This document shows, piece by piece, positions 1 through 64,000 of a stretch of DNA of 64,000 bases. Origin of the DNA: a bacterium (GTDB taxonomy: Bacteria > Electryoneota > Electryoneia > Electryoneales > Electryoneaceae); the NCBI GenBank assembly GCA_963669175.1, contig OY769902.1:608001-672000 (forward strand), in the 5' to 3' direction. Within the stretch, counting starts at the first letter, position 1. Each line of letters opens with the position of its first letter. The position numbers and the translations under genes are program-made. The notes below the pieces were generated by a model. It did no database searches, was not told the DNA's origin, and saw nothing but the letters and a program-made list of their open reading frames with translations.

Positions 1-510
1 CGCTACACTGTGCACACGATTGGAGGCAAGCTGTAGTTCTTCCACGAAGCCGTCATGGCCCCAGTGTTTGAACCGAAATCCGCCCAGCATGTAGTCGATC
101 ATCAGACCGTTCTTACAGATCAGCCGCCGGGCGTTGAAGGACAGTCCGAACAGTGTGCTGGCATCGTACGAATTGATCACGTCCATAGTGACGTGTACCA
201 GGTCACCGGGCCGGACTTCCATCTCCAGGTCGGGCAGCACCCACCGCTGACGATAGCGTTTGCCGTCGAAGATCATCCCGGCATCATCGAAGTACAGACC
301 TGTACGGCCAAGAACGTCTAATGCAATGTTGCTGACATCCTCGTTGGTTACAAGCTGATATCCTGTAGAAACGACACCGACTTCCGTGTCGACACCGTTC
401 TCCGCGATCATGACCGCGTTCCTGCTGGACGGGCTTCCATCCGGTGTGGTCAAAGGAACCAGCTTCACCGGGACGAAGGGATCACTGATATTTGTGTTGC
501 GTCTGGGCAT
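1..510 (-). CDS. DUF932-family protein (phage/plasmid-type), runs off window edge
   Basis: Not in ORF track; manual translation from ATG at 510 (RBS AAGGAG): MPRRNTNISDPF...GVVSTGYQLVTNEDV...VINSYDAST...RLICKNGL; the GVVS.xY..V.N, NSYD and R.xC.NG motifs are typical of DUF932. Confidence 0.75.
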   Translation of the reverse strand, partial: MPRRNTNISDPFVPVKLVPLTTPDGSPSSRNAVMIAENGVDTEVGVVSTGYQLVTNEDVSNIALDVLGRTGLYFDDAGMIFDGKRYRQRWVLPDLEMEVRPGDLVHVTMDVINSYDASTLFGLSFNARRLICKNGLMIDYMLGGFRFKHWGHDGFVEELQLASNRVHSVA

Positions 511-615
511 GGTACTTCTCCTTTCTGAAGGAACAGAGTTCACCCGTGCATAGGGTTTGGTTTACCCTGCAAGGTCTATTGTGTTACGTGGTTCTTGCCG
601 AAACTCGGTAGTGGA

Positions 616-1317
616 TCAGGCGGCGGTACCGATGATGGTAATCAGGTCTTCGGCCTGCTGTGGTGTAAGCTGGGAAATGTTGGCGTTGAAGTTGTCACGT
701 GAGAGTTGGATAACACGCGCCTGTGGGATGCCAATGTCACGGGCCGCCTGGAATATCCGTGCAATCTGGTCGTTGCCAACACGATCCTTGCCTGCTCCAT
801 GTAAACCACCGTTACCGTTCTGAGGATGTGCTGCATGGTTCTGGTGACCATTGCCACGCTGCTGATAACCTCCATTGCGCCGCTGACCGTTCTGGCCATG
901 CGCGTTGCCGTTACCGTTTCCATTGCCGTTGTGACCGTTACCAGGCTGGTCTTGATACAAATACAACCCAATCCCGGCAAGGGTTGCGCACTTCTTCAGG
1001 GCATCGCTGGCTGCAGATTTCAGGTCATCCGCCAGGGAGATCATATCACCTGTGTCTTTATGCCTGGTAATCCGGCTGCCGCCAAACTGTTCGCGAACAG
1101 TATTGTTGATGGTAAGCCTGCAGCGGACAATGACTTCATCCTGCTCAAACTGGGTGTCTACAACATTGAATGACCAGCCGCCTTCCAGGGCTTCGTTCAG
1201 CCTGTGGATGACACTGTTGGCTTCCACGTACTCGAGCGTCTGCCCGAAGTTGCCACGCCGCGTTTTCACCTGTTCAGGGGCGAACGGCGCTGCGAGTTCA
1301 CTGATGGGGATGGACAT
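616..1317 (-). CDS. Rad52/Rad22-family single-strand annealing protein (Sak-like), 233 aa
   Basis: Start moved to ATG 1317 (AGGAGG RBS); motifs L.YVEA..VI.RLNE...GWSF and K.AASDALKK.A...GIGLYLY; Gly/Asn-rich linker and short C-terminal helical domain. Confidence 0.85.
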   Translation of the reverse strand: MSIPISELAAPFAPEQVKTRRGNFGQTLEYVEANSVIHRLNEALEGGWSFNVVDTQFEQDEVIVRCRLTINNTVREQFGGSRITRHKDTGDMISLADDLKSAASDALKKCATLAGIGLYLYQDQPGNGHNGNGNGNGNAHGQNGQRRNGGYQQRGNGHQNHAAHPQNGNGGLHGAGKDRVGNDQIARIFQAARDIGIPQARVIQLSRDNFNANISQLTPQQAEDLITIIGTAA

Positions 1318-1348
1318 GATGTACCTCCTGGTTTGTTGCCGGAAAACA

Positions 1349-1393
1349 CAACAAGATGTTGACAAGTTGTCGCGAAATCCGGCATATTCACAC
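1349..1393 (+). promoter_or_regulatory. Putative sigma70 promoter of abiEi with overlapping inverted repeats
   Basis: TTGACA 1359-1364, 18-nt spacer, CATATT 1383-1388, ATG at 1394; palindromes CAACA-AGA-TGTTG (1349-1361) and GACAA-G-TTGTC (1361-1371). Confidence 0.5.
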
Positions 1394-2026
1394 ATGGATA
1401 CAACTTCACAAGAAAAGCGAGTTCTGGCGATGGTTGCCAAAAGGGGAATCCTTCGCGCACGCGAAGTGGTTGCAGAGGGTGTTGATGACAAGACCCTCCA
1501 TCGTATCCTTGCAAAGGGCCTCATCCAGCGTGTAGGTCGGGGGCTCTACATCTCGGCGGATGCAACACCATCTTCGAATGTTGCGCTGGCCGTAGTTGCG
1601 CGTCGTGTCGGGCACGGTGTTGTCTGCCTGCTAAGTGCGCTTTCATTCCACGGTATCACAACACAACTGCCGCGTGAGGTCTGGCTGGCTGTCAACTGGA
1701 AACCAACCATAGGCACAGATGAGTGGCCGCCGATTCGGACACTGCGTTTCTCCGGTGACGCTTTTACAGAGGGTGTTGAAGTGCACCAGGTTTACCCTGC
1801 GTCGGAAGAGAACGTAAGCAACAGTGTTGCTGTTCGCGTATACAGTCCTGCAAAGACAGTTGCTGACTGCTTCAAGTTCCGGGGAACGGTTGGGCTTGAT
1901 GTTGCCATTGAGGCGCTGCGCGATACACTTCAGCATCAGAAGGCAAGCCGAGATGAAATCTGGCAGTACGCGAAGCTCTGCCGCGTACACAATGTCATGC
2001 GCCCATACCTGGAGGCTACTGCATGA
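1394..2026 (+). CDS. abiEi: Type IV TA system AbiEi-family antitoxin / transcriptional regulator
   Basis: N-terminal wHTH (L...GLIQRVGRGLY), CLLSAL.FHGITTQ.P, VYSPAKTVADCFK.R..VG.DVA.EAL; stop overlaps toxin start (ATGA). Confidence 0.9.
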   Translation: MDTTSQEKRVLAMVAKRGILRAREVVAEGVDDKTLHRILAKGLIQRVGRGLYISADATPSSNVALAVVARRVGHGVVCLLSALSFHGITTQLPREVWLAVNWKPTIGTDEWPPIRTLRFSGDAFTEGVEVHQVYPASEENVSNSVAVRVYSPAKTVADCFKFRGTVGLDVAIEALRDTLQHQKASRDEIWQYAKLCRVHNVMRPYLEATA

Positions 2027-2940
2027 TCACGTCTTCGCCTAAGAACGTGATCGCCTCTATCCGGCAACGACTGCTTAACCTCAGTCGTGAACGGGTAGAA
2101 AGTTTCGATCTTACGCTGAACCGCTATGCTTCCGAGCGGTTACTCTATCGTCTGAGCCTTTCAGATCACAGGGACAAGTTCATTCTTAAAGGAGCCCAGC
2201 TTTTTGCCATTTGGACTACAGAAATGTATCGCCCTACACGTGATATCGATTTACTCGGGTACGGTGAACCAACCCCAGAACACATGGAAGCTGTTTTCCG
2301 TACGCTGTGCGAGATGCCAGTTGAACATGATGATGGGCTTACGTTCGATGCCGACTCCATACAGGCGGCTGAGATTCGTGAGGACAACAGCTACGGTGGT
2401 ATTCGTGTCAGACTATCTACATGGCTCGGCGCTGCTTTAATACCTGTTCAGATTGATATTGGCTTCGGCGATATCCTGACACCTGGCCCACTTGAAACAG
2501 AATTTCCGGTGTTGCTGGGCCACCCAGCCCCTCAGATCAGGGTGTATCCCATTGAAACCGTCATAGCGGAGAAGGTCCAGGCCATGGTCAACCTTGGCAT
2601 AGCAAACAGTCGTATGAAGGACTTCTATGACGTGGCGCATATTGCAGGTCAGTTTACGTTCCAGGGGGCAACACTGGCAACGGCAGTTCAGGCAACATTC
2701 ACGAAGCGTGGCACTGTAATACCCTCAGGTCGCCCAGTCGCCCTGACTGCGGAGTTTGCTGAGGACAAGACGAAACAGCGCCAATGGAAAGCTTTCCTGC
2801 AACGGACGGGCTTGGATGCTTACAAGGACCTCACCAGCCTCATTGAATTCCTTTTTACGTTCACAGAGCCCGTGCTTGTTGCTGCTCGGCAAGGCGATTC
2901 GCTTCTAAAAACCTGGACGCCCGACAAAGGGTGGGAATAG
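2023..2940 (+). CDS. abiEii: AbiEii/AbiGii-family nucleotidyltransferase toxin
   Basis: FILKGA, RPTRDIDL, IDIGFGD, AEK, NSRMKDFYD motifs; translationally coupled to abiEi. Confidence 0.92.
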   Translation: MITSSPKNVIASIRQRLLNLSRERVESFDLTLNRYASERLLYRLSLSDHRDKFILKGAQLFAIWTTEMYRPTRDIDLLGYGEPTPEHMEAVFRTLCEMPVEHDDGLTFDADSIQAAEIREDNSYGGIRVRLSTWLGAALIPVQIDIGFGDILTPGPLETEFPVLLGHPAPQIRVYPIETVIAEKVQAMVNLGIANSRMKDFYDVAHIAGQFTFQGATLATAVQATFTKRGTVIPSGRPVALTAEFAEDKTKQRQWKAFLQRTGLDAYKDLTSLIEFLFTFTEPVLVAARQGDSLLKTWTPDKGWE

Positions 2941-3337
2941 ACTGAACCTGGTAGCCCTGTTATACGAAGAGTCATGGTCTTCAGCTAATATACTGTCAGT
3001 TATATTTTGGCTGATTGATTCTTCAGGTTGGGGTAATTGTAACGCTGTCATCTCACACTGTATTAGATCGTCTCACTATTGCGTGATGACAAATCCATAA
3101 CTTACTAAATAACAACACTCGAAAATTTGATATTTACTCCTATCACCACAATATTAACAACTTTACTAGAAAGACTTAGATTCTTGTTGTCTTAACACAA
3201 TATTAGATAGGGAAACAGAGGACATCTACTCTTCCGCGCGTCAGCGCAAGTAGTCCGCATCCTGCCCGGCAGGCCCATGTACCTACCTAACAGTGTACTA
3301 TTTTCAGGGAAGATCAACTGCGGTTATGCAGGAAAAC

Positions 3338-5713
3338 TCAGCAGGTACTGGCAGTCAGCCAGTCAGGGGATGTCGGGGCAAGGTAAACGGTCCGGCCACG
3401 AAGCTGAATACGAGCCTGGAAACTCAGGTTCTCTGGGACGGCACTGTACAGCAAATGATCCTGAGGAACCTGTCCCAGGTAAAGCGTGTCCAGCCAGAAG
3501 GCGGCATTGGTTCCGCCATTGGGTCTGGTCGTTACTTTGACAATGTTATCCACTTGCCGAATTTGCGCCAGAACGTCCTCAGGTTTGCTAATCCCCTGGT
3601 TGAGGCTGCCTACCAGCGGGATTACTGCTTCCTGTAGCCAGAGAGGCTGTGGCGTGGATTTCCGTTGGGGTACAATGATAGACCTTATAGTGGACTGCTG
3701 TTCCAGCATAAGGTCTACCGTTTCCTGACTGAAGCAATGGAAAGCAGCGCTGCCGGTTGTCTCGGCACGACTGCCATGCACTACATGCCACATCGCAACA
3801 GCCCAGGCACGGCGGTTGTCGGTCTTGCTTCGATCCCACGCTTCCAGGAAACGGATAGGACCAGCCAGGTCATCTTCACTCGGCTCCGGGTTCTGCTGCA
3901 GGATGGATGCAATCCACTTGTTGTAGGTCATCGTAACCGCCTTCGTCTCTTCGACCAGGTCCAAGGCAGCGGGTTCCATCCAGATCGGGACCAATCCTTT
4001 AAAGTAAACCAGTGAAGAGGTCTGCATGGTGTCCGACTGCCAACGGGCCACCACACGATTGTAGTTGTGGACCAGAGGGAAATCCCGCTCAATCATCTCT
4101 GCTTTCCTGACAAACAGGTCACGGTCTGTCTTTGCTGCAGCGATGTAATCAGGCATCTGCAAATCCGGATCTTCAAGCAATGCCCTGTCAGCTTGCGTGT
4201 TCCATTTCAAACGCTGGACTTCGCACTGCAAACCTGCAGACAAGGCAGCCACTTTATCCAGCCTGCCAGCATGTACAGCGGCGGCGATCCCATAGGTCAG
4301 GGAACCAATCCTGTTGCCAAGTGCCTTGACAGCGACAAAAGGCAATGCCGCAAGGGGATCTTTCAGGCGCGTCTTTGGGGGTGTGTCCTTACGCTGGTAG
4401 TCCGGATACCATTCTGCCGAAGCAACAGCCTCAACCACACTATCCTGTGTATTAATAATATAATAGTCTCCATCAAAGTCACCATCAAGGATACTGGCAA
4501 GATCGTTGTTCAGGTAAACTGTGCCCTCGAGGGGATTGGCTACTGCTTCCGGTTCGTTCCAGACAGCCTGCAGACTCCAGGGATCACGAATTGGGTACCT
4601 TGACAAAATCACCGGGCCAGCAGGGAGATCTACAGCACAGATGACTCCATCAGGCAAATCTGCATAAGCACCCATACAGCCGGTCAATTCGAGCCCACCA
4701 CCAGTGGCAAGTCGGACGTATTCTCGCCTCATCAACTGCACAAGCTGACGATGCAGCCAGGGATGTTCCGGCCCCACACCGGCCTGCAGGAAAGCTTCTG
4801 CTTTGGTGCGAACATCGTTGAACTCATCCTCACGTGACACCAACCCAAGGAAACTCAGGGCGGCCTTACGATCAGTCAGAGCATCACGGATAACATCCAG
4901 CTTCTGTTCGGCCATCGGCCAGACTGCATCCAATACTGCCTGGTCAAACCACTCGGCAATACTGAACGAACTGCTGTAAGGGCGTGTAGTAGCCACATCC
5001 CTGACACCAAACCAGCAGGTCCACGGCTGGTTCTGTGGTGGTGTCCCTGCACCTTTAATCATGCTGTCCGGCAACAGGAAGTTCACCCCGTCATGCAAAT
5101 CGGCGGGCAACAGTGTACCCTTGGCAAGCCATCGTTGATCAGGACTGTCACTGACCAAACGCACCTGTAGCTGTCGTGCAGCCAACCCCAGCTTTTCAAC
5201 CAACGCCTTGGATATGAATCCCATGCCATCGCCAGTGCCAGCCTCACCTTCTGCAACAACATGGCCCTTGATACCATCCAGGCGGTGGATGCCGTGATGA
5301 CACCCGCTGAACAAGGTGCCGAGGTAGCTCAATGCTTCCTGGCTGCTGCGAAAGAAGGGGTGAATCAGCTTGCGGACCTCATCGGTCGCCAGCCAGAAGT
5401 GGCCTTTCTTGATTGAACTGGACCCACCGAGGATACGGAATCGTTTCCCGTCATGGTCCAGCCCTCCCCCCAGCAGGGCCTCACAGGCAGCGTACCAGCG
5501 GTCATCAGGGCCGTCCTCTGGATACTTCAGCTGGATCCGGACCAGGTTGAAAGGATCGATCATCCTTTCTATGATCGTATCCCTCAAGGGAATAGACGGC
5601 GCATGCTTCAACCGCGCTCCATTGTAGGTGTAACACGGAATCATCCTCTGATAAACCTCCTTTGCAAGTTGACGTACCTGTTCTTCTGTCTGCGCCGACA
5701 CTTCGATCTTCAT
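3338..5713 (-). CDS. Single-subunit RNA polymerase, eukaryotic RdRP (QDE-1)/phage YonO-like family, 791 aa
   Basis: Start ATG 5713 with CAGGAGG RBS. Collinear motifs: GKRFRILGGSSS, YLGTLFS, GDGMGFIS, QVR...AKGTL, PDSMIK, VILSRYP, catalytic DGDFDGDY (4466-4486), IGSLT, LQCEVQRLK. Confidence 0.8.
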   Translation of the reverse strand: MKIEVSAQTEEQVRQLAKEVYQRMIPCYTYNGARLKHAPSIPLRDTIIERMIDPFNLVRIQLKYPEDGPDDRWYAACEALLGGGLDHDGKRFRILGGSSSIKKGHFWLATDEVRKLIHPFFRSSQEALSYLGTLFSGCHHGIHRLDGIKGHVVAEGEAGTGDGMGFISKALVEKLGLAARQLQVRLVSDSPDQRWLAKGTLLPADLHDGVNFLLPDSMIKGAGTPPQNQPWTCWFGVRDVATTRPYSSSFSIAEWFDQAVLDAVWPMAEQKLDVIRDALTDRKAALSFLGLVSREDEFNDVRTKAEAFLQAGVGPEHPWLHRQLVQLMRREYVRLATGGGLELTGCMGAYADLPDGVICAVDLPAGPVILSRYPIRDPWSLQAVWNEPEAVANPLEGTVYLNNDLASILDGDFDGDYYIINTQDSVVEAVASAEWYPDYQRKDTPPKTRLKDPLAALPFVAVKALGNRIGSLTYGIAAAVHAGRLDKVAALSAGLQCEVQRLKWNTQADRALLEDPDLQMPDYIAAAKTDRDLFVRKAEMIERDFPLVHNYNRVVARWQSDTMQTSSLVYFKGLVPIWMEPAALDLVEETKAVTMTYNKWIASILQQNPEPSEDDLAGPIRFLEAWDRSKTDNRRAWAVAMWHVVHGSRAETTGSAAFHCFSQETVDLMLEQQSTIRSIIVPQRKSTPQPLWLQEAVIPLVGSLNQGISKPEDVLAQIRQVDNIVKVTTRPNGGTNAAFWLDTLYLGQVPQDHLLYSAVPENLSFQARIQLRGRTVYLAPTSPDWLTASTC

Positions 5714-6010
5714 GATGAACCTCCTGTTGGTTGGTACTTCCATGCATGGAAAAGCCCACATCCCAGTCAAAGCTAAGGCTTTGTTTTTTATGGGGTGGGC
5801 GTGAAAACAGTTGTAAATATAACACTTATTCTCAATTGGTGACCACGAAATTTTGCTGATGTCCTCTCTATATGGATTTTGGTTAAAGCGATATATAGCT
5901 GGGTATACAATTCTGTGTACAAATCTTCTAGTGCGTGTGGAGTATATAGGTATGAGGGCTCAGAAGGGAGCACCTGATCAAACCTGACGAAACAGAAAGG
6001 GCAGGACACA

Positions 6011-6586
6011 ATGCATAAAGAATGTTCGTGCAACCGAATTATCAGATTCATGGTTGCCAGCAAATACGAGTTCAAGGATGGGGCTGTGCGCAAGCCGAAC
6101 GGAGAAAAGATGTATGTCCGGAAATCGGATAACCCCAAACGATACCATCACGTGCAGATAACATGCGAACACAAACGGTACACCATCCAACACTCTCGCC
6201 TTGTTTGTTGGCTGGCTAATATTGAACCACCGACGGAATACCACTTTGTGCATCACCGCAATGGGAACAGGCACGACGACAGTCCCGAAAACCTGGAGTG
6301 GATTAATCGGGCTGAAAATGCCAGGCTGGTTTCACCTGAAACCGCAGCTCAGCGTGTAAAAAACCTGCGTTCCCGTGCGGAAAAGGCAAGGCGGGCAAAG
6401 AGGAAGGCGCCAGTTTACTTACATGATACCCAGAAGGTGGAAATATGCCACAAGTACGAAAGCGGCCTATACACCATTAGAGAACTAGCTGAAGAGTACG
6501 GTCCCTCTTCAGGAACCATTAGCAGGACCGTTCGCAAGGGCTTTTCTTGTGAGGAAAAAGCCCTTGATCTCAAACAGGCTGCGTAA
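6011..6586 (+). CDS. HNH endonuclease-domain protein with C-terminal HTH
   Basis: HSRLV...VHHRNGNRHDDSPENLEWINRAEN (phage HNH type); C-terminal YTIRELAEEYG.S.GTISR.V helix-turn-helix. Confidence 0.8.
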   Translation: MHKECSCNRIIRFMVASKYEFKDGAVRKPNGEKMYVRKSDNPKRYHHVQITCEHKRYTIQHSRLVCWLANIEPPTEYHFVHHRNGNRHDDSPENLEWINRAENARLVSPETAAQRVKNLRSRAEKARRAKRKAPVYLHDTQKVEICHKYESGLYTIRELAEEYGPSSGTISRTVRKGFSCEEKALDLKQAA

Positions 6587-6594
6587 CATAGCAA

Positions 6595-6629
6595 CTCCGG
6601 GTTGATGCGAACCACCCGTCAACCCGGAG
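6595..6629. terminator. Stem-loop after HNH gene
   Basis: Perfect 11-bp stem CTCCGGGTTGA / TCAACCCGGAG; no U-tract, so terminator role is uncertain. Confidence 0.4.
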
Positions 6630-6721
6630 ATGCTGAACTGCTTGACAGTAGATTTGTGTTCCCTCTTTGTAAATAGTGCCCTCAACGCAACGAAATACGA
6701 TAAACTCAGGAGACTTTAACC

Positions 6722-8449
6722 ATGCCAGAAATCCCTGGATATCCTGGTGGTAAAAAACCTAAAAGAGCTGGGAAAGCTGTGCGTCTCGACGCATCAGGTA
6801 TTACAGAAGCACAGCTTACACTATATAAATCGTGCTTCACGATGAATCGACGCTATGGGTTACACGTCGTTCGAGATACGTACCCAGGAGCAAAATGGAC
6901 CTCTGTAAATTGGCCGTTTCAGGAACGTGATATTTTGATGCATCTGACTCAGGAACACATCATAGGCTTGCGTTGGTCTAACTATGTAAAATGCGTGGCT
7001 ATCGATATTGATTGTCATTTCAGAACACAAGACTCATTTTTTGTATACCATCCAGGGAATGAAAGAATGGAAAGCATCATAAAAGCATTCGGAGGAGCTA
7101 AACCGCTTATAGTGCAATCATCAGATTCACAAGGTCTGCATTTATATTACTTTCTCGAGAAAGAAGTGCATATTCGCAACGTGGAATTCAGTATTGATCG
7201 TCTTTTCAATAACGCAGGAATTCAAATTCGTTCTGGTTGGATCGAACATGCTACAGGTACCACGAATAGGGCATTAAGACTGCCATTAGGCGAAGGAAGT
7301 CATATCTTACAGTATGAAGATCTTACCCCGGTAGGAAGATCTCTTGGACAGCAGCTTCAGTACCTTGAACACAGGCTTGAGGATTTTACCTACAGGTTTG
7401 AGGACCTTGTGAACACAATGCCGCGCAATTCAGTGTATACTGACTTGGATGATGATAGTGTGAACGGTAATAGTGGACAGACCCATAACAGTAGCCAGGC
7501 GGTTGTAGCACTCACGGATGCAGAAGGGAGGGTTTACCCAAGGGCGGATGATTCCTGTGAGTCAAGGCGGAAATGCGACATCTCGCATGATGATGAAGCC
7601 ATCACTGACAAGCCGCCCCTCTCTCGAGGCCGGAAATACTTCGCGCCTATCAAACTTAATAGAACAGATTATGTTTCTAAAAAAGAACACTCCTCAACTG
7701 CACCCGTTCAGGAACAATTCCAGACAGCTATGTACGCCCTCAAGAATGGCTTGGAAACAGAAGGAACCCGCCAGCATATTACACTGTGCATAGTGACGTA
7801 CACAATGCTCAAACTGGGATTTTCGAAACTGCAAGCCAAAAAGTTTATCAAGTCATGGATCCGTGACAAACACAATGGCAAGTCAAAGGATTGGAATGCC
7901 GGGCCGCGTAAACAGCAGGAAATCTTTGAGGACATTGAACGCCTTGTTGACAAGTGGAAACAGAGAGAAAGCACCGAGGTTTCTTCACTGACTTTAACTG
8001 CTGACGAAATACACAACATTCATAAACTTGACGCCACATTACAGGAAAAAGTGTGGATTGCAGAGTTTTACTCGAAAGTCAAACCTGCGATAAGACAAAA
8101 CCCGTCCGAGCCGCTTGAACTCACCCACTTTTGGTTCCAACGTATCTGGGAGTGCACAGCCGGGACAGCAACGAAAAGAATCAATACACTTATACGATTG
8201 GGAATTTTGGTGCTTGAAACAAACTACTCCGATAAAGCACATGGACGAATCTGGAAAGTGAACAACGTAACCACCGAGATCGGCCTTTACACAACATTCT
8301 GTGAAGGGCTGGATATTCTGTTTTCACGCGAGGAGTTGAAGCAGACATATTCGAAAGCCCAGCTAAGGCGACTCCGGGAACAGTTCACTTCTCCCCATGC
8401 AACAAAAACTGAACAAACTGACCCATTGTGGCAGGACAAAGCCGCCTAG
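6722..8449 (+). CDS. Archaeo-eukaryotic primase (AEP) superfamily primase-polymerase / Rep-like protein with PriCT-like and wHTH-like C-terminal regions
   Basis: Motif I hhhDID (CVAIDID...YHP), motif II SSDSQGLHLYY, motif III region ALRLPLG; GTRQHITL PriCT-like segment; AGGAG RBS. Confidence 0.72.
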   Translation: MPEIPGYPGGKKPKRAGKAVRLDASGITEAQLTLYKSCFTMNRRYGLHVVRDTYPGAKWTSVNWPFQERDILMHLTQEHIIGLRWSNYVKCVAIDIDCHFRTQDSFFVYHPGNERMESIIKAFGGAKPLIVQSSDSQGLHLYYFLEKEVHIRNVEFSIDRLFNNAGIQIRSGWIEHATGTTNRALRLPLGEGSHILQYEDLTPVGRSLGQQLQYLEHRLEDFTYRFEDLVNTMPRNSVYTDLDDDSVNGNSGQTHNSSQAVVALTDAEGRVYPRADDSCESRRKCDISHDDEAITDKPPLSRGRKYFAPIKLNRTDYVSKKEHSSTAPVQEQFQTAMYALKNGLETEGTRQHITLCIVTYTMLKLGFSKLQAKKFIKSWIRDKHNGKSKDWNAGPRKQQEIFEDIERLVDKWKQRESTEVSSLTLTADEIHNIHKLDATLQEKVWIAEFYSKVKPAIRQNPSEPLELTHFWFQRIWECTAGTATKRINTLIRLGILVLETNYSDKAHGRIWKVNNVTTEIGLYTTFCEGLDILFSREELKQTYSKAQLRRLREQFTSPHATKTEQTDPLWQDKAA

Positions 8450-8495
8450 AGCTGTTCAGAATCTTGACGTTAATGCAACTTTGCTGATCCTGATT

Positions 8496-8531
8496 GAGCC
8501 CGTGAACAGTCCAAAACTGTTCCGGGTTTTT
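8496..8531 (+). terminator. Rho-independent terminator after AEP gene
   Basis: GAGCCCG-TGAACAGT ... ACTGTTC-CGGGTTT hairpin running into a T tract. Confidence 0.6.
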
Positions 8532-8817
8532 CTATGGGTGGTAAGATGACAGCCAACCCTCACAATTAACCACCGTATTCCGTTTTAGAGAGGCGGTCGT
8601 TACCATGGAGCTCTTACCCACTGGGGTCAACCTGATCGTGGCTTAGAAGCGGATTCCGTGCACGGGTTCTTCACCCAGTTCGGGTAAGTTAGACAAATAC
8701 CGTTTTGGTCCACGATTGTTTGAATACCACTGTTTGGAGCAATACACATCCATATTGCAATTCATTGAAGGAAGAGGCCGATGGAAAGTATGGGGTAGCT
8801 CCGGTTTTATCCTCGAA

Positions 8818-8843
8818 TGCTATAATATTGCCGCCAAATATTA
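8818..8843 (+). promoter_or_regulatory. Extended -10 promoter for the cas operon
   Basis: Perfect TGnTATAAT at 8818-8826, ~50 nt before the cas3 ATG; overlapped by inverted repeat TAATATT-N7-AATATTA. Confidence 0.6.
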
Positions 8844-8873
8844 ATTATTATGCTTTATGACTTTGGAGGAAGA

Positions 8874-11570
8874 ATGTTTATAGCTAAATGGGATGGCGAT
8901 GACACCCATGATCTGATCGCTCACGTGTTAGATGTAGCAGCAGTGGTGAAACTGCTGATACACGACCATCTGACAAAGAATAGCCGTGCAACCCTTTTAG
9001 AATCGTTCCCCGGGTATTCAGTGGAACCTGTTATTCAGTTAGTGTGTTTCCTTGCGGGACTGCATGATATTGGCAAGGGAACTCCCTGGTTCCAAGCGAG
9101 ACATCAACCAACATTACAAGCCCTCGTCACTATGGGATATGCTTTTCGCGGTTCTAATCAACCTCACGCGTTCCTATCCCAATACCTCATTCCCAGCATT
9201 CTCCTTCAAATTTGGCCAGAGTGGAGAGATTCCCAAAAATGGTTAAATCGTGTGGGCAAGCTATTAGGTGGTCACCATGGTCTATTCTGCGCATCATTTA
9301 CACCCCCGCGCCGAGACCTGGGGGATGGCAAATGGGATCATACTCGGTTGGAAATAGTTCGAACAATCGCTCAAGTCCTACAGATTGATTCTTCAGTACA
9401 ACCAACAATTGAGTATACATCTGATCGTTTCAATGTGACCTTCGCGGGTCTCGTAACCATAGCAGACTGGATCGGAAGCCAACAGGACTTTTTTCCGTTT
9501 GTCCCCATAATTGATGATCCTTCCTCGTATTGGCGGACAAGCCAAGAGCAAGCAAGACATGCACTGGATAAGATGGGCTGGCGAACGCACCGTCCAGTAG
9601 CTGTCTCTAATCAGCTTGATAGGTATTTTCCGGATGCTAAGGATCCCGTATGGCGCCCGGTTCAGGAGATCGTTAAACGGGCATTGCCTGATAAACCTGC
9701 AGCCTCCCTGATCATTGTCGAGGATAGCACCGGAGGCGGAAAAACAGAGGCATCATGGTTGGCCGCAGAAACAGATTGGCATCGACTGGAACAAGCCGGT
9801 CTATATATAGGGATGCCAACAATGGCTACCAGTAATGCTATGCATAAACGTTTGCAGGAATACCTCGCCTCAAGCTACCCAGACGAAGTGGTCAATCTGC
9901 AACTTGCGCATAGCCTTGCAACTCTCGATAATCCATCAGCGCTCACATCTGTAGGTGATCCTGAAGCCAATAATAATCACACCCACGGTACAACAACCGC
10001 AGAATCCTGGTTTCTTCCAAAAAAGCGTACTCTTTTCGCGCCGTTCGGGGTGGGAACTGTTGACCAAGCACTTATGGCTGTGCTGCAAGTCAAACATTTC
10101 TACCTGCGTCTATTCGCACTTGCTGGGACAACGGTCATTTTTGATGAGATCCACGCGTATGACGTGTACATGTCCACACTTTTTGATTGCTTACTCCGCT
10201 GGCTCGGAGAACTGGGCGTTACAGTGGTGCTTCTATCGGCAACTTTGCCCTCAGCACGTCGCAAACAACTCATAGAGGCATATTGTGGTCAGGTTGACTT
10301 AAAGGTTCCAGATACTACCGACGGGGAATTCCCCAGGGTTCATGTTGTCAACTCCGATGGAATCTATTTAAACACACCCGGTAAAGCCGCAGTACCCTCC
10401 ACACCGAATAGATCTGTGTCAGTACAGGTTGTGTACGAGGAAGATGAGGCAATACTTGAACGCCTACACAACTTTCTGCAAGATGGGGGCTGCGGGGTCT
10501 GGATCTGCAATACCGTCGCGGACGCGCAGAAACGATATCGTGACTGGCAAGAACGATATCCGGATTGGCTAGAGGAAGAAATGATCCTCTTTCATGCCCG
10601 TTTTCCCTTTGGCCGCAGAGCTGAAATCGAAGAGCAGATTCAGAATCTGTTTGGCAAGAACGACACGATACGACCAACTAGGACTATAGTTTTCGCGACT
10701 CAGGTAATTGAGCAGAGCCTGGATGTTGACTTCGATGTGATGGTGTCGGACCTGGGACCTATCGACTTACTGATTCAGCGTATCGGCCGCCTCCAGCGAC
10801 ACAGGCATCTTCAACGCCCGGAACGCTTCAGTGACAATCCTGTTTGTTTTGTAGCCTCGCCGCTATTGGGCAAAGATGGTGTTCCGCTGTGGGGAAACCA
10901 AGCGAAGATTTACGATGAATTCATTTTGCTGAAAACGTGGCGGGTTCTCGGATTGCTTGACGGACACCCGGTCAGTCTTCCCACGGAATCTGACCACCTC
11001 ATCAACTTTGTATATGACACAATGATTCCAAGCAATCTGCCAGACCGATTGGACCAGGTGTTTATTGCAGCAAAGGCAAAATCAGACAAGGCTGCCGAGG
11101 ACGATAGAACAAAGGCGGAAACAATAGTCATCAAGGAACCACGACCTGTTGGCAGAGAAAGCATCATGGATCAGGCAAGTAAGAATCTCGATGAGGATGA
11201 TCCTTTAATACACGAGTCCTTACGTGCAGCAACAAGGCTGGGGCCACCCTCTGTAACCGTGATATGTGTCCACCAGGTAAAACAAGGTATAGCGTTAGAT
11301 GCAAAAGGTTCAGACCTGTTTGACCTGAACACGGATATCAATCATAAGCTTGTACAGGATTTAATGCGTCAGTCACTCAATATTTCATGCTACAATCCAG
11401 CCAGGTTAACTGCAGTATTCGAGGCTTCGGTTATGCCAGTGGGTTGGAAAAGACACGCGGCATTACGATACACAGTATTGTTACCTCTGGTCGATGGCCA
11501 GATTCAGTTGGGAAAGGAGGTGTTTCGGCTGAACGATGATGAAGGATTGGTAATCACGAGGCAATTCTAA
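8874..11570 (+). CDS. cas3: CRISPR-associated helicase/nuclease Cas3 (type I-E)
   Basis: HD domain (H.LDVAAV, LHDIGK, HHG, ADWIGS), TGGGKTEA, DEIHAYD, SAT, ATQVIEQSLDVD, QRIGRLQRH; start 8874 has GGAGG RBS. Confidence 0.97.
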   Translation: MFIAKWDGDDTHDLIAHVLDVAAVVKLLIHDHLTKNSRATLLESFPGYSVEPVIQLVCFLAGLHDIGKGTPWFQARHQPTLQALVTMGYAFRGSNQPHAFLSQYLIPSILLQIWPEWRDSQKWLNRVGKLLGGHHGLFCASFTPPRRDLGDGKWDHTRLEIVRTIAQVLQIDSSVQPTIEYTSDRFNVTFAGLVTIADWIGSQQDFFPFVPIIDDPSSYWRTSQEQARHALDKMGWRTHRPVAVSNQLDRYFPDAKDPVWRPVQEIVKRALPDKPAASLIIVEDSTGGGKTEASWLAAETDWHRLEQAGLYIGMPTMATSNAMHKRLQEYLASSYPDEVVNLQLAHSLATLDNPSALTSVGDPEANNNHTHGTTTAESWFLPKKRTLFAPFGVGTVDQALMAVLQVKHFYLRLFALAGTTVIFDEIHAYDVYMSTLFDCLLRWLGELGVTVVLLSATLPSARRKQLIEAYCGQVDLKVPDTTDGEFPRVHVVNSDGIYLNTPGKAAVPSTPNRSVSVQVVYEEDEAILERLHNFLQDGGCGVWICNTVADAQKRYRDWQERYPDWLEEEMILFHARFPFGRRAEIEEQIQNLFGKNDTIRPTRTIVFATQVIEQSLDVDFDVMVSDLGPIDLLIQRIGRLQRHRHLQRPERFSDNPVCFVASPLLGKDGVPLWGNQAKIYDEFILLKTWRVLGLLDGHPVSLPTESDHLINFVYDTMIPSNLPDRLDQVFIAAKAKSDKAAEDDRTKAETIVIKEPRPVGRESIMDQASKNLDEDDPLIHESLRAATRLGPPSVTVICVHQVKQGIALDAKGSDLFDLNTDINHKLVQDLMRQSLNISCYNPARLTAVFEASVMPVGWKRHAALRYTVLLPLVDGQIQLGKEVFRLNDDEGLVITRQF

Positions 11571-11589
11571 CAAACCGAAAGGTATATTC

Positions 11590-13173
11590 ATGGCACCATT
11601 CAACCTTGTAACAGAAGCCTGGATTCCGTGTTTGAAGCCCGATTGGATCGTCGTGGAAGCTGGGCTGCGGGATGTACTTCTGAGCGCTCATGAGTTCCGC
11701 GAGATGCAGGATACATCTCCCTTGGTCACAGCATCGTTGCATCGTCTCCTGATAGCTCTGGTTGCGTCCATGTACTCACCCAAGACGCTTGATGACTGGT
11801 TGGCGCTCTGGGAGAAAAAGCAATTCTATGCTGAAACAGTGAATACCTATTTCGCAGATCGGATGGATCGATTCGATCTGTTCCATCCCGATTACCCTTT
11901 CTACCAGGTAGCGAAATTCAAGGTCAACAAACCATCTCCGATCAGCCAGCTAGCCATGGAAGAAGTGTCAGGGAACAACCCAGTGCTTTTCGACCATCGT
12001 AGGGACGATGCGCCTGATCCAATTCCACCCGAAGTCGCTGCACGGCGACTTGTCGCGCTACAGAACTTTGCGGTTGGATTTGGACAGAGCGCAAAACCGG
12101 AGATAGATGGAAAGAATGTAGTGACCAAACGTATCGACACAGGTGATGGTCCACTCGCACGCGGATCGACCCTGATTGTTTATGGTGGCAACCTATTCGA
12201 AACTCTGATACTGAACACGCTTCCGGCTTCCCTACGGGAAGAAACCCTTCTCGAGAATGGAACAGCAGTGTGGGACCGAATCAAGCCAGTTCGGCCAGGC
12301 GAACCACGACACCCTGACGGATACTTGGACCAACTTACCTGGCCTACTCGCTGGGCTCGTCTGCTTCCAGATGGTGTTTCCTGCAAAACTCTATCGTCAG
12401 TATATCTTGCGCAAGGCTCACGGATGTCAGGTGACGTTATGGATCCTATGAAGCGGTACAAGCGGGATGAAAAGCAGGGTTGGTTATCCCAATCGATGAG
12501 AGCAGACCGCGCACTCTGGCGGGATAGTGCTGCCTGGTTGGAATTCAGCGATACGAACCGTCCTCCAGCGACACTAAGAATGATCCGGAACTTGGTGGAG
12601 GAATCAGATTTAGACACCTCAAAGACATTGGATCTTCGCGTCTTTGGTTTCGGAACCAAACCAGGGAAAGCTGCCGCTATCCAGTTCTGGCGTGCAGATG
12701 CAATCTCGGTCCCAATGGAATTTCTTGAGGATGAGGATCTGGTGGCACGACTTCGTCAATGCTTGGAGTGGGCCGAGCGTGGTGCAAAGACTCTTCGTAG
12801 CGCCATCTGGAAATTCGGTGATGTTTACCTCCCCGATATGGGGAAAGATCAGAAGACCGCCAAAATTGAAGATTTAATTCAAAACCTGGCTCCCATTAAT
12901 CGTTACTGGCCAGACATGGAGCTTCATTTTCGCGCCCTGTTGTTCGCCTTGATTGATGATCCGGACCAGGCAGAAACCGACTGGATGGATCAGATCGAAA
13001 ACACCGCAAGAAGTGCTCTCGAACATACCCTTCGAAAACTACCCATCAAGGGCCGAGACCAACAGGCAGCTGTTCATTCACGGGGCGTATTGAACAGCCT
13101 GTTACGCAGAATTCGCAATGATGCAGGGTTATTGCCTGTACCAACAGAGGAGGATACCTATGACAGTAAATGA
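11590..13173 (+). CDS. cas8e: Type I-E Cascade large subunit Cas8e (Cse1/CasA)
   Basis: FNLVTEAWIP, RFDLFHP..PFYQ, GNN..LFDH, NLFETL.LN, TWP.R, ALWRD; follows cas3. Confidence 0.95.
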   Translation: MAPFNLVTEAWIPCLKPDWIVVEAGLRDVLLSAHEFREMQDTSPLVTASLHRLLIALVASMYSPKTLDDWLALWEKKQFYAETVNTYFADRMDRFDLFHPDYPFYQVAKFKVNKPSPISQLAMEEVSGNNPVLFDHRRDDAPDPIPPEVAARRLVALQNFAVGFGQSAKPEIDGKNVVTKRIDTGDGPLARGSTLIVYGGNLFETLILNTLPASLREETLLENGTAVWDRIKPVRPGEPRHPDGYLDQLTWPTRWARLLPDGVSCKTLSSVYLAQGSRMSGDVMDPMKRYKRDEKQGWLSQSMRADRALWRDSAAWLEFSDTNRPPATLRMIRNLVEESDLDTSKTLDLRVFGFGTKPGKAAAIQFWRADAISVPMEFLEDEDLVARLRQCLEWAERGAKTLRSAIWKFGDVYLPDMGKDQKTAKIEDLIQNLAPINRYWPDMELHFRALLFALIDDPDQAETDWMDQIENTARSALEHTLRKLPIKGRDQQAAVHSRGVLNSLLRRIRNDAGLLPVPTEEDTYDSK

Positions 13174-13798
13174 CGAAAAACGTGAGGTTGCGTTCGTCCG
13201 CAAACTGGTTGACTTATGGGAAGACCGGGGAGCAATGGCGAATCTGCGTCGAGGTCTTCGGGTTGAAAACCCGAAAGCAGACGCCCGCATGGTGTCAACG
13301 ATTGCACCGATGCTGTATGGAGTGTCCGCATCTGACGAAGATCGCTTCTATTGGATTGCATCTCTGTTCGCTACAGTTCATACCGGTTCGAATAAACCGG
13401 TCTGGATGAAGATGCATCTCGATGAACCGGCTGAAATCTGGAAACGCCATACAATTGGGGAGGCCTTCCATAAGATGAGTGCGGCTGAACGGCGAGAACG
13501 TAACCTCAAGCCGGACAAAAAAACCAGCACAGATAGCCGCTTTGAAAAACTGATGAACAGCAACTGGGAAGATCTGCCCAACAGGCTGCGCCACGCTGTC
13601 CGTCAACTTGCATCACGCCATGGCTCGGATCGTGAACGGGTGGACATTGACTGGGTCCGCCTGCTGCACGACATCGCACCGCGCAGGTTCAATAGTCCAG
13701 AACGATACATCCAGCAGGCTTGGGCGAATAGCTACTGGCGTACCACCACGAAGAAGGAAGAAGAAAACAAAACAACTGAAAAGACTGAAAACGCATAA
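13160..13798 (+). CDS. cse2: Type I-E small subunit Cas11 (Cse2/CasB)
   Basis: DRG..A.LRRG, RF..L, LRHAV, IDW..LL.D, WA..YW; start ATG 13160 with GGAGG RBS. Confidence 0.93.
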   Translation: MTVNDEKREVAFVRKLVDLWEDRGAMANLRRGLRVENPKADARMVSTIAPMLYGVSASDEDRFYWIASLFATVHTGSNKPVWMKMHLDEPAEIWKRHTIGEAFHKMSAAERRERNLKPDKKTSTDSRFEKLMNSNWEDLPNRLRHAVRQLASRHGSDRERVDIDWVRLLHDIAPRRFNSPERYIQQAWANSYWRTTTKKEEENKTTEKTENA

Positions 13799-13815
13799 CA
13801 CAAGGAGAAAGACCC

Positions 13816-14967
13816 ATGTTTATCGAATTGCACATGATCCAGAACATTCCCCCGGCCAACCTGAACCGGGATGACAGTGGCGCTCCCAAGGATTGTGAGT
13901 TCGGCGGCCATCGTCGTGCACGGATCTCATCCCAGAGCCTCAAGCGTGCGATCAGGTTTCATGATGATATGCGAAATTTGGAAGGTGCATCACCGTCCCA
14001 GCGTACAAAGCGAATTGTGGAACAGGTCGTTGATCGGCTTGTCAACGGCGGTCATGATAAGGAAAAAGCGGAATCCATCGTCAAGATCGTTATGGACGCC
14101 GCAGGGGTTTCGACAGATGACAAGGGGAAATCCAGCATCCTGTTCTTTATCAATGACGCCGCAATGGACTGCATTGCTCAACTCATCCATGACCACTTTG
14201 AAGACTTGGACCAGAAGAAAAAGAAGGACATTCCCGGCGATGTCGTCAACGAGATCGTGGACATTTTCCTGGAAGAGATCCACTCCCCGGATCTCGCCCT
14301 GTTCGGTAGGATGGTGGCTGTCGATCCCAAATCACCTCTCGGTGCAAAGAACTTGAAGATCAACGCTGCCTGCCAGGTCGCACACGCCATAAGCACCAAT
14401 CGTGTCAGCATGGATGAAGACTTCTTCACCGCTGTGGATGATTTGAATCCTGATGAAGAGACTGGCGCTGGCATGATGGGCGTGATCGATTTCAATAGCT
14501 CGTGCTTTTACAGATACAGTGTCATCGATACCCGCGCCCTGGAAGCGAATCTGGGCCATGACCAGAAACTCGCTGAGAACACAGTTCACGCTTTCATCAA
14601 AGCGTCTGTCGAGTCGCTGCCGAGCGGCAAGCAGAACAGCTTCGCCGCACATACTCGTCCGGATTTCGTGCTGGCCATCGTCCGTAAGGGGCAACCACTC
14701 TCCTTGGCTAATTCGTTCGCCAACCCGGTTCGTCCCTGGCAGAACGAAGGCATGGTGGAGGCTAGCGTGAAAGCAATGTATGAACACCTCAAGAAGCTCA
14801 CCGAAACGTATGGTGACGGCGACCTGATCGAGCATTTCTGGATCTATACAAAAGATCTGTCCGAAGAAGACAAAAAGAGGTGGGAAGAAGTGTTTGGTTT
14901 CAAGGACGAAAGCCTCGAAACCCTCATTGGTGACACTATTGGGCAAGCATTTCCCGAGGAGGATTAA
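13816..14967 (+). CDS. cas7: Type I-E backbone Cas7 (Cse4/CasC)
   Basis: NLNRDD.GAPK, RARISSQS.KRAIR, LALFGRM, QVAHAIST, DFFTAVDD, PSGKQNSFA. Confidence 0.97.
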   Translation: MFIELHMIQNIPPANLNRDDSGAPKDCEFGGHRRARISSQSLKRAIRFHDDMRNLEGASPSQRTKRIVEQVVDRLVNGGHDKEKAESIVKIVMDAAGVSTDDKGKSSILFFINDAAMDCIAQLIHDHFEDLDQKKKKDIPGDVVNEIVDIFLEEIHSPDLALFGRMVAVDPKSPLGAKNLKINAACQVAHAISTNRVSMDEDFFTAVDDLNPDEETGAGMMGVIDFNSSCFYRYSVIDTRALEANLGHDQKLAENTVHAFIKASVESLPSGKQNSFAAHTRPDFVLAIVRKGQPLSLANSFANPVRPWQNEGMVEASVKAMYEHLKKLTETYGDGDLIEHFWIYTKDLSEEDKKRWEEVFGFKDESLETLIGDTIGQAFPEED

Positions 14968-14970
14968 ACC

Positions 14971-15657
14971 ATGGCAGTCTTACTCCTGCAACTGATGGGT
15001 CCGATGCAGGCATGGGGGCTGCAAAGCCGGTTCGATATCCGGGATACAGGACGTGAACCGTCCAAGTCCGGTGTAGTAGGAATGCTTGCTTCGGCTTTAG
15101 GCAGATCTCGTTCGGAACCCATTGATGATCTGGCCGCTCTACGTATGGGAGTCCGTGTGGATCGTGAGGGTGTTCTGATGCGGGATTTCCAGACCACCAT
15201 GTCTGTACCGAAAGCGGCCGGAGGTGAATTTGGGACCGTAACTAGCGACCGATATTACCTGAGTGATGGTGCATTCCTTGTGGGACTGGAGGGTGAGCGC
15301 TCGCGACTGGAAACCGTATCGCAGGCCCTGGCTATCCCACGCTGGCCGCTATACCTGGGGCGTCGGGCGATGCCGCCCGCGGAACCGTTGCTGGTCGGAA
15401 ACGGCGAACTTATGGATACAACCCTCGAGACCGCTTTGCAGAATCACCAATGGCTTCATGACTATACTCACAATCCCAGTCGTCCGGCGAAAGTCCGCCT
15501 GTTGATCGAGGTTACTCCGAACGATGCACACAAGGCAGGCGTAACTGTTGAAAGACGACCGGATCAACCGGTGACGTTCATGCCGCCAACCCATACCATC
15601 CGGTATGTAGCCACCAAGTTTATTCCCCTTCCACCCGAAGATAGAGGAGGTGAATGA
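14971..15657 (+). CDS. cas5: Type I-E Cas5 (CasD)
   Basis: GPMQAWG, R.T...PSKSGV.G.LA.ALGR, RYYLSD, PLYLGRR. Confidence 0.96.
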   Translation: MAVLLLQLMGPMQAWGLQSRFDIRDTGREPSKSGVVGMLASALGRSRSEPIDDLAALRMGVRVDREGVLMRDFQTTMSVPKAAGGEFGTVTSDRYYLSDGAFLVGLEGERSRLETVSQALAIPRWPLYLGRRAMPPAEPLLVGNGELMDTTLETALQNHQWLHDYTHNPSRPAKVRLLIEVTPNDAHKAGVTVERRPDQPVTFMPPTHTIRYVATKFIPLPPEDRGGE

Positions 15658-16304
15658 TGCCCTATCTGTCACGACTGCTGCTTAACCCTGTCGGACGGGG
15701 CGTTGTCCGAGAGCTGCAGCATCCCTATGAGATGCACCGAACGCTTATGCGGAGCTTCGCGCCCAGGTCGCGTGAGGAGATTGGAAGCGTACTGTTTCGG
15801 GCAGATCTTCCGAAGGATACAACTCCCATCAAACTCTACGTCCAGTCTGATCATGAACCCGATTGGACCTTCCTCGCTGATTGGGAAAATTACCTGGTGA
15901 ACTGCGATTCAGCAACCACCAATCCTGCTGTCAAGCCATTCAAACCAGAGTTTTCCACTGGAATGCATTACCGGTTTCGGTTGCGCGCCAACCCAACCGT
16001 CAAGAAAAACGGGAAACGGATCGGTTTGGTCGGCCAGAAAGCTCAAGTGACCTGGATGCTGCGGAAAGCAGAACAACATGGATTCACATTATCCTCAGAG
16101 TCACTGCTTGCTCGCAACGAGGGCTATCTGCGAACTGGGACGTTGCAGAAAAACGAAGCCCAACACATGATGACACACCTGGCCGTTACGTATGATGGGG
16201 TGCTGCGTGTCGTTGATCCCTTAAAATTCCACGACGCCTGGCGCAACGGTATCGGTCCGGCTAAAGCCTTCGGATTTGGTCTGCTGAGTCTTGCGCCGGC
16301 TTGA
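15654..16304 (+). CDS. cas6: Type I-E Cas6 (Cse3/CasE) crRNA endoribonuclease
   Basis: YLSRL, H..L, FRLRANP, C-terminal GIGPAKAFGFGLLSL glycine loop. Confidence 0.96.
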   Translation: MMPYLSRLLLNPVGRGVVRELQHPYEMHRTLMRSFAPRSREEIGSVLFRADLPKDTTPIKLYVQSDHEPDWTFLADWENYLVNCDSATTNPAVKPFKPEFSTGMHYRFRLRANPTVKKNGKRIGLVGQKAQVTWMLRKAEQHGFTLSSESLLARNEGYLRTGTLQKNEAQHMMTHLAVTYDGVLRVVDPLKFHDAWRNGIGPAKAFGFGLLSLAPA

Positions 16305-16551
16305 GTTGGAAGGAATTAGTTTTCAATTGACAGGGTACCTGGGCAACTGAGTATCCACCATCCAGTTCTTTGACAAGCGAACCTATGACAGTCAGATATG
16401 GAAAATGGGGGCTGGCTCGATTTGTTTTGTTCAATGGTGATTTCAGCTTGCTGAAGTTTCGGAACAAATGGTGTCTGTCCCGCATTTTCCGGTCATGAGA
16501 ACGATAACTTCCAGGAGAAGTATGAGTTCCTGATATCACCGGAGGTATATC

Positions 16552-17478
16552 ATGCAGGATTATCGTTCATTGCCGAAGCTTCGGGACAGCATCAGCCATT
16601 TGTATGTGGAGCATGCGCGTGTGGACAAGGAGGCGCAATCCATCGCTTTGCAGGACAAGGACGGGATTGTGTCTGTGCCTGTATCCGCGTTAACCCTGCT
16701 GATGCTCGGTCCCGGGACAACCATTACCCACCAGGCGGTCAAGGTGCTTGCGGACAGCGGGTGCCTGACAGTCTGGTGCGGAGAAGGCGGCATCCGTTAC
16801 TACGCGCATGGGTTGGGCGAGACCAGGAAAGGCTACAAGCTTGAACGGCAGGCACGGTTGTGGGCGGACGAAGAGAAACACATGGCGGTTGTTCGTGCCA
16901 TGTATTTCAAACGTCTTGGTCTTCGCAACCTGAAACCGTACAACCTTGAGCAGTTGCGTGGGATGGAAGGCGCACGGGTCCGTGACAGTTACGCCCAGAT
17001 GAGCCGTGAGACCGGCGTGCCCTGGAAGGGACGTCAGTATGACCGGAGCGCCTGGAACCGTGGCGATGAGGTCAACCGTGCCCTCTCTACCGCCAACTCC
17101 TGTTTGTATGGTCTTTGCCATGCCGCGATCATTTCTGGCGGGTATTCTCCCGGATTGGGCTTCATCCATTCCGGTAAACAGCTTTCGTTTGTCTACGATA
17201 TCGCTGACCTGTACAAGATGGAAGTTACTGTACCGGTTGCCTTTAACACGGTCAAAGAAGGCCCGGAACACCTGGAACGGACCATCCGCAAGAACTGTCG
17301 GGATCAGTTTTTCAGGACAAAGCTGTTGTCACGTATTCTCCCGGACATCGACGAACTGTTCAACCTGGGCGAACGTGCGGATGAACTCCCCCTTGACGAC
17401 TGGCCTGAAGATGAAGATCCGGCACGTCCGGCGCCGTACTGGGGCTCAGACCGTGACAGTGGAGGTGAACCATGGTAG
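16552..17478 (+). CDS. cas1: Type I-E Cas1 integrase
   Basis: [49 protein letters not shown]. Confidence 0.98.
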
Positions 17479-17753
17479 TCATGATTGTGGAACGGGTTTC
17501 ACCTTCACTGCGAGGCGAACTGAGCCGATGGCTGATAGAAGTGAAAGCCGGAGTGTTCGTTGGCAAGGTATCCGCGTTGGTCAGGGATAAACTGTGGGAG
17601 AAAGTGACTGAGAAACGAAAGGATGGCGCCGCTGTTCAGGTCTGGTCCACCAACAACGAACAGGGCTTCGTGATGCGTATGGAAGGAGACCGTTCACGTC
17701 AACTTGCCGACTTCGAGGGTCTTCAGCTTGTAAAACGCACCGTAAGTTCTTAA
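17472..17753 (+). CDS. cas2: Type I-E Cas2
   Basis: LRGELSRW..E...GVFVG..SA.VRD.LW, NEQGF, DFEGL.L. Confidence 0.97.
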
Positions 17754-17763
17754 TTTACGGAGT

Positions 17764-20180
17764 GTATTCCCCACACCCGTGGGGATGAACCGGTGTTGGA
17801 TGCAGCGATCGATATCATCATCGAGTATTCCCCACACCCGTGGGGATGAACCGGTCGGGGGTATTTTCTATGGTGCCTATCAAAGGTATTCCCCACACCC
17901 GTGGGGATGAACCGTTGTCCGTTCACGTATACAGGGAATTCACCCCGTATTCCCCACACCCGTGGGGATGAACCGCCTATGCCCTTCCAAAAACCCCTTT
18001 CCTGATAGTATTCCCCACACCCGTGGGGATGAACCGGAGATACAGTTGTTAATGGGGTGCCTGTAGAAGTATTCCCCACACCCGTGGGGATGAACCGTCT
18101 GCGTCAAATTGCGAAGCGCCGCAATTGGCCGTATTCCCCACACCCGTGGGGATGAACCGCGTAGCCAGTGCGTTGGTTTCTTCGTTCGCCAGTATTCCCC
18201 ACACCCGTGGGGATGAACCGAAGGGTTCAGGGTATTTCAAGGGCCATATTGAAGTATTCCCCACACCCGTGGGGATGAACCGCGGCAGCTTACCATTGTG
18301 ACAGGGTGATAGGCCGTATTCCCCACACCCGTGGGGATGAACCGGAGAAGATGAAGGACCACGCGGCGGACTGTGTAGTATTCCCCACACCCGTGGGGAT
18401 GAACCGCTCTGTGGATGGAATCGGATGGTATGATGGCAGTATTCCCCACACCCGTGGGGATGAACCCGGAGACGTCGGTCCCGATGGTGATGGTAGTCGT
18501 ATTCCCCACACCCGTGGGGATGAACCGCTGCTGTACCCAATGTTGGCGAAATAGAACCAGTATTCCCCACACCCGTGGGGATGAACCGTTTTACAACCAG
18601 CACATGAGACAGGAATTCAAGTATTCCCCACACCCGTGGGGATGAACCGAACAAGCACACGGGGTACGCGAATTATTACATCGGTATTCCCCACACCCGT
18701 GGGGATGAACCGAGGCTGGCCGCAAGAAGGGCAAGGCAGACTCCGTATTCCCCACACCCGTGGGGATGAACCGCAATACAAGCCACTAAAGCAACTCCTC
18801 CAAGAGTATTCCCCACACCCGTGGGGATGAACCGTGCAGATGTTATAGCGCAACTAGCGTTCGAGGCGTATTCCCCACACCCGTGGGGATGAACCGCGGG
18901 GTTCGGGGCAAACGCCGAGCTTTGGAAAGTATTCCCCACACCCGTGGGGATGAACCGTTCACCTGAACTTGACAGGCTGGAGAGTGAAGAGTATTCCCCA
19001 CACCCGTGGGGATGAACCGCCAATGCGGCGACTGAAGATAAACCACTTACGTATTCCCCACACCCGTGGGGATGAACCGGAAAGCAGACCGGCCCGAAAA
19101 CCGAGGCGGGGGTATTCCCCACACCCGTGGGGATGAACCGCTGAACGAGTATGCAGCGGCCGATTTGTCGCCGTATTCCCCACACCCGTGGGGATGAACC
19201 GATGGGCCGGGGCGGATTCGATTTTGGTTTAAAGTATTCCCCACACCCGTGGGGATGAACCGGGTTTCGTTCAATTTTATCTTGAACTTAGTTCGTATTC
19301 CCCACACCCGTGGGGATGAACCGAAGATGTCTGAAACCGAGTACCAAAAGAAGTTGTATTCCCCACACCCGTGGGGATGAACCGAAAGCAAAAGGAAAGC
19401 ACTACTATGCGTAGAAGTATTCCCCACACCCGTGGGGATGAACCGGCCGTTGAGGGCACAACCCTGACCTGGTCGGGGTATTCCCCACACCCGTGGGGAT
19501 GAATCGTATTTGGCAATAATCTCGATAAAAGCACGGGCGTATTCCCCACACCCGTGGGGATGAACCGGGGTAGGGATGCGTGACCTGCGATTCGAGCACG
19601 TATTCCCCACACCCGTGGGGATGAACCGACCCTGAACGTAAACTGTGCCGTGAGTTTGGCGTATTCCCCACACCCGTGGGGATGAACCGTTCGGCATGAT
19701 GATTCAGACCCTGATTTCGCCGTATTCCCCACACCCGTGGGGATGAACCGTATATAAATCAGGCCAAAGAAGGCCTTACTGAAGTATTCCCCACACCCGT
19801 GGGGATGAACCGGCGGAGCGGGCACTCAGGCGGCTTCCGAAGCCGTATTCCCCACACCCGTGGGGATGAACCGACGACGTACAGCGCAAATAAAGGCCAT
19901 TGAGCGTATTCCCCACACCCGTGGGGATGAACCGCTTCACGGGCAAAACTGAACATTGAAAAGGGAAGTATTCCCCACACCCGTGGGGATGAACCGGAGT
20001 AAGCATGAAACCTTCAGATTTGCAGAAAGTATTCCCCACACCCGTGGGGGTGAACCGCCTTGCGAAATAAAGTTTCGTGCTGTCGTGGAAGTATTCCCCA
20101 CACCCGTGGGGATGGACCGCACTGGGGGATGCCATTGGCCGAGATGCCGGGGTATTCCCCACACCCGTGGGGGTGAACTC
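17764..20180 (+). CRISPR. Type I-E CRISPR array, 40 repeats (GTATTCCCCACACCCGTGGGGATGAACCG, 29 bp) and 39 spacers of 31-34 bp
   Basis: Counted by hand; ~61-bp period; CCCCAC/GTGGGG hairpin; variant repeats at 18439, 19478, 20029, 20091 and 20152; a further degenerate repeat at ~20269-20297. Confidence 0.99.
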
Positions 20181-20311
20181 TCAGCGTAATGAGGAATGAG
20201 GAATTAGCAATTAGGAATGAGGAATGAGAGTGTCTTCGTAAGTCGTTTAATTTCTAATTCTTAATTCCTAATTTCCTCACCCCGTGGGGATGAACTTTCA
20301 GCGTAATGAGG
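20162..20311. repeat. Heptamer-repeat hairpin (AATGAGG/AATTAGG x6, inverted TAATTYY x4) between two ~33-bp direct repeats at the CRISPR trailer
   Basis: DR1 20162-20194 and DR2 20278-20311 (CAC(C)CCGTGGGGrTGAACTyTCAGCGTAATGAGG); heptamers at 20188-20229 and 20248-20275. Confidence 0.85.
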
Positions 20312-20321
20312 TTGCTTCCGC

Positions 20322-20392
20322 GTACATCATATGTACATCAAACCATGTTGAAACACTGTGAAAAAGGGTGATGAAGTGTGATGAACTGTGAA
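20322..20392. repeat. Short direct repeats near the element end (candidate integrase arm / excisionase sites)
   Basis: GTACATCA-TAT-GTACATCA (20322-20340) and 10-bp periodic GTGATGAAST units (~20368-20392), 70-140 bp inside the att-like site. Confidence 0.45.
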
Positions 20393-20459
20393 GGGCTAAC
20401 CGACTGGTAAAACAATCAACTAGAGTGTATTTCTTCTGTTACCAAAATGCCTTCTTGAC

Positions 20460-20505
20460 GACTACGGATCAGAAGGTTTGGGGTTCGAATCCCTACAGGC
20501 GTACA
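20460..20505 (+). tRNA. 3' fragment of tRNA-Arg(ACG), att-like duplication rather than a full tRNA
   Basis: Anticodon loop CTACGGA, 3' anticodon stem TCAGA, T-arm TGGGG-TTCGAAT-CCCTA, acceptor strand CAGGCGT-A; no D-arm or 5' acceptor strand upstream. Confidence 0.85.
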
Positions 20506-20511
20506 CAGAGA

Positions 20512-20540
20512 GGCTACTGCGAATCGCAGTAGCCATTTTT
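20512..20540 (+). terminator. Rho-independent terminator directly after the tRNA fragment
   Basis: GGCTACTGCG-AAT-CGCAGTAGCC perfect 10-bp stem followed by ATTTTT. Confidence 0.85.
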
Positions 20541-20604
20541 ATTTCTGAAAAATCAAAGGCCGAATATGTTTGACAATACTTAAAAACTCTGCCAATTTCT
20601 ACTT

Positions 20605-22254
20605 CTAATCCACCAGCTTCGATTCCGGTTTATCCGTGCTGGCTTTCGGGAGTTTGAACTGGTTCGGACGATCCTTCACCACTCGTTCCAGCCATTCCTG
20701 CGAATAGCCGGCTTCGGCGGGGCGTCCCTGTTCATGTTGCATGTATCCATCATTGTATTTTCGGATCAGGTCTTCGCCCAGTTCACGCCAACGTTTGACC
20801 GTCAACTCACCACGTGACACTGAATAATCCGTTAAATACTGCATCATCAGGTCCGGGTCCTGCTCGTACAGTTCTTTCGCGGTTTGATCAATTGCGGGTT
20901 GCAGTGTGATGGCTGCGCCCTCGAGTTCGCTCTGTACAGCCTGGATATCCACGATCATGTCCGCATAGCGCAGGTTGGCGAAGTTGGCTACGAAGTTGAA
21001 AACCCAGAACGCGCTATCCCAAGTGAAGTTGCTCAGGCTGCCACCCGGCCCACCGGTATAGGACCAGGGAATATCATTGATGCCACAATACAGGGGCACA
21101 TAACATGTGGTATAGGTATCGTCTACCCCGTACCAATATACCCCGCCGATGGGGTCAGGCAGGGATTTACGGGACTGGGAGACGAAAGAAAAGCCTGTCT
21201 GCTGGGTGCTGATCGGACGTTCCCATACATAGTGTTCGGTAGTGTCTTCCAGGGTCCAGACCATGGGACGGCTGCGCATCGGATTGCCGAATGGTCCCGC
21301 GTCAACACCCTTGGTCATGTCAAAGTCCGTCCCTTCGTAATGGTCCCGCATCAGGGAAAACACGTCCGCAAGGGCGAGCTTATTATCCGGCTTGATCCAC
21401 AACGGGTACGGTTCAGCGCCTTCAACTGCACGATGATAATCGGGGCTCAGATCCAACGATGGCGCTGCACGACGGAAAATGCTCCAGACACGCATTGCGC
21501 CGTAGCGTTTATTACGTGGTGTGGAGGGATTGTACGCTTCGTTGAAACGGAATGGTTCCCCGGAATCCGGGTCGTAATAGCCCCTTTCAACCGCAAAATC
21601 GATCACGTCTTCCGAGTATATACAGTTCTTCGGATCGTTCAACGGAAAAGTGCTGATGACCGCTTTATTGGCATGGGCGCAGACCATACCGTCCGGCACT
21701 CGCATCGCTACCCAGACAGCCCCCTCACCACCCGGCCCCTTTCCGATAATTTCCAGAAGCCATGCTTCGTTAGAATCGCCGATTGAAATAGATTCCCCGG
21801 TGGAGCCATAACCATATTCGGCTACAAGCGATGTCATCACCTCAACTGCTTCACGTGCGGTTTTGGTACGCTGCAACGCCAACTGCATCAGATCCCAGTA
21901 GTGCAGCAGGCCATCCGGATCGCGCAGTTCCTGTCGTCCATCGAAAGTGGTTTCTCCAATGGCAAGCTGGTGCTCGTTCATGATGTCAACCACCGCATAG
22001 GTATGCTCGACCTGTGCGATCTTGCCGACGATTTTTCCGCTCCAGCGCTTGATTTCCAGCGAATCACCCGGCTCGTAATCTTCCGCGGGGATGTAGTCAA
22101 GGCGCGGATGGAAACGTCCGTCACAGGTATAACAGATATTCACCGATCCATCCGCCGACGCGCCCCTGGTTACGATCAGGTTGGTGCAGGCATGGGACAG
22201 GTTGACGGTTACGGTGACGATAAGCAGAAAAGCGGCAAAGACCTGTTTTTTCAT
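20605..22254 (-). CDS. Secreted peptidase C69-family dipeptidase
   Basis: Signal peptide followed by Ntn nucleophile A|CTNLIVTRGASADGS; MNEHQLAIGETT, ARE.V, RDHYEGT, ERPIS motifs. Confidence 0.92.
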   Translation of the reverse strand: MKKQVFAAFLLIVTVTVNLSHACTNLIVTRGASADGSVNICYTCDGRFHPRLDYIPAEDYEPGDSLEIKRWSGKIVGKIAQVEHTYAVVDIMNEHQLAIGETTFDGRQELRDPDGLLHYWDLMQLALQRTKTAREAVEVMTSLVAEYGYGSTGESISIGDSNEAWLLEIIGKGPGGEGAVWVAMRVPDGMVCAHANKAVISTFPLNDPKNCIYSEDVIDFAVERGYYDPDSGEPFRFNEAYNPSTPRNKRYGAMRVWSIFRRAAPSLDLSPDYHRAVEGAEPYPLWIKPDNKLALADVFSLMRDHYEGTDFDMTKGVDAGPFGNPMRSRPMVWTLEDTTEHYVWERPISTQQTGFSFVSQSRKSLPDPIGGVYWYGVDDTYTTCYVPLYCGINDIPWSYTGGPGGSLSNFTWDSAFWVFNFVANFANLRYADMIVDIQAVQSELEGAAITLQPAIDQTAKELYEQDPDLMMQYLTDYSVSRGELTVKRWRELGEDLIRKYNDGYMQHEQGRPAEAGYSQEWLERVVKDRPNQFKLPKASTDKPESKLVD

Positions 22255-22411
22255 GGAGAAACCCAGGTTGAGGTTGCTGGTTACACGGGAATGCAAAGGC
22301 GTGCAGAACCCAACGTCCTGTCATGCCGATGTGTGAAAGATAGACGACCTTCTACTGACAATCAACCTGGCTGTCAAATACGTAAAACGAATTGAGGGAC
22401 AAACCACAATA

Positions 22412-22660
22412 AGGACTAACTTCTTTATTCTATTTAGAATACACCCCGCCGGACAGCCGTTTCCGCTTCGCTACAGCATGCTTCAAGCCGGACGGGGCCA
22501 AACTAGGACTAACTTCTTTATTCTATTTAGAATACACCCCGCCGGACAGCCGTTTCCGCTTCGCTACAGCATGCTTCAAGCCGGACGGGGCCAAACCAGG
22601 ACTAACTACTTTATTCTATTTAAAATAGACCACCGCTGACAAGCAAGCGGGGCCAAACAG
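22412..22660. repeat. 93-bp tandem repeat (2 near-identical copies + 1 shortened divergent copy), REP-like
   Basis: Units start at 22412, 22505 and 22598 with AGGACTAACT.CTTTATTCTATTTA; each has a GC hairpin (CCCCGCCGG...CCGGACGGGG). Confidence 0.9.
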
Positions 22661-22675
22661 CGCGAAACTCTACCA

Positions 22676-23575
22676 CTAAACCGTTTCAGCCACAAATCCC
22701 CGGACAGCATCCCACAACTGACGGATATCTTCGGCCGCGCCTTCTGTGGTGAAATCGACCAACGGCACTCCTGCAACCTGGGCGTAGGTAGTACGTTCAT
22801 CAAAACGGATTCGTCCGATGACCGGGTTGCCGGTTTCCTGTCCCCACTTTGTTATGGAGTCACTGATTTCCGGGTTCAAATCCCATTTATTGATGCAGAT
22901 TCCGGTCGGGATAGAAAAATGTTTCGCCAGCGCGGCGATACGTTCCATATCATGCTGCCCGGAAAGGGTTGGTTCGGTAACAATCAGCGCGTAATCGGCC
23001 TGGGTCAGGGCGGCGATCACCGGGCAACCGATTCCCGGAGGGCCATCGATCAGGAGCATGGCGTATTCCCGGGCGCGTGCGATACCCTGGGCGAAATTGC
23101 GTACGATGGTAACAAGTTTCCCCGAATTCTCCGCAGCGATGCCCAGCTTGGCATGGACCATGGGGCCATATTCGGTCTCCGAGACAAACCAGTGACCGGC
23201 ATTCTCTTCTTCCATCTTGATCGCCTGGGTCGGGCAGAACCAGGCGCATACCCCGCACCCTTCGCAGGCAAACGGGTCCACACGTAAAACGGATGCTATA
23301 CCGTGGCCTTGTTCAGCGCCATATCCAATCGCACCATACCGGCACAGCCCCTCACACAGATCACAATCGATACAGGCGTCAGGATCAATGTGCGCGATCT
23401 TGGCGCCATAGAACGTGTTTTCGCGTTTGACTTCCGGCTTCAGCACCAAGTGTAAATCCGCCGCATCCACATCACAATCCGCCAGTACAACCGGTTTGGC
23501 AAGCGCAGCTAATGATGAGACCACGCTCGTTTTCCCGGTTCCGCCTTTTCCACTGACTACGGTTATCGTTTTCAT
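22676..23575 (-). CDS. MinD-superfamily P-loop ATPase with inserted 2x[4Fe-4S] ferredoxin (COG1149, Orp-type)
   Basis: SGKGGTGKT, DCDVDA, CIDCDLCEGLC, CEGCGVCAWFCP, ENSGKLV, DGPPGIGCP. Confidence 0.92.
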   Translation of the reverse strand: MKTITVVSGKGGTGKTSVVSSLAALAKPVVLADCDVDAADLHLVLKPEVKRENTFYGAKIAHIDPDACIDCDLCEGLCRYGAIGYGAEQGHGIASVLRVDPFACEGCGVCAWFCPTQAIKMEEENAGHWFVSETEYGPMVHAKLGIAAENSGKLVTIVRNFAQGIARAREYAMLLIDGPPGIGCPVIAALTQADYALIVTEPTLSGQHDMERIAALAKHFSIPTGICINKWDLNPEISDSITKWGQETGNPVIGRIRFDERTTYAQVAGVPLVDFTTEGAAEDIRQLWDAVRGFVAETV

Positions 23576-23608
23576 GGCGCTACCTGTATCCTGAGATATG
23601 TTTTCCTG

Positions 23609-24463
23609 TCAAGCAACCGGTTCCAGTTCCAGTAGTCGCGCTGCCAGTTTCCCGAAGAGGTCGTGCAGGTCGGGGAGCTGCTCGACCAGTACCCCGCCAC
23701 GCGAATACGCTTCCGCGACCTGGCGTGAAAATGGAATACGCAGCAGAATCTCGATGCCCTGTTCACGGCAATACGTTTCTACCGCATCATCGCCCACGCC
23801 ATCCCGGTTAATGATGACACCAAACGGAAGTTGCAGAGCCTGCATGGTTTCGACCGCCAGGATCAAATCATTCAACCCGAAAGGTGTAGGCTCGGTGACA
23901 AGGACAACGTAATCCATCCCACGTACGGCCTCTATCACCGGACAAGAGGTTCCCGGCGGGGCATCGACGATGCTGATGACGGTGTCCGTCGAGAGTTTCT
24001 GCTTCACCTGTCTAATCAGGGGAACCGCCGTTGCTTCGCCAATGGTCAATTTGCCACTGATGAAACGGATTGGTCCGGATTGACCGGTTTCCATTTCACC
24101 GATGGGACGGTTTACCTCCGTAATCGCCTTCTGCGGACAGACCAGGGTACATCCCCCGCAACCGTGACAAAGTTCCGGGTAGGTCACCACATTCCCCTTG
24201 ATCACAATAATCGCGCTGAATTCGCAGATGTCCGCGCACAATTTGCAACCATCACATTTGTCAGCGTCCACCTCGGGAATGGGGACATATACATTTTCTT
24301 TCTGCACCTGTGACGGTTTCAGGAACACATGCCCGTTGGGAGCTTCCACATCACAGTCGCAATACTCCACACGGGAACCGTTTTCGGCAAAAATATGGGC
24401 AAGGTTCACGGCAACCGTGGTCTTTCCGGTGCCCCCCTTGCCACTGGCAACAGCTATCTTCAT
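23609..24463 (-). CDS. MinD-superfamily P-loop ATPase with inserted ferredoxin (COG1149, Orp-type paralog)
   Basis: ASGKGGTGKTT, DCDVEAPN, CDGCKLCADIC, CHGCGGCTLVCP, DAPPGTSCP, EPTPFGL.DL. Confidence 0.92.
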   Translation of the reverse strand: MKIAVASGKGGTGKTTVAVNLAHIFAENGSRVEYCDCDVEAPNGHVFLKPSQVQKENVYVPIPEVDADKCDGCKLCADICEFSAIIVIKGNVVTYPELCHGCGGCTLVCPQKAITEVNRPIGEMETGQSGPIRFISGKLTIGEATAVPLIRQVKQKLSTDTVISIVDAPPGTSCPVIEAVRGMDYVVLVTEPTPFGLNDLILAVETMQALQLPFGVIINRDGVGDDAVETYCREQGIEILLRIPFSRQVAEAYSRGGVLVEQLPDLHDLFGKLAARLLELEPVA

Positions 24464-24486
24464 GTCGGTTTCGCCTTACACCACGT

Positions 24487-24759
24487 TCAACCTTTTCGAT
24501 ACAGGGTTGCGCCACATTCCGGGCAGGTCATTTCCCTGCAAGGCACACCCCGTTCATGCGGAACAGTAGCGCCACACTTGGGACAAACGCATTCGCTTGC
24601 CGGTCCGAATCCCTGACCGCCGCCGCGACCACGGCCGCCACCCTGACCCATTCCGCCGCCGCCACGGCCAAAGCCCTGACCGCCGCCTGAACCTTTTCCC
24701 TGGCCGCCGCCGCCACCGCCACGACCGCCACCGGATCCACTGCCTCCACCACCGGGCAT
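24487..24759 (-). CDS. Small Gly-rich protein with C-terminal double CxxC metal-binding ribbon
   Basis: Gly-rich N-terminus followed by [15 protein letters not shown]....CPECG; AGGAG RBS; typical of NifX/COG1149 clusters. Confidence 0.75.
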
Positions 24760-24776
24760 CGCTCTATCTCCTGTGT

Positions 24777-25136
24777 CTACCAGTGTCCTGTAACGTCTGC
24801 ACCATTTAAAAGTTGCAGCTTGTTATCCGCCAACCCGGCCAACGCTTCACGGATTTTGCCGCCGGGACAGGCATACACTGCGATCTTCGCAGCCTGTAAT
24901 GCGTTGAACGCCTTGGGACCACAATGGCCCGTAATAACAGCGTCCACATCATGATTCGCGACCAGTGAGGCCGCCTGAATGCCTGCTCCACCCATGGCGC
25001 CGGCATTTTCGAGGTTGTTCAGGGCTTCAATCACGGTTCCCTGTTCATCCGTAATCAGGAAAAAGGAACAACGGCCAAACCGAGGGTCCAGTTCACTGTC
25101 AAGGGTTTCACCCTGTGCTGAAATGGCAATCTTCAC
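24777..25136 (-). CDS. NifB/NifX-family (MTH1175/orange-protein-like) metal-cluster-binding protein
   Basis: KIAISA.G, DPRFGRC..F, GAGIQAA, VITG.CGPKAF. Confidence 0.9.
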
Positions 25137-25229
25137 CTTGCTATCCTTTCACAACGATTTTAAAGCTTTTGCTTTTAGCCCGACATCTTGCCAGTCGGGG
25201 TTCTTACGAATCCACAAAACAGTATTCTT

Positions 25230-26537
25230 CTATTCCAGCCCCATCGCAGCCATTTTGCGCCACAGGGTTGACCGGTGCATACCCAGCTCACGTGCGGCGC
25301 GTGTACGATTGCCGTTATGCCTGCGTAAGGCATCACGGATCATCGCCTCTTCGTTGTCTTCTGAATCAGGCTTGCTCGTGTGAATACTGATGGCGTCCAT
25401 GATATGATGAGGCAGATGTTCCGGTTTGATCGTATCACCGTGGCACATGACCAGGGCATGTTGAATGGCGTTTTCCAGTTCACGAACATTGCCGGGGAAA
25501 GCATAGTTGCGCAGATAGGCCAGGGCTTCCGGGCTGACACTGGTGACCTGCTTCCGGATACGCTTGCGTGACTTGGCCAGGAAATGGTTTACCAGGACAG
25601 GAATGTCATCGGGACGATCCCGTAGCGGCGGAATCTTGATATCGACAACATTGATCCGGAAGTAGAGATCTTCACGGAATTTCCCTTCCCTGATATACTG
25701 TCGCATATTGGCGTTGGTCGCTGCAACAATGCGAGCATCAGTGTGCATGGTGCGTGTGGAACCCAACGGCTGGTATTCGCCATTGTTCAATACACGTAAC
25801 AATTTTGCCTGTAGCGAGACATCCATTTCGCTGATTTCGTCCATCAGCAGCGTGCCTCCATTGGCAAGACAGAACATGCCCGGCTTGCTGCGCTTGGCAT
25901 CCGTGAACGCGCCCTTTTCATAGCCGAACAGCTCAGATTCCAACAGTGTTGCAGGTAATGCACCGCAGTTGATACGGATATACGGACCGTACTTACGTGG
26001 GCTCAACGAGTGAATCGCCTGGGCGATCAGCTCCTTGCCTGAGCCACTCGGGCCTTCGATCAGAACATTGCATTCTGCCGATGCGATGTCAGGCAACAGA
26101 CCGATTAACTGTTGCATCTTATCGTTGACGCTGATAATGCCTTTCAGCGTATGCTTACGGTGTAGCTGACGCTGTAAATGTTCGATTTCAGTGACATCCT
26201 GGAAAAACTCAACCGCTCCGATCACCACCCCGGCCTCGTCACGCAACAGTGTTGTAGAAACATTGATCGGTGTTTCACAACCCTCACGAGTGATCATGGT
26301 GACGCGAGCATTTTCTACCGGTTCTTCACTTTTCAGGGTGTCCTTCAACGCACATTGCTTGTGGCAAACCTCTGTGCGGAAAATGTCGAAACAGTGCTGA
26401 CCCTTTGCTTCCTGGCGGGAAAACCCTGTGATTTCCTCGGCCGCACGGTTGAACGAAGTGATGATACAGTCCTTGTTTACGGTAAAGACACCATCACGTA
26501 TGTTCTCGAAAATGATCTTGCTGAATTTCTCGTCCAA
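25230..26537 (-). CDS. PAS-domain sigma54-dependent activator (OrpR-like, Fis HTH)
   Basis: Likely TTG start at 26537 (AAGGAG RBS); PAS with C-X7-C-X3-C; GPSGSGKE, ESELFG..KGAFTDA, FREDLYFR, PGNVREL, HRSTLWRK. Confidence 0.92.
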   Translation of the reverse strand: MDEKFSKIIFENIRDGVFTVNKDCIITSFNRAAEEITGFSRQEAKGQHCFDIFRTEVCHKQCALKDTLKSEEPVENARVTMITREGCETPINVSTTLLRDEAGVVIGAVEFFQDVTEIEHLQRQLHRKHTLKGIISVNDKMQQLIGLLPDIASAECNVLIEGPSGSGKELIAQAIHSLSPRKYGPYIRINCGALPATLLESELFGYEKGAFTDAKRSKPGMFCLANGGTLLMDEISEMDVSLQAKLLRVLNNGEYQPLGSTRTMHTDARIVAATNANMRQYIREGKFREDLYFRINVVDIKIPPLRDRPDDIPVLVNHFLAKSRKRIRKQVTSVSPEALAYLRNYAFPGNVRELENAIQHALVMCHGDTIKPEHLPHHIMDAISIHTSKPDSEDNEEAMIRDALRRHNGNRTRAARELGMHRSTLWRKMAAMGLE

Positions 26538-26740
26538 GCAAAACTCCTTTTTCACCTGAAAACAACATTTTTGTCGCAATCGATTTTATTAGTCTACCTG
26601 CCTGTAAACAATTGATTATGATTAAAATATAATCATCATATGCTATAAACCCAACCCATGAGAGGCCTGAGTCTCGCCCAAGAGAAAGAGCATGACAGTA
26701 AAAATCATGCTCTTCCTCAGACACCAAAGCGGGATAGGTG

Positions 26741-27268
26741 TTATTTATGAATCAGTAATTCTTTTGCGTAGGGCAGTTGCAATTGATCGGAAATCATCTT
26801 CGCCGGTTGGTTCAGGCGAATCTCGTCCGGATGATGCGGCCCGACCAGCATCATGGGAGCGCCGAATTCGTAGGCGAAGCGTTCTATCGGCTGCCCACCA
26901 AACGTAGTCGCTTCATCCAGGAATGGCACTATGATAAGCTGGAATTCACGTTTGATCAGGCAGCGACGCAATTCGGTCCATTCACGATCTTCGCAAACAC
27001 GGAACCCGGCTTTCAGATGTTCGCCCAGCATCTCGTCATAGTAGAACCTGAGTTCACGTTCTTTCTGAACGATGATCTGGTTGCGTTCTCCACGTGAAAT
27101 CCCCTTTGGCGGAGCCTGGTCCAACCCGTATGGATCTTCCAGAAAATAGAAGATGTTGAGCTGGATATTTCGTTCCTGCGCCAGTTTGAACGCCACATCA
27201 AAGGCCCAGTCACCCTGCTTGGAATAGTGCGCGCACAAACCGATCGACTCTAAAAGTACGCTGGTCAT
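26741..27268 (-). CDS. Universal stress protein (USP)-like protein
   Basis: N-terminal strand followed by S..GD.AF..A..LA......L.IF; AAGGAG RBS; fold assignment by motif feel only. Confidence 0.55.
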   Translation of the reverse strand: MTSVLLESIGLCAHYSKQGDWAFDVAFKLAQERNIQLNIFYFLEDPYGLDQAPPKGISRGERNQIIVQKERELRFYYDEMLGEHLKAGFRVCEDREWTELRRCLIKREFQLIIVPFLDEATTFGGQPIERFAYEFGAPMMLVGPHHPDEIRLNQPAKMISDQLQLPYAKELLIHK

Positions 27269-27316
27269 GATGTACTCCTTTATGTGTGTTTTCGTTTGTT
27301 TCCGTGTATGTTGCGG

Positions 27317-28324
27317 TTATTCCTGCTCCGCCAGTTCTACCATTTTTCCAACTTTTCGTCCGGAAGGATTGGACGCTTCTTCCAGGTAACGATCTGAATA
27401 CACCGCTCCGACCGGGTTGTTGGCCAGCGCCTTGTCTTTGACAAAAAGTGTGGTCACCGGGGCGTTGCTGTGACGGGTAAAAACACAGTCCGACCCGATA
27501 CAAAGCCCTACAATTACATTGACATCCGTACCGATCTCGTTCAGTACCTGCGCCTGCATCACCGGGTTGCATTCATGTTCATGGTGCAGTTCGTCCAGGG
27601 ATTCCCAGTGCAATTTGCAACAGACCGGATACACATCGAAAAAGCGACGCAACACTCGGGTCAGTGTTTCAACCGGGCCGGTCATGTCCGTGCAATAGGC
27701 CACACCTACTGACCGATATCCCATTTCCAGGCAGAAATAGACCAGCTCCGACAAACGGCACAGCCTGCGTTCATCTTCGAAACTGATATCTCGCGCCACT
27801 TCCAGCATATCCACCTGTTCACGCGACACTGTCGCAGAAAGGCTCTCGGACAACAAACTGCACCCTTTTCCCTGCAGGCAGGTCTTGTTTTCGCAGGCAA
27901 TGCAGTCAATTGAGGGACCGGTTACCTTCTGGGGAGTCGGTGGCTTGCTGGACTTTTGCGATGGTTTTCCGGTATCCTGAGTTCTTCGTTTACACAATTC
28001 CTGCATGGCATCCACACCGGGACGGATAATTCCCTGGGCAATGTCATCAAGAATCTCGTCAATGGTTCCGACCACGTTGGGAATAATATCTATCTGGTAT
28101 GGCTCCAGCAGTTCACGCGTATCACGGCTGATCCCGCCACACAACAAGGTATCGACCTGGTTTTCACGCAACGCCAGGCTTAAATCCAGACCATTCTGCA
28201 CTTCCTGTCTGATCTGTCGTCTGTAGGTGATGCGTCCACGTTTAACCGTTCCGAACACTATTCCATCTGCGACAGTGCAGCGTGGTGCAACTCGATCTCC
28301 CAAAAGGGGTATTCCAAAACGCAT
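27317..28324 (-). CDS. NifB/NifX domain fused to DUF1847 domain
   Basis: N-term RVAPR, VDTLLCGGI; C-term RL.EL..F...MGY..VG.A.C, CNP..QA..LN...TD.N...GLC.G.D..F...S.APVTTL.VKD. Confidence 0.8.
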   Translation of the reverse strand: MRFGIPLLGDRVAPRCTVADGIVFGTVKRGRITYRRQIRQEVQNGLDLSLALRENQVDTLLCGGISRDTRELLEPYQIDIIPNVVGTIDEILDDIAQGIIRPGVDAMQELCKRRTQDTGKPSQKSSKPPTPQKVTGPSIDCIACENKTCLQGKGCSLLSESLSATVSREQVDMLEVARDISFEDERRLCRLSELVYFCLEMGYRSVGVAYCTDMTGPVETLTRVLRRFFDVYPVCCKLHWESLDELHHEHECNPVMQAQVLNEIGTDVNVIVGLCIGSDCVFTRHSNAPVTTLFVKDKALANNPVGAVYSDRYLEEASNPSGRKVGKMVELAEQE

Positions 28325-28354
28325 AGGTGTCCTCGGTTGTCTGCTGCGGTAAAA

Positions 28355-28370
28355 TGCAAGGGATATGCCC
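28355..28370 (-). promoter_or_regulatory. sigma54 -24/-12 promoter (leftward operon)
   Basis: Minus-strand GGGCATATCCCTTGCA = GG-N10-GC, ~30 nt upstream of ATG 28324. Confidence 0.7.
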
Positions 28371-28549
28371 GGGTGAAAGGGGACACACGACTTCCGGGCA
28401 CCTTGAGGGAGGTTGAACAGGGAGCAGGGACAGGAACAAACTTACGATTATTCAAACAAATACGAACATATTATCCTACTGGAAACGGTAGAATATGGCG
28501 GCGCTCGAGTCTACTCCCGAGTCTCTTCCCTTCCGGTGTAAACAGGTGA

Positions 28550-28602
28550 AACACTGTTGCAACAGTGTTGTCTTGCAACAATACGTTGCAACAGTTGCAA
28601 CA
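28550..28602. promoter_or_regulatory. Candidate upstream activator sequence for the sigma54 activator
   Basis: Perfect 20-bp palindrome AACACTGTTGCAACAGTGTT plus three more TTGCAACA copies, midway between the two sigma54 promoters. Confidence 0.65.
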
Positions 28603-28808
28603 ACCACAACCGTTTCTCCTGTTCACTTATACATTCGGGTAAACTAACAACCTGTTGCAGAACCACCTGGAGTCCTCCATTTCTCCCCGGCTGTTCACCG
28701 CTCCAAAATCGACCCGCATATTCAAGAAATATCAAGACGTTATGTCTTTCCTTTTCTTTGCGAGTGTTGTAGAGAAACACCCGGTGTTGAGGCTCGTGTT
28801 GCATTCCC

Positions 28809-28824
28809 GGGTATACCCTTTGCG
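28809..28824 (+). promoter_or_regulatory. sigma54 -24/-12 promoter (rightward operon)
   Basis: GGGTATACCCTTTGCG = GG-N10-GC, ~45 nt upstream of ATG 28870. Confidence 0.55.
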
Positions 28825-28869
28825 AGCGCCCGGAGCAAACAACCTACTCGCAACCCTTTGGAGGGCAGC

Positions 28870-30327
28870 ATGGCCATCACTGGTGTACCAACTGATGTTT
28901 CACATGATAAGGATAACGGGTTTGTGCATGATTTAAGCAAACGCCTTCCTTATCATGTTGAAAATCCACATCCTGAGAACACAGTCGAGAGGTTCCTGGA
29001 TGCGTTCGCAGCGGTTCTCGAGCATACCGACTACAAGTCGTTGTTGGACTCTTACTGTCGCACAACAAACAAATGCAACAGGTGTTCCGTCACCTGTCCC
29101 GTGTACCAGGTGACAAAAGATCCGCGTGATATTCCCTGTTACAAAACCACCCTGCTCCTGCAGGTATACCAGAGGTATTTCACCTTTGGCGGGTGGCTAC
29201 GTTCCAACTTTACACCCAGCAGCTTTGAACTGACGCCGGAAGTCATCGAAGAGATGGCGGAAGTGTTTTATCGTTGCACAGCGTGTCGTCGTTGCACACT
29301 GGAATGCCCGATGGGGATGGATCATGGTCTGATTACACGTCTGGGACGTTATATCCTGAGCCTGATCGGGATCAGCTCCAAGGCGTTGCAGGTCAGTGTG
29401 CGAGAGCAACTGGAAGGCGAAACACACAACACGTCCAAGATCCCTAAACCCGCTTTGATGAGCAACCTGGAATTCCTTGAAGAAGAGTTTGAAGACCAGT
29501 TCGGTATTTCGCTCAAGGTGCCAGTGGATGAGATGAACCGTGAATACACCTTCTTCTGCGCGGTCAGCGACTACCTGATGGAGCCGGACACGCTGCTGGG
29601 GAACATGGCGGTGCTGTACGCGGCCGGTGACTGGGACAAATGGACCATCGGCTCCCAGAATTTTGACGGTATCAACTACGGCCTGTTTTACAGCGACTGG
29701 CATCTCGAAAAAATCATCAAGCAGCTCGTCCGTGAAACCACACGCCTCAAGGGCCAGAAGTTGCTGATTGGCGAGTGTGGTCACGCCTCCCGTTCTGCCC
29801 ATGACTTCGTCCCGGTATTTGGCGGAGCAGAAGCATATCCGGTCGTCAGTTTCATAGAATACACACTTGATTGTGTACGCAAAGGCAAGATCAAGCTGAA
29901 CCCGGACATCATCACGGAGAAGGTGACCTATCACGATCCCTGCAACATGGCGCGTGGCGGTTGGATTGTGAACCAACCTCGTGAAATCCTCAAAACATTT
30001 GTCAAGGATTACGTGGAAATGACCCCCGGCGGACGGAACAACTACTGCTGCGGCGGCGGGGGCGGGCTGGTTTCCATTGACGAGATCTATGATTACCGGA
30101 TGGAAATCGGTGGTAAGGTCAAGGCGGATCAGATCGTGGCTACAGGCGCAAAAATCTGCATCGCCCCCTGCGCCAACTGCAAGAAACAGCTAAAGGAGCT
30201 GGTCGCTTATCACAAGATCGACTGTGAGGTGATCGGTTTGCATGACCTCATCCTGAAAGCTATCGAAATTCCCGGGGCGAAAAGCGCTGCCGAACGCAAG
30301 GAAGAAGCTGAACTTTACGCCATGTAA
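28870..30327 (+). CDS. HmcF/TmcB/DsrK-like Fe-S CCG-domain oxidoreductase
   Basis: KCNRCSVTCP, CTACRRCTLECP, IGECGH, TYHDPCN, YCCGGGGG, PCANC. Confidence 0.88.
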   Translation: MAITGVPTDVSHDKDNGFVHDLSKRLPYHVENPHPENTVERFLDAFAAVLEHTDYKSLLDSYCRTTNKCNRCSVTCPVYQVTKDPRDIPCYKTTLLLQVYQRYFTFGGWLRSNFTPSSFELTPEVIEEMAEVFYRCTACRRCTLECPMGMDHGLITRLGRYILSLIGISSKALQVSVREQLEGETHNTSKIPKPALMSNLEFLEEEFEDQFGISLKVPVDEMNREYTFFCAVSDYLMEPDTLLGNMAVLYAAGDWDKWTIGSQNFDGINYGLFYSDWHLEKIIKQLVRETTRLKGQKLLIGECGHASRSAHDFVPVFGGAEAYPVVSFIEYTLDCVRKGKIKLNPDIITEKVTYHDPCNMARGGWIVNQPREILKTFVKDYVEMTPGGRNNYCCGGGGGLVSIDEIYDYRMEIGGKVKADQIVATGAKICIAPCANCKKQLKELVAYHKIDCEVIGLHDLILKAIEIPGAKSAAERKEEAELYAM

Positions 30328-30340
30328 GGAGGCTGAAGTC

Positions 30341-31042
30341 GTGATAGACAAATGGATTGACTTTTTCATGGGTCCCATGTTCGCCCTGACTTTCCTGTTC
30401 ATGGTGTTAGGTTTGGGACGTCACCTGGTTCTCCAGTTGGATACCCTTTTCCGTAGAAAAGGCGACAGGCTGAAACACATGCCCTGGCGGAAAATGATGA
30501 AGGATTCCCTGGGGTGGGCTTTCCCGATCAAGCACCTGGTTACGGGAAATGTGATTTTCTCCAACGCTTCTTTCCTCTTCCATATCGGCGCGATCCTGGT
30601 CCCGTTATTCCTGCTGGATCATATCGCACTGTGGGAGGGGTTGCTGAAGATCAATCTGCCTGCTTTGAGTCCCATGTGGGCAGATATTCTGACTGTGATC
30701 ACCATCGTAACCCTGCTGGTTTTGCTGATGAACCGTACCATTTTTGCTAAAATGCGCGCCATCGGCCGGCCTTCGGATTACTGGATACTGGTTTTAACCC
30801 TGTTGCCATTCGTGACAGGCTTCCTTGCAGCGCATCCTTCGATGAATCCGCTGCGCTGGGAAACCATGTTCCTGCTGCATCTGCTGAGTGCGGAAGCGCT
30901 GTTCCTGATGATCCCGTTCAGCAAGCTTTCCCATATCGTTCTGATCTTCTTCGACCGCATCAGCGAGGTTCACTGGCAGTTGCGGCCCGGCGCCGGTGAC
31001 CGTGTTGCCGAAGCGCTGTACGGGAAGGAGGCGAAGGTCTGA
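30341..31042 (+). CDS. HmcE/TmcC-like membrane cytochrome b (NarI family)
   Basis: About 5 TM helices; His residues in FHIG, DHIA, LHLL and IPFSKLSH. Confidence 0.82.
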   Translation: MIDKWIDFFMGPMFALTFLFMVLGLGRHLVLQLDTLFRRKGDRLKHMPWRKMMKDSLGWAFPIKHLVTGNVIFSNASFLFHIGAILVPLFLLDHIALWEGLLKINLPALSPMWADILTVITIVTLLVLLMNRTIFAKMRAIGRPSDYWILVLTLLPFVTGFLAAHPSMNPLRWETMFLLHLLSAEALFLMIPFSKLSHIVLIFFDRISEVHWQLRPGAGDRVAEALYGKEAKV

Positions 31043-31836
31043 TGAAAACTGTTGGCATGTTGATAGATGTTACCAAATGTATTGGCTGTGAACGCTGTGT
31101 TGCAGCCTGTGTAGAAGCGAACCACCTGGACCCGGTACGCGCGGATCATGACAAGGCAGTCATTTCCGACGGCCTTTCCGCAAACCGGCTGAGTACGGTG
31201 GTTCAGCTCACCAGCGACCGTTTTGCCAAGAAAGCCTGTATGCACTGCGTAGATCCGAGCTGTGTCGCTGCATGTCTCGTGGGTGGCATTACAAAGTCGG
31301 AAAACGGCGCTGTTGTTTACGATCCCGATAAATGTATCGGCTGCCGGTATTGTATGCTGGCATGCCCGTTCCATGTACCGCGTTATGAATGGGGCGAGAT
31401 TGTCCCCTTCATGAAGAAATGCGAATTGTGTGAAGAACGGTTGGCGCAGGGCGAAATTCCCGCTTGTGCAGACGCCTGTCCGCAAGATGTGATCACGTAC
31501 GGTGACCGTGAAGAATTGCTCGCCGAAGCACACCGTCGAATCCAGGCGAATCCCGGACAATACCTGAACCATGTCTGGGGCGAAGAGGAATTCGGCGGGA
31601 CATCAGTCATGTATATCTCCGATGTAGATCTGGCCGAACTTGGCTGGCCGGATGCCAAGGCGGAGCCGATTCCCGAAATGGTTGCCCCGGTTGTTCATGC
31701 CACCCCCTACATCGCCGGAAGCGTGCTGTTCAGTGTAGCCGGTTTGAACTGGGTGGTTCGTCGCAGGATGCAACGTATGGGTGAAGCCGAATCCACAGAA
31801 GGAAAGGCACACGATTCAGAGGAGACGGCGTCATGA
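31042..31836 (+). CDS. HmcB/HybA-like 4x[4Fe-4S] ferredoxin subunit with C-terminal membrane anchor
   Basis: CIGCERCVAAC, CMHCVDPSCVAAC, CIGCRYCMLACP, KCELC...PACADACP; no N-terminal Tat signal visible. Confidence 0.9.
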   Translation: MKTVGMLIDVTKCIGCERCVAACVEANHLDPVRADHDKAVISDGLSANRLSTVVQLTSDRFAKKACMHCVDPSCVAACLVGGITKSENGAVVYDPDKCIGCRYCMLACPFHVPRYEWGEIVPFMKKCELCEERLAQGEIPACADACPQDVITYGDREELLAEAHRRIQANPGQYLNHVWGEEEFGGTSVMYISDVDLAELGWPDAKAEPIPEMVAPVVHATPYIAGSVLFSVAGLNWVVRRRMQRMGEAESTEGKAHDSEETAS

Positions 31837-33833
31837 ACGAGGAATTGAGCAGAGAACGTATACGCCGCATCAAGGACATTTTCTGGATTCTGGCGTTTGT
31901 TGGTGTTGTTGCCATGGTGTTGCGGTTTGTCTTCGGCCTGGGTGCAACGACTGAATTGACCGACCGTGTGCCCTGGGGCCTGTGGAAGATTTTCAACATG
32001 GTTGGCGGCGCTGCATTGGCGACCAGTGGCTTCACCATCGGCTTCCTTGGTCATGTGCTACACATCAAAAAGCTGGAGCGTTTTGTTAAACCGGCTATCG
32101 CCATTGCCTTCCTGGGTTATGGATCGTCCCTGTTTGCGCTCCTGTTTGATATTGGCCTGCCCTGGCGTTTCTGGCATCCGTTCGTCTACTGGAACATTCA
32201 CTCTTTCCTGTTTGAAGTGTTCTGGTGCGTGTCATTCTATTTTATGATCACGTTCATCGAATTGAGCCCGACACTGCTTGAACGTATCGGTCTGGCGGGA
32301 TTACGTGGCTGGCTGCATAAGTTCGCCGCAGTGTTTGTCATTATCGGCATCACCCTGTCCAGCATGCACCATACCTCGCTGGGGTCGCTGTTCCTGGTCA
32401 CCCCGCAACGTCTGCATGCACTCTGGTACAGCCCGATCATCTCCCTGCTGTTCATCATTTCCGCGATGGGCGGCGGCATGATGGTCCTGCTGCTCCTCAA
32501 AGTGCTGGTTTCGTATTGGTACGAACCGGATCGTCTGTTTTCCACAACAAAGCAAACCAGCGGTGTAATTGAATGCAAGGCTTGCACAAACCCGGATGAT
32601 AACGGACACGGCCAACCTTCAGAACCGCCGGATATGCCGTCCTTGCGTTTGCTGGCAACCATTGCCGCTGGCATACTGGGCTTTTACCTGGTGCTGAAGG
32701 TAGCGGATCTGGTATTGCGTCCGGACGCCGTCGCAGCCTTGAAAGCGGGAACCTGGGAAAGCTGGCTGTATGGCATCGAAATGGTATTCGGCGTTGTTCT
32801 GCCGATTATCATGGTGATGATTCCCAAGATTCGTCGTTCCGCTTCAGGACTGGCCGTTGCGGCAGCCTTTGCGGCGAGTGGCCTGGCCCTGAACCGAATG
32901 AACGTCGGTATTTTCGGATACTTCCGTGACGCCGGATCGGTTTATTTCCCATCCGCTGTTGAATGGGCTATTACGGTGGGCGTGTTGTCCATGGCCGGGC
33001 TGGCTTTCTTCTTCCTGGTGGAGAATTTCACCGTATTCAACGACAACTGGAAACTGCGCGGTCTGCAACAACGACGCATTACTTCCGCATTTGACCGTCT
33101 GACCTTTGTCTGGCATCATCGCCTGTTGACCGGGCTGGAACGTGTCACCCTGATTGGCGTGGTCGCGGTTCCGGTGGCGTTTCTGTTGCTGTATCCGGAC
33201 TACCATAAAGATCCGGTGACGATGGTTCAGCAACCGACTGCGATTGATTTGACACGTGACACCCTGTTGATTGACGGCAACCGTACAGGCGTATCCGCGG
33301 TTTTCGCGCACAAGGCTCACCAGCAGCGTCTTGGTGGCGACCAGTCCTGCGGAAAGTGTCATCACCTGGCCATGCCGGACGATCAGGCCACACCCTGCAC
33401 CTATTGCCACAGCGCCATGGAAACGGACACCCGCATCTTCGACCACAAGCAACATGCTACCCTGGTGGCGGAAGACAAGGGATTGGGCGGCTGGCATCCG
33501 GAAAACCAGTCCTGTACTCAATGCCATACTCCGTTTATGGCGAAGAATGCGGAATCGGCCAAGGGATGCCTTGAGTGTCATGAACAGGACATGAAGCCGG
33601 TTGATCCGCCGGAAGCAAAGCTGGCGATGATGGAAGCTATTGATTATCACCAGGCCATGCACCAGACCTGTATTCCGTGCCACAAGGAAGAAGCGGCGCG
33701 TGTGGAAATGGCGCACCTTGGCGATTGTGCCACATGCCACTACGGAGACGTTAATACTCTTACTCCGCAAGAAATTGAGGAAGAGTCGTCCCAACTGGCC
33801 TCATTATTGTCGTATCTTGGGATTAAGCGATAA
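31833..33833 (+). CDS. NrfD/PsrC (HmcC/HybB-like) membrane subunit fused to a hexaheme cytochrome c3-like domain
   Basis: PWGLW, DIGLPWR, WN.HS.LFEV, SSMHH.SLG; six CxxCH motifs (CGKCH, CTYCH, CTQCH, CLECH, CIPCH, CATCH). Confidence 0.85.
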   Translation: MNEELSRERIRRIKDIFWILAFVGVVAMVLRFVFGLGATTELTDRVPWGLWKIFNMVGGAALATSGFTIGFLGHVLHIKKLERFVKPAIAIAFLGYGSSLFALLFDIGLPWRFWHPFVYWNIHSFLFEVFWCVSFYFMITFIELSPTLLERIGLAGLRGWLHKFAAVFVIIGITLSSMHHTSLGSLFLVTPQRLHALWYSPIISLLFIISAMGGGMMVLLLLKVLVSYWYEPDRLFSTTKQTSGVIECKACTNPDDNGHGQPSEPPDMPSLRLLATIAAGILGFYLVLKVADLVLRPDAVAALKAGTWESWLYGIEMVFGVVLPIIMVMIPKIRRSASGLAVAAAFAASGLALNRMNVGIFGYFRDAGSVYFPSAVEWAITVGVLSMAGLAFFFLVENFTVFNDNWKLRGLQQRRITSAFDRLTFVWHHRLLTGLERVTLIGVVAVPVAFLLLYPDYHKDPVTMVQQPTAIDLTRDTLLIDGNRTGVSAVFAHKAHQQRLGGDQSCGKCHHLAMPDDQATPCTYCHSAMETDTRIFDHKQHATLVAEDKGLGGWHPENQSCTQCHTPFMAKNAESAKGCLECHEQDMKPVDPPEAKLAMMEAIDYHQAMHQTCIPCHKEEAARVEMAHLGDCATCHYGDVNTLTPQEIEEESSQLASLLSYLGIKR

Positions 33834-33853
33834 GTTAACAAGGAGGAAGCGCC

Positions 33854-33997
33854 ATGTGGAAAAGTGAAACCTGCACCGTGTGCAACCTCGTTGTCCTGAT
33901 CGCCGGGGTTGGTGTGTTGATGGTCGCCTTCGTCTGTGCGGTGTGTAAAGACTGCGCGACAAAGTTGTGCTGCTGTTTCAGGAAGAGGAAGGCATAG
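33854..33997 (+). CDS. Unannotated 47-aa Cys-rich single-TM peptide
   Basis: AAGGAGG RBS; MWKSETCTVCNLVVLIAGVGVLMVAFVCAVCKDCATKLCCCFRKRKA*; lies inside the operon, before its terminator. Confidence 0.7.
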   Translation: MWKSETCTVCNLVVLIAGVGVLMVAFVCAVCKDCATKLCCCFRKRKA

Positions 33998-34025
33998 TCA
34001 GGCTGCCTTACCATGTTGAACTTTC

Positions 34026-34056
34026 AACCGCTGCCGTGTAAACGGTGGCGGTTTTT
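34026..34056 (+). terminator. Rho-independent terminator of the redox operon
   Basis: AACCGCTGCCGT-GTAA-ACGGTGGCGGTT followed by TTT. Confidence 0.85.
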
Positions 34057-34340
34057 CGTTTGAAATTAATTGAAAATGGTCTGTCGGCACTCTTAAACTT
34101 GCTTTATCCGGAAAAAAAGGCGTTCTTTGGGAAGTTCTAATGCTGGCATCTCACGGACGAGAGAGATAAAATACATCTAAACCGAATATTTCATGAACGG
34201 AACATGGATATTCATCTTAACACAGTTCATATCAACACAATACAACTGATTCATACAGCATTTTTCAGGGGACAGTTTGCTCCGGTATCCCTTTGCGTGT
34301 CTATTCCCTGTTTCGCTGGCAAAATAGGCTGAGAATCGGC

Positions 34341-34591
34341 AACCGCCCCGGCAGGGGCAACCTGTATTAGCCCCGGGCAGCCGCCGTCAGTTTGGCGGCT
34401 ACCCGGGGAGATAATGCGCACCATATATTTACTCCGGAAGGAGTAACCTGATAATTATCAAAAGTATACAGTGGAAATATTCAGGCAACCCGCTGCCGGG
34501 GTTGGCAAGTAGCGTACATCCTATTCCCACCGTGAGCGCCAAACAGACGGCGCTGGACGGTGGGCTAATACAGAGAACCACTGCCGTGGTT
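34341..34591. repeat. REP/MITE-like inverted-repeat element
   Basis: CTGTATTAGCCC (34362) vs GGGCTAATACAG (34562); GCCGTCAGTTTGGCG vs CGCCAAACAGACGGC; several GC hairpins. Confidence 0.65.
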
Positions 34592-34753
34592 CTTGTACTG
34601 GCCATTCCATCAAATACCAAATTTGAAATTGCATTGGTGAAATATTCGGGCTAAACCGCACAGATGTTGGGGATTAAAACTATTGCTGTTTGAAACCAGC
34701 TACATGCTATCTGATTTGTTCGAGACTTCAGGAACCTTACCAACGAGGCTGCC

Positions 34754-37700
34754 ATGTTTCGATCTACTCGTCTTGTTTTTTGCTTGCCTGTTGTTCTGCT
34801 GTTGTTCGTTGTCAGCTCAGCTCATGTGTACCTTGGTCCCGAGAACGAAAAATACCTGGCGCACTCCCACAAGGGCGAACACAATCCTCATCCCGGCTGG
34901 CATATCGATGAACTGGATGAGGCGGGCGGTCCGGATGCTGGCGGATATGTCTATCGTGACAGCAACGAAGAAGACGGCCCCGTGTATGCCTGGGTGGATA
35001 TATCCGCAACAGGAACCGCCATTACCGACATGGATGATGATGACTATTCCGATCCGATTGAGTTGCCGTGGACGTTCTCCTTTTACGGCAACGATTACAC
35101 GGAAGTCTATATCTGCTCCAACGGCTTCCTGAGGTTCGGTCTGGGCAGCGAAGAATATGACAACACCGCTCTGCCGGACTACGAAGCGCCCAACAACCTG
35201 CTGGCCTTTTTCTGGAACGATCTGGACCCGTCTTCCGGCGGAACGATTTATTACGGTGTCGATAACCAGAACCGTTGGATCTGCCAGTTTGACCAGATAC
35301 GTGAATTTGACGACAGCGGCGCTATCACCGCCGAAGTGATTCTGGATGAATCCGGCGCCATCCTTTTCCAGTACGAAGCATTGGAAAACGGCATTGACAT
35401 TGGCGGCGAGACCATCGGTATCGAAAACGAGTTCGGCGCCATCGGATTAACGGTTTCCCTTGACGATTCCCCGGAAAGTTACCCCTACGCATCACTGGCC
35501 GTTCTTCTGGAACAGCTTGAGTTTGACGCTACTCTGTCCGGCACGATAACCGACACTGAAAACGGCCGTGGAGTTGCCGGGGTAACGGTTGAATTCGGAA
35601 ACCTCAGCACTGTTTCCGATGTCAATGGGAATTACAGCTTAGACGAAATCTGGTCCGGGGTGTACGATGTGCATGTGTACGCCAACGGCTATTTCGACAC
35701 TCGCGCCGAAGATGTTGTGCTGACAACAGGCGACAACACATACAATTACATGTTGACTCCCTCCGGAATGCCTTCGGGGTTTGTCGGGTACTGGACTTTT
35801 GACGATCAGCAGGATCTCCTGCATGCGGATGTGGGGAATGATCTCGTACTGGTCGGCGCCCACACCGCAATTGACGGCCCGGATGATGACGACAACGCAG
35901 TGACCATTACAGAAGGCAACTTCTACAGGTGTTATCATGACATCGCACCTAACGGCGCGTATGGAGAACCGGAGTGGGTCAATCAGTTTACCATCGTAAT
36001 GGACATCCGTATTCCCGAACTGGATGACTGGTACTGCATCTACCAAACCAACTACGAAAACAGCAATGACGGCGACTGCTTTGTCCATACGTCTGGCGCG
36101 GTCGGGGTGGCTGCAACGGGCTATTCCGATTACAACCTGGTTCCCGGGGAATGGTATCGTCTGGCGATATCGGCCAACCTGGGTGTGAGCTACAATTACT
36201 ACCTGGACGGCCGTTTGCTGCAAATCGGCGGAGCGCAGAGTTATGAAGGACGTTTTGCTTTATACCCGGCAAACGACGCTAACCAGGTTTTGTTCTTCGC
36301 CGACAACAATGATGAAGACGGTCCGATTGATGTGGCGCAAATCCAACTCTATGACCGTGACCTGACAGCTTCTGAAATCGCTACCCTCGGGGGATACGGG
36401 CATGAGTTTGAAAGCCCGGAAATTTACTATATGGACCCTTTCCTCCAAACCCCCACGCCCAACTCCATATATGTTTGCTGGCATTCGTCCAGCTCAACAG
36501 AATCCATCCTGAACTATGGGCTCGACGAAACGCTTGATATGCAGGCCACCGGAGACCATCACGTTTTCAATGAAGCCACCATATGGCACTGGGTGAAGCT
36601 GGAAAATCTCGATCCCCTGACAACCTATTATTACCGTGTCATCAGTGGCGCGGACTCTTCCGAAATCCACGCTTTCACAACCCAGCAGGTGGATGGTAAC
36701 GACCAGCGACCTGTCCGGTTTGTCGTGTACAGCGATCCCCAAACCAGTGAGGGTCATCATGCTGTCATCGAGGCGATGGAAGAGAAACTGGTTGAACTGT
36801 ACGGCGAGGATTTTCACGAAGATGTCCAACTGATCATGACCACGGGGGATATTGTCAACACCGGAAGCGATCTGGCGCAGTATACGTCCCTGTTTTTCAA
36901 CAACAATGCCCCTGTCACCGATAATCTGCCACTCATGAACGCGATTGGCAATCATGAAGCGGAAGCGGAAATTTATTATGACTATATGCTGTACGATGAT
37001 TTCGCCGGCCCTGAAGGTGAAGTGTATTATTCATTCTGGGTCGGAAACGCCCTTTATATTGTACTGAACAGCAATATTCAGGGTGACACCCAGATAACTT
37101 GGCTGGAGAACCTTCTGGATGATGCGGAAGCCGATCCTGCTCTCGATTGGGTGTTTGTTTTCCTGCACCACCCGGGGCGCAGCGAAACCTGGCCGGATGG
37201 AAATACGGCGTGGACACAGAATGAAGTCATCCCGCTGCTGACACAACATCCGAAGGTGGAGATGCTGTGTTATGGACATACGCATTCCTATGAACGTGGC
37301 GCGCCCATTGACGGTACTGTTCGCCTGATGTGTTTCGGCGGTGGCGGTGGACATCTGGATCGCTGGCGTGATTATGAAAACCAGACTGATTATCCTGAAA
37401 TTCACCGTGCACACGACTATTACGGATACGCCATTTTCGAGATCAATCCCACGACAGAATCCTATTCCGCCACTGCCTATACATTGGGAAACGAAGATCA
37501 TCCGCTGGAAAACACTGTCATGGATAGCTGGGTCCGTGACCGTACAGCAGCGCCGCCTTTGCAGCCTCAAAGTTATTTCCCGGACAGCCAGGGTGATATC
37601 AATACTGTTTTAACCGCTTCCCCCTGCATTTCCATGTTTCCCGTGATGAGTTCGCAGTTCCAGGTAAGCACATCTCAGGAGGACTGGTCAAATCCGGTTG

Positions 37701-38467
37701 TTGACAGTAAACGTGACTGGGAAAATGTGTATTACGATACCGGTGATCCGGATTACGAGCCAATTGATCTGAATGAAGGCATTGACTTGACACGCCTGAA
37801 CCTGGGTGAGATGTTTGAGGTTGGCGAAACCCTGTTCTGGCGCGTTCGCTATCGTGATCAGAACCTGCTGTGGAGCGAGTGGTCCGATACCTCAGAGTTT
37901 GTTGTGGCAGATCTTCCGCCAGGTGCAGAGTTTACTTCTATCATCCAAGTCGCAAGCCCAGTTGATGACATTCATTTTACCGATTTGTCGATCGGAGAAG
38001 TGGAGAGCTGGAGTTGGGATCTTGACGGGGACAATGTAATCGATTCGGAAGAACGTGATCCTGTTTTCCAATATGAGGAAGCAGGGGAATATACTGTTAC
38101 ACTTACCGTAGTGATTGACGGCGCTACCTATACAGAAGTCAAGACAGACTACATCCGGATTGTGGATGAACGTACCGAAGAAGCTGATCGGGCCATCCCG
38201 GACCGGTTCGACGTGTCACCCCCCTACCCGAACCCGTTCAACGCTTCAACCATTGTTACGGTGGCATTGCCCGGCGAATCCAGGCTCGAGGTCACGCTGT
38301 TCAACATCCTCGGCCAGGAAGTGGTCACCTTGTTCGAAGGAACCGCTACAGGTGGATACAAAACTTTCAATCTGGATTCACAAACCATCGCGAGCGGGAC
38401 GTATTACCTTCAAGTTAGCAGTCCGGTGTTCGGCACAAAGATCAGGAAAGTGGTCTGCCTGAAATAG
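34754..38467 (+). CDS. Secreted multidomain metallophosphoesterase (nidogen-like, carboxypeptidase-regulatory-like, LamG, purple-acid-phosphatase N-term, calcineurin-like phosphoesterase, PKD, C-terminal sorting domain)
   Basis: Signal peptide; YSD, TGDIV, GNHE, HHP, GHTHSYER; WSWDLDGD...P...Y...G.YTVTL (PKD); YPNPFN...SGTYY C-terminal domain. Confidence 0.85.
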   Translation: MFRSTRLVFCLPVVLLLFVVSSAHVYLGPENEKYLAHSHKGEHNPHPGWHIDELDEAGGPDAGGYVYRDSNEEDGPVYAWVDISATGTAITDMDDDDYSDPIELPWTFSFYGNDYTEVYICSNGFLRFGLGSEEYDNTALPDYEAPNNLLAFFWNDLDPSSGGTIYYGVDNQNRWICQFDQIREFDDSGAITAEVILDESGAILFQYEALENGIDIGGETIGIENEFGAIGLTVSLDDSPESYPYASLAVLLEQLEFDATLSGTITDTENGRGVAGVTVEFGNLSTVSDVNGNYSLDEIWSGVYDVHVYANGYFDTRAEDVVLTTGDNTYNYMLTPSGMPSGFVGYWTFDDQQDLLHADVGNDLVLVGAHTAIDGPDDDDNAVTITEGNFYRCYHDIAPNGAYGEPEWVNQFTIVMDIRIPELDDWYCIYQTNYENSNDGDCFVHTSGAVGVAATGYSDYNLVPGEWYRLAISANLGVSYNYYLDGRLLQIGGAQSYEGRFALYPANDANQVLFFADNNDEDGPIDVAQIQLYDRDLTASEIATLGGYGHEFESPEIYYMDPFLQTPTPNSIYVCWHSSSSTESILNYGLDETLDMQATGDHHVFNEATIWHWVKLENLDPLTTYYYRVISGADSSEIHAFTTQQVDGNDQRPVRFVVYSDPQTSEGHHAVIEAMEEKLVELYGEDFHEDVQLIMTTGDIVNTGSDLAQYTSLFFNNNAPVTDNLPLMNAIGNHEAEAEIYYDYMLYDDFAGPEGEVYYSFWVGNALYIVLNSNIQGDTQITWLENLLDDAEADPALDWVFVFLHHPGRSETWPDGNTAWTQNEVIPLLTQHPKVEMLCYGHTHSYERGAPIDGTVRLMCFGGGGGHLDRWRDYENQTDYPEIHRAHDYYGYAIFEINPTTESYSATAYTLGNEDHPLENTVMDSWVRDRTAAPPLQPQSYFPDSQGDINTVLTASPCISMFPVMSSQFQVSTSQEDWSNPVVDSKRDWENVYYDTGDPDYEPIDLNEGIDLTRLNLGEMFEVGETLFWRVRYRDQNLLWSEWSDTSEFVVADLPPGAEFTSIIQVASPVDDIHFTDLSIGEVESWSWDLDGDNVIDSEERDPVFQYEEAGEYTVTLTVVIDGATYTEVKTDYIRIVDERTEEADRAIPDRFDVSPPYPNPFNASTIVTVALPGESRLEVTLFNILGQEVVTLFEGTATGGYKTFNLDSQTIASGTYYLQVSSPVFGTKIRKVVCLK

Positions 38468-38566
38468 AGTTTATGCCTTTTCAGGAAATTCTGTTTTAAG
38501 GCTTTCATTTTTGATTCGTTTTGAAGATATTCGGAATGCACACCATAAACATGACAGGAGATAATT

Positions 38567-39415
38567 GTGGACACTGATATCATACGGACTCTAACTGACA
38601 CTTTTGAGGCGCATGCCCAACAGACCGAGAACGGTGTCGAGTTCTGGCTGGCGAGAGACTTACAACAGCTTCTTGGTTACAGCAAATGGGAAAACTTTTC
38701 GCTGGTTATCAATAAAGCTAAGATCGCTTGCGAAGTTAGTGGCCATGAGGTTCCAGACCATTTTCCTGACGTCAGGAAAATGGTCGAATTAGGTTCCGGT
38801 AGCAAGCGTGAAATTGATGATATCATGCTGACACGTTATGCCTGCTACTTGATTGCCCAGAATGGCGACCCACGCAAGCAACCGATTGCCTTCGCGCAGA
38901 CCTATTTTGCTATGCAGACACGTCGAGCAGAGCTGATTGAAAAACGGCTGCTCGAAGCAGAGCGGGTCTCGGCACGCAACAAGCTGAAAGCTACAGAAAA
39001 AGAACTATCCTCGGTCATCTATGAACATACTGGCGGAAATGAAAGTTTTGGCATCATACGGAATAAGGGTGATCAAGCCCTTTTTGGCAAATCCACACGG
39101 GAAATGAAGGCAATCTGGAAAGTCCCGGATCGTCGCCCCCTTGCCGATTTTGCACCGACGATTATTCTGAAAGCAAAGGATTTTGCGACCGAGATCACTA
39201 TCTTTAACACCCGTGAACATGACTTCCGTTCAGAAGGCAAAATTTCCAGTGAACACGTCACCAACAACAAGGCCGTTCGTGATACCCTTTTAAATCGTGG
39301 TATTCGACCGGAATCTTTGTCCCCCGACGAAGATGTCAAAAAGGTCGAGCGACGATTGTCCAAAGAAAACAAAAAGGCTTTGCAACACCCCGATGGACTG
39401 GAAATCGAAGAGTAA
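38567..39415 (+). CDS. dinD: DNA damage-inducible protein D (BRO-N-like)
   Basis: EFWLARDLQ.LLGY..W.NF, LTRYACYLIAQNGDPRK..IAFAQTYFA.QTR, RPLADF.PT, RGIRPE.L...EDVKK.ERR. Confidence 0.85.
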   Translation: MDTDIIRTLTDTFEAHAQQTENGVEFWLARDLQQLLGYSKWENFSLVINKAKIACEVSGHEVPDHFPDVRKMVELGSGSKREIDDIMLTRYACYLIAQNGDPRKQPIAFAQTYFAMQTRRAELIEKRLLEAERVSARNKLKATEKELSSVIYEHTGGNESFGIIRNKGDQALFGKSTREMKAIWKVPDRRPLADFAPTIILKAKDFATEITIFNTREHDFRSEGKISSEHVTNNKAVRDTLLNRGIRPESLSPDEDVKKVERRLSKENKKALQHPDGLEIEE

Positions 39416-39423
39416 TACAACTG

Positions 39424-39650
39424 TTCTCGATTTTATTCCGTCATAACAGAGCTTGCCGGGAAAAGGGGACGGGATCCTTTTCCTCGCGCTTATACAGAAT
39501 ATTCGTGAAGTATTCCTGGAAAAGGAAACTGTCCCCTTTTCCGTGTAATTCCTGCCTGCTCTCAAGAAAAAGGGTACAGCCACCTTTCCCGGTCCATACC
39601 CACAGCGGGAAAGCTTTGCCCCAGGGAAAGGAGGCAGTCCCCTTTTTCCA
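39424..39650. repeat. Palindromic repeat element copy 1 (GGAAAAGGGGACGGGATCCTTTTCC family)
   Basis: Several AAAAGG...CCTTTT hairpin units; homologous to 42294-42404. Confidence 0.7.
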
Positions 39651-39756
39651 TATCCTTTATCCCAATAATATAGTTGACCTTTCGCTGATATGGCACATGA
39701 CCATATGACGGACTAATAATGGGAATCGATATTTTTTTACCGCAGGGGAAACAGGT

Positions 39757-41064
39757 TTATCGTTCAATCACCTCATACGCATATGGTTCAAGCGCTACTG
39801 TCAAATCCGGACCAAGGACGGTACTGTAGGGTTGACCGGTGAAGTTGATTGCCACGACTACCTTTTTCCCGTTCAGAGAGCGTTCGAAAATCAGCACGTC
39901 TGCGTCGTCCTTAGGATCGATACGTGTCAGGTCGCCTTTACGCAGGATTTCGCTGGTCTGGCGCATATGCAGGAGATCCTGGTAAAACGCCAGCGCTTCG
40001 TCTGCACCCTCGCGATCCCAGTCGATCGGTTCCTTTTCGAACAGGCTGGGACGGTGTGTCGCGCCAACTTCCTGTCCGCTGTAGATCAATGGGATTCCGG
40101 GCAGGGTGAAGATCAACGCGGCATAGGGCTTCGCCTGGGGCCAGCCGAAAACTTCCGCGGAACGATTTTCGTCATGGTTTTCGATAAACCGCATGGGCAA
40201 TGCGCCTGCCGGGTACATATCCTTGAAACGGTCGATTACCAGCCACAGACTGTCAACATCAATCCCACCTTCGTTGTGTTCCTTCATGCGATGGTACAGA
40301 TCCCAATCGTATACAGACTGAAAGCCATCGTCAATCAACCGTGGTTCCCAGCCTTCAGCCAACATGAAAAAGTCGGGCTTGATTTTCCGTATCCTGGGAA
40401 TAACATGCTTCCAGAAGGAATCGGGCACCATGGCTGCGACATCGCAACGGAACCCGTCAACATCCATCTCCTCGGCCCAGTACTCGAGCATGCGTGTCAG
40501 GTAGGTTACCACTTCCGGGTTATCATAATTCCAGTCGGTTACATCGGACCAGTCCGCTACTTCGCGGGTAAACGCGCCGCTCGAATCCTGCGCATACCAG
40601 TCCGGATGCAAGGCCATTTCTACATGGTCATTGGCGACATGGTTCATGACCATATCCAGCATAACACGCATTCCCAGCGAATGGGCATCGCCGATCAGAT
40701 CTTCCAGATTATTCAGGCCGCCGTACTCGTCAGCCACATCGAAATAATCCTTGACCGAATAAGGGCATCCCATACCGCCCTTACGTCCATCTTCCCCGAT
40801 TGGATGCACCGGCATTAACCAGATAGTTGTAATACCCATTCGCTTCAATTCTGGCAGTTTTTCACGCAGGTTTTCGAAGTCACCCGCATGGGAAAAGGCG
40901 CGGACATAGACTTCATACAGAGGCCGGCCATCAAACCAGTCATATGTCTGCACTTGCCCTTTAGCCGATTTTTGCGCTTCCTTTTTACCACCGGAACACC
41001 CGATTAAGCCAACAACAAACACAGTCACCAGGATTCCCAAAACCCACATATGAAAAGAACGCAT
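39757..41064 (-). CDS. GH13 alpha-amylase-family lipoprotein
   Basis: Lipobox LIGC; YEVYVR, DMVMNH, DGFRCDVA, LAE, FIENHDE. Confidence 0.92.
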   Translation of the reverse strand: MRSFHMWVLGILVTVFVVGLIGCSGGKKEAQKSAKGQVQTYDWFDGRPLYEVYVRAFSHAGDFENLREKLPELKRMGITTIWLMPVHPIGEDGRKGGMGCPYSVKDYFDVADEYGGLNNLEDLIGDAHSLGMRVMLDMVMNHVANDHVEMALHPDWYAQDSSGAFTREVADWSDVTDWNYDNPEVVTYLTRMLEYWAEEMDVDGFRCDVAAMVPDSFWKHVIPRIRKIKPDFFMLAEGWEPRLIDDGFQSVYDWDLYHRMKEHNEGGIDVDSLWLVIDRFKDMYPAGALPMRFIENHDENRSAEVFGWPQAKPYAALIFTLPGIPLIYSGQEVGATHRPSLFEKEPIDWDREGADEALAFYQDLLHMRQTSEILRKGDLTRIDPKDDADVLIFERSLNGKKVVVAINFTGQPYSTVLGPDLTVALEPYAYEVIER

Positions 41065-41173
41065 CACCAGAACCCCCATTTACTGAAATATTCTAACAGA
41101 ACTACTTGCCCTGAAAGACAGAAGATAACAAACCCATTTGTCGAACGCAGCCAATTACGAATTGTTCCTGCGT

Positions 41174-42139
41174 TTAATGGAACCACCCGCGTTTCCGGAA
41201 GAACAACAACAGGCTACCGGAAACAACTACCATTAACCCGAGCGCGTAGAGATAGCCAAATCGCCATTGAAGCTCCGGCATGATGACAAAGTTCATGCCA
41301 TACAGACCGGTGATTAAAGCCAGCGGTTGAAAGATGGCCGAGATAACCGTGAGCACACGCAACCGCGATTCCGTCTGAGTTTGCAGGTTGGAGTGCATTT
41401 GCATGTTCAGGTCCTGCAAACGTATTTCAAACCGGTTAATCCGGCGCAGCACGTATTCCGCCTGCCCGAACAGGTCTCGCAGGATCATACGGCTGCCGGA
41501 AAAACGAAACGCTTCCGGTTCGGAGGATTGCAGCACCCCGATACAATACAGGATATCTTCCGCGGTCACACCCAGGCGACTGATCCAGCGCTTCACCTCA
41601 AGAATATCGCCCTGGTCCAGGTCTGTGTCCGGATCATCAAGCTGGTCGGCGAAGGTGTTGATATGGTCCCGCACCTTCATCACACTTGCAACCAGACGGT
41701 CAATCATATAATCAATGATATGATACAGCACAGGGGCGGGCGCATAGGCGTGCATCGACATATGTTCGGCAAAGGAAGCGCCAACCTGTTCCAGGTCCGG
41801 GATGGGCTCCATGTGAATCGTGACCACCAGGTCCGTTCGCACGATTACCGATAAATATGCCAGCCGCGTCGCTTCATCGGTTGCCGGTATGGAGAACTGG
41901 GCGTAAAGCTCGTTATCGAAGGGCAGCAGACGTGTCCCGGTAGGAGATTCGAGGATACTTTCACGGACAAGCCGATTAGGTTCAAGCCTGTCCAGCAGGG
42001 TAATCAGCTCCCCGGTATCAGATGATTCCACATCCACCCAGACAGGGTCGGTATACTCCGCCAGCTTCTCCATGGAAAATGGATCTGGGATTGGCACCAG
42101 ACGTTTTTTCTTGCCGATCCTGTACCAGGCAACTTTCAT
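41174..42139 (-). CDS. corA: CorA-family divalent cation transporter
   Basis: C-terminal two TM helices with YGMNF..MPEL.W..GY and RKRGW. Confidence 0.88.
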   Translation of the reverse strand: MKVAWYRIGKKKRLVPIPDPFSMEKLAEYTDPVWVDVESSDTGELITLLDRLEPNRLVRESILESPTGTRLLPFDNELYAQFSIPATDEATRLAYLSVIVRTDLVVTIHMEPIPDLEQVGASFAEHMSMHAYAPAPVLYHIIDYMIDRLVASVMKVRDHINTFADQLDDPDTDLDQGDILEVKRWISRLGVTAEDILYCIGVLQSSEPEAFRFSGSRMILRDLFGQAEYVLRRINRFEIRLQDLNMQMHSNLQTQTESRLRVLTVISAIFQPLALITGLYGMNFVIMPELQWRFGYLYALGLMVVVSGSLLLFFRKRGWFH

Positions 42140-42293
42140 GTGTCCTCCCGATTTTCGGATAATGTAGGAGTGACCTGCTACTATTTCAATGACAATCCCA
42201 TGAAAGATGTATGAAACCGAACGGAATCCATGGGCGTGGTTCCTTGCCTTGTGACCGTCTGGCTTTCCATTTTCATCAAACGATACTTTTCAA

Positions 42294-42404
42294 TTCTCGA
42301 ATTGTTTCGTCATAGTGAGATTGCCGGGAAAAGGGGACGGGATCCTTTTCCGTGTGATTCCGGCCTACTCTCTGGAAAATGGTCAGCCACCTTTCCCGGT
42401 TCAT
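42294..42404. repeat. Palindromic repeat element copy 2
   Basis: Shares TTGCCGGGAAAAGGGGACGGGATCCTTTTCC and CAGCCACCTTTCCCGGT with copy 1, same orientation. Confidence 0.7.
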
Positions 42405-42546
42405 AATTGTTGTGGCAGGTCTTGACGCGTCTGGATTTCTTGTCACTGTGTTTACTGTTCTGACATTACCATGCTGTTGCATGTTCTTCGATTGCACTAT
42501 TCACCGCTCGCGTTGTGACCTGCCATGTAATCGCGAGCAATGTCAA

Positions 42547-42665
42547 ACGTCAGGTCACAACGTGATGCCAGCAAAATTCCTCTGAAAAACATCCAATAAA
42601 GGTCATTGAATCGTTTTCATCAGGATAAAATCCGGCCCCCCCCGCATCACGTCAAGACCTGACGT
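42547..42665. repeat. Imperfect 22-bp inverted repeat
   Basis: ACGTCAGGTCACAACGTGATGC (42547-42568) vs GCATCACGTCAAGACCTGACGT (42644-42665), 19/22 pairs. Confidence 0.6.
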
Positions 42666-42779
42666 AACGTGCTCCTCGATGGTATGCACAAATTCTCGTG
42701 AGTAGTTTTATTATTGTATCCCGAAGTCCGAAAGGATATTGCCCCATAGAGAGTTTTTTATGCAATCTTAGTTCTTCCA

Positions 42780-42808
42780 TTGACAATACAACAATATCAC
42801 TCTAGGTT
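42780..42808 (+). promoter_or_regulatory. Putative sigma70 promoter for the C25-like gene array
   Basis: TTGACA-17 nt-TAGGTT, ~310 nt before ATG 43122. Confidence 0.45.
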
Positions 42809-43121
42809 TAGATATAGAGCCCTATTACAATCACGGGGGATTAACAGGACGGATCGTGTACGGGTCGAAATGACCGGATTCAGGCGATTGGTGGAATGAT
42901 TCACCGGGATTATTGTCACTGTGGGAGTATCGGTAGAGATATTATTGTGTAATTACGTTGTAACCAGATTGGTTTCTGGCATTCATGTACGGGCCGCATG
43001 TGATTGAAATACACTTCAGGAAAACGCTGATATTGTCTCTTTTCCGATACTTTTTGTTTGACGATAAAACTTGAATTGCCTGTCTTCCCGGGTATCCTGC
43101 CGAACGTCCGGGGGAGATCAC

Positions 43122-46100
43122 ATGAGTGCCTTGAGAAAAAGCTGGCCTATCCTGGCATTTTGCCTTGCTTTATCCCAACACACCTTCGCTGCATCGTTAG
43201 GCGCTGATACAACGCCGACACTTGCAACCCTTGAAGTCACCCAGCTTCAACAGACAAACAACGGTTTTCGCATATCACTTGCCCTGCCGGAAATAGAGCT
43301 TGAAACACTGGGGTCAAGCCAGTTGCAACGGTTCACATTACAAGGCTCCGGCTTGTGGACAGAAGAAGGATTGCCTCCAGTACCCATGGTGGGCAGCCTT
43401 TTTCGCCTGCCACCGTCCGGTGGGGTTCATGTGGAAGTGCTTCACGCTGAATACGAAACCCTGACCGACATTAATTACGCTGCTTTCCATGAAAGCCAGA
43501 ACCATGACGAGCTGGATGAATGCCTGAACCGTGAAGATCGCTGGTTCCCCGGCCCGCTGGCAGAAGTGGGAGATCCGGCTATCTTTCACGATTTCCGTGT
43601 CGCAAACCTGCTGACTTTCCCCATCCAGGTCAACCCGGGACGCAATGAAGCACGCGTATATCACACCCTGGACCTGGAAATCAGTTTTGAAGGATCGGAT
43701 ACCCGGAACACACTTCCTGCCCCGCCAACACGCCTGAGTAAAGCCATGCTGCCGATGTACCGTACGCTGCTGGATTGGAACGAAGACGAGCTGGACGAAT
43801 TTGAATTGTATCGTGGCGGTGTCCAGGTTGTAATGCGCAACGATCTTGACCTGTTCGCTATCATGGAGGAGTGGTTCCAGTGGAAACGTGAAAGAGGCTG
43901 GAAATTTGAACTGCTGACGAATGATGGTATTGTGTGGAGCTGCTTTGGGGTTCATGATGAGCTGGCGGCACGCTATGCAGAAGAACCGTTCGATTATATC
44001 GTTGTTGTCGGCGATGACCAGGGCGATTTCCCTGCCCCCCCAGGGTCAAATATCGGTAATGGCGCTGGCGACTATAGGTTTTCCTGTATAGCCGGGGATG
44101 ATGACTTGGTGGATGTGGGAGTGGGACGCATTTCTATCATGTATCACCAGGATGCGTCTGTCGTGTTTGATAAACTGGTATCCTATGAAAAAAATCCCTT
44201 TATGGCTGATTCAAGCTGGTATCTGCGTGGACTGGTGCATAACTCGTACGATAGCAACTCCCGTTTTGAATGCGATGAAGTCCTGCTCCAAATCCGTAAC
44301 CAACTGCTGAATCTTGGCTATACGACCGTTGATACATTGCTGGGGATAACAGGGGAAGAGGCTATTTCGTATCTGGAAGATGGTGTTTCATTCTATTCCC
44401 ATGTTGGCTATTGCACGGATGGTTTGAACGGGAATGAGGTTTACAATATTCAAACCGGGGCAATGTGGCCGGTTGTTAGTACGTTCTTTGCCGGGGCCGG
44501 CACCTGGTCACAAGAAACAAGCACTACAGAAATCTGGTTACGCGCAGAAAACAATGGTTCACCGATAGGCGCAATAGGCGCTTTCGGCACGGCAACCTAT
44601 GCTGCAATGATAGATTATCAGAATCTCCTGCTTGCGGGGGAAATGTACTCAGCGACTGTGTTGTGCAATCCTGCACTGGGAGATATGAACTTGTTCGCAG
44701 ATGTTTCATTGTACAACAATTATTATGCATACGAGAACTACGAATTCACCCAACACATCAACTGGCATAACCTGATGGGTGATCCGACCACCTGGATCTG
44801 GACCGGAATCCCGCAACGTCTTACTGTCACAGAAATCACAACACTTCCCCTGGGTATGCAGGTAATTGCCTGTGATGTGTTCGATGCGGAAGGCGAACCT
44901 GTCGCAGATGCCTGGGTAACCCTGGTGAAAGACGACAACGGTGACTCCACCCAGGTGATGGCGGAAACGGACGCGAACGGACACGCGGAGCTGTTTGTTG
45001 ATCTGCAGCACGATGGCGATGCCACATTAACTGTGTCCGGCCAGAATTGTTACCCGGTTCAACAGACTATCGTTGTTGTCTCCAATCATGCCGGATGTGT
45101 GGTTGATACTGTCCAGGTGTATGAAAATGGCGCCTTTGGATCATCCGGGGATGGAGACGGGGTAATAGAGAATGGCGAGACCATCGCGCTGCAGGTAAGT
45201 TGCCGAAATTTGAGCGAAGATACGGTTGAAGAATTGATCCTCTGGGCGGAATCGCCGGATGATTATATCGATGCAGTGACTGGCGCTATTGAATACACTG
45301 AAATCGAGCCCGGTGAAGCCGGTTTTGGTAACGGGATTGTCCTGGTAGAGATCGACAGCCGAACCCCGGATTCATGGCTGGGTGAGCTTCAGTTTATGCT
45401 CGTAAGCGATGATACGGTTTACATTGACTATATGCTGCATATCTCCGCGCCCCTGCCGGTGGTGCCGGGATTTGTCAGATCAGAAGACACTGGCACATGT
45501 ACGATTATAGTTCCGATCACCAATACCGGCGGAGGTGATTTGGCGGGTGGGACAATCATGCTCGCATCACGAAGCAACCAGGTAAATATTGTACAGGGTG
45601 AAGCCATGATGCCCGCGCTGGCCCCCGGGATGACAACAGAAATTGAGTTTGAAATTTCAGCCAGCGATAATCGGATCGGCGGTTATCCGGCAGATATGAC
45701 GGTAATCATTTCAAGCGAAGATAACGCCCTCTTCCACACACCATTCACCCTGTACCTGGGCGAAGCGGAAACCACGGACCCAACGGGGCCGGACCGGTAC
45801 GGTTACCTTGCCTTTGACAACACGGATATATCGTACCATGATTATGCACCGGACTATGAATGGATCGAAATAGACCCGGATGCAGACGACATTGATTTCA
45901 TCGGCACATCCCTTGAATTATCAGATACCGGTGAAAATCTGGATGACGCCGCCCTGGTGGAATTACCATTTGATGTCTTCTACTACGGGGCAAACTTCGA
46001 TGAAATCACCGTAACCACCAACGGTATGGCTGCGTTCGGTGACCAGCGACGGTTGACTTTCGCCAAAAACCGTATCATCCCCGACCCATTAGGACCACAA

Positions 46101-48125
46101 TATATGCTGGCGCCATACTGGGAAAATTTTCAAACGGACAACAACAGCGATATTCTGTATTACCACGATGCAGAGAATGGACTCTTTATTGTTGAGTGGT
46201 CCAAAGTCGCATGGGATATATATGACTGGACATTTGAAATCATTCTGTACGACAACGAAATGTACCCGACACACACAGGCGATACAGACATTCTGTTCCA
46301 GTATAATGCTGTCCCGGGAGGCGGAGGCCAACACGGTTACTATGATGTTACAGGCTTCACAGCAGGCATCGAGAACGGCACACAGGATGATGGCCTGCTG
46401 TATTTCTACTACAATACCTACACACCCGGCAGTGCGGAGATTGCCGAAGGAACCGCAATCCTCTTTACAACAAACTATTTAACAAACACATCCGTGGTTG
46501 AAGGTGTCGTGCGTTCTTCCCAGGACGACCAGCCGGTACAAAATGCTATCGTCACATGTGGACAGGCGTTTGCCGCCCTGACAAACGAGGATGGCTACTT
46601 CTTCATCGATCACATCATTCCCGGTGATTTTACCGTTTCTGTGGAAGCGGACTGCTTTACCCCTCTTGATACCCTGATCACTGTCGGGCTGGATGACACC
46701 CTGAACCTGTCATTGAACCTTTCATATCCGAACTATGAATTGAATGTCCTGGCCATTACCGACACACTTGATATCAACGAAACAACAGAACACCTGCTGA
46801 CCATTCAGAATGATGGCAATGGAACCCTGAAATACTCTTTCTCCGTTGAATCGGCAGGGGAGGAGTTTTTCGCAGGCAAGAGGTCATCGAAAGATATTCT
46901 TGAACTTGATGAACACTGGGATTGTGTCGGCGGTTTTGCCCTGGATAACAGTGAAATTCACTATCGCGGTTTGACCTTTGACGGCCGATCTTTCTGGATT
47001 ACAGGCTCTGATAATTTTGATGTCAGCGGTCCCAACAAACTGTACCGTTATTCACCACAGGGTGAATTCCTGGCTGTCTATGACCAGCCGGTGGAAGCGG
47101 AAAACAGGTCGGCTGTCGGCATGCGGGGAATCGATTTTCATGATGGATTGTATTACGGCGCTGATAATGGCATTCTGTATACCATGACCTTTGAAAATGA
47201 TGAATGGTCGGTGGTTAATAGCGTAAGTGTTCCTGTCAATCCCGCACGTTTCCTCGCGGTTGATCCCGAAAGAAATGCCTTCTGGATGGGTGACAGGGGC
47301 ACAACCATCTGTTGTGTGGACCATGACGGCCAGATCTTGGAAGAGTACAGTCGTGATGATCGTTTTATTCATGGCCTCGACCTGATGCCAGTGCCCATGG
47401 GTGAAACGGCAGCCGATCTCGCCCTGCTCTGCTGGGATCAACAGAATGATCATGCCCTGTTTGAAACCTATCATCCTGCTTCAGAACAGTTCACTCAAGA
47501 CCCGGTTTTCCCCGGTGATTCTTTCGAGCTGGAACCGATAGGAAGCTGTATGATGTACTCCTACCGGCACGCCACCTGGACCTTCGCCTGTATTACCCGC
47601 CACGAAGGGCAGGACAGTGTCCTGGTATGGGAGATGGAACCCTATACCCAATGGGTGTATGTACCGGTTGTCGAAGGAATCATATCACCGGGAAACAGCC
47701 TGGATCATTCTGTTTTCCTCCAATCCCCCATCTTGTTGCCCGGCGCCTACGCGGTTGATTTGATCCTGAACAGCAATGCCTGCAGCGACAACCCGAACCG
47801 GGTAAGGATCTCCATGATTGTCCCAGACAACGATGTTGAAGATCCCGTCATCGAACAACCATTATCATGGGCGCTGGATGCGATCTGGCCCAACCCGTTC
47901 AATCCCACAACCAACATCCGGTATGGCCTGAAGGAAGCAACCACTGTCCACATAAGGGTTTATGACGTGCTGGGGCGTGAAGTAACAACGCTGAAGCATG
48001 AATCGCAGGCAGCCGGTTGGCATGTGATACCTTTCACCGCTCACGACCTGGCCAGTGGGGTTTATTTCCTGCGAGTTGAGGCCGGACCACTACAGGAGAC
48101 GAGGAAACTTATTTTGCTGAAATAA
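43122..48125 (+). CDS. Secreted peptidase C25 (gingipain)-like multidomain protein, paralog 1
   Basis: Signal peptide, C25 propeptide, WKRERG, YIVVVGD, VGVGRIS, NLMGDP; Ig-like, GPDRYGY nidogen-like, beta-propeller-like repeats, PNPFN C-terminal domain; no Cys at the nucleophile position. Confidence 0.85.
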   Translation: MSALRKSWPILAFCLALSQHTFAASLGADTTPTLATLEVTQLQQTNNGFRISLALPEIELETLGSSQLQRFTLQGSGLWTEEGLPPVPMVGSLFRLPPSGGVHVEVLHAEYETLTDINYAAFHESQNHDELDECLNREDRWFPGPLAEVGDPAIFHDFRVANLLTFPIQVNPGRNEARVYHTLDLEISFEGSDTRNTLPAPPTRLSKAMLPMYRTLLDWNEDELDEFELYRGGVQVVMRNDLDLFAIMEEWFQWKRERGWKFELLTNDGIVWSCFGVHDELAARYAEEPFDYIVVVGDDQGDFPAPPGSNIGNGAGDYRFSCIAGDDDLVDVGVGRISIMYHQDASVVFDKLVSYEKNPFMADSSWYLRGLVHNSYDSNSRFECDEVLLQIRNQLLNLGYTTVDTLLGITGEEAISYLEDGVSFYSHVGYCTDGLNGNEVYNIQTGAMWPVVSTFFAGAGTWSQETSTTEIWLRAENNGSPIGAIGAFGTATYAAMIDYQNLLLAGEMYSATVLCNPALGDMNLFADVSLYNNYYAYENYEFTQHINWHNLMGDPTTWIWTGIPQRLTVTEITTLPLGMQVIACDVFDAEGEPVADAWVTLVKDDNGDSTQVMAETDANGHAELFVDLQHDGDATLTVSGQNCYPVQQTIVVVSNHAGCVVDTVQVYENGAFGSSGDGDGVIENGETIALQVSCRNLSEDTVEELILWAESPDDYIDAVTGAIEYTEIEPGEAGFGNGIVLVEIDSRTPDSWLGELQFMLVSDDTVYIDYMLHISAPLPVVPGFVRSEDTGTCTIIVPITNTGGGDLAGGTIMLASRSNQVNIVQGEAMMPALAPGMTTEIEFEISASDNRIGGYPADMTVIISSEDNALFHTPFTLYLGEAETTDPTGPDRYGYLAFDNTDISYHDYAPDYEWIEIDPDADDIDFIGTSLELSDTGENLDDAALVELPFDVFYYGANFDEITVTTNGMAAFGDQRRLTFAKNRIIPDPLGPQYMLAPYWENFQTDNNSDILYYHDAENGLFIVEWSKVAWDIYDWTFEIILYDNEMYPTHTGDTDILFQYNAVPGGGGQHGYYDVTGFTAGIENGTQDDGLLYFYYNTYTPGSAEIAEGTAILFTTNYLTNTSVVEGVVRSSQDDQPVQNAIVTCGQAFAALTNEDGYFFIDHIIPGDFTVSVEADCFTPLDTLITVGLDDTLNLSLNLSYPNYELNVLAITDTLDINETTEHLLTIQNDGNGTLKYSFSVESAGEEFFAGKRSSKDILELDEHWDCVGGFALDNSEIHYRGLTFDGRSFWITGSDNFDVSGPNKLYRYSPQGEFLAVYDQPVEAENRSAVGMRGIDFHDGLYYGADNGILYTMTFENDEWSVVNSVSVPVNPARFLAVDPERNAFWMGDRGTTICCVDHDGQILEEYSRDDRFIHGLDLMPVPMGETAADLALLCWDQQNDHALFETYHPASEQFTQDPVFPGDSFELEPIGSCMMYSYRHATWTFACITRHEGQDSVLVWEMEPYTQWVYVPVVEGIISPGNSLDHSVFLQSPILLPGAYAVDLILNSNACSDNPNRVRISMIVPDNDVEDPVIEQPLSWALDAIWPNPFNPTTNIRYGLKEATTVHIRVYDVLGREVTTLKHESQAAGWHVIPFTAHDLASGVYFLRVEAGPLQETRKLILLK

Positions 48126-48218
48126 TGTCTTGCGTTTAAATCATCCATACAATAAGATTAACTATTCTATTCAGGTTCTCATTGCTGTAAAATGCTTGTC
48201 ATCATAAGGATGAACGAC

Positions 48219-51200
48219 ATGAAACGGATATTTTTTGCATTGTCCGTCCTGATAGCCACAACGGTATATCTCTGTCCCGGGCAAGCGTTTAGCGATACCG
48301 CTCAAAACGATATGTTTTCACCAATTCAGGTACTGCAGTGTACACAATCCCCAGATGGTTTGAACCTTTCCCTTGCCATTCGTTCCCCACATATTGAAAC
48401 CGTATCCGAATCCAACCTTTTACAACTGGCCACCTATTCCGGGGCCGGAATGCGGACCACCCCAGGTGAACCGGCAACCCCAACTATCGGCCGCCTGTTT
48501 CGTCTACCATCAACAGGTGGAATAACCGTGGAAGTGCTGAATGCTGAATTCGAAACCCTGACCGACATTCGCTACGCCGCCAGGGTTGGTGAGCTGGATG
48601 AAGCGGACATTGAGTTTGGTGCTTGTACGAACCTGCAGGACGCCTGGTATCCCGGTCCACTGGTAGAAGCCGGTGACCCCGCCATCTTTCATGACTTCCG
48701 TGTTGCCAGCCTGATCACCAACCCGGTACAGGTTAATCCTGCACGAAACGAAATTCGGGTATACAGCAGAATTAACCTGAACATCAGGTTTGAAGGGACG
48801 GATAGCCGCAATTCGCTTCCCACTACTCCTCATCGATTAAGCAAGGCGCTGTTGCCATTTTATCGAGAAATGCTAGACTGGAATGAAGACGAACTGGATG
48901 ATTTTGAACTGTATCGCGGTGGTGTCCAAGTAATTATGCAGGATGACCCGGTGCTGTTTAACCTGATGGAGGACTGGTTCCGCTGGAAACGTCAAAAGGG
49001 CTGGATCCTGGAAGTACTGACAGATTCCGACGTCACTTGGACGGGGGAAGGCATTCGCAGCGAATTACTGGACCGGTACCAACAGCAACCATTTGATTAT
49101 GTTGTTGTTGTAGGAGACAATGAAGGACGCTGGCCTGCTCCAGCAAGCTCATATAGCAGTTCATGTTTTGGCGATTTCCGTTATGGTTGCATGGCTGGAG
49201 ATGACTACCTGGTGGATTTGGGGGTTGGGAGAATTTCCATTGCCGATAGCGCTGAGGCCGCTGTCGTTTTCAGCAAACTGGTCGCCTACGAAGAATCACC
49301 TTTCCTTGAAGATACATCCTGGTATAACAGGGGGCTTGCACATATATCAGATAATCATACCTTTTTATATGAGCGGGATGATATTTTGCAACAGGTACGT
49401 CAGCAATTGCTCAACATCGGATACACGACTGTTGATACGTTGATGTATGTCAACAACAGCGAGGCCATTGCCTATCTCAATGCAGGCGTTTCCGTCTATG
49501 CGCATAATGGCTACTTTCGCGATGGGCCTTCCATTGCCCAGATTGCACAATTGACCAATTACAACATGTTGCCCGTTGTAAACTCAATGACAGAATATGC
49601 AAACAACTGTTTCAGCGAACTCAGTTTTATGGAAGCCTGGTTTCGTGCAGGCGTTGTGGGTGCACCCACCGGCGCAATTGGCGGGCTTGGTCTGGGACAT
49701 ACCCTGGAATGTGGAATGCAAAACGTACTTGTAACCGGCGCTTTATGCTCTGCCACTCTTTCAAGAATTCCAGAACTGGGGGGCATGAGTAGAGGAGCGA
49801 GTGTTTCGCTGTATACAAATTATTACTCCAATCGGACTACTAACACTATACGCGCCCTTCACGATTTCAACTTGATTGGCGATCCGACAACCTGGTTATG
49901 GACAGACATCCCAGCCCCGTTGACAGTTGCTGCTCCTGATACCCTTGCTCCAGGATGGCAAGCGATAACCTGTTTTGTTACCACTGATGAAGGGACTCCT
50001 GTTGAGGACGCGTGGGTGACAATGGACAAAACAGACAATGGAGATGAATGGACTGTTCCCGGGGAAACGGACGCATATGGAGTTGTTACTGTTTTATGTG
50101 ATTTTCAGCATACCGGGGAAGCCACTCTGACTGTCACTGCACAGAATTGTCAGCCTTATCGCAAAACGATCGTTGTCTCAACGGCGAATACCTGTCTCGG
50201 GATTGATACGGTTGTTGTTTATGATGACGGTAGCTATGCCTCCAGTGGGGACGGCGATGGTATTGCGGAAAACGGCGAGCGTATCGCTCTGCGTTGTCAA
50301 CTGGCAAATCATGATGAATTGGCAGCCAACGATATTACTTTGACCGCTCTCGATACTGACCAGTATATCACCCATGTATCAGGTTCAATCTTGTATACTC
50401 AGATTGCGCCCGGTGAAAGCGACTGGGGAAACGGCGCTGTGCTTGTGGATATTCACCCCAGTACACCGGATAGCTGGTTGGCTAACCTGCAATTTTCGTA
50501 CTCTGATCAGCCGGGACATACGACAGAGTGTCAGCTCGCCATTGCCGCACCAGCCATACAAACTGTGTCCGATCTTCAAGTCAATACGTTCAGAGATGTT
50601 GATATCTCTATTCCCGTAGTAAATAATGGCAACGGTGATTTATCAGCAGGTACCGCACGTTTGTTTTCAAACTGCATGAGTGTTGAAGTCCAGAACAATA
50701 TATGCACAATCGCAGCGCTTGAACCGGGCGAACAGGACATACTTCATTTCAACCTCAATGTTGCAACTTCCAGGATAGCCGGTTTTCCTGCTTCGCTGGG
50801 TGTGTGCGTCAACACCGAAAATAACGGCCACTACTTTTTCCCTGTGACAATCATTCTCGGCATAGCTCAGGTAACTGATCCTGTCGGTCCTGACGAATAC
50901 GGCTATATGGCTTTCGATGATTCTGACACTGCGTATCTTGATTATACTCCACACTTTGACTGGGTGGAGCTGGATACAACGGAAGATGATTTTGACTTTG
51001 TTGGCAACAACCTGGGATTAAGCGACGAAGGGGAGGGGCATGATGCCGCTGCCCTGGTTCCATTACCATTTGACGTTCAGTATTACGGTGAAACCTTCGA
51101 TTGTATTACCGTTGTTACAAATGGAATTGCCGCTTTCGGTGACCAGCAAAGACTGGCCTTTTCCCGTAACAGGATCATCCCGGACCCGCTTGGACCGCAG

Positions 51201-53222
51201 AACATGTTAGCGCCTTACTGGGACAACCTGAACACCAATGATCAAACTGCTATTCTTACGTATTACGATGCACTGTCTGACCGGTTTATCATCGAATGGT
51301 CCCAATTAAACTACGGACAAAACTATTGGACCTTTGAAATAATCCTGTATAATCAGGAAACCTACCCGACGCCTGTCGGCGATACCGATATTTTATTTCA
51401 GTACCTGACCGTCACTGCAAATGAAGGAACACACGGAAGTTATGATGTACCCGGTTTTACCACAGGTATCGAAAATGGCAGCCAGGATGACGGTCTTTTG
51501 TACGCGTATACCAACGAATATGCAACTGGTGCGGCGCCAGTCGAAAACAACAGGGCTATTCTTTTTACTTCTTCGGTTGTGCAAACCGGAATACCATTTG
51601 GCGGACAAGTGCTGGATGCAGATTCTATTCCTCTTGCAGATGTGCTGGTATTAGCGGATTTCTTCAGCATTGCCATGACAGACCAAAATGGATACTTCCA
51701 TTTCGATCAGATTCCTTTCAGCCCAACCGAGTTCTCCCTGGAAAAAGACTGCTATACTACCCTTGATACCATTATTGAACACGGCGAGGCTGACACTCTT
51801 GAGGCGCTCTTTGTTCTGGGACGCCCCGATTATCAGCTAGAACCGGAGATAATCGTTGACACCCTGGGCACGTACGAATCTGCCACGCACAACATTAGTA
51901 TTACTAATAGCGGTAGCGGCAGGTTAGACTATTCGTTGGGCATTGAAATCACCGAGGGGCAGTGCTGCGCCAAACAGTCGGCCGGACGACTTACGCATGA
52001 ATTGGATCAGCGCTGGGATCGAATTGCAAGTTTTGGACTGGATGAATCTGAATTACACTATCGCGGATTGGCGTTTGATGACGAAACTTTCTGGATCAGC
52101 GGTTCGAACGGGTATGATGAAGATGGCCCCAATAAACTATACCGATATTCCATTTCGGGGGATTTGCTGGGTGTTTATGATCAACCGGTCCTCCCTGAAA
52201 ATCGTTCTCCCTCAGGTATGATGGGGCTTGATTATGATGATCATTGCCTTTATGGCGTAGACAACGGAGTTTTGTATACCATGACCTTTGCTGATGATGC
52301 TCTGACTGTAACCTCCACAACCCCGGTGCCAGTGAATCCGGCTCGTTACCTGGCTGTTGATCCGGAACGGGGGGTTTTCTGGATGGGCGACACACGAACT
52401 GAAATAAAGGGAGTAAACCTGAATGGCCAGGTTGAATACAGTCTGGATGCAAGTGAATTCAGGTTTTGTGCTGGTGACATGTTGCCCGTTGATCCAGGAT
52501 CTGGAATGTCCGAAATCGCTTTCCTGGAGTGGGATAATCTTAATCATGAAGCATATTTTCATACTTTTGACCCAAGCACCGGAAATTCGCAGATTATTCA
52601 GGATTTCCCCTCGGAAAACTACCTTGAAGAGCCCATTGGCGCTTGCATAACCCGATCCCTTTATGAATCAATATGGACATTCGCAAGTATCGTAACACAT
52701 GAAACTCAAGACAGCCTGATTGTGTGGGAATTGACCCCACATGTCCAATGGTTGTATATGCCGGCAATAGAAGGCAGTATACTTCCTGGCGAAACATGCT
52801 TTCACCGCGTAACTCTTAACGCATTAACCCTGGCACCGGAAACATACACTGCAGATCTGGTCCTCTATAGCACTGCCTGTAGCGATAATCCGAACCGGAT
52901 TACCATTCAAATGACGACAACTGGTGAACATGTCGAGGATTCCCAGAAGAGCCGTCCTCTTGAATGGGCGCTGGATGCGATCTGGCCCAACCCGTTCAAT
53001 CCCACAACCAACATCCGGTATGGCCTGAAGGAAGCAACCACTGTCCACATAAGGGTTTATGACGTGCTGGGGCGTGAAGTAACAACGCTGAAGCATGAAT
53101 CGCAGGCAGCCGGTTGGCATGTGATACCTTTCACCGCTCACGACCTGGCTAGTGGGGTTTATTTCCTGCGAGTTGAGGCCGGACCACTACAGGAGACGAG
53201 GAAACTTATTTTGCTAAAATAA
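48219..53222 (+). CDS. Secreted peptidase C25-like multidomain protein, paralog 2
   Basis: Same architecture; start 48219 after TAAGGA; nucleophile position reads MTEY. Confidence 0.85.
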   Translation: MKRIFFALSVLIATTVYLCPGQAFSDTAQNDMFSPIQVLQCTQSPDGLNLSLAIRSPHIETVSESNLLQLATYSGAGMRTTPGEPATPTIGRLFRLPSTGGITVEVLNAEFETLTDIRYAARVGELDEADIEFGACTNLQDAWYPGPLVEAGDPAIFHDFRVASLITNPVQVNPARNEIRVYSRINLNIRFEGTDSRNSLPTTPHRLSKALLPFYREMLDWNEDELDDFELYRGGVQVIMQDDPVLFNLMEDWFRWKRQKGWILEVLTDSDVTWTGEGIRSELLDRYQQQPFDYVVVVGDNEGRWPAPASSYSSSCFGDFRYGCMAGDDYLVDLGVGRISIADSAEAAVVFSKLVAYEESPFLEDTSWYNRGLAHISDNHTFLYERDDILQQVRQQLLNIGYTTVDTLMYVNNSEAIAYLNAGVSVYAHNGYFRDGPSIAQIAQLTNYNMLPVVNSMTEYANNCFSELSFMEAWFRAGVVGAPTGAIGGLGLGHTLECGMQNVLVTGALCSATLSRIPELGGMSRGASVSLYTNYYSNRTTNTIRALHDFNLIGDPTTWLWTDIPAPLTVAAPDTLAPGWQAITCFVTTDEGTPVEDAWVTMDKTDNGDEWTVPGETDAYGVVTVLCDFQHTGEATLTVTAQNCQPYRKTIVVSTANTCLGIDTVVVYDDGSYASSGDGDGIAENGERIALRCQLANHDELAANDITLTALDTDQYITHVSGSILYTQIAPGESDWGNGAVLVDIHPSTPDSWLANLQFSYSDQPGHTTECQLAIAAPAIQTVSDLQVNTFRDVDISIPVVNNGNGDLSAGTARLFSNCMSVEVQNNICTIAALEPGEQDILHFNLNVATSRIAGFPASLGVCVNTENNGHYFFPVTIILGIAQVTDPVGPDEYGYMAFDDSDTAYLDYTPHFDWVELDTTEDDFDFVGNNLGLSDEGEGHDAAALVPLPFDVQYYGETFDCITVVTNGIAAFGDQQRLAFSRNRIIPDPLGPQNMLAPYWDNLNTNDQTAILTYYDALSDRFIIEWSQLNYGQNYWTFEIILYNQETYPTPVGDTDILFQYLTVTANEGTHGSYDVPGFTTGIENGSQDDGLLYAYTNEYATGAAPVENNRAILFTSSVVQTGIPFGGQVLDADSIPLADVLVLADFFSIAMTDQNGYFHFDQIPFSPTEFSLEKDCYTTLDTIIEHGEADTLEALFVLGRPDYQLEPEIIVDTLGTYESATHNISITNSGSGRLDYSLGIEITEGQCCAKQSAGRLTHELDQRWDRIASFGLDESELHYRGLAFDDETFWISGSNGYDEDGPNKLYRYSISGDLLGVYDQPVLPENRSPSGMMGLDYDDHCLYGVDNGVLYTMTFADDALTVTSTTPVPVNPARYLAVDPERGVFWMGDTRTEIKGVNLNGQVEYSLDASEFRFCAGDMLPVDPGSGMSEIAFLEWDNLNHEAYFHTFDPSTGNSQIIQDFPSENYLEEPIGACITRSLYESIWTFASIVTHETQDSLIVWELTPHVQWLYMPAIEGSILPGETCFHRVTLNALTLAPETYTADLVLYSTACSDNPNRITIQMTTTGEHVEDSQKSRPLEWALDAIWPNPFNPTTNIRYGLKEATTVHIRVYDVLGREVTTLKHESQAAGWHVIPFTAHDLASGVYFLRVEAGPLQETRKLILLK

Positions 53223-53317
53223 CACTCATGGTAGTGCATTTATCAATATTTGCCCTATTTTAGTATAGCCAATCATACATGGAAATGATTGGAGAAGAGA
53301 CGAAGGGGCGGTGAACT

Positions 53318-56300
53318 ATGAGAAAGAGCGCTAGATTCTCCTTGTTGGTGTTGCTGGTGATTGTCAATGCCGGGATTTGTGTTGCCCGTTATCCAGATTC
53401 AATAAACCCGTTATCTGAAATGCAGGTGTTGGAGTGTGACCGTTCCGCTGTGGGCTGCAATATCACACTTACCTTTTCCCAACCAGCATTTGGGCCTGTT
53501 GATTCGGATTCTTCCCTTACCATAGCAAGTTATTCCGGTGAAATCCTTTTACAGGAAAGCGGCCAACCGGCAACACCTGTCCTGGGTGGCGCGTTTCGTT
53601 TGCCTGCGTCGGGTGGGGCGCATGTCAGCATTGTCAATGCTGAATACACTACGCTGACCGATATCGAATACGCTGCTTTTGCCGGAGAACTGGACGAGAT
53701 CGCCTATTCCACCTGCACCCTGCAACAGGACGCCTGGTATCCGGGAAGACTCGCTGACATTGGTGAAGCTGCAATCTTTCATGATTTTCGTGTCGCAAAC
53801 CTGCTGGCTCACCCGGTACAGGTAAACCCGGCACGAAATGAAGTTCGTGTCTATAGCCGTATGGATATCGCCATCGAATATGACGGTTCCGACAACAACA
53901 ATTGCCTTCCTGCGCCTGTAACACACATCAGCAAAACCTTCCTGCCCTGGTATCGCTTGTTGATGGATTGGGATGAAGGCGAGCTGGATGAATACGAATT
54001 GTACCGTGGCGCTGTTCAGGTAGTTATGCGGGACGACGATGTATTGATGACCCTTATGGAAGACTGGTTCGAATGGAAACGCATGAAGGGCTGGACCCTG
54101 GAATTGCTTACCGACAGTGATGTTGAATGGAGTTCTGTGAATATCGCCGGGGAACTGGCATCCCGTTACGAGGAAAATCCTTTTGATTTTGTAGTTATTA
54201 TCGGTGATGATCAGGGTAGTTTTACAGTTCCTCCGGGAGTTGGTTCCGGTTCACCGGGCGGGGATCAACCGTACTCAACCCTGGCGGGCGGGGACAACCT
54301 GGCAGATGTTCACGTCGGACGCATCTCGGTGAATACTGCCGCCCAATGCAGCAACGCTTCCTACAAGCTGGTGTCCTACGAATCAGAGCCCTGTGTGGAT
54401 GATAGCGCAGGTTGGTTTGAACATGGCCTGCTGCATATTTCCGACACTCATGTTGACCCCCAGAAAAAAACCATGTTCCGTCAAATGCGATCTTGGATGC
54501 TGGAGCGTACATACGAAACTGTAGATACCGTGTTTTCTACAGTTGACCAGGACGCTATAGATATTATCAATGATGGCGTGAGCTTTTATTCCGCACAGGG
54601 ATATCTCGGGACAGCCTTGAACCAATACCAGATTAATGAGTTGACAAACAATTCGAAACTACCGGCGATTTTGGAATACTCCTGTTATACCGGGAATTGG
54701 TCCCAGAATACTTCTCTTTCGGAGTGGTGGTTCCGGGCTACCAATGGCGATTATCCCAGTGGAGCTATCGGTACAGTAGGTATTTCAACCTGTTCTGAAA
54801 GCCAGGCTTGTTTGAAAACCTTGAATGCTGGTGGCGCATACTCGCTTATCGTGCTTGGCGATCCCCATATGGGCGCATCCCTTACCGGCGGGAAGTTTGC
54901 CCTGTGGCAAAACCTGCATGGGTATAACGACAGTTATTACAACAACCATTGCCAGTGGACTAACCTGATCGGTGATCCTACAACATGGATCTGGACCGAT
55001 GTTCCCGATACGATTGTTGTCAACTACACATCCACCATTGAGCCCGGCGATCATTATTATCCTGTAAGTGTCTATAACGAGGCAACTGCTATTGAAGGAG
55101 CCTGGGTAACTCTCTACAAAGTTGATAACAACGAAGATTTTGTTGCAACGGCCGAAACAGACGCCAGCGGCTATGCCTCGCTTGATTTGGATATTCACTT
55201 TCCCGGCGTCGCAACCCTGACTGTAACTGCACAGAACTGTATACCCCTGCAATACAATATTGCTGTTGATGAAGCGTTTCAGAATATCGGCTTTACCGAA
55301 TTGACAATCATTGATGATGGCACGCGTGGCACCAGCGGTGATGGTGATGGCCTGGCGGATGCCGGGGAAACAATTGGGCTGTTATTCACCCTGCGAAACT
55401 ATGGGGCGCTGGAGGAAACCAATATCACGCTCTCGGCGACCACGGATGATTTCTGGCTGTATGACCTTACAGGCACAATCACGCTTGAATCACTTGAACC
55501 GGAAAGCGAAACAACACTGGATGATGTAATTCTGGTCACCGTAGACGATCAGGTTCGGAACCATTGGCTTGCCCCCGTGTCCCTACGAATCGATTCCGAT
55601 ATGGGAGCCTATTTCGACACGATAAGACTGGCATTACATGCCCCCGACCTTGGCATTGTTGCTGATAACATAAACGAAGGGCCTGGCTTGCAGACGTTGG
55701 AACTGGAGATGTTCAATCTTGGCAGCCAGACAATGTCGGCAGGAGAAATTGTCCTTTTCAGTTGTTCGGATAATCTTGAACTGAATACAACTTTGAACAC
55801 CCCCGAGTTGGCCGTTGGGCAATCCTGTGACCTGGAAACGGAAGTAACCATCAGCGACACTTGCATTCCCGGGCAATTCGCCCAGATTGTTGCACTTCTC
55901 TACACAGATGATGGCTTTTCAGATACCGTTTCCACCCAAATTGTCCTGGGCACTCCCGGTGATGGAGACCCTGCCGGTCCTGACAATTATGGCTATTATG
56001 CCTTTGACATTGGCGACACCAGTTACGCAGAGTATGCACCGGACTATGAGTGGGTTGAAATCTGTCCTGTTGAAGATCCCTATCATTACGAAGGCACAGC
56101 CCTGCCGGAACAACAGGGACATTCGCTGATAAGTGCGCTTGTTGATCTACCTTTCCCGGTTCAGTTTTATGGCCACACATTTGAACAGGTAACAATAACC
56201 TCTATGGGGTTTATTGCCTTCGGTGACCAGGTTGGTTGGCCCCACAACGTAAGCCATCGTCTTCCCAGTGCCATGGCGCCCCAAAGTATGATAGCGGCCT

Positions 56301-58291
56301 ATTGGGACTATTTCGAAATGGTGGAAGCTTCGGGGATTTATACCTATTACGATGAGGCTAATGGTCGCTTCATCATTGAATGGTACCAATTGACCGACCC
56401 GAACTGTACGTTTGAGGTCATTCTGTTTGATTTGGATGTGGCCCCCTCCTTCAGTGGCGATAATGATATTCTGTGCCAGTATAAATCGTTTCAAATTGAT
56501 AGTTACGGCGGCTATTTCGATTATCCCTATTGGACCACGGGGATACAGAACCAGGCTCAGGACGATGGGCTGACGTATGCTTATTACAATATATACTCGG
56601 ATGGCGCCGCAACTCTCACCAACGAATCAGCCATTCTGTTCACCACTCGCCCCAGCATAGAAAGAAATATTGTCGGTGGGCATGTTTATGATTATTCAGA
56701 TTCGACACCTGTCGCTGACGCCCTGGTGACCATTAACAACAATTATACTGTTCAAACGGACAACCAGGGAATGTTTGCGTTCGAATATATCCACAGTGGG
56801 TTCGCATCTTTGACAGTGGAAGCTGATTGTTATCAAGACGTCGATTCAACCTTTCTGATTTTATCCGGAGACACACTGGATCTGGATGTATACCTGTACG
56901 CTCCGGGATTTGAGCTTTCTACAACCTTAATACGAGATACACTGACCTATAATCAGAGCTCAACTCATTCTTTTCCTGTATCTAATCCCGGCGATGGGAT
57001 TCTGGAATATTTTATTGACATTGAATCCACCCCTCGCAACATTGCCGCCACTGGCAAACGCTCGACATTTGCATCGGAATTGGATGAAATCTGGCCACGT
57101 GTTGTCAGTTTCGAGCTTGATCCTTCCGAATCCAGCTATCGTGGGCTCACGTTCGATGGCGAATCCTTCTGGATCAGCGGTTCAGACAATCAGAATATTC
57201 CCGACCCCAACATTTTATACCGGTATTCACCGGACGGAGTTTACCTCGGTTCTTTTGATCAGCCGGTTCCGCCCGAGCAGCGAAGCCGGATAGGCATGTA
57301 TGGTTTGGACTGGGATGATGGGTGCCTGTATGGCGTGGATAATGGCGTGTTGTACGAGATGACATTTAATGGTGAAGCATTTGAAATAAGTATGGCAATA
57401 GAGGTAGAAACAAACCCTGCGCGTTTTCTTATCGTTGATCCGGAACGTGGGCTTTTCTGGATGGGTGATGCCGGTGTCATGATTCGCGGGTATAATCTGA
57501 ACGGTGAGACGGCGCTGTATATCTCCCGGGAAGATCACCGCTTTTTTGCCGGTGATATGTTTTCCACAACACAGGGTTCAAGTATCAGGCTGATTGACTG
57601 GAACAGCGACAACCAGACAGCCACCTGCTATGAATTGGATGTGGATAATCGAATCTACACACCTGATCCTGATTTTCCTTCTGATGAGTTTAGCGACTCT
57701 CCTATCGGCATGTGTATCAGCCATGATGTAATTCCATCAATATGGACCATGGCCAGCATTATCCGCTTTGATGAGGTCGATAGTGTTTTCATATGGAACA
57801 TGGAACCTTTCCATGACTGGCTGGTCTTGCCTGTGCAGCATAGTACTATTGATCCTGGAGAAACCCGGAATGTTGAATTCTCCGTGTTAAGTTACCTGCT
57901 TCCCGAAGACACCTACACGCTGGATCTCGCATTCCGGCACAATGCCTGTACTGACAATCCGGATAGAGTAACTGTTGAACTGGTTGTCAATGACAACGCA
58001 GTTTCTGACAACGAACGGAACAGACCGGTCGAATGGGCGCTTGACGCCATCTGGCCCAACCCATTTAACCCCACCACTCAAATCCGGTTTGGCTTGAAAG
58101 AAGCAACGGCTGTTGATATTCGAGTTTTTGATATCCTGGGAAGAGAAGTCACAACGCTGGTGCAAGAACAAAGAACGGCAGGGTGGTATACAATTCCATT
58201 CACCGCCAATGGATTGGCCAGCGGAGTCTATTTTGTCCGGATTAACGCAGGACCGCTTCACGAAACCAGGAAGCTGGTTCTGTTGAAATAG
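53318..58291 (+). CDS. Secreted peptidase C25-like multidomain protein, paralog 3
   Basis: Same architecture; retains LPAILEYSCYTG Cys. Confidence 0.85.
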   Translation: MRKSARFSLLVLLVIVNAGICVARYPDSINPLSEMQVLECDRSAVGCNITLTFSQPAFGPVDSDSSLTIASYSGEILLQESGQPATPVLGGAFRLPASGGAHVSIVNAEYTTLTDIEYAAFAGELDEIAYSTCTLQQDAWYPGRLADIGEAAIFHDFRVANLLAHPVQVNPARNEVRVYSRMDIAIEYDGSDNNNCLPAPVTHISKTFLPWYRLLMDWDEGELDEYELYRGAVQVVMRDDDVLMTLMEDWFEWKRMKGWTLELLTDSDVEWSSVNIAGELASRYEENPFDFVVIIGDDQGSFTVPPGVGSGSPGGDQPYSTLAGGDNLADVHVGRISVNTAAQCSNASYKLVSYESEPCVDDSAGWFEHGLLHISDTHVDPQKKTMFRQMRSWMLERTYETVDTVFSTVDQDAIDIINDGVSFYSAQGYLGTALNQYQINELTNNSKLPAILEYSCYTGNWSQNTSLSEWWFRATNGDYPSGAIGTVGISTCSESQACLKTLNAGGAYSLIVLGDPHMGASLTGGKFALWQNLHGYNDSYYNNHCQWTNLIGDPTTWIWTDVPDTIVVNYTSTIEPGDHYYPVSVYNEATAIEGAWVTLYKVDNNEDFVATAETDASGYASLDLDIHFPGVATLTVTAQNCIPLQYNIAVDEAFQNIGFTELTIIDDGTRGTSGDGDGLADAGETIGLLFTLRNYGALEETNITLSATTDDFWLYDLTGTITLESLEPESETTLDDVILVTVDDQVRNHWLAPVSLRIDSDMGAYFDTIRLALHAPDLGIVADNINEGPGLQTLELEMFNLGSQTMSAGEIVLFSCSDNLELNTTLNTPELAVGQSCDLETEVTISDTCIPGQFAQIVALLYTDDGFSDTVSTQIVLGTPGDGDPAGPDNYGYYAFDIGDTSYAEYAPDYEWVEICPVEDPYHYEGTALPEQQGHSLISALVDLPFPVQFYGHTFEQVTITSMGFIAFGDQVGWPHNVSHRLPSAMAPQSMIAAYWDYFEMVEASGIYTYYDEANGRFIIEWYQLTDPNCTFEVILFDLDVAPSFSGDNDILCQYKSFQIDSYGGYFDYPYWTTGIQNQAQDDGLTYAYYNIYSDGAATLTNESAILFTTRPSIERNIVGGHVYDYSDSTPVADALVTINNNYTVQTDNQGMFAFEYIHSGFASLTVEADCYQDVDSTFLILSGDTLDLDVYLYAPGFELSTTLIRDTLTYNQSSTHSFPVSNPGDGILEYFIDIESTPRNIAATGKRSTFASELDEIWPRVVSFELDPSESSYRGLTFDGESFWISGSDNQNIPDPNILYRYSPDGVYLGSFDQPVPPEQRSRIGMYGLDWDDGCLYGVDNGVLYEMTFNGEAFEISMAIEVETNPARFLIVDPERGLFWMGDAGVMIRGYNLNGETALYISREDHRFFAGDMFSTTQGSSIRLIDWNSDNQTATCYELDVDNRIYTPDPDFPSDEFSDSPIGMCISHDVIPSIWTMASIIRFDEVDSVFIWNMEPFHDWLVLPVQHSTIDPGETRNVEFSVLSYLLPEDTYTLDLAFRHNACTDNPDRVTVELVVNDNAVSDNERNRPVEWALDAIWPNPFNPTTQIRFGLKEATAVDIRVFDILGREVTTLVQEQRTAGWYTIPFTANGLASGVYFVRINAGPLHETRKLVLLK

Positions 58292-58377
58292 GTGGTCAAT
58301 ATCAGGATAAGCAATGATTATCCTGGCTGATTGAGAACGTACATTAACTCTTCTGCTTGCAGAATCAGGGACAACGC

Positions 58378-61300
58378 ATGAAGTGGAAAATCAGAGCTTT
58401 ATGCCTGGTATTGATCTGTTGTTCGTTAGCGTCAGGCAACCTCTCTCCCGTTAACCCGATACTATCGGACGATTGCACTGCGCTATGTGTACAACAGTGC
58501 CTGCATACTTCTGATGGGATATCCCTTTCTCTTGCTTTCGAAACCCCGAAAATTGAAACCGTAGATGAATCCAATTCGTTGCAACTTGCCTCTTTCCCCG
58601 GTTCCGGAATGCGTCTGTACCCCGGAGAACCGGCAACTCCCATGATTGGCAGACTTTTTCGCCTGCCCCCAAGTGGTGGTGTAATGGTCGAGGTGCTCGA
58701 CGCCGAATACCAGACGTATACAGATGTTGATTATGCCGCCTGCGTTGACGAACTCGATGAGCTTGAGTTTGGCGCATGTTCTTCTGTTGAAGACGCCTGG
58801 TTTCCCGGACCGCTCGTTGAAGTTGGCGATCCAGCCATTTTTCACGATTTCCGTGTCGCAAACCTGCTTACCAACCCGGTGCAGGTTAATCCGGCGCGCC
58901 AGGAAGTCCGTGTATATAGCCACATGAACCTGGCCGTGAGATACAATTCCCATGACGACCGGAACACCCTGGCGCATCACCCCGCGAAACTGAGCTCCAC
59001 TTTTCTTCCCTGGTATCGAGATTTTCTGGATTGGGACGATGACGAACTGGATGAATATGAATTCTACCAGGGCAATGTGGTTGTGGTCATGCGGGATGAT
59101 GACGTTTTGTGGGAAAGCCTGGCAGATTGGATCGCATGGAAACGTCAGAAAGGGTGGAAACTGGATTTCCTGACCGATTCTGATGTGGACAACTGGACAA
59201 GCGATGGTATTATAAGTGAATTGATCCAGCGTTATGAAGCAGCCGAGGAGAAGTTTGATTTTGTTGTCATCATTGGCGATGATACCGGATCGTTTACAGT
59301 CCCGGCCTCGTCAGGATACGGGTCCGGATCCGGTGACCTGTTTTATACAATGCTGGCAGGTAACGATTACCTGGTTGACGTCGCAATCGGTCGAATGACT
59401 GTTGAAACATTTCAGCACGTGGTGATAGCAAGCCACAAAATCATCACTTATGAATGCGATATGTACCTGGAAGAACCTGTTTGGTACACGCGAGCCATGC
59501 TGAGTCGTTCGGACACGCACGAAGGCATTACAAAAGTCATGACCCTGAGGTACTGGAGATCATGGTTGAATGAAATAGGCTATACCCAGGTCGATACAAG
59601 TTGGGGCCTGGGAAATACCGCTGCGCTTGCAGCGATAAATGATGGTGTAAGTGTATACAGTCACCGTGGATATATTGGTTCAGGCATTCAAGCCAATCAG
59701 GTTTCAGCTCTGTCTAATGATTACATGCTGCCTGTCGTTATTGATTTAACCTGCTACACGGGAAACTGGTCTGGCGACACGGGAATCAATGAGACCTGGT
59801 TTCGGACCGGCGCCATCAATTCGCCTCGTGCGGGCATTGGCGCTATCGGCATGGCAACCGCCGCCAATCGTCCAAGTATGTTGAATCCTATCAGTGGAGG
59901 CGCTGCCTATTCGTTACTGGTTCAACGCAACCCTGAAATGGGTCTGGTCTGGATGGGAGGCGAGATCAACTTGTGGCAAAATCAACGGCTTAATAACCCC
60001 GCTGTTTCACAAGATGAACAGCAATGGTGTAACCTGATGGGTGATCCGACAACCTGGTTGTGGACCGCGGCTCCGGAATCTCTGTTTGTAAGCACACCTG
60101 ACCTGATCAACCTGGGAACACGCCAGGTGAATGTGCAGGTCACGGACAGCGAGAATAATCCAGTACCGAACGCGTGGGTTACTTTTTACAAGGTTGATGA
60201 AAACGAAGATGTTGTTTATTCCACACTTGCGGACGCTGATGGCTTCGCTTATTTACAAACCGAGTGTGACTATCCCGGCGAGAGCATCATTACTGTCAGC
60301 GCACAGAATTATCTTCCTTCCCAGACACCAGTTACTGTTTCTCTTGCCAACGATAATGTGAGTTTCGATGACTATGAGATCGTTGATGACGGGAATTACC
60401 AGACCATTGGCAATGGAGATGGTATTCCCCAGAATGGTGAAACGATCGGGCTACGGTTGAAACTGGCCTGTAATTCCGATATCACGCAAACGGGGATTTT
60501 TGTGACCGGTTCTTCGGCCGATCCATGTATTGAAGCTGTAACTGGTACGGTTGCCATACAATCAATGGAAGCCGGAGAATCGGAATGGGCGGATGAAGTT
60601 ATCCTGGTCGAACTGGCCGACATGATCGAGGATCACTGGATTGTGCATGTCGATCTTGAATGCACTGCCGACCAAAGCTTTCACACAACCACATGCAGCT
60701 TCCCGATTCGAGCGCCTCAATACGGTATTGTTACGACAACCATGAGCGACATTGAACCGGGCGGAAACGGCACACTATTCATCATGATTCAGAACACCGG
60801 AGGACACGAAGCGTCAACCATATCAGGTGTGATTTCAGCGTATGGCAACATGTTCCATTCATCTCAGGCCTACCGCCCTTTTGGAACCCTGAGCCCCGGA
60901 GAGACAAACAGTACAAGCTTTAGCATCACGGCTGCGCAGGACGCCCTTCCCGGCGCTCTTGTCCCCTGCCTGTTAACCTGACCTCAGGTAATGGCCACAC
61001 ATTTGACCTGGAATTCTCTGTCAACTTCGGTTCCGTTGACACTTCAGACGTTACCGGGCCAGACCAATACGGATATATCGCCATAGAGAATACGGACATT
61101 ATTCCCATCGATTCTCTTGTCCCGGTCTTTGATTGGATTGAAATCAATCCGGACTTGCAGGATGCCCAGTTTGAGGGAACATTGATAGACGTGGAAGACC
61201 CGGTAGAGAATGATGATGATGCCGCTGTTATTGAATTGCCATTTCCGATTCAGTATTACGGAAACACGTTCAATACCATGACAATCAGCACCAATGGATA

Positions 61301-63395
61301 TGTTGCGATGGGCAGCCAGACAGATCTTTCGCTGCCACGAAACTGGATCATTCCGTCACCCCTGGGACCAAACAATATGATAGCGCCCTATTGGGATGAG
61401 TTACGAACTGTAGGTGATGCAAACATTTCTTATTATTACGACAGTGACACGGGCGCCCTGATTGTCGAGTTTTTCAGGATGCGAGCCCATGAACCAGAAT
61501 TCGCGAACACGTTCCAGGTAATCTTTTACGATACAGCATTGCATCCTACGCCAACCGGCGACAACATGTTTGTCTTTCAGTATAATAGCTGCAACCATTC
61601 GGAAGGCGGCATGCGCTATGATATGCCATACTGGACTACAGGTATCGAAAACGGCGCCCAATCGGACGGCCTTCAGCTTGCTTTCCTGAATATTCTTCAC
61701 CCCAGCGTCACCAGTATCGGGGAAGGTCGTGCGATACTCTTTACCGCCGCCATGCACACAACGGATCGGAATCTCACCGGCACGGTCGTATCCCTGGCTG
61801 ATTCTTCTCCCATTCAGGAAGCGCTTGTTTACACCAATCCACTCAATGTCGTGGTGACTGATTCTACAGGATACTTCTGTTTACCGCTCCAAACCTCTTT
61901 GCCTATGCATGTCTATTTTGAAGCGGATTGTTTTAACCCGGTTTCACGCTTGCTCGACCCGCTTCAGGACGAAATAACCAATGTAACCGTTGCCCTGTCA
62001 AGGCCCGAATTTATTCTCAACACCGAAACCCTGATCGACACATTGTCCGAAAATGAAACAGCTTCGTTCACTGTTTCTGTTTCCAATCCCGGTGACGGCA
62101 TACTGCGATCAGCGCTTACATTTGATGTTCATCAACCGACCATGGCGCTTGAAAAACAGGGCCACCGGTGGATAAGGGAACTGGATGAAACATGGACACG
62201 CAGACCCGGATTCCAACTCTCTACTGAATCTTCCGGGTACCTGGGAATCACGCATAACGGCAGCAATTTCTGGATAAGTGGCACAAATCAGGACAACCCG
62301 AATAATGCCCACCTGTTATACCTGTACACTTCCAATGGTGAGCTGATTCGTTCCTGCAATCAACCTGTGCCGGAGGCAAACCGATCTGCCCTGGGCATGC
62401 AGGATCTGGCCTGGGAAGATGGCTACCTGTATGGCGCCGATGGCAATGTTCTTTACGAGATGGAGCTGAATAACGGCAACTTTACGGTTACCAACCAACT
62501 GGCGGTTCCTGTAAGTCCCGTAACTTATCTCGCCGTTGATTCGTACCGGGGACTATTCTGGTTGGGGAGTACACATACGTATATCACAGGTGTGAACCTG
62601 AACGGGGCTGTTGAATATTCAATTTTTAACGGTTCGTACAGTTTCGCCGGTGGTGACCTGCTACCATCTGCACAACTAAACGAAAACCTGGCGCTGCTAT
62701 CCTGGAACATGGCAACCCATCAGTACCGGGCTATTGAAGTTGTTCCCGAATCAGGAGAGGTTTTGCCCCTGGCAGATTTCACTGGTGGCCTGCTGGACAA
62801 CAGACCTACCGGCGCTTGTATTACCCATGATATGCAATTGTCTGCCTGGATTTTTGCTACAATTGCCCATTTTGAAGAGGTTGACAGCGTTCTCTTATGG
62901 GAAATCGGGCCTTATGACGACTGGGTTTCACTGCCTGAAGCCTACATTGAAGTTGATCCCGGCGAAACATTTGATTTTCCAGTTTCTGCATACAGCTCGG
63001 TGTTACCCCCAATGACGTACACCCTGGACCTGGTTTTCGACCACAACGCCTGCTCTGACAATAGCAACCGGGTGATGATCCAAATGGTGATTATTGATTC
63101 TGATACACCCGAAGAACTTCACGACAGACCATTAGAGTGGGCGCTGGATGCAATCTGGCCCAACCCGTTTAACCCGACAACGCAAATCCGGTATGGATTA
63201 AAAGAAACAACAACTGTTGATGTACAGATATTTGATATCCTGGGGCGTCAGGTAGCTATATTAGCTCATGAGACTCAACAGGCCGGGTGGTACACGATTC
63301 CATTCACGGCAAGCAATCTGTCCAGCGGCTTATACTTTGTACAAATTAACGCAGGCCCTCTTCACGAAACCCGGAAACTGGTATTGTTGAAATAA
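58378..63395 (+). pseudogene. C25-like paralog 4, split by a 1-bp frameshift at ~60977 (real lesion or sequencing error)
   Basis: ORF stops at TGA 60979-60981; homologous sequence (TSGNGHTF...TGPDQYGY) continues from 60981 in the frame of ORF 61155..63395; one added C (TTAACC[C]TGACC) restores a ~1,670-aa protein. Confidence 0.85.
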
Positions 63396-63503
63396 CTGGA
63401 GTTGCTTTTTATCATTCCATTTAACTTGTATACTTTTTCTACTTGTCAAGATTTTCCGGTGTTTCTGAAGGAAGAAACGCTTGTTATATTAAGGACTGAT
63501 CTT

Positions 63504-64000
63504 GTGAAGAGATTGCTCCTGTTTATCGTTCTGGCTGTTTTCAGCCTACAGGTCACCCGTGGTAACATCACCTGGGAGAACCTGCCACCAGAAGCGGCCA
63601 ATATCCTGCATGTGCAGCAATGCACCCGCACTGCTGACGGGCTGACCTTATCCCTTTCCTTCGAAGCGCCGGTATTTGAAACGATAGGCGAATCGGGATC
63701 GCTGCAATTGGCGTCCTTTGCCGGAAAAGGCATGCGCAATGACCCTGGCGAACCGGCCACACCCACGATAGGACGCTTGTTTCGTCTGCCTCCGACCGGG
63801 GGTGTTACTGTGGAAGTCCTTGATTTCGAGTTCGAGACCCTGACCGGCGTGGATTACGCTGCCTGCAGCAGCGAGCTGGATGAAATCGAGTATGGTTCCT
63901 GTGCAAACCGGGACGCCTGGTTTCCGGAAGCTCTTGTTGAGGTCAGTGATCCTGCCATTTTCCACGATTTCCGTGTCGCAAGCCTGCTGACCAACCCGGT
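63504..64000 (+). CDS. C25-like paralog 5, N-terminal part (runs off window)
   Basis: GTG start after AAGGA; MKRLLLFIV signal peptide, PGEPATPTIGRLFRLPPTGG, SELDEI, DPAIFHDFRVA as in the other paralogs. Confidence 0.85.
   Translation, partial: MKRLLLFIVLAVFSLQVTRGNITWENLPPEAANILHVQQCTRTADGLTLSLSFEAPVFETIGESGSLQLASFAGKGMRNDPGEPATPTIGRLFRLPPTGGVTVEVLDFEFETLTGVDYAACSSELDEIEYGSCANRDAWFPEALVEVSDPAIFHDFRVASLLTNP

Follow-up and report, generated by a model that had tools for sequence, protein, structure and literature searches.

The window analysed here, a stretch of 64,000 nucleotides of contig OY769902.1, carries a gene for a single-subunit polymerase with the fold of RNA-dependent RNA polymerases (RdRPs), located on a mobile island among defence genes. 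The features of the island are given below in window positions, except for those prefixed L003, which follow the numbering of that locus.

L003:17059-17135: tRNA-Arg, 2.9 kb left of the window
L003:17219-18301, minus strand: tyrosine integrase, beside the tRNA
L003:18682-19533, minus strand: PD-(D/E)XK/Cas4-like exonuclease
1..543, minus strand: DUF932 / TIGR03299 phage-plasmid-like protein; the gene extends past the window start
616..1524, minus strand: Rad52/Erf-like single-strand annealing protein
1052..2940, plus strand: AbiEi-AbiEii pair
3338..5713, minus strand: single-subunit two-barrel (RdRP-fold) polymerase, 791 aa, stop codon within the span
5792..5876, minus strand: conserved non-coding element upstream of the polymerase gene
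6011..6586, plus strand: HNH_3 homing-endonuclease-like gene, between the polymerase and AEP-like genes
6722..8449, plus strand: probable archaeo-eukaryotic primase (AEP) or primase-polymerase, cluster cl1, 575 aa
8850..17753, plus strand: type I-E cas operon (cas3, cse1, cse2, cas7, cas5, cas6e, cas1, cas2)
17764..20180, plus strand: CRISPR array within the island, 40 repeats of 29 nt and 39 spacers
20460..20504, plus strand: attR, identical over 45 bp to the 3' part of tRNA-Arg(ACG)

The first-pass annotation had placed the polymerase gene on an integrative element without virion genes, and both points were borne out. A 23.4-kb island lies between exact 45-bp direct repeats of the 3' part of tRNA-Arg (L003:17089-17133 and window positions 20460-20504). 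An integrase next to the tRNA and a copy of its 3' part at the opposite border, the features by which tRNA-integrating islands are recognized, are thus both present. No virion genes were matched among the ORFs scanned in the window and the 5 kb upstream. It was noted that the 45-bp repeat also marks other insertions in genomes G009 and G013. In the search for an empty site, the right flank was found in one of five relatives, in which the left flank lies on another contig.

The type I-E CRISPR-Cas system of the island is complete, and its spacers gave only a 15-nt chance match when compared with all comparison loci. The true start of AbiEi is probably downstream of the ORF start at 1052, as judged from family matches that run from approximately residue 117 onward. 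The HNH_3 gene also adjoins the polymerase gene in a second locus (L005). Argonaute and RNase III families were unmatched among the island genes, and the Dicer- or Argonaute-type partners that functionally characterize eukaryotic RNAi RdRPs were not found in the island. No relaxase or transfer genes were seen there, and scans for sigma-70-type promoters and terminators gave no excess over shuffles. The overall arrangement is similar to that of the tRNA-integrated, satellite-like defence islands described in the 2025 preprint PMC12458937, which combine a repeat of the tRNA 3' end and an integrase with a scarcity of phage-like genes and extensive defence cargo. However, the repeat is 45 bp here compared to 16-20 nt in the defence islands compared, and the main text of that paper does not mention RNA polymerase, primase, DUF932 or Rad52.

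The polymerase gene and its product

The 791-aa form of the polymerase starts at the ATG at 5713, with an AGGAGG ribosome-binding site 6 nt upstream. At its longest, the reading frame extends over 3338..5770 on the minus strand (810 aa, TTG start). The earlier description of a 791-aa ORF with a strong ribosome-binding site was correct in its coordinates and in the presence of AGGAGG, and it is amended as to the strand, which is minus. The motifs that had been listed for it were all found in the translation (GKRFRILGGSSS, GTLFS, DGMGFIS, QVR...KGTL, SMIK, VILSRYP, DFDGD and EVQRLK), with DFDGD at residues 412-416. The polymerase core spans approximately residues 23-677, followed at residues ~690-791 by a family-specific, beta-rich C-terminal domain to which no structural match extends. 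A search at E ≤ 1e-3 returned 21 other proteins, and in the resulting alignment of 22 polymerases D162, R185, K198, R372, P374, D412, D414 and D416 were invariant (22/22). The dN/dS was 0.08-0.12 relative to orthologues of 76% and 69% identity, with synonymous sites near saturation, and the gene is real and under purifying selection. It is therefore barely credible that the protein is a decayed or catalytically dead leftover of a phage polymerase that no longer serves any function. The island does contain other selfish insertions, the HNH homing endonuclease being one, but the intact 791-codon frame, a dN/dS of about 0.1 at near-saturated synonymous sites, the invariance of all candidate catalytic residues and the conservation of the upstream element each argue against decay.

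Among sequence families, the Pfam RdRP family PF05183 was the sole meaningful match of the polymerase (E = 0.0034, 16.6 bits, residues 162-441). Because this score falls under the Pfam gathering cut-off of 23.8 bits, the protein is best described as an RdRP-like relative and not as a formal member of PF05183. The profile match that the first-pass annotation had expected from HMMER is nonetheless present in the family, as 14 of the 22 members matched PF05183 at E ≤ 0.01, the best at 2.7e-10. Through the polymerase-family profile (HMMER), R372-Y-P374 and G-D412-F-D414-G-D416 were aligned with the R-S-P and the GDYDGD catalytic loop of QDE-1. There was no match to PHROGs or NCBIfam, nor in a phmmer search of the PDB, and PADLOC-DB 2.0 gave 0 families at E ≤ 0.01 for the polymerase (P0002) and its relatives P0013 and P0019.

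The fold was clear from the AlphaFold model (pLDDT 88, pTM 0.77). The model possesses the two DPBB domains and the crab-claw core of the two-barrel superfamily, as judged by structure, together with the DxDxD loop and the preceding R-x-P. Foldseek searches of the PDB returned maize RDR2 (7w82; E 1.7e-22, TM 0.59 on the query), Arabidopsis RDR2 (E 8.5e-19), QDE-1 (E 4.5e-18), the Thermus-phage proteins P32 gp64 and P74 gp62 (~1e-11), P23-45 gp96 (3e-5) and a crAss-like gp66 (5e-4). Similarly, VIA-align gave a Z of 26.7 for RDR2 (595 aligned, rmsd 4.0), 24.5 for gp64 (519 aligned) and ~19.5 for QDE-1. Across RDR2, QDE-1, gp64/gp62, gp96 and crAss gp66 the Z values ranged from 26.7 to 13.7, compared to ~11 for the largest subunits of cellular RNA polymerases. 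The proposed likeness to QDE-1 was thereby upheld, with the model matching RDR2, QDE-1 and the phage two-barrel RNA polymerases over ~520-610 residues. DFDGD lies, as had been anticipated, on a loop, located between second-barrel strands 398-401 and 417-421, where the pLDDT exceeds 90. In QDE-1 the first barrel contributes a fourth Asp, an Arg and a Lys (D709, R738, K743; PMC2919709). The order and spacing of D162, R185 and K198, compared in sequence, agree with these three residues.

Single-chain two-barrel polymerases akin to the RNAi RdRPs have been known from phages and scattered bacterial genomes since 2003-2010. To our knowledge, the members tested so far are phage enzymes only, and all are transcriptases. 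The eukaryotic enzymes provide the closest comparison, since residues 23-674 of the model match residues 372-1111 of RDR2, a near full-length core match, and the RxP and DxDGD motifs align with those of QDE-1. However, the identity to eukaryotic RdRPs is 12-17%, and the polymerase is ~300 residues shorter than RDR2, without the region before RDR2 residue ~370 and with its own C-terminal beta-rich domain. It also differs in being bacterial, on a mobile island and without RNAi partner genes nearby.

The phage enzymes gp64 of P23-45 and gp62 of P74-26 (PDB 8f72, 8f5m) are single-subunit two-barrel RNA polymerases, gp64 being the non-virion enzyme of its phage, of a size similar to the polymerase, with Z values of 24.5 and 23.7 over 519 and 514 residues at 11% identity. 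The Foldseek E-value of gp64 was 11 orders of magnitude weaker than that of RDR2. PMC10770324 describes gp64 as a monomeric DNA-dependent RNA polymerase with a DxDxD loop, and gp64 and gp96 of P23-45 as DNA-dependent RNA polymerases. While gp64 is encoded by an early gene of the phage and transcribes the phage's genes, the present gene lies on a non-viral integrative island. YonO, a DNA-dependent RNA polymerase of the complete prophage SPbeta, transcribes late genes (PMC5467207), and PMC2919709 lists ~50 YonO-like proteins from Firmicutes, cyanobacteria and two genomes of Bacteroides. Likened by description only, YonO and the polymerase are both single-chain two-barrel polymerases of mobile elements and distant relatives of RdRPs. 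A tblastn search of 50,697 phage records gave no match to the polymerase, and any relation to YonO would thus be below the range of BLAST. The scan of viral contigs returned a single relative (L004, 29% identity).

Constant backbone and changing defence cargo

We sought to characterize the loci of the close clade, which comprises 8 loci distributed over 6 genomes, all within a single bacterial family. The polymerase profile matched in 5 of 15 other genomes of the host's family and in 0 of 45 from the other families of the phylum. The polymerase and its upstream element were kept in all 8 close loci, while the flanking defence genes varied by locus: AbiE with CRISPR-Cas; type I restriction-modification (R-M); DarT/Macro with a YprA-like helicase and AbiE; a methylase with SNF2; ThsB with type I R-M; and DUF1156/DUF499. 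Defence genes surround the polymerase in 6 of the 8 loci. As the polymerase and the upstream element are constant while the defence cargo changes, the polymerase is a backbone gene and not cargo, and its role, which the first-pass annotation had left open, is narrowed to an element-backbone function.

Other backbone genes recurred less completely among loci of which several contigs end early: the integrase, DUF932 and Rad52-like genes in 3/8, cl1 in 4/8 and the PD-(D/E)XK gene in 2/8. Of the four loci without cl1, three have cut flanks, and L008 lacks it despite 10 kb on each side. An RNase H gene was found beside cl1 and the polymerase in L005.

The upstream element contains a palindrome-like box (CCTTATAGGGC type), AAATTTCC, ACCTAT and a C-rich TTCCACGCCCACCCC. 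It occurs as one copy per locus in 8/8 close-clade loci. RNAalifold found 0 pairs and no consensus RNA structure in the element, and a comparison of window positions 2900-9000 with Rfam yielded no match at E ≤ 1. We regard it as a candidate operator/promoter or origin, and it may be merely the operator of the polymerase gene itself. A repeated polymerase-specific promoter was considered and dropped, given that the C-box and the palindrome box are each single-copy per locus.

These loci bear on whether the polymerase is a dedicated transcriptase like YonO or gp64, with its own promoter or promoters, that transcribes the backbone and perhaps the defence payload. We consider this possible but somewhat doubtful. 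The biochemically tested phage relatives are all described as promoter-specific DNA-dependent RNA polymerases (PMC10770324; PMC5467207), and gp64-type enzymes rank second among the structural matches (Z 24.5). The polymerase heads a co-oriented run of Rad52-DUF932-(PD-(D/E)XK-cl1-HTH_17)-integrase in L008 and L011, and the upstream element marks the boundary to genes transcribed divergently in its own locus and in L005, L007, L008, L010 and L011, both of which would suit a transcriptase. However, the conserved boxes occur once per island, so that no sign of a dedicated promoter set is visible, and the cargo of L006 is co-directional with the polymerase instead of divergent. A small island with ~10 backbone genes would also have little evident need for its own RNA polymerase. 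If the polymerase were such a transcriptase, island genes should stay expressed with the host RNA polymerase shut off or absent.

Distant relatives and neighbouring replication genes

The more distant relatives were encountered in 19 metagenome loci (L015-L033) and on plasmids, and a profile search returned 682 hits. A 668-aa protein (cl3) lies just downstream of the polymerase in 7 of the 19 metagenome loci, and a protein with a DNA_pol_A domain (E 2.2e-12) was found in another 4. PADLOC RTasPolA (E 5.4e-7) is the sole support for a weak assignment of cl3 as PolA-like. Its nearest named Atlas cluster was DNA_pol_A (score 0.81), which serves as a lead only, as hhalign against the DNA_pol_A cluster gave a probability of 3%. 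Pfam gave no match to cl3, the PDB profile search a chance-level match only and the homologue search close relatives only, and its AlphaFold model had a pLDDT of 41.8. Stretches of cl3 can be read as what we take to be PolA motifs A, B and C.

In the island itself, cl1 is probably an AEP primase-polymerase, judging from three weak, sub-threshold sequence signals: the nearest Atlas clusters (PF22548 AEP-TOTE, score 0.98), a PHROG primase (E 6.4e-4, aa 62-152) and NCBIfam PrimPol_Msp (E 0.0017, aa 39-164), all of them under curated cut-offs. It has 3 detectable relatives, with no Pfam match at E ≤ 0.01 and none in the PDB profile search.

Further neighbours of the relatives included SSB, RadC, ArdC, Mu Gam/Gp157-like, DUF932 and PcfJ genes, with a PriCT_1 primase-type protein in L013 and an AAA_25 ATPase in L030. 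Two distant relatives are fusions, one an RNase H-polymerase (P0081) and one with an AlkB-like oxygenase (P0169), and these suggest DNA-linked substrates. Relatives were also found on 14 cyanobacterial plasmids, 9 of which were typed as conjugative or mobilisable by PLSDB, and VapE and HU genes adjoin them in the plasmid regions examined. It was noted that RadC-type modules occur in polymerase relatives. The marine relatives are accompanied by a serine resolvase and a PolA-like polymerase, as in the TV-Pol elements (PMC2579912); in that paper two-barrel polymerases are mentioned in a single passage of introductory background.

An intriguing question is whether the enzyme could be a true RdRP in defence or counter-defence, one that uses transcripts of phages or of the element as templates for dsRNA or antisense RNA, like an RNAi amplifier. 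Its closest structural and profile likeness overall is to eukaryotic RNAi RdRPs, and it lies among defence genes in 6 of 8 close loci; its constant position next to defence cargo leaves room for a defence-linked role. Nevertheless, we consider this quite unlikely. The neighbouring defence systems are mutually unrelated and are swapped between loci while the polymerase stays; PADLOC does not match it, and Argonaute and RNase III families are unmatched in the island. Its distant relatives occur near SSB, RadC, ArdC, Gam-like, PolA-like and primase genes, which are linked to replication and establishment, and on plasmids without defence neighbours, and the RNase H and AlkB-like fusions suggest substrates linked to DNA. 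More improbable still is the extended form of this proposal, in which a bacterial RdRP on defence islands, nearer to the RNAi amplifier than any other prokaryotic enzyme, would trigger or tune immunity via dsRNA or antisense RNA.

The same neighbours raise the prospect of an establishment factor for entering ssDNA, in which an RNA start would enable complementary-strand synthesis or early expression after transfer. SSB, RadC, ArdC, Mu Gam/Gp157-like, DUF932 and PcfJ are of the ssDNA-entry type, the 9 of 14 plasmids are conjugative or mobilisable, and QDE-1 can use ssDNA templates (PMC9508822). We regard such a role as unlikely, as no relaxase or transfer genes were seen in the island and the protein would need to be produced or brought in before it could act. 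The present data fit replication priming equally well. An establishment factor would be a special case of priming, comparable to plasmid-borne primases in recipients, with transfer by mobilisation or packaging.

Proposed role and significance

On balance, we favour an active single-subunit two-barrel polymerase of the RdRP/QDE-1-like branch, belonging to the backbone of a non-viral, tRNA-integrating island with a variable anti-phage payload, and making RNA on the DNA of the element. The polymerase probably works for the island itself, either in its replication or in the expression of its genes; we infer catalysis, a DNA template and a role in priming or transcription from the evidence above. 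Most likely, it would need no host RNA polymerase to synthesize RNA from the DNA of the element. The fold leaves the template unfixed, given that RDR2 is RNA-templated and QDE-1 uses both RNA and ssDNA.

Within this favoured reading, our tentative leading proposal is that the polymerase could supply a primer or R-loop transcript, initiated in or near the conserved upstream element, from which the adjacent primase-polymerase replicates the island. A genuine primase-polymerase could self-prime, and if cl1 is one, a second primer-maker would be redundant, which argues against this proposal. Transcription of island genes in the style of YonO or gp64 is an only slightly less probable form of the same reading, and it overlaps with the dedicated transcriptase considered above.

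Two-barrel RdRP-like polymerases of mobile elements have already been described, and what is new here is the non-viral, defence-carrying island. A near full-length core like that of RDR2 and QDE-1 is thus found in non-viral elements, both integrative defence islands and plasmids, and the family is associated with genes for primase-polymerase, PolA-like proteins and RNase H and not with virion or late-gene modules. If the polymerase primes replication, it would represent a kind of primase fold that is new for bacteria, and if it acts in transcription of the island, defence islands would have a host-independent means of expression. If it is a true RdRP, RNAi amplification would have a prokaryotic forerunner that is not confined to phages. 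At 791 aa, the polymerase offers a compact and tractable model for the origin of RNA-templated RdRPs from DNA-templated ones.

The polymerase gene and its predicted fold

The 791-aa frame read as an RNA polymerase in the first-pass annotation was recovered at 3338..5713 and lies on the minus strand, opening at an ATG (5713) with AGGAGG six bases before it, in keeping with the strong ribosome-binding site described there. The longest frame (3338..5770, minus strand, 810 aa) uses a TTG start. All of the motifs previously listed were found in the 791-aa translation, with DFDGD at residues 412-416. Among 5.8 billion clustered proteins, 21 further relatives were detected (E<=1e-3), all from metagenomes or MAGs and all either without a name or labelled 'hypothetical'. 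Across the 22-sequence alignment, D162, Q183, R185, K198-G-T, K220, R372, P374, R376, and G411-D-x-D-G-D416 were invariant. Comparison with orthologues of 76% and 69% identity gave dN/dS values of 0.08-0.12, with synonymous sites near saturation in both comparisons (pS ~0.70). The gene is real and constrained, under strong purifying selection.

It was noted that the polymerase is nearly invisible to sequence libraries alone. No matches were obtained against PHROGs, NCBIfam, PADLOC, or, by phmmer, PDB sequences, and the sole Pfam match, RdRP PF05183, was sub-threshold (E 0.0034; 16.6 vs 23.8 bits; residues 162-441). Across the family the signal was clear, with PF05183 matched by 14 of the 22 members (E<=0.01; best 2.7e-10). 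For the family profile, the top PDB sequence was QDE-1, a eukaryotic RNAi RdRP (E 0.14), with sRYPvR aligned on ARSPAH and GDfDGD on GDYDGD.

The fold was settled by the predicted structure. An AlphaFold2 model built from the alignment (mean pLDDT 88.0, pTM 0.77; disorder confined to 676-695) was compared with the PDB using Foldseek, which recovered the RNAi RdRPs of maize (RDR2; E 1.7e-22), Arabidopsis (RDR2; 8.5e-19), and Neurospora (QDE-1; 4.5e-18), the last being the comparison suggested initially. The phage two-barrel enzymes followed, namely Thermus-phage P32 gp64 and P74 gp62 (~1e-11), P23-45 gp96 (~3e-5), and crAss-like phi14:2 gp66 (5e-4), with cellular RNAPs at >1e-3. Re-scoring of Foldseek's own match list with VIA-align placed RDR2 at Z 26.7 (595 residues, rmsd 4.0, model 23-674 on chain 372-1111), gp64 at 24.5 (519 residues), gp62 at 23.7, QDE-1 at ~19.5, gp96 at ~14, and the largest subunits of cellular RNAPs at ~11, the latter over model residues ~336-554. 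Matches in a viral model library were P23-45 A7XX94 and uncharacterised phage proteins, two of which had been deposited under the name RdRP. From the Foldseek and VIA-align matches, residues ~23-677 form a complete single-chain two-barrel polymerase core, and by both measures the modelled core resembles eukaryotic RdRPs at least as closely as it does any phage enzyme of solved structure.

Among the cited two-barrel catalytic residues, the last five were matched by the family-profile alignment, and D162, R185, and K198, being invariant and in matching order, are candidates for the first three; every alignable catalytic residue is, as aligned, intact and invariant. Residues ~690-791 form a beta-rich domain outside every structural match. 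A profile search of 1.84 billion representatives found 682 at E<=1e-3, 422 at <=1e-10, and 196 at <=1e-30, of which only the closer ones reached profile position ~770 and the distant ones ended near 660-670.

A tRNA-Arg island with CRISPR-Cas cargo

The 40 kb to the left of the window were fetched (L003), and the boundaries of the element were located as follows.

Features of the polymerase island
L003:17059-17135: tRNA-Arg(ACG)
L003:17219-18301, minus strand: tyrosine integrase, next after the tRNA-Arg
L003:18682-19533, minus strand: PD-(D/E)XK/Cas4-like exonuclease
L003:17089-17133 and window 20460-20504: 45-base attachment repeat, exact copies, the far copy being attR
Window 8850-20180: complete type I-E CRISPR-Cas, cas3-cse1-cse2-cas7-cas5-cas6e-cas1-cas2
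Window 17764-20180: CRISPR array, 40 repeats

The tRNA-Arg and the exact repeat delimit an island of 23,416 bp, flanked by an asparaginase gene left of the tRNA and a C69 peptidase gene right of the repeat, and the integrative element proposed from the sequence was therefore confirmed. Its order is integrase, exonuclease, DUF932, Rad52/Erf-like annealing protein, AbiEi/AbiEii, polymerase (on the strand opposite to AbiE), HNH homing-endonuclease-like gene, a 575-aa protein (6722..8449, plus strand), type I-E operon, CRISPR array, and attR. Since the CRISPR-Cas system is complete and lies inside the island, between the 575-aa gene and attR, an entire adaptive immune system is mobile cargo. No virion families were matched in the island, in agreement with the earlier reading. 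The 45-bp repeat also bounds other tRNA-Arg insertions in two related genomes, which supports its attachment-site role and suggests a tRNA-Arg hotspot shared by different islands or by islands in tandem; a further copy lies 6.6 kb from the tRNA in the first genome (G009:C33:314588-321301), and two lie 28.7 and 42 kb away in the second (G013:C2:3167002-3209032).

Several smaller features were recorded. The first CRISPR repeat begins 10 nt past cas2, and degenerate repeats occupy the far end (20029-20180). AbiEi model matches start at about residue 117 of the ORF at 1052-2026, which probably reaches too far in the 5' direction, accounting for its apparent overlap with the opposite-strand Rad52-like gene. 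An HNH_3 homing-endonuclease-like gene (window 6011-6586; L005:12509-13093) adjoins the polymerase on different sides in the two loci and is probably an independent selfish insertion. Outside the island the window carries chromosomal genes, among them those for Fe-S proteins, a sigma-54 activator, and C25 peptidases exported by type IX secretion. The latter include four tandem Peptidase_C25 (gingipain-like) genes at 43071-63395 (1684, 1676, 1657, and 874 aa); type IX secretion sorting domains were found in three of the four and in one further 746-aa protein. A 93-bp intergenic tandem repeat (22412-22636; 2.4 copies, 96% match) lies just beyond the island, and a lone Bro-N domain protein (38567-39415), whose family is frequent in phages and other mobile DNA, sits amid chromosomal genes.

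A constant polymerase beside changing defence genes

Polymerase loci were drawn from species-representative genomes (10), metagenomes (19), and a viral collection (1); their ORFs were clustered across loci and then scanned against Pfam. The close clade (52-76% identity) comprises eight loci, that of the window and L005-L011, in six genomes, all from the same bacterial family as the window. Of 15 other genomes of the family the profile matched 5, and of 45 from other families in the phylum none; two genomes carried two copies each.

Defence payload of the close loci
Window: AbiE and CRISPR-Cas
L005: type I R-M and AAA_13, with an ISL3 transposase
L006: Eco57I-like methylase, DarT, Macro, 1801-aa DEAD/MZB helicase, AbiE
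L007: 1819-aa methylase and SNF2 helicase
L008: ThsB-TIR, YgjP, type I R-M
L011: DUF1156 methylase, PIN, DUF7680, DUF499

The payload differs between loci and the polymerase is kept, so the polymerase is a constant backbone gene bordering a variable defence bay. The 575-aa protein recurred in four of the eight loci (window, L005, L010, L011), the integrase, DUF932, and Rad52-like genes in three (window, L008, L011), and PD-(D/E)XK, HNH_3, and HTH_17 in two each, counts to be read with several contigs stopping 0.4-2.5 kb from the polymerase. L005 begins at a tRNA-Ser and L010 at a tRNA-Val. The arrangement agrees with that of the tRNA-integrated, satellite-like defence islands of a 2025 preprint (PMC12458937), in whose main text the terms 'RNA polymerase' and 'primase' do not occur. 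The likeness to RDR2 and the defence surroundings would permit an RNA-templated defence role, yet the cargo is interchangeable and an RNAi-type partner is absent, making such a role improbable; slightly more improbable still is the reading of the polymerase as a genuine bacterial RdRP from which the RNAi amplifier would stem.

Despite the near-saturated synonymous sites of the gene, a non-coding element upstream of it is kept in 8/8 close loci (window ~5792-5876, minus strand; L005:9729-9864, L006:9697-9832, L007:9837-9972, L008:9801-9936, L009:2474-2609, L010:6855-6990, L011:9798-9933). It consists of a palindrome-like box (CCCTATAGGG in L007), AAATTTCC, ACCTAT, and TTCCACGCCCACCCC, is single-copy in each locus, and lies ~45-180 nt from the start codon. 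No consensus RNA structure was predicted for it and no Rfam matches were found; it may act as an operator/promoter or as an origin.

Replication-type neighbours and the possible role of the polymerase

The 575-aa protein matched no curated family. Its N-terminal 39-164 carried three independent weak signals that agree on an archaeo-eukaryotic primase (AEP), from the nearest Atlas clusters (PF22548 AEP-TOTE, score 0.98), a PHROG primase (E 6.4e-4), and NCBIfam PrimPol_Msp (E 0.0017), and only three relatives were detectable. It is probably a primase-polymerase or replication initiator, and an RNase H gene adjoins it in L005.

The distant relatives (31-38% identity) come mostly from marine contigs, with different but related neighbours. 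Upstream of the polymerase come a serine resolvase gene and an ORF of 64 aa, and a 668-aa protein lies directly downstream in 7 of the 19 metagenome loci, its residues 408-596 matching PADLOC RTasPolA (E 5.4e-7); four other metagenome loci have a convergent protein with Pfam DNA_pol_A (E 2.2e-12, over the cut-off). Further neighbours were HTH_17, DUF932, RadC (8 loci), Mu Gam/Gp157-like, ArdC, AAA_25, and PcfJ, with a PriCT_1 primase-type protein in L013 and SSB plus RadC in L004. The module of serine resolvase, 64-aa ORF, polymerase, 668-aa PolA-like protein, HTH_17, and DUF932/RadC recurred in the marine contigs L017-L019, L027, L029, L031, and L032. It resembles the TV-Pol elements, which are described as carrying a predicted primase-polymerase of PolA-like type alongside a resolvase or an integrase (PMC2579912), with the two-barrel polymerase in addition. 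Three distant representatives from the profile search were fusions.

Fusions of the polymerase core
P0081, 1900 aa: N-terminal RNase H
P0169, 1221 aa: N-terminal AlkB-like 2OG-Fe(II) oxygenase
P0087, 1899 aa: C-terminal DUF4326

By tblastn, the polymerase matched none of 50,697 phage records and was matched on 14 cyanobacterial plasmids at 23-28% identity (PLSDB typing: six conjugative, three mobilisable, five non-mobilisable). Neighbours on three of these plasmids included VapE, HU, a Gp157-family protein, an N6 methylase, an M67 peptidase, and a large DEAD helicase.

The kind of polymerase is already known: a 2010 count put the YonO-like proteins of bacteria at approximately 50 (PMC2919709), and an RdRP-like unit was reported in rhizobial type III effectors in 2026 (PMC13667924). 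In the literature searched, which covers few subscription journals, we found no account of this family, none of defence-carrying integrative islands with a two-barrel polymerase in their backbone, and none of such a polymerase paired with primase-polymerase genes.

From sequence and model we infer that the polymerase is active, making RNA on the element's DNA. Dedicated transcription is a possible role, nearly as likely as priming, and all members from prokaryotic viruses that have been tested are DNA-dependent transcriptases (PMC10770324; PMC5467207). We tentatively rank a priming role first because the two-barrel enzyme is retained next to changing replicative partners (AEP, PolA-like, PriCT), RNase H occurs both as a neighbour and as a fusion partner, and the upstream cis element is single-copy. 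Against priming, an AEP could prime alone, the AEP and PolA assignments are weak, and the well-covered L008 is without an AEP-like gene. Genes of primase, DNA-polymerase, and RNase H type repeatedly adjoin the polymerase. If it serves in priming, it would make a transcript or primer at or near the conserved upstream element, which the neighbouring primase-polymerase or PolA-like enzyme would then use.
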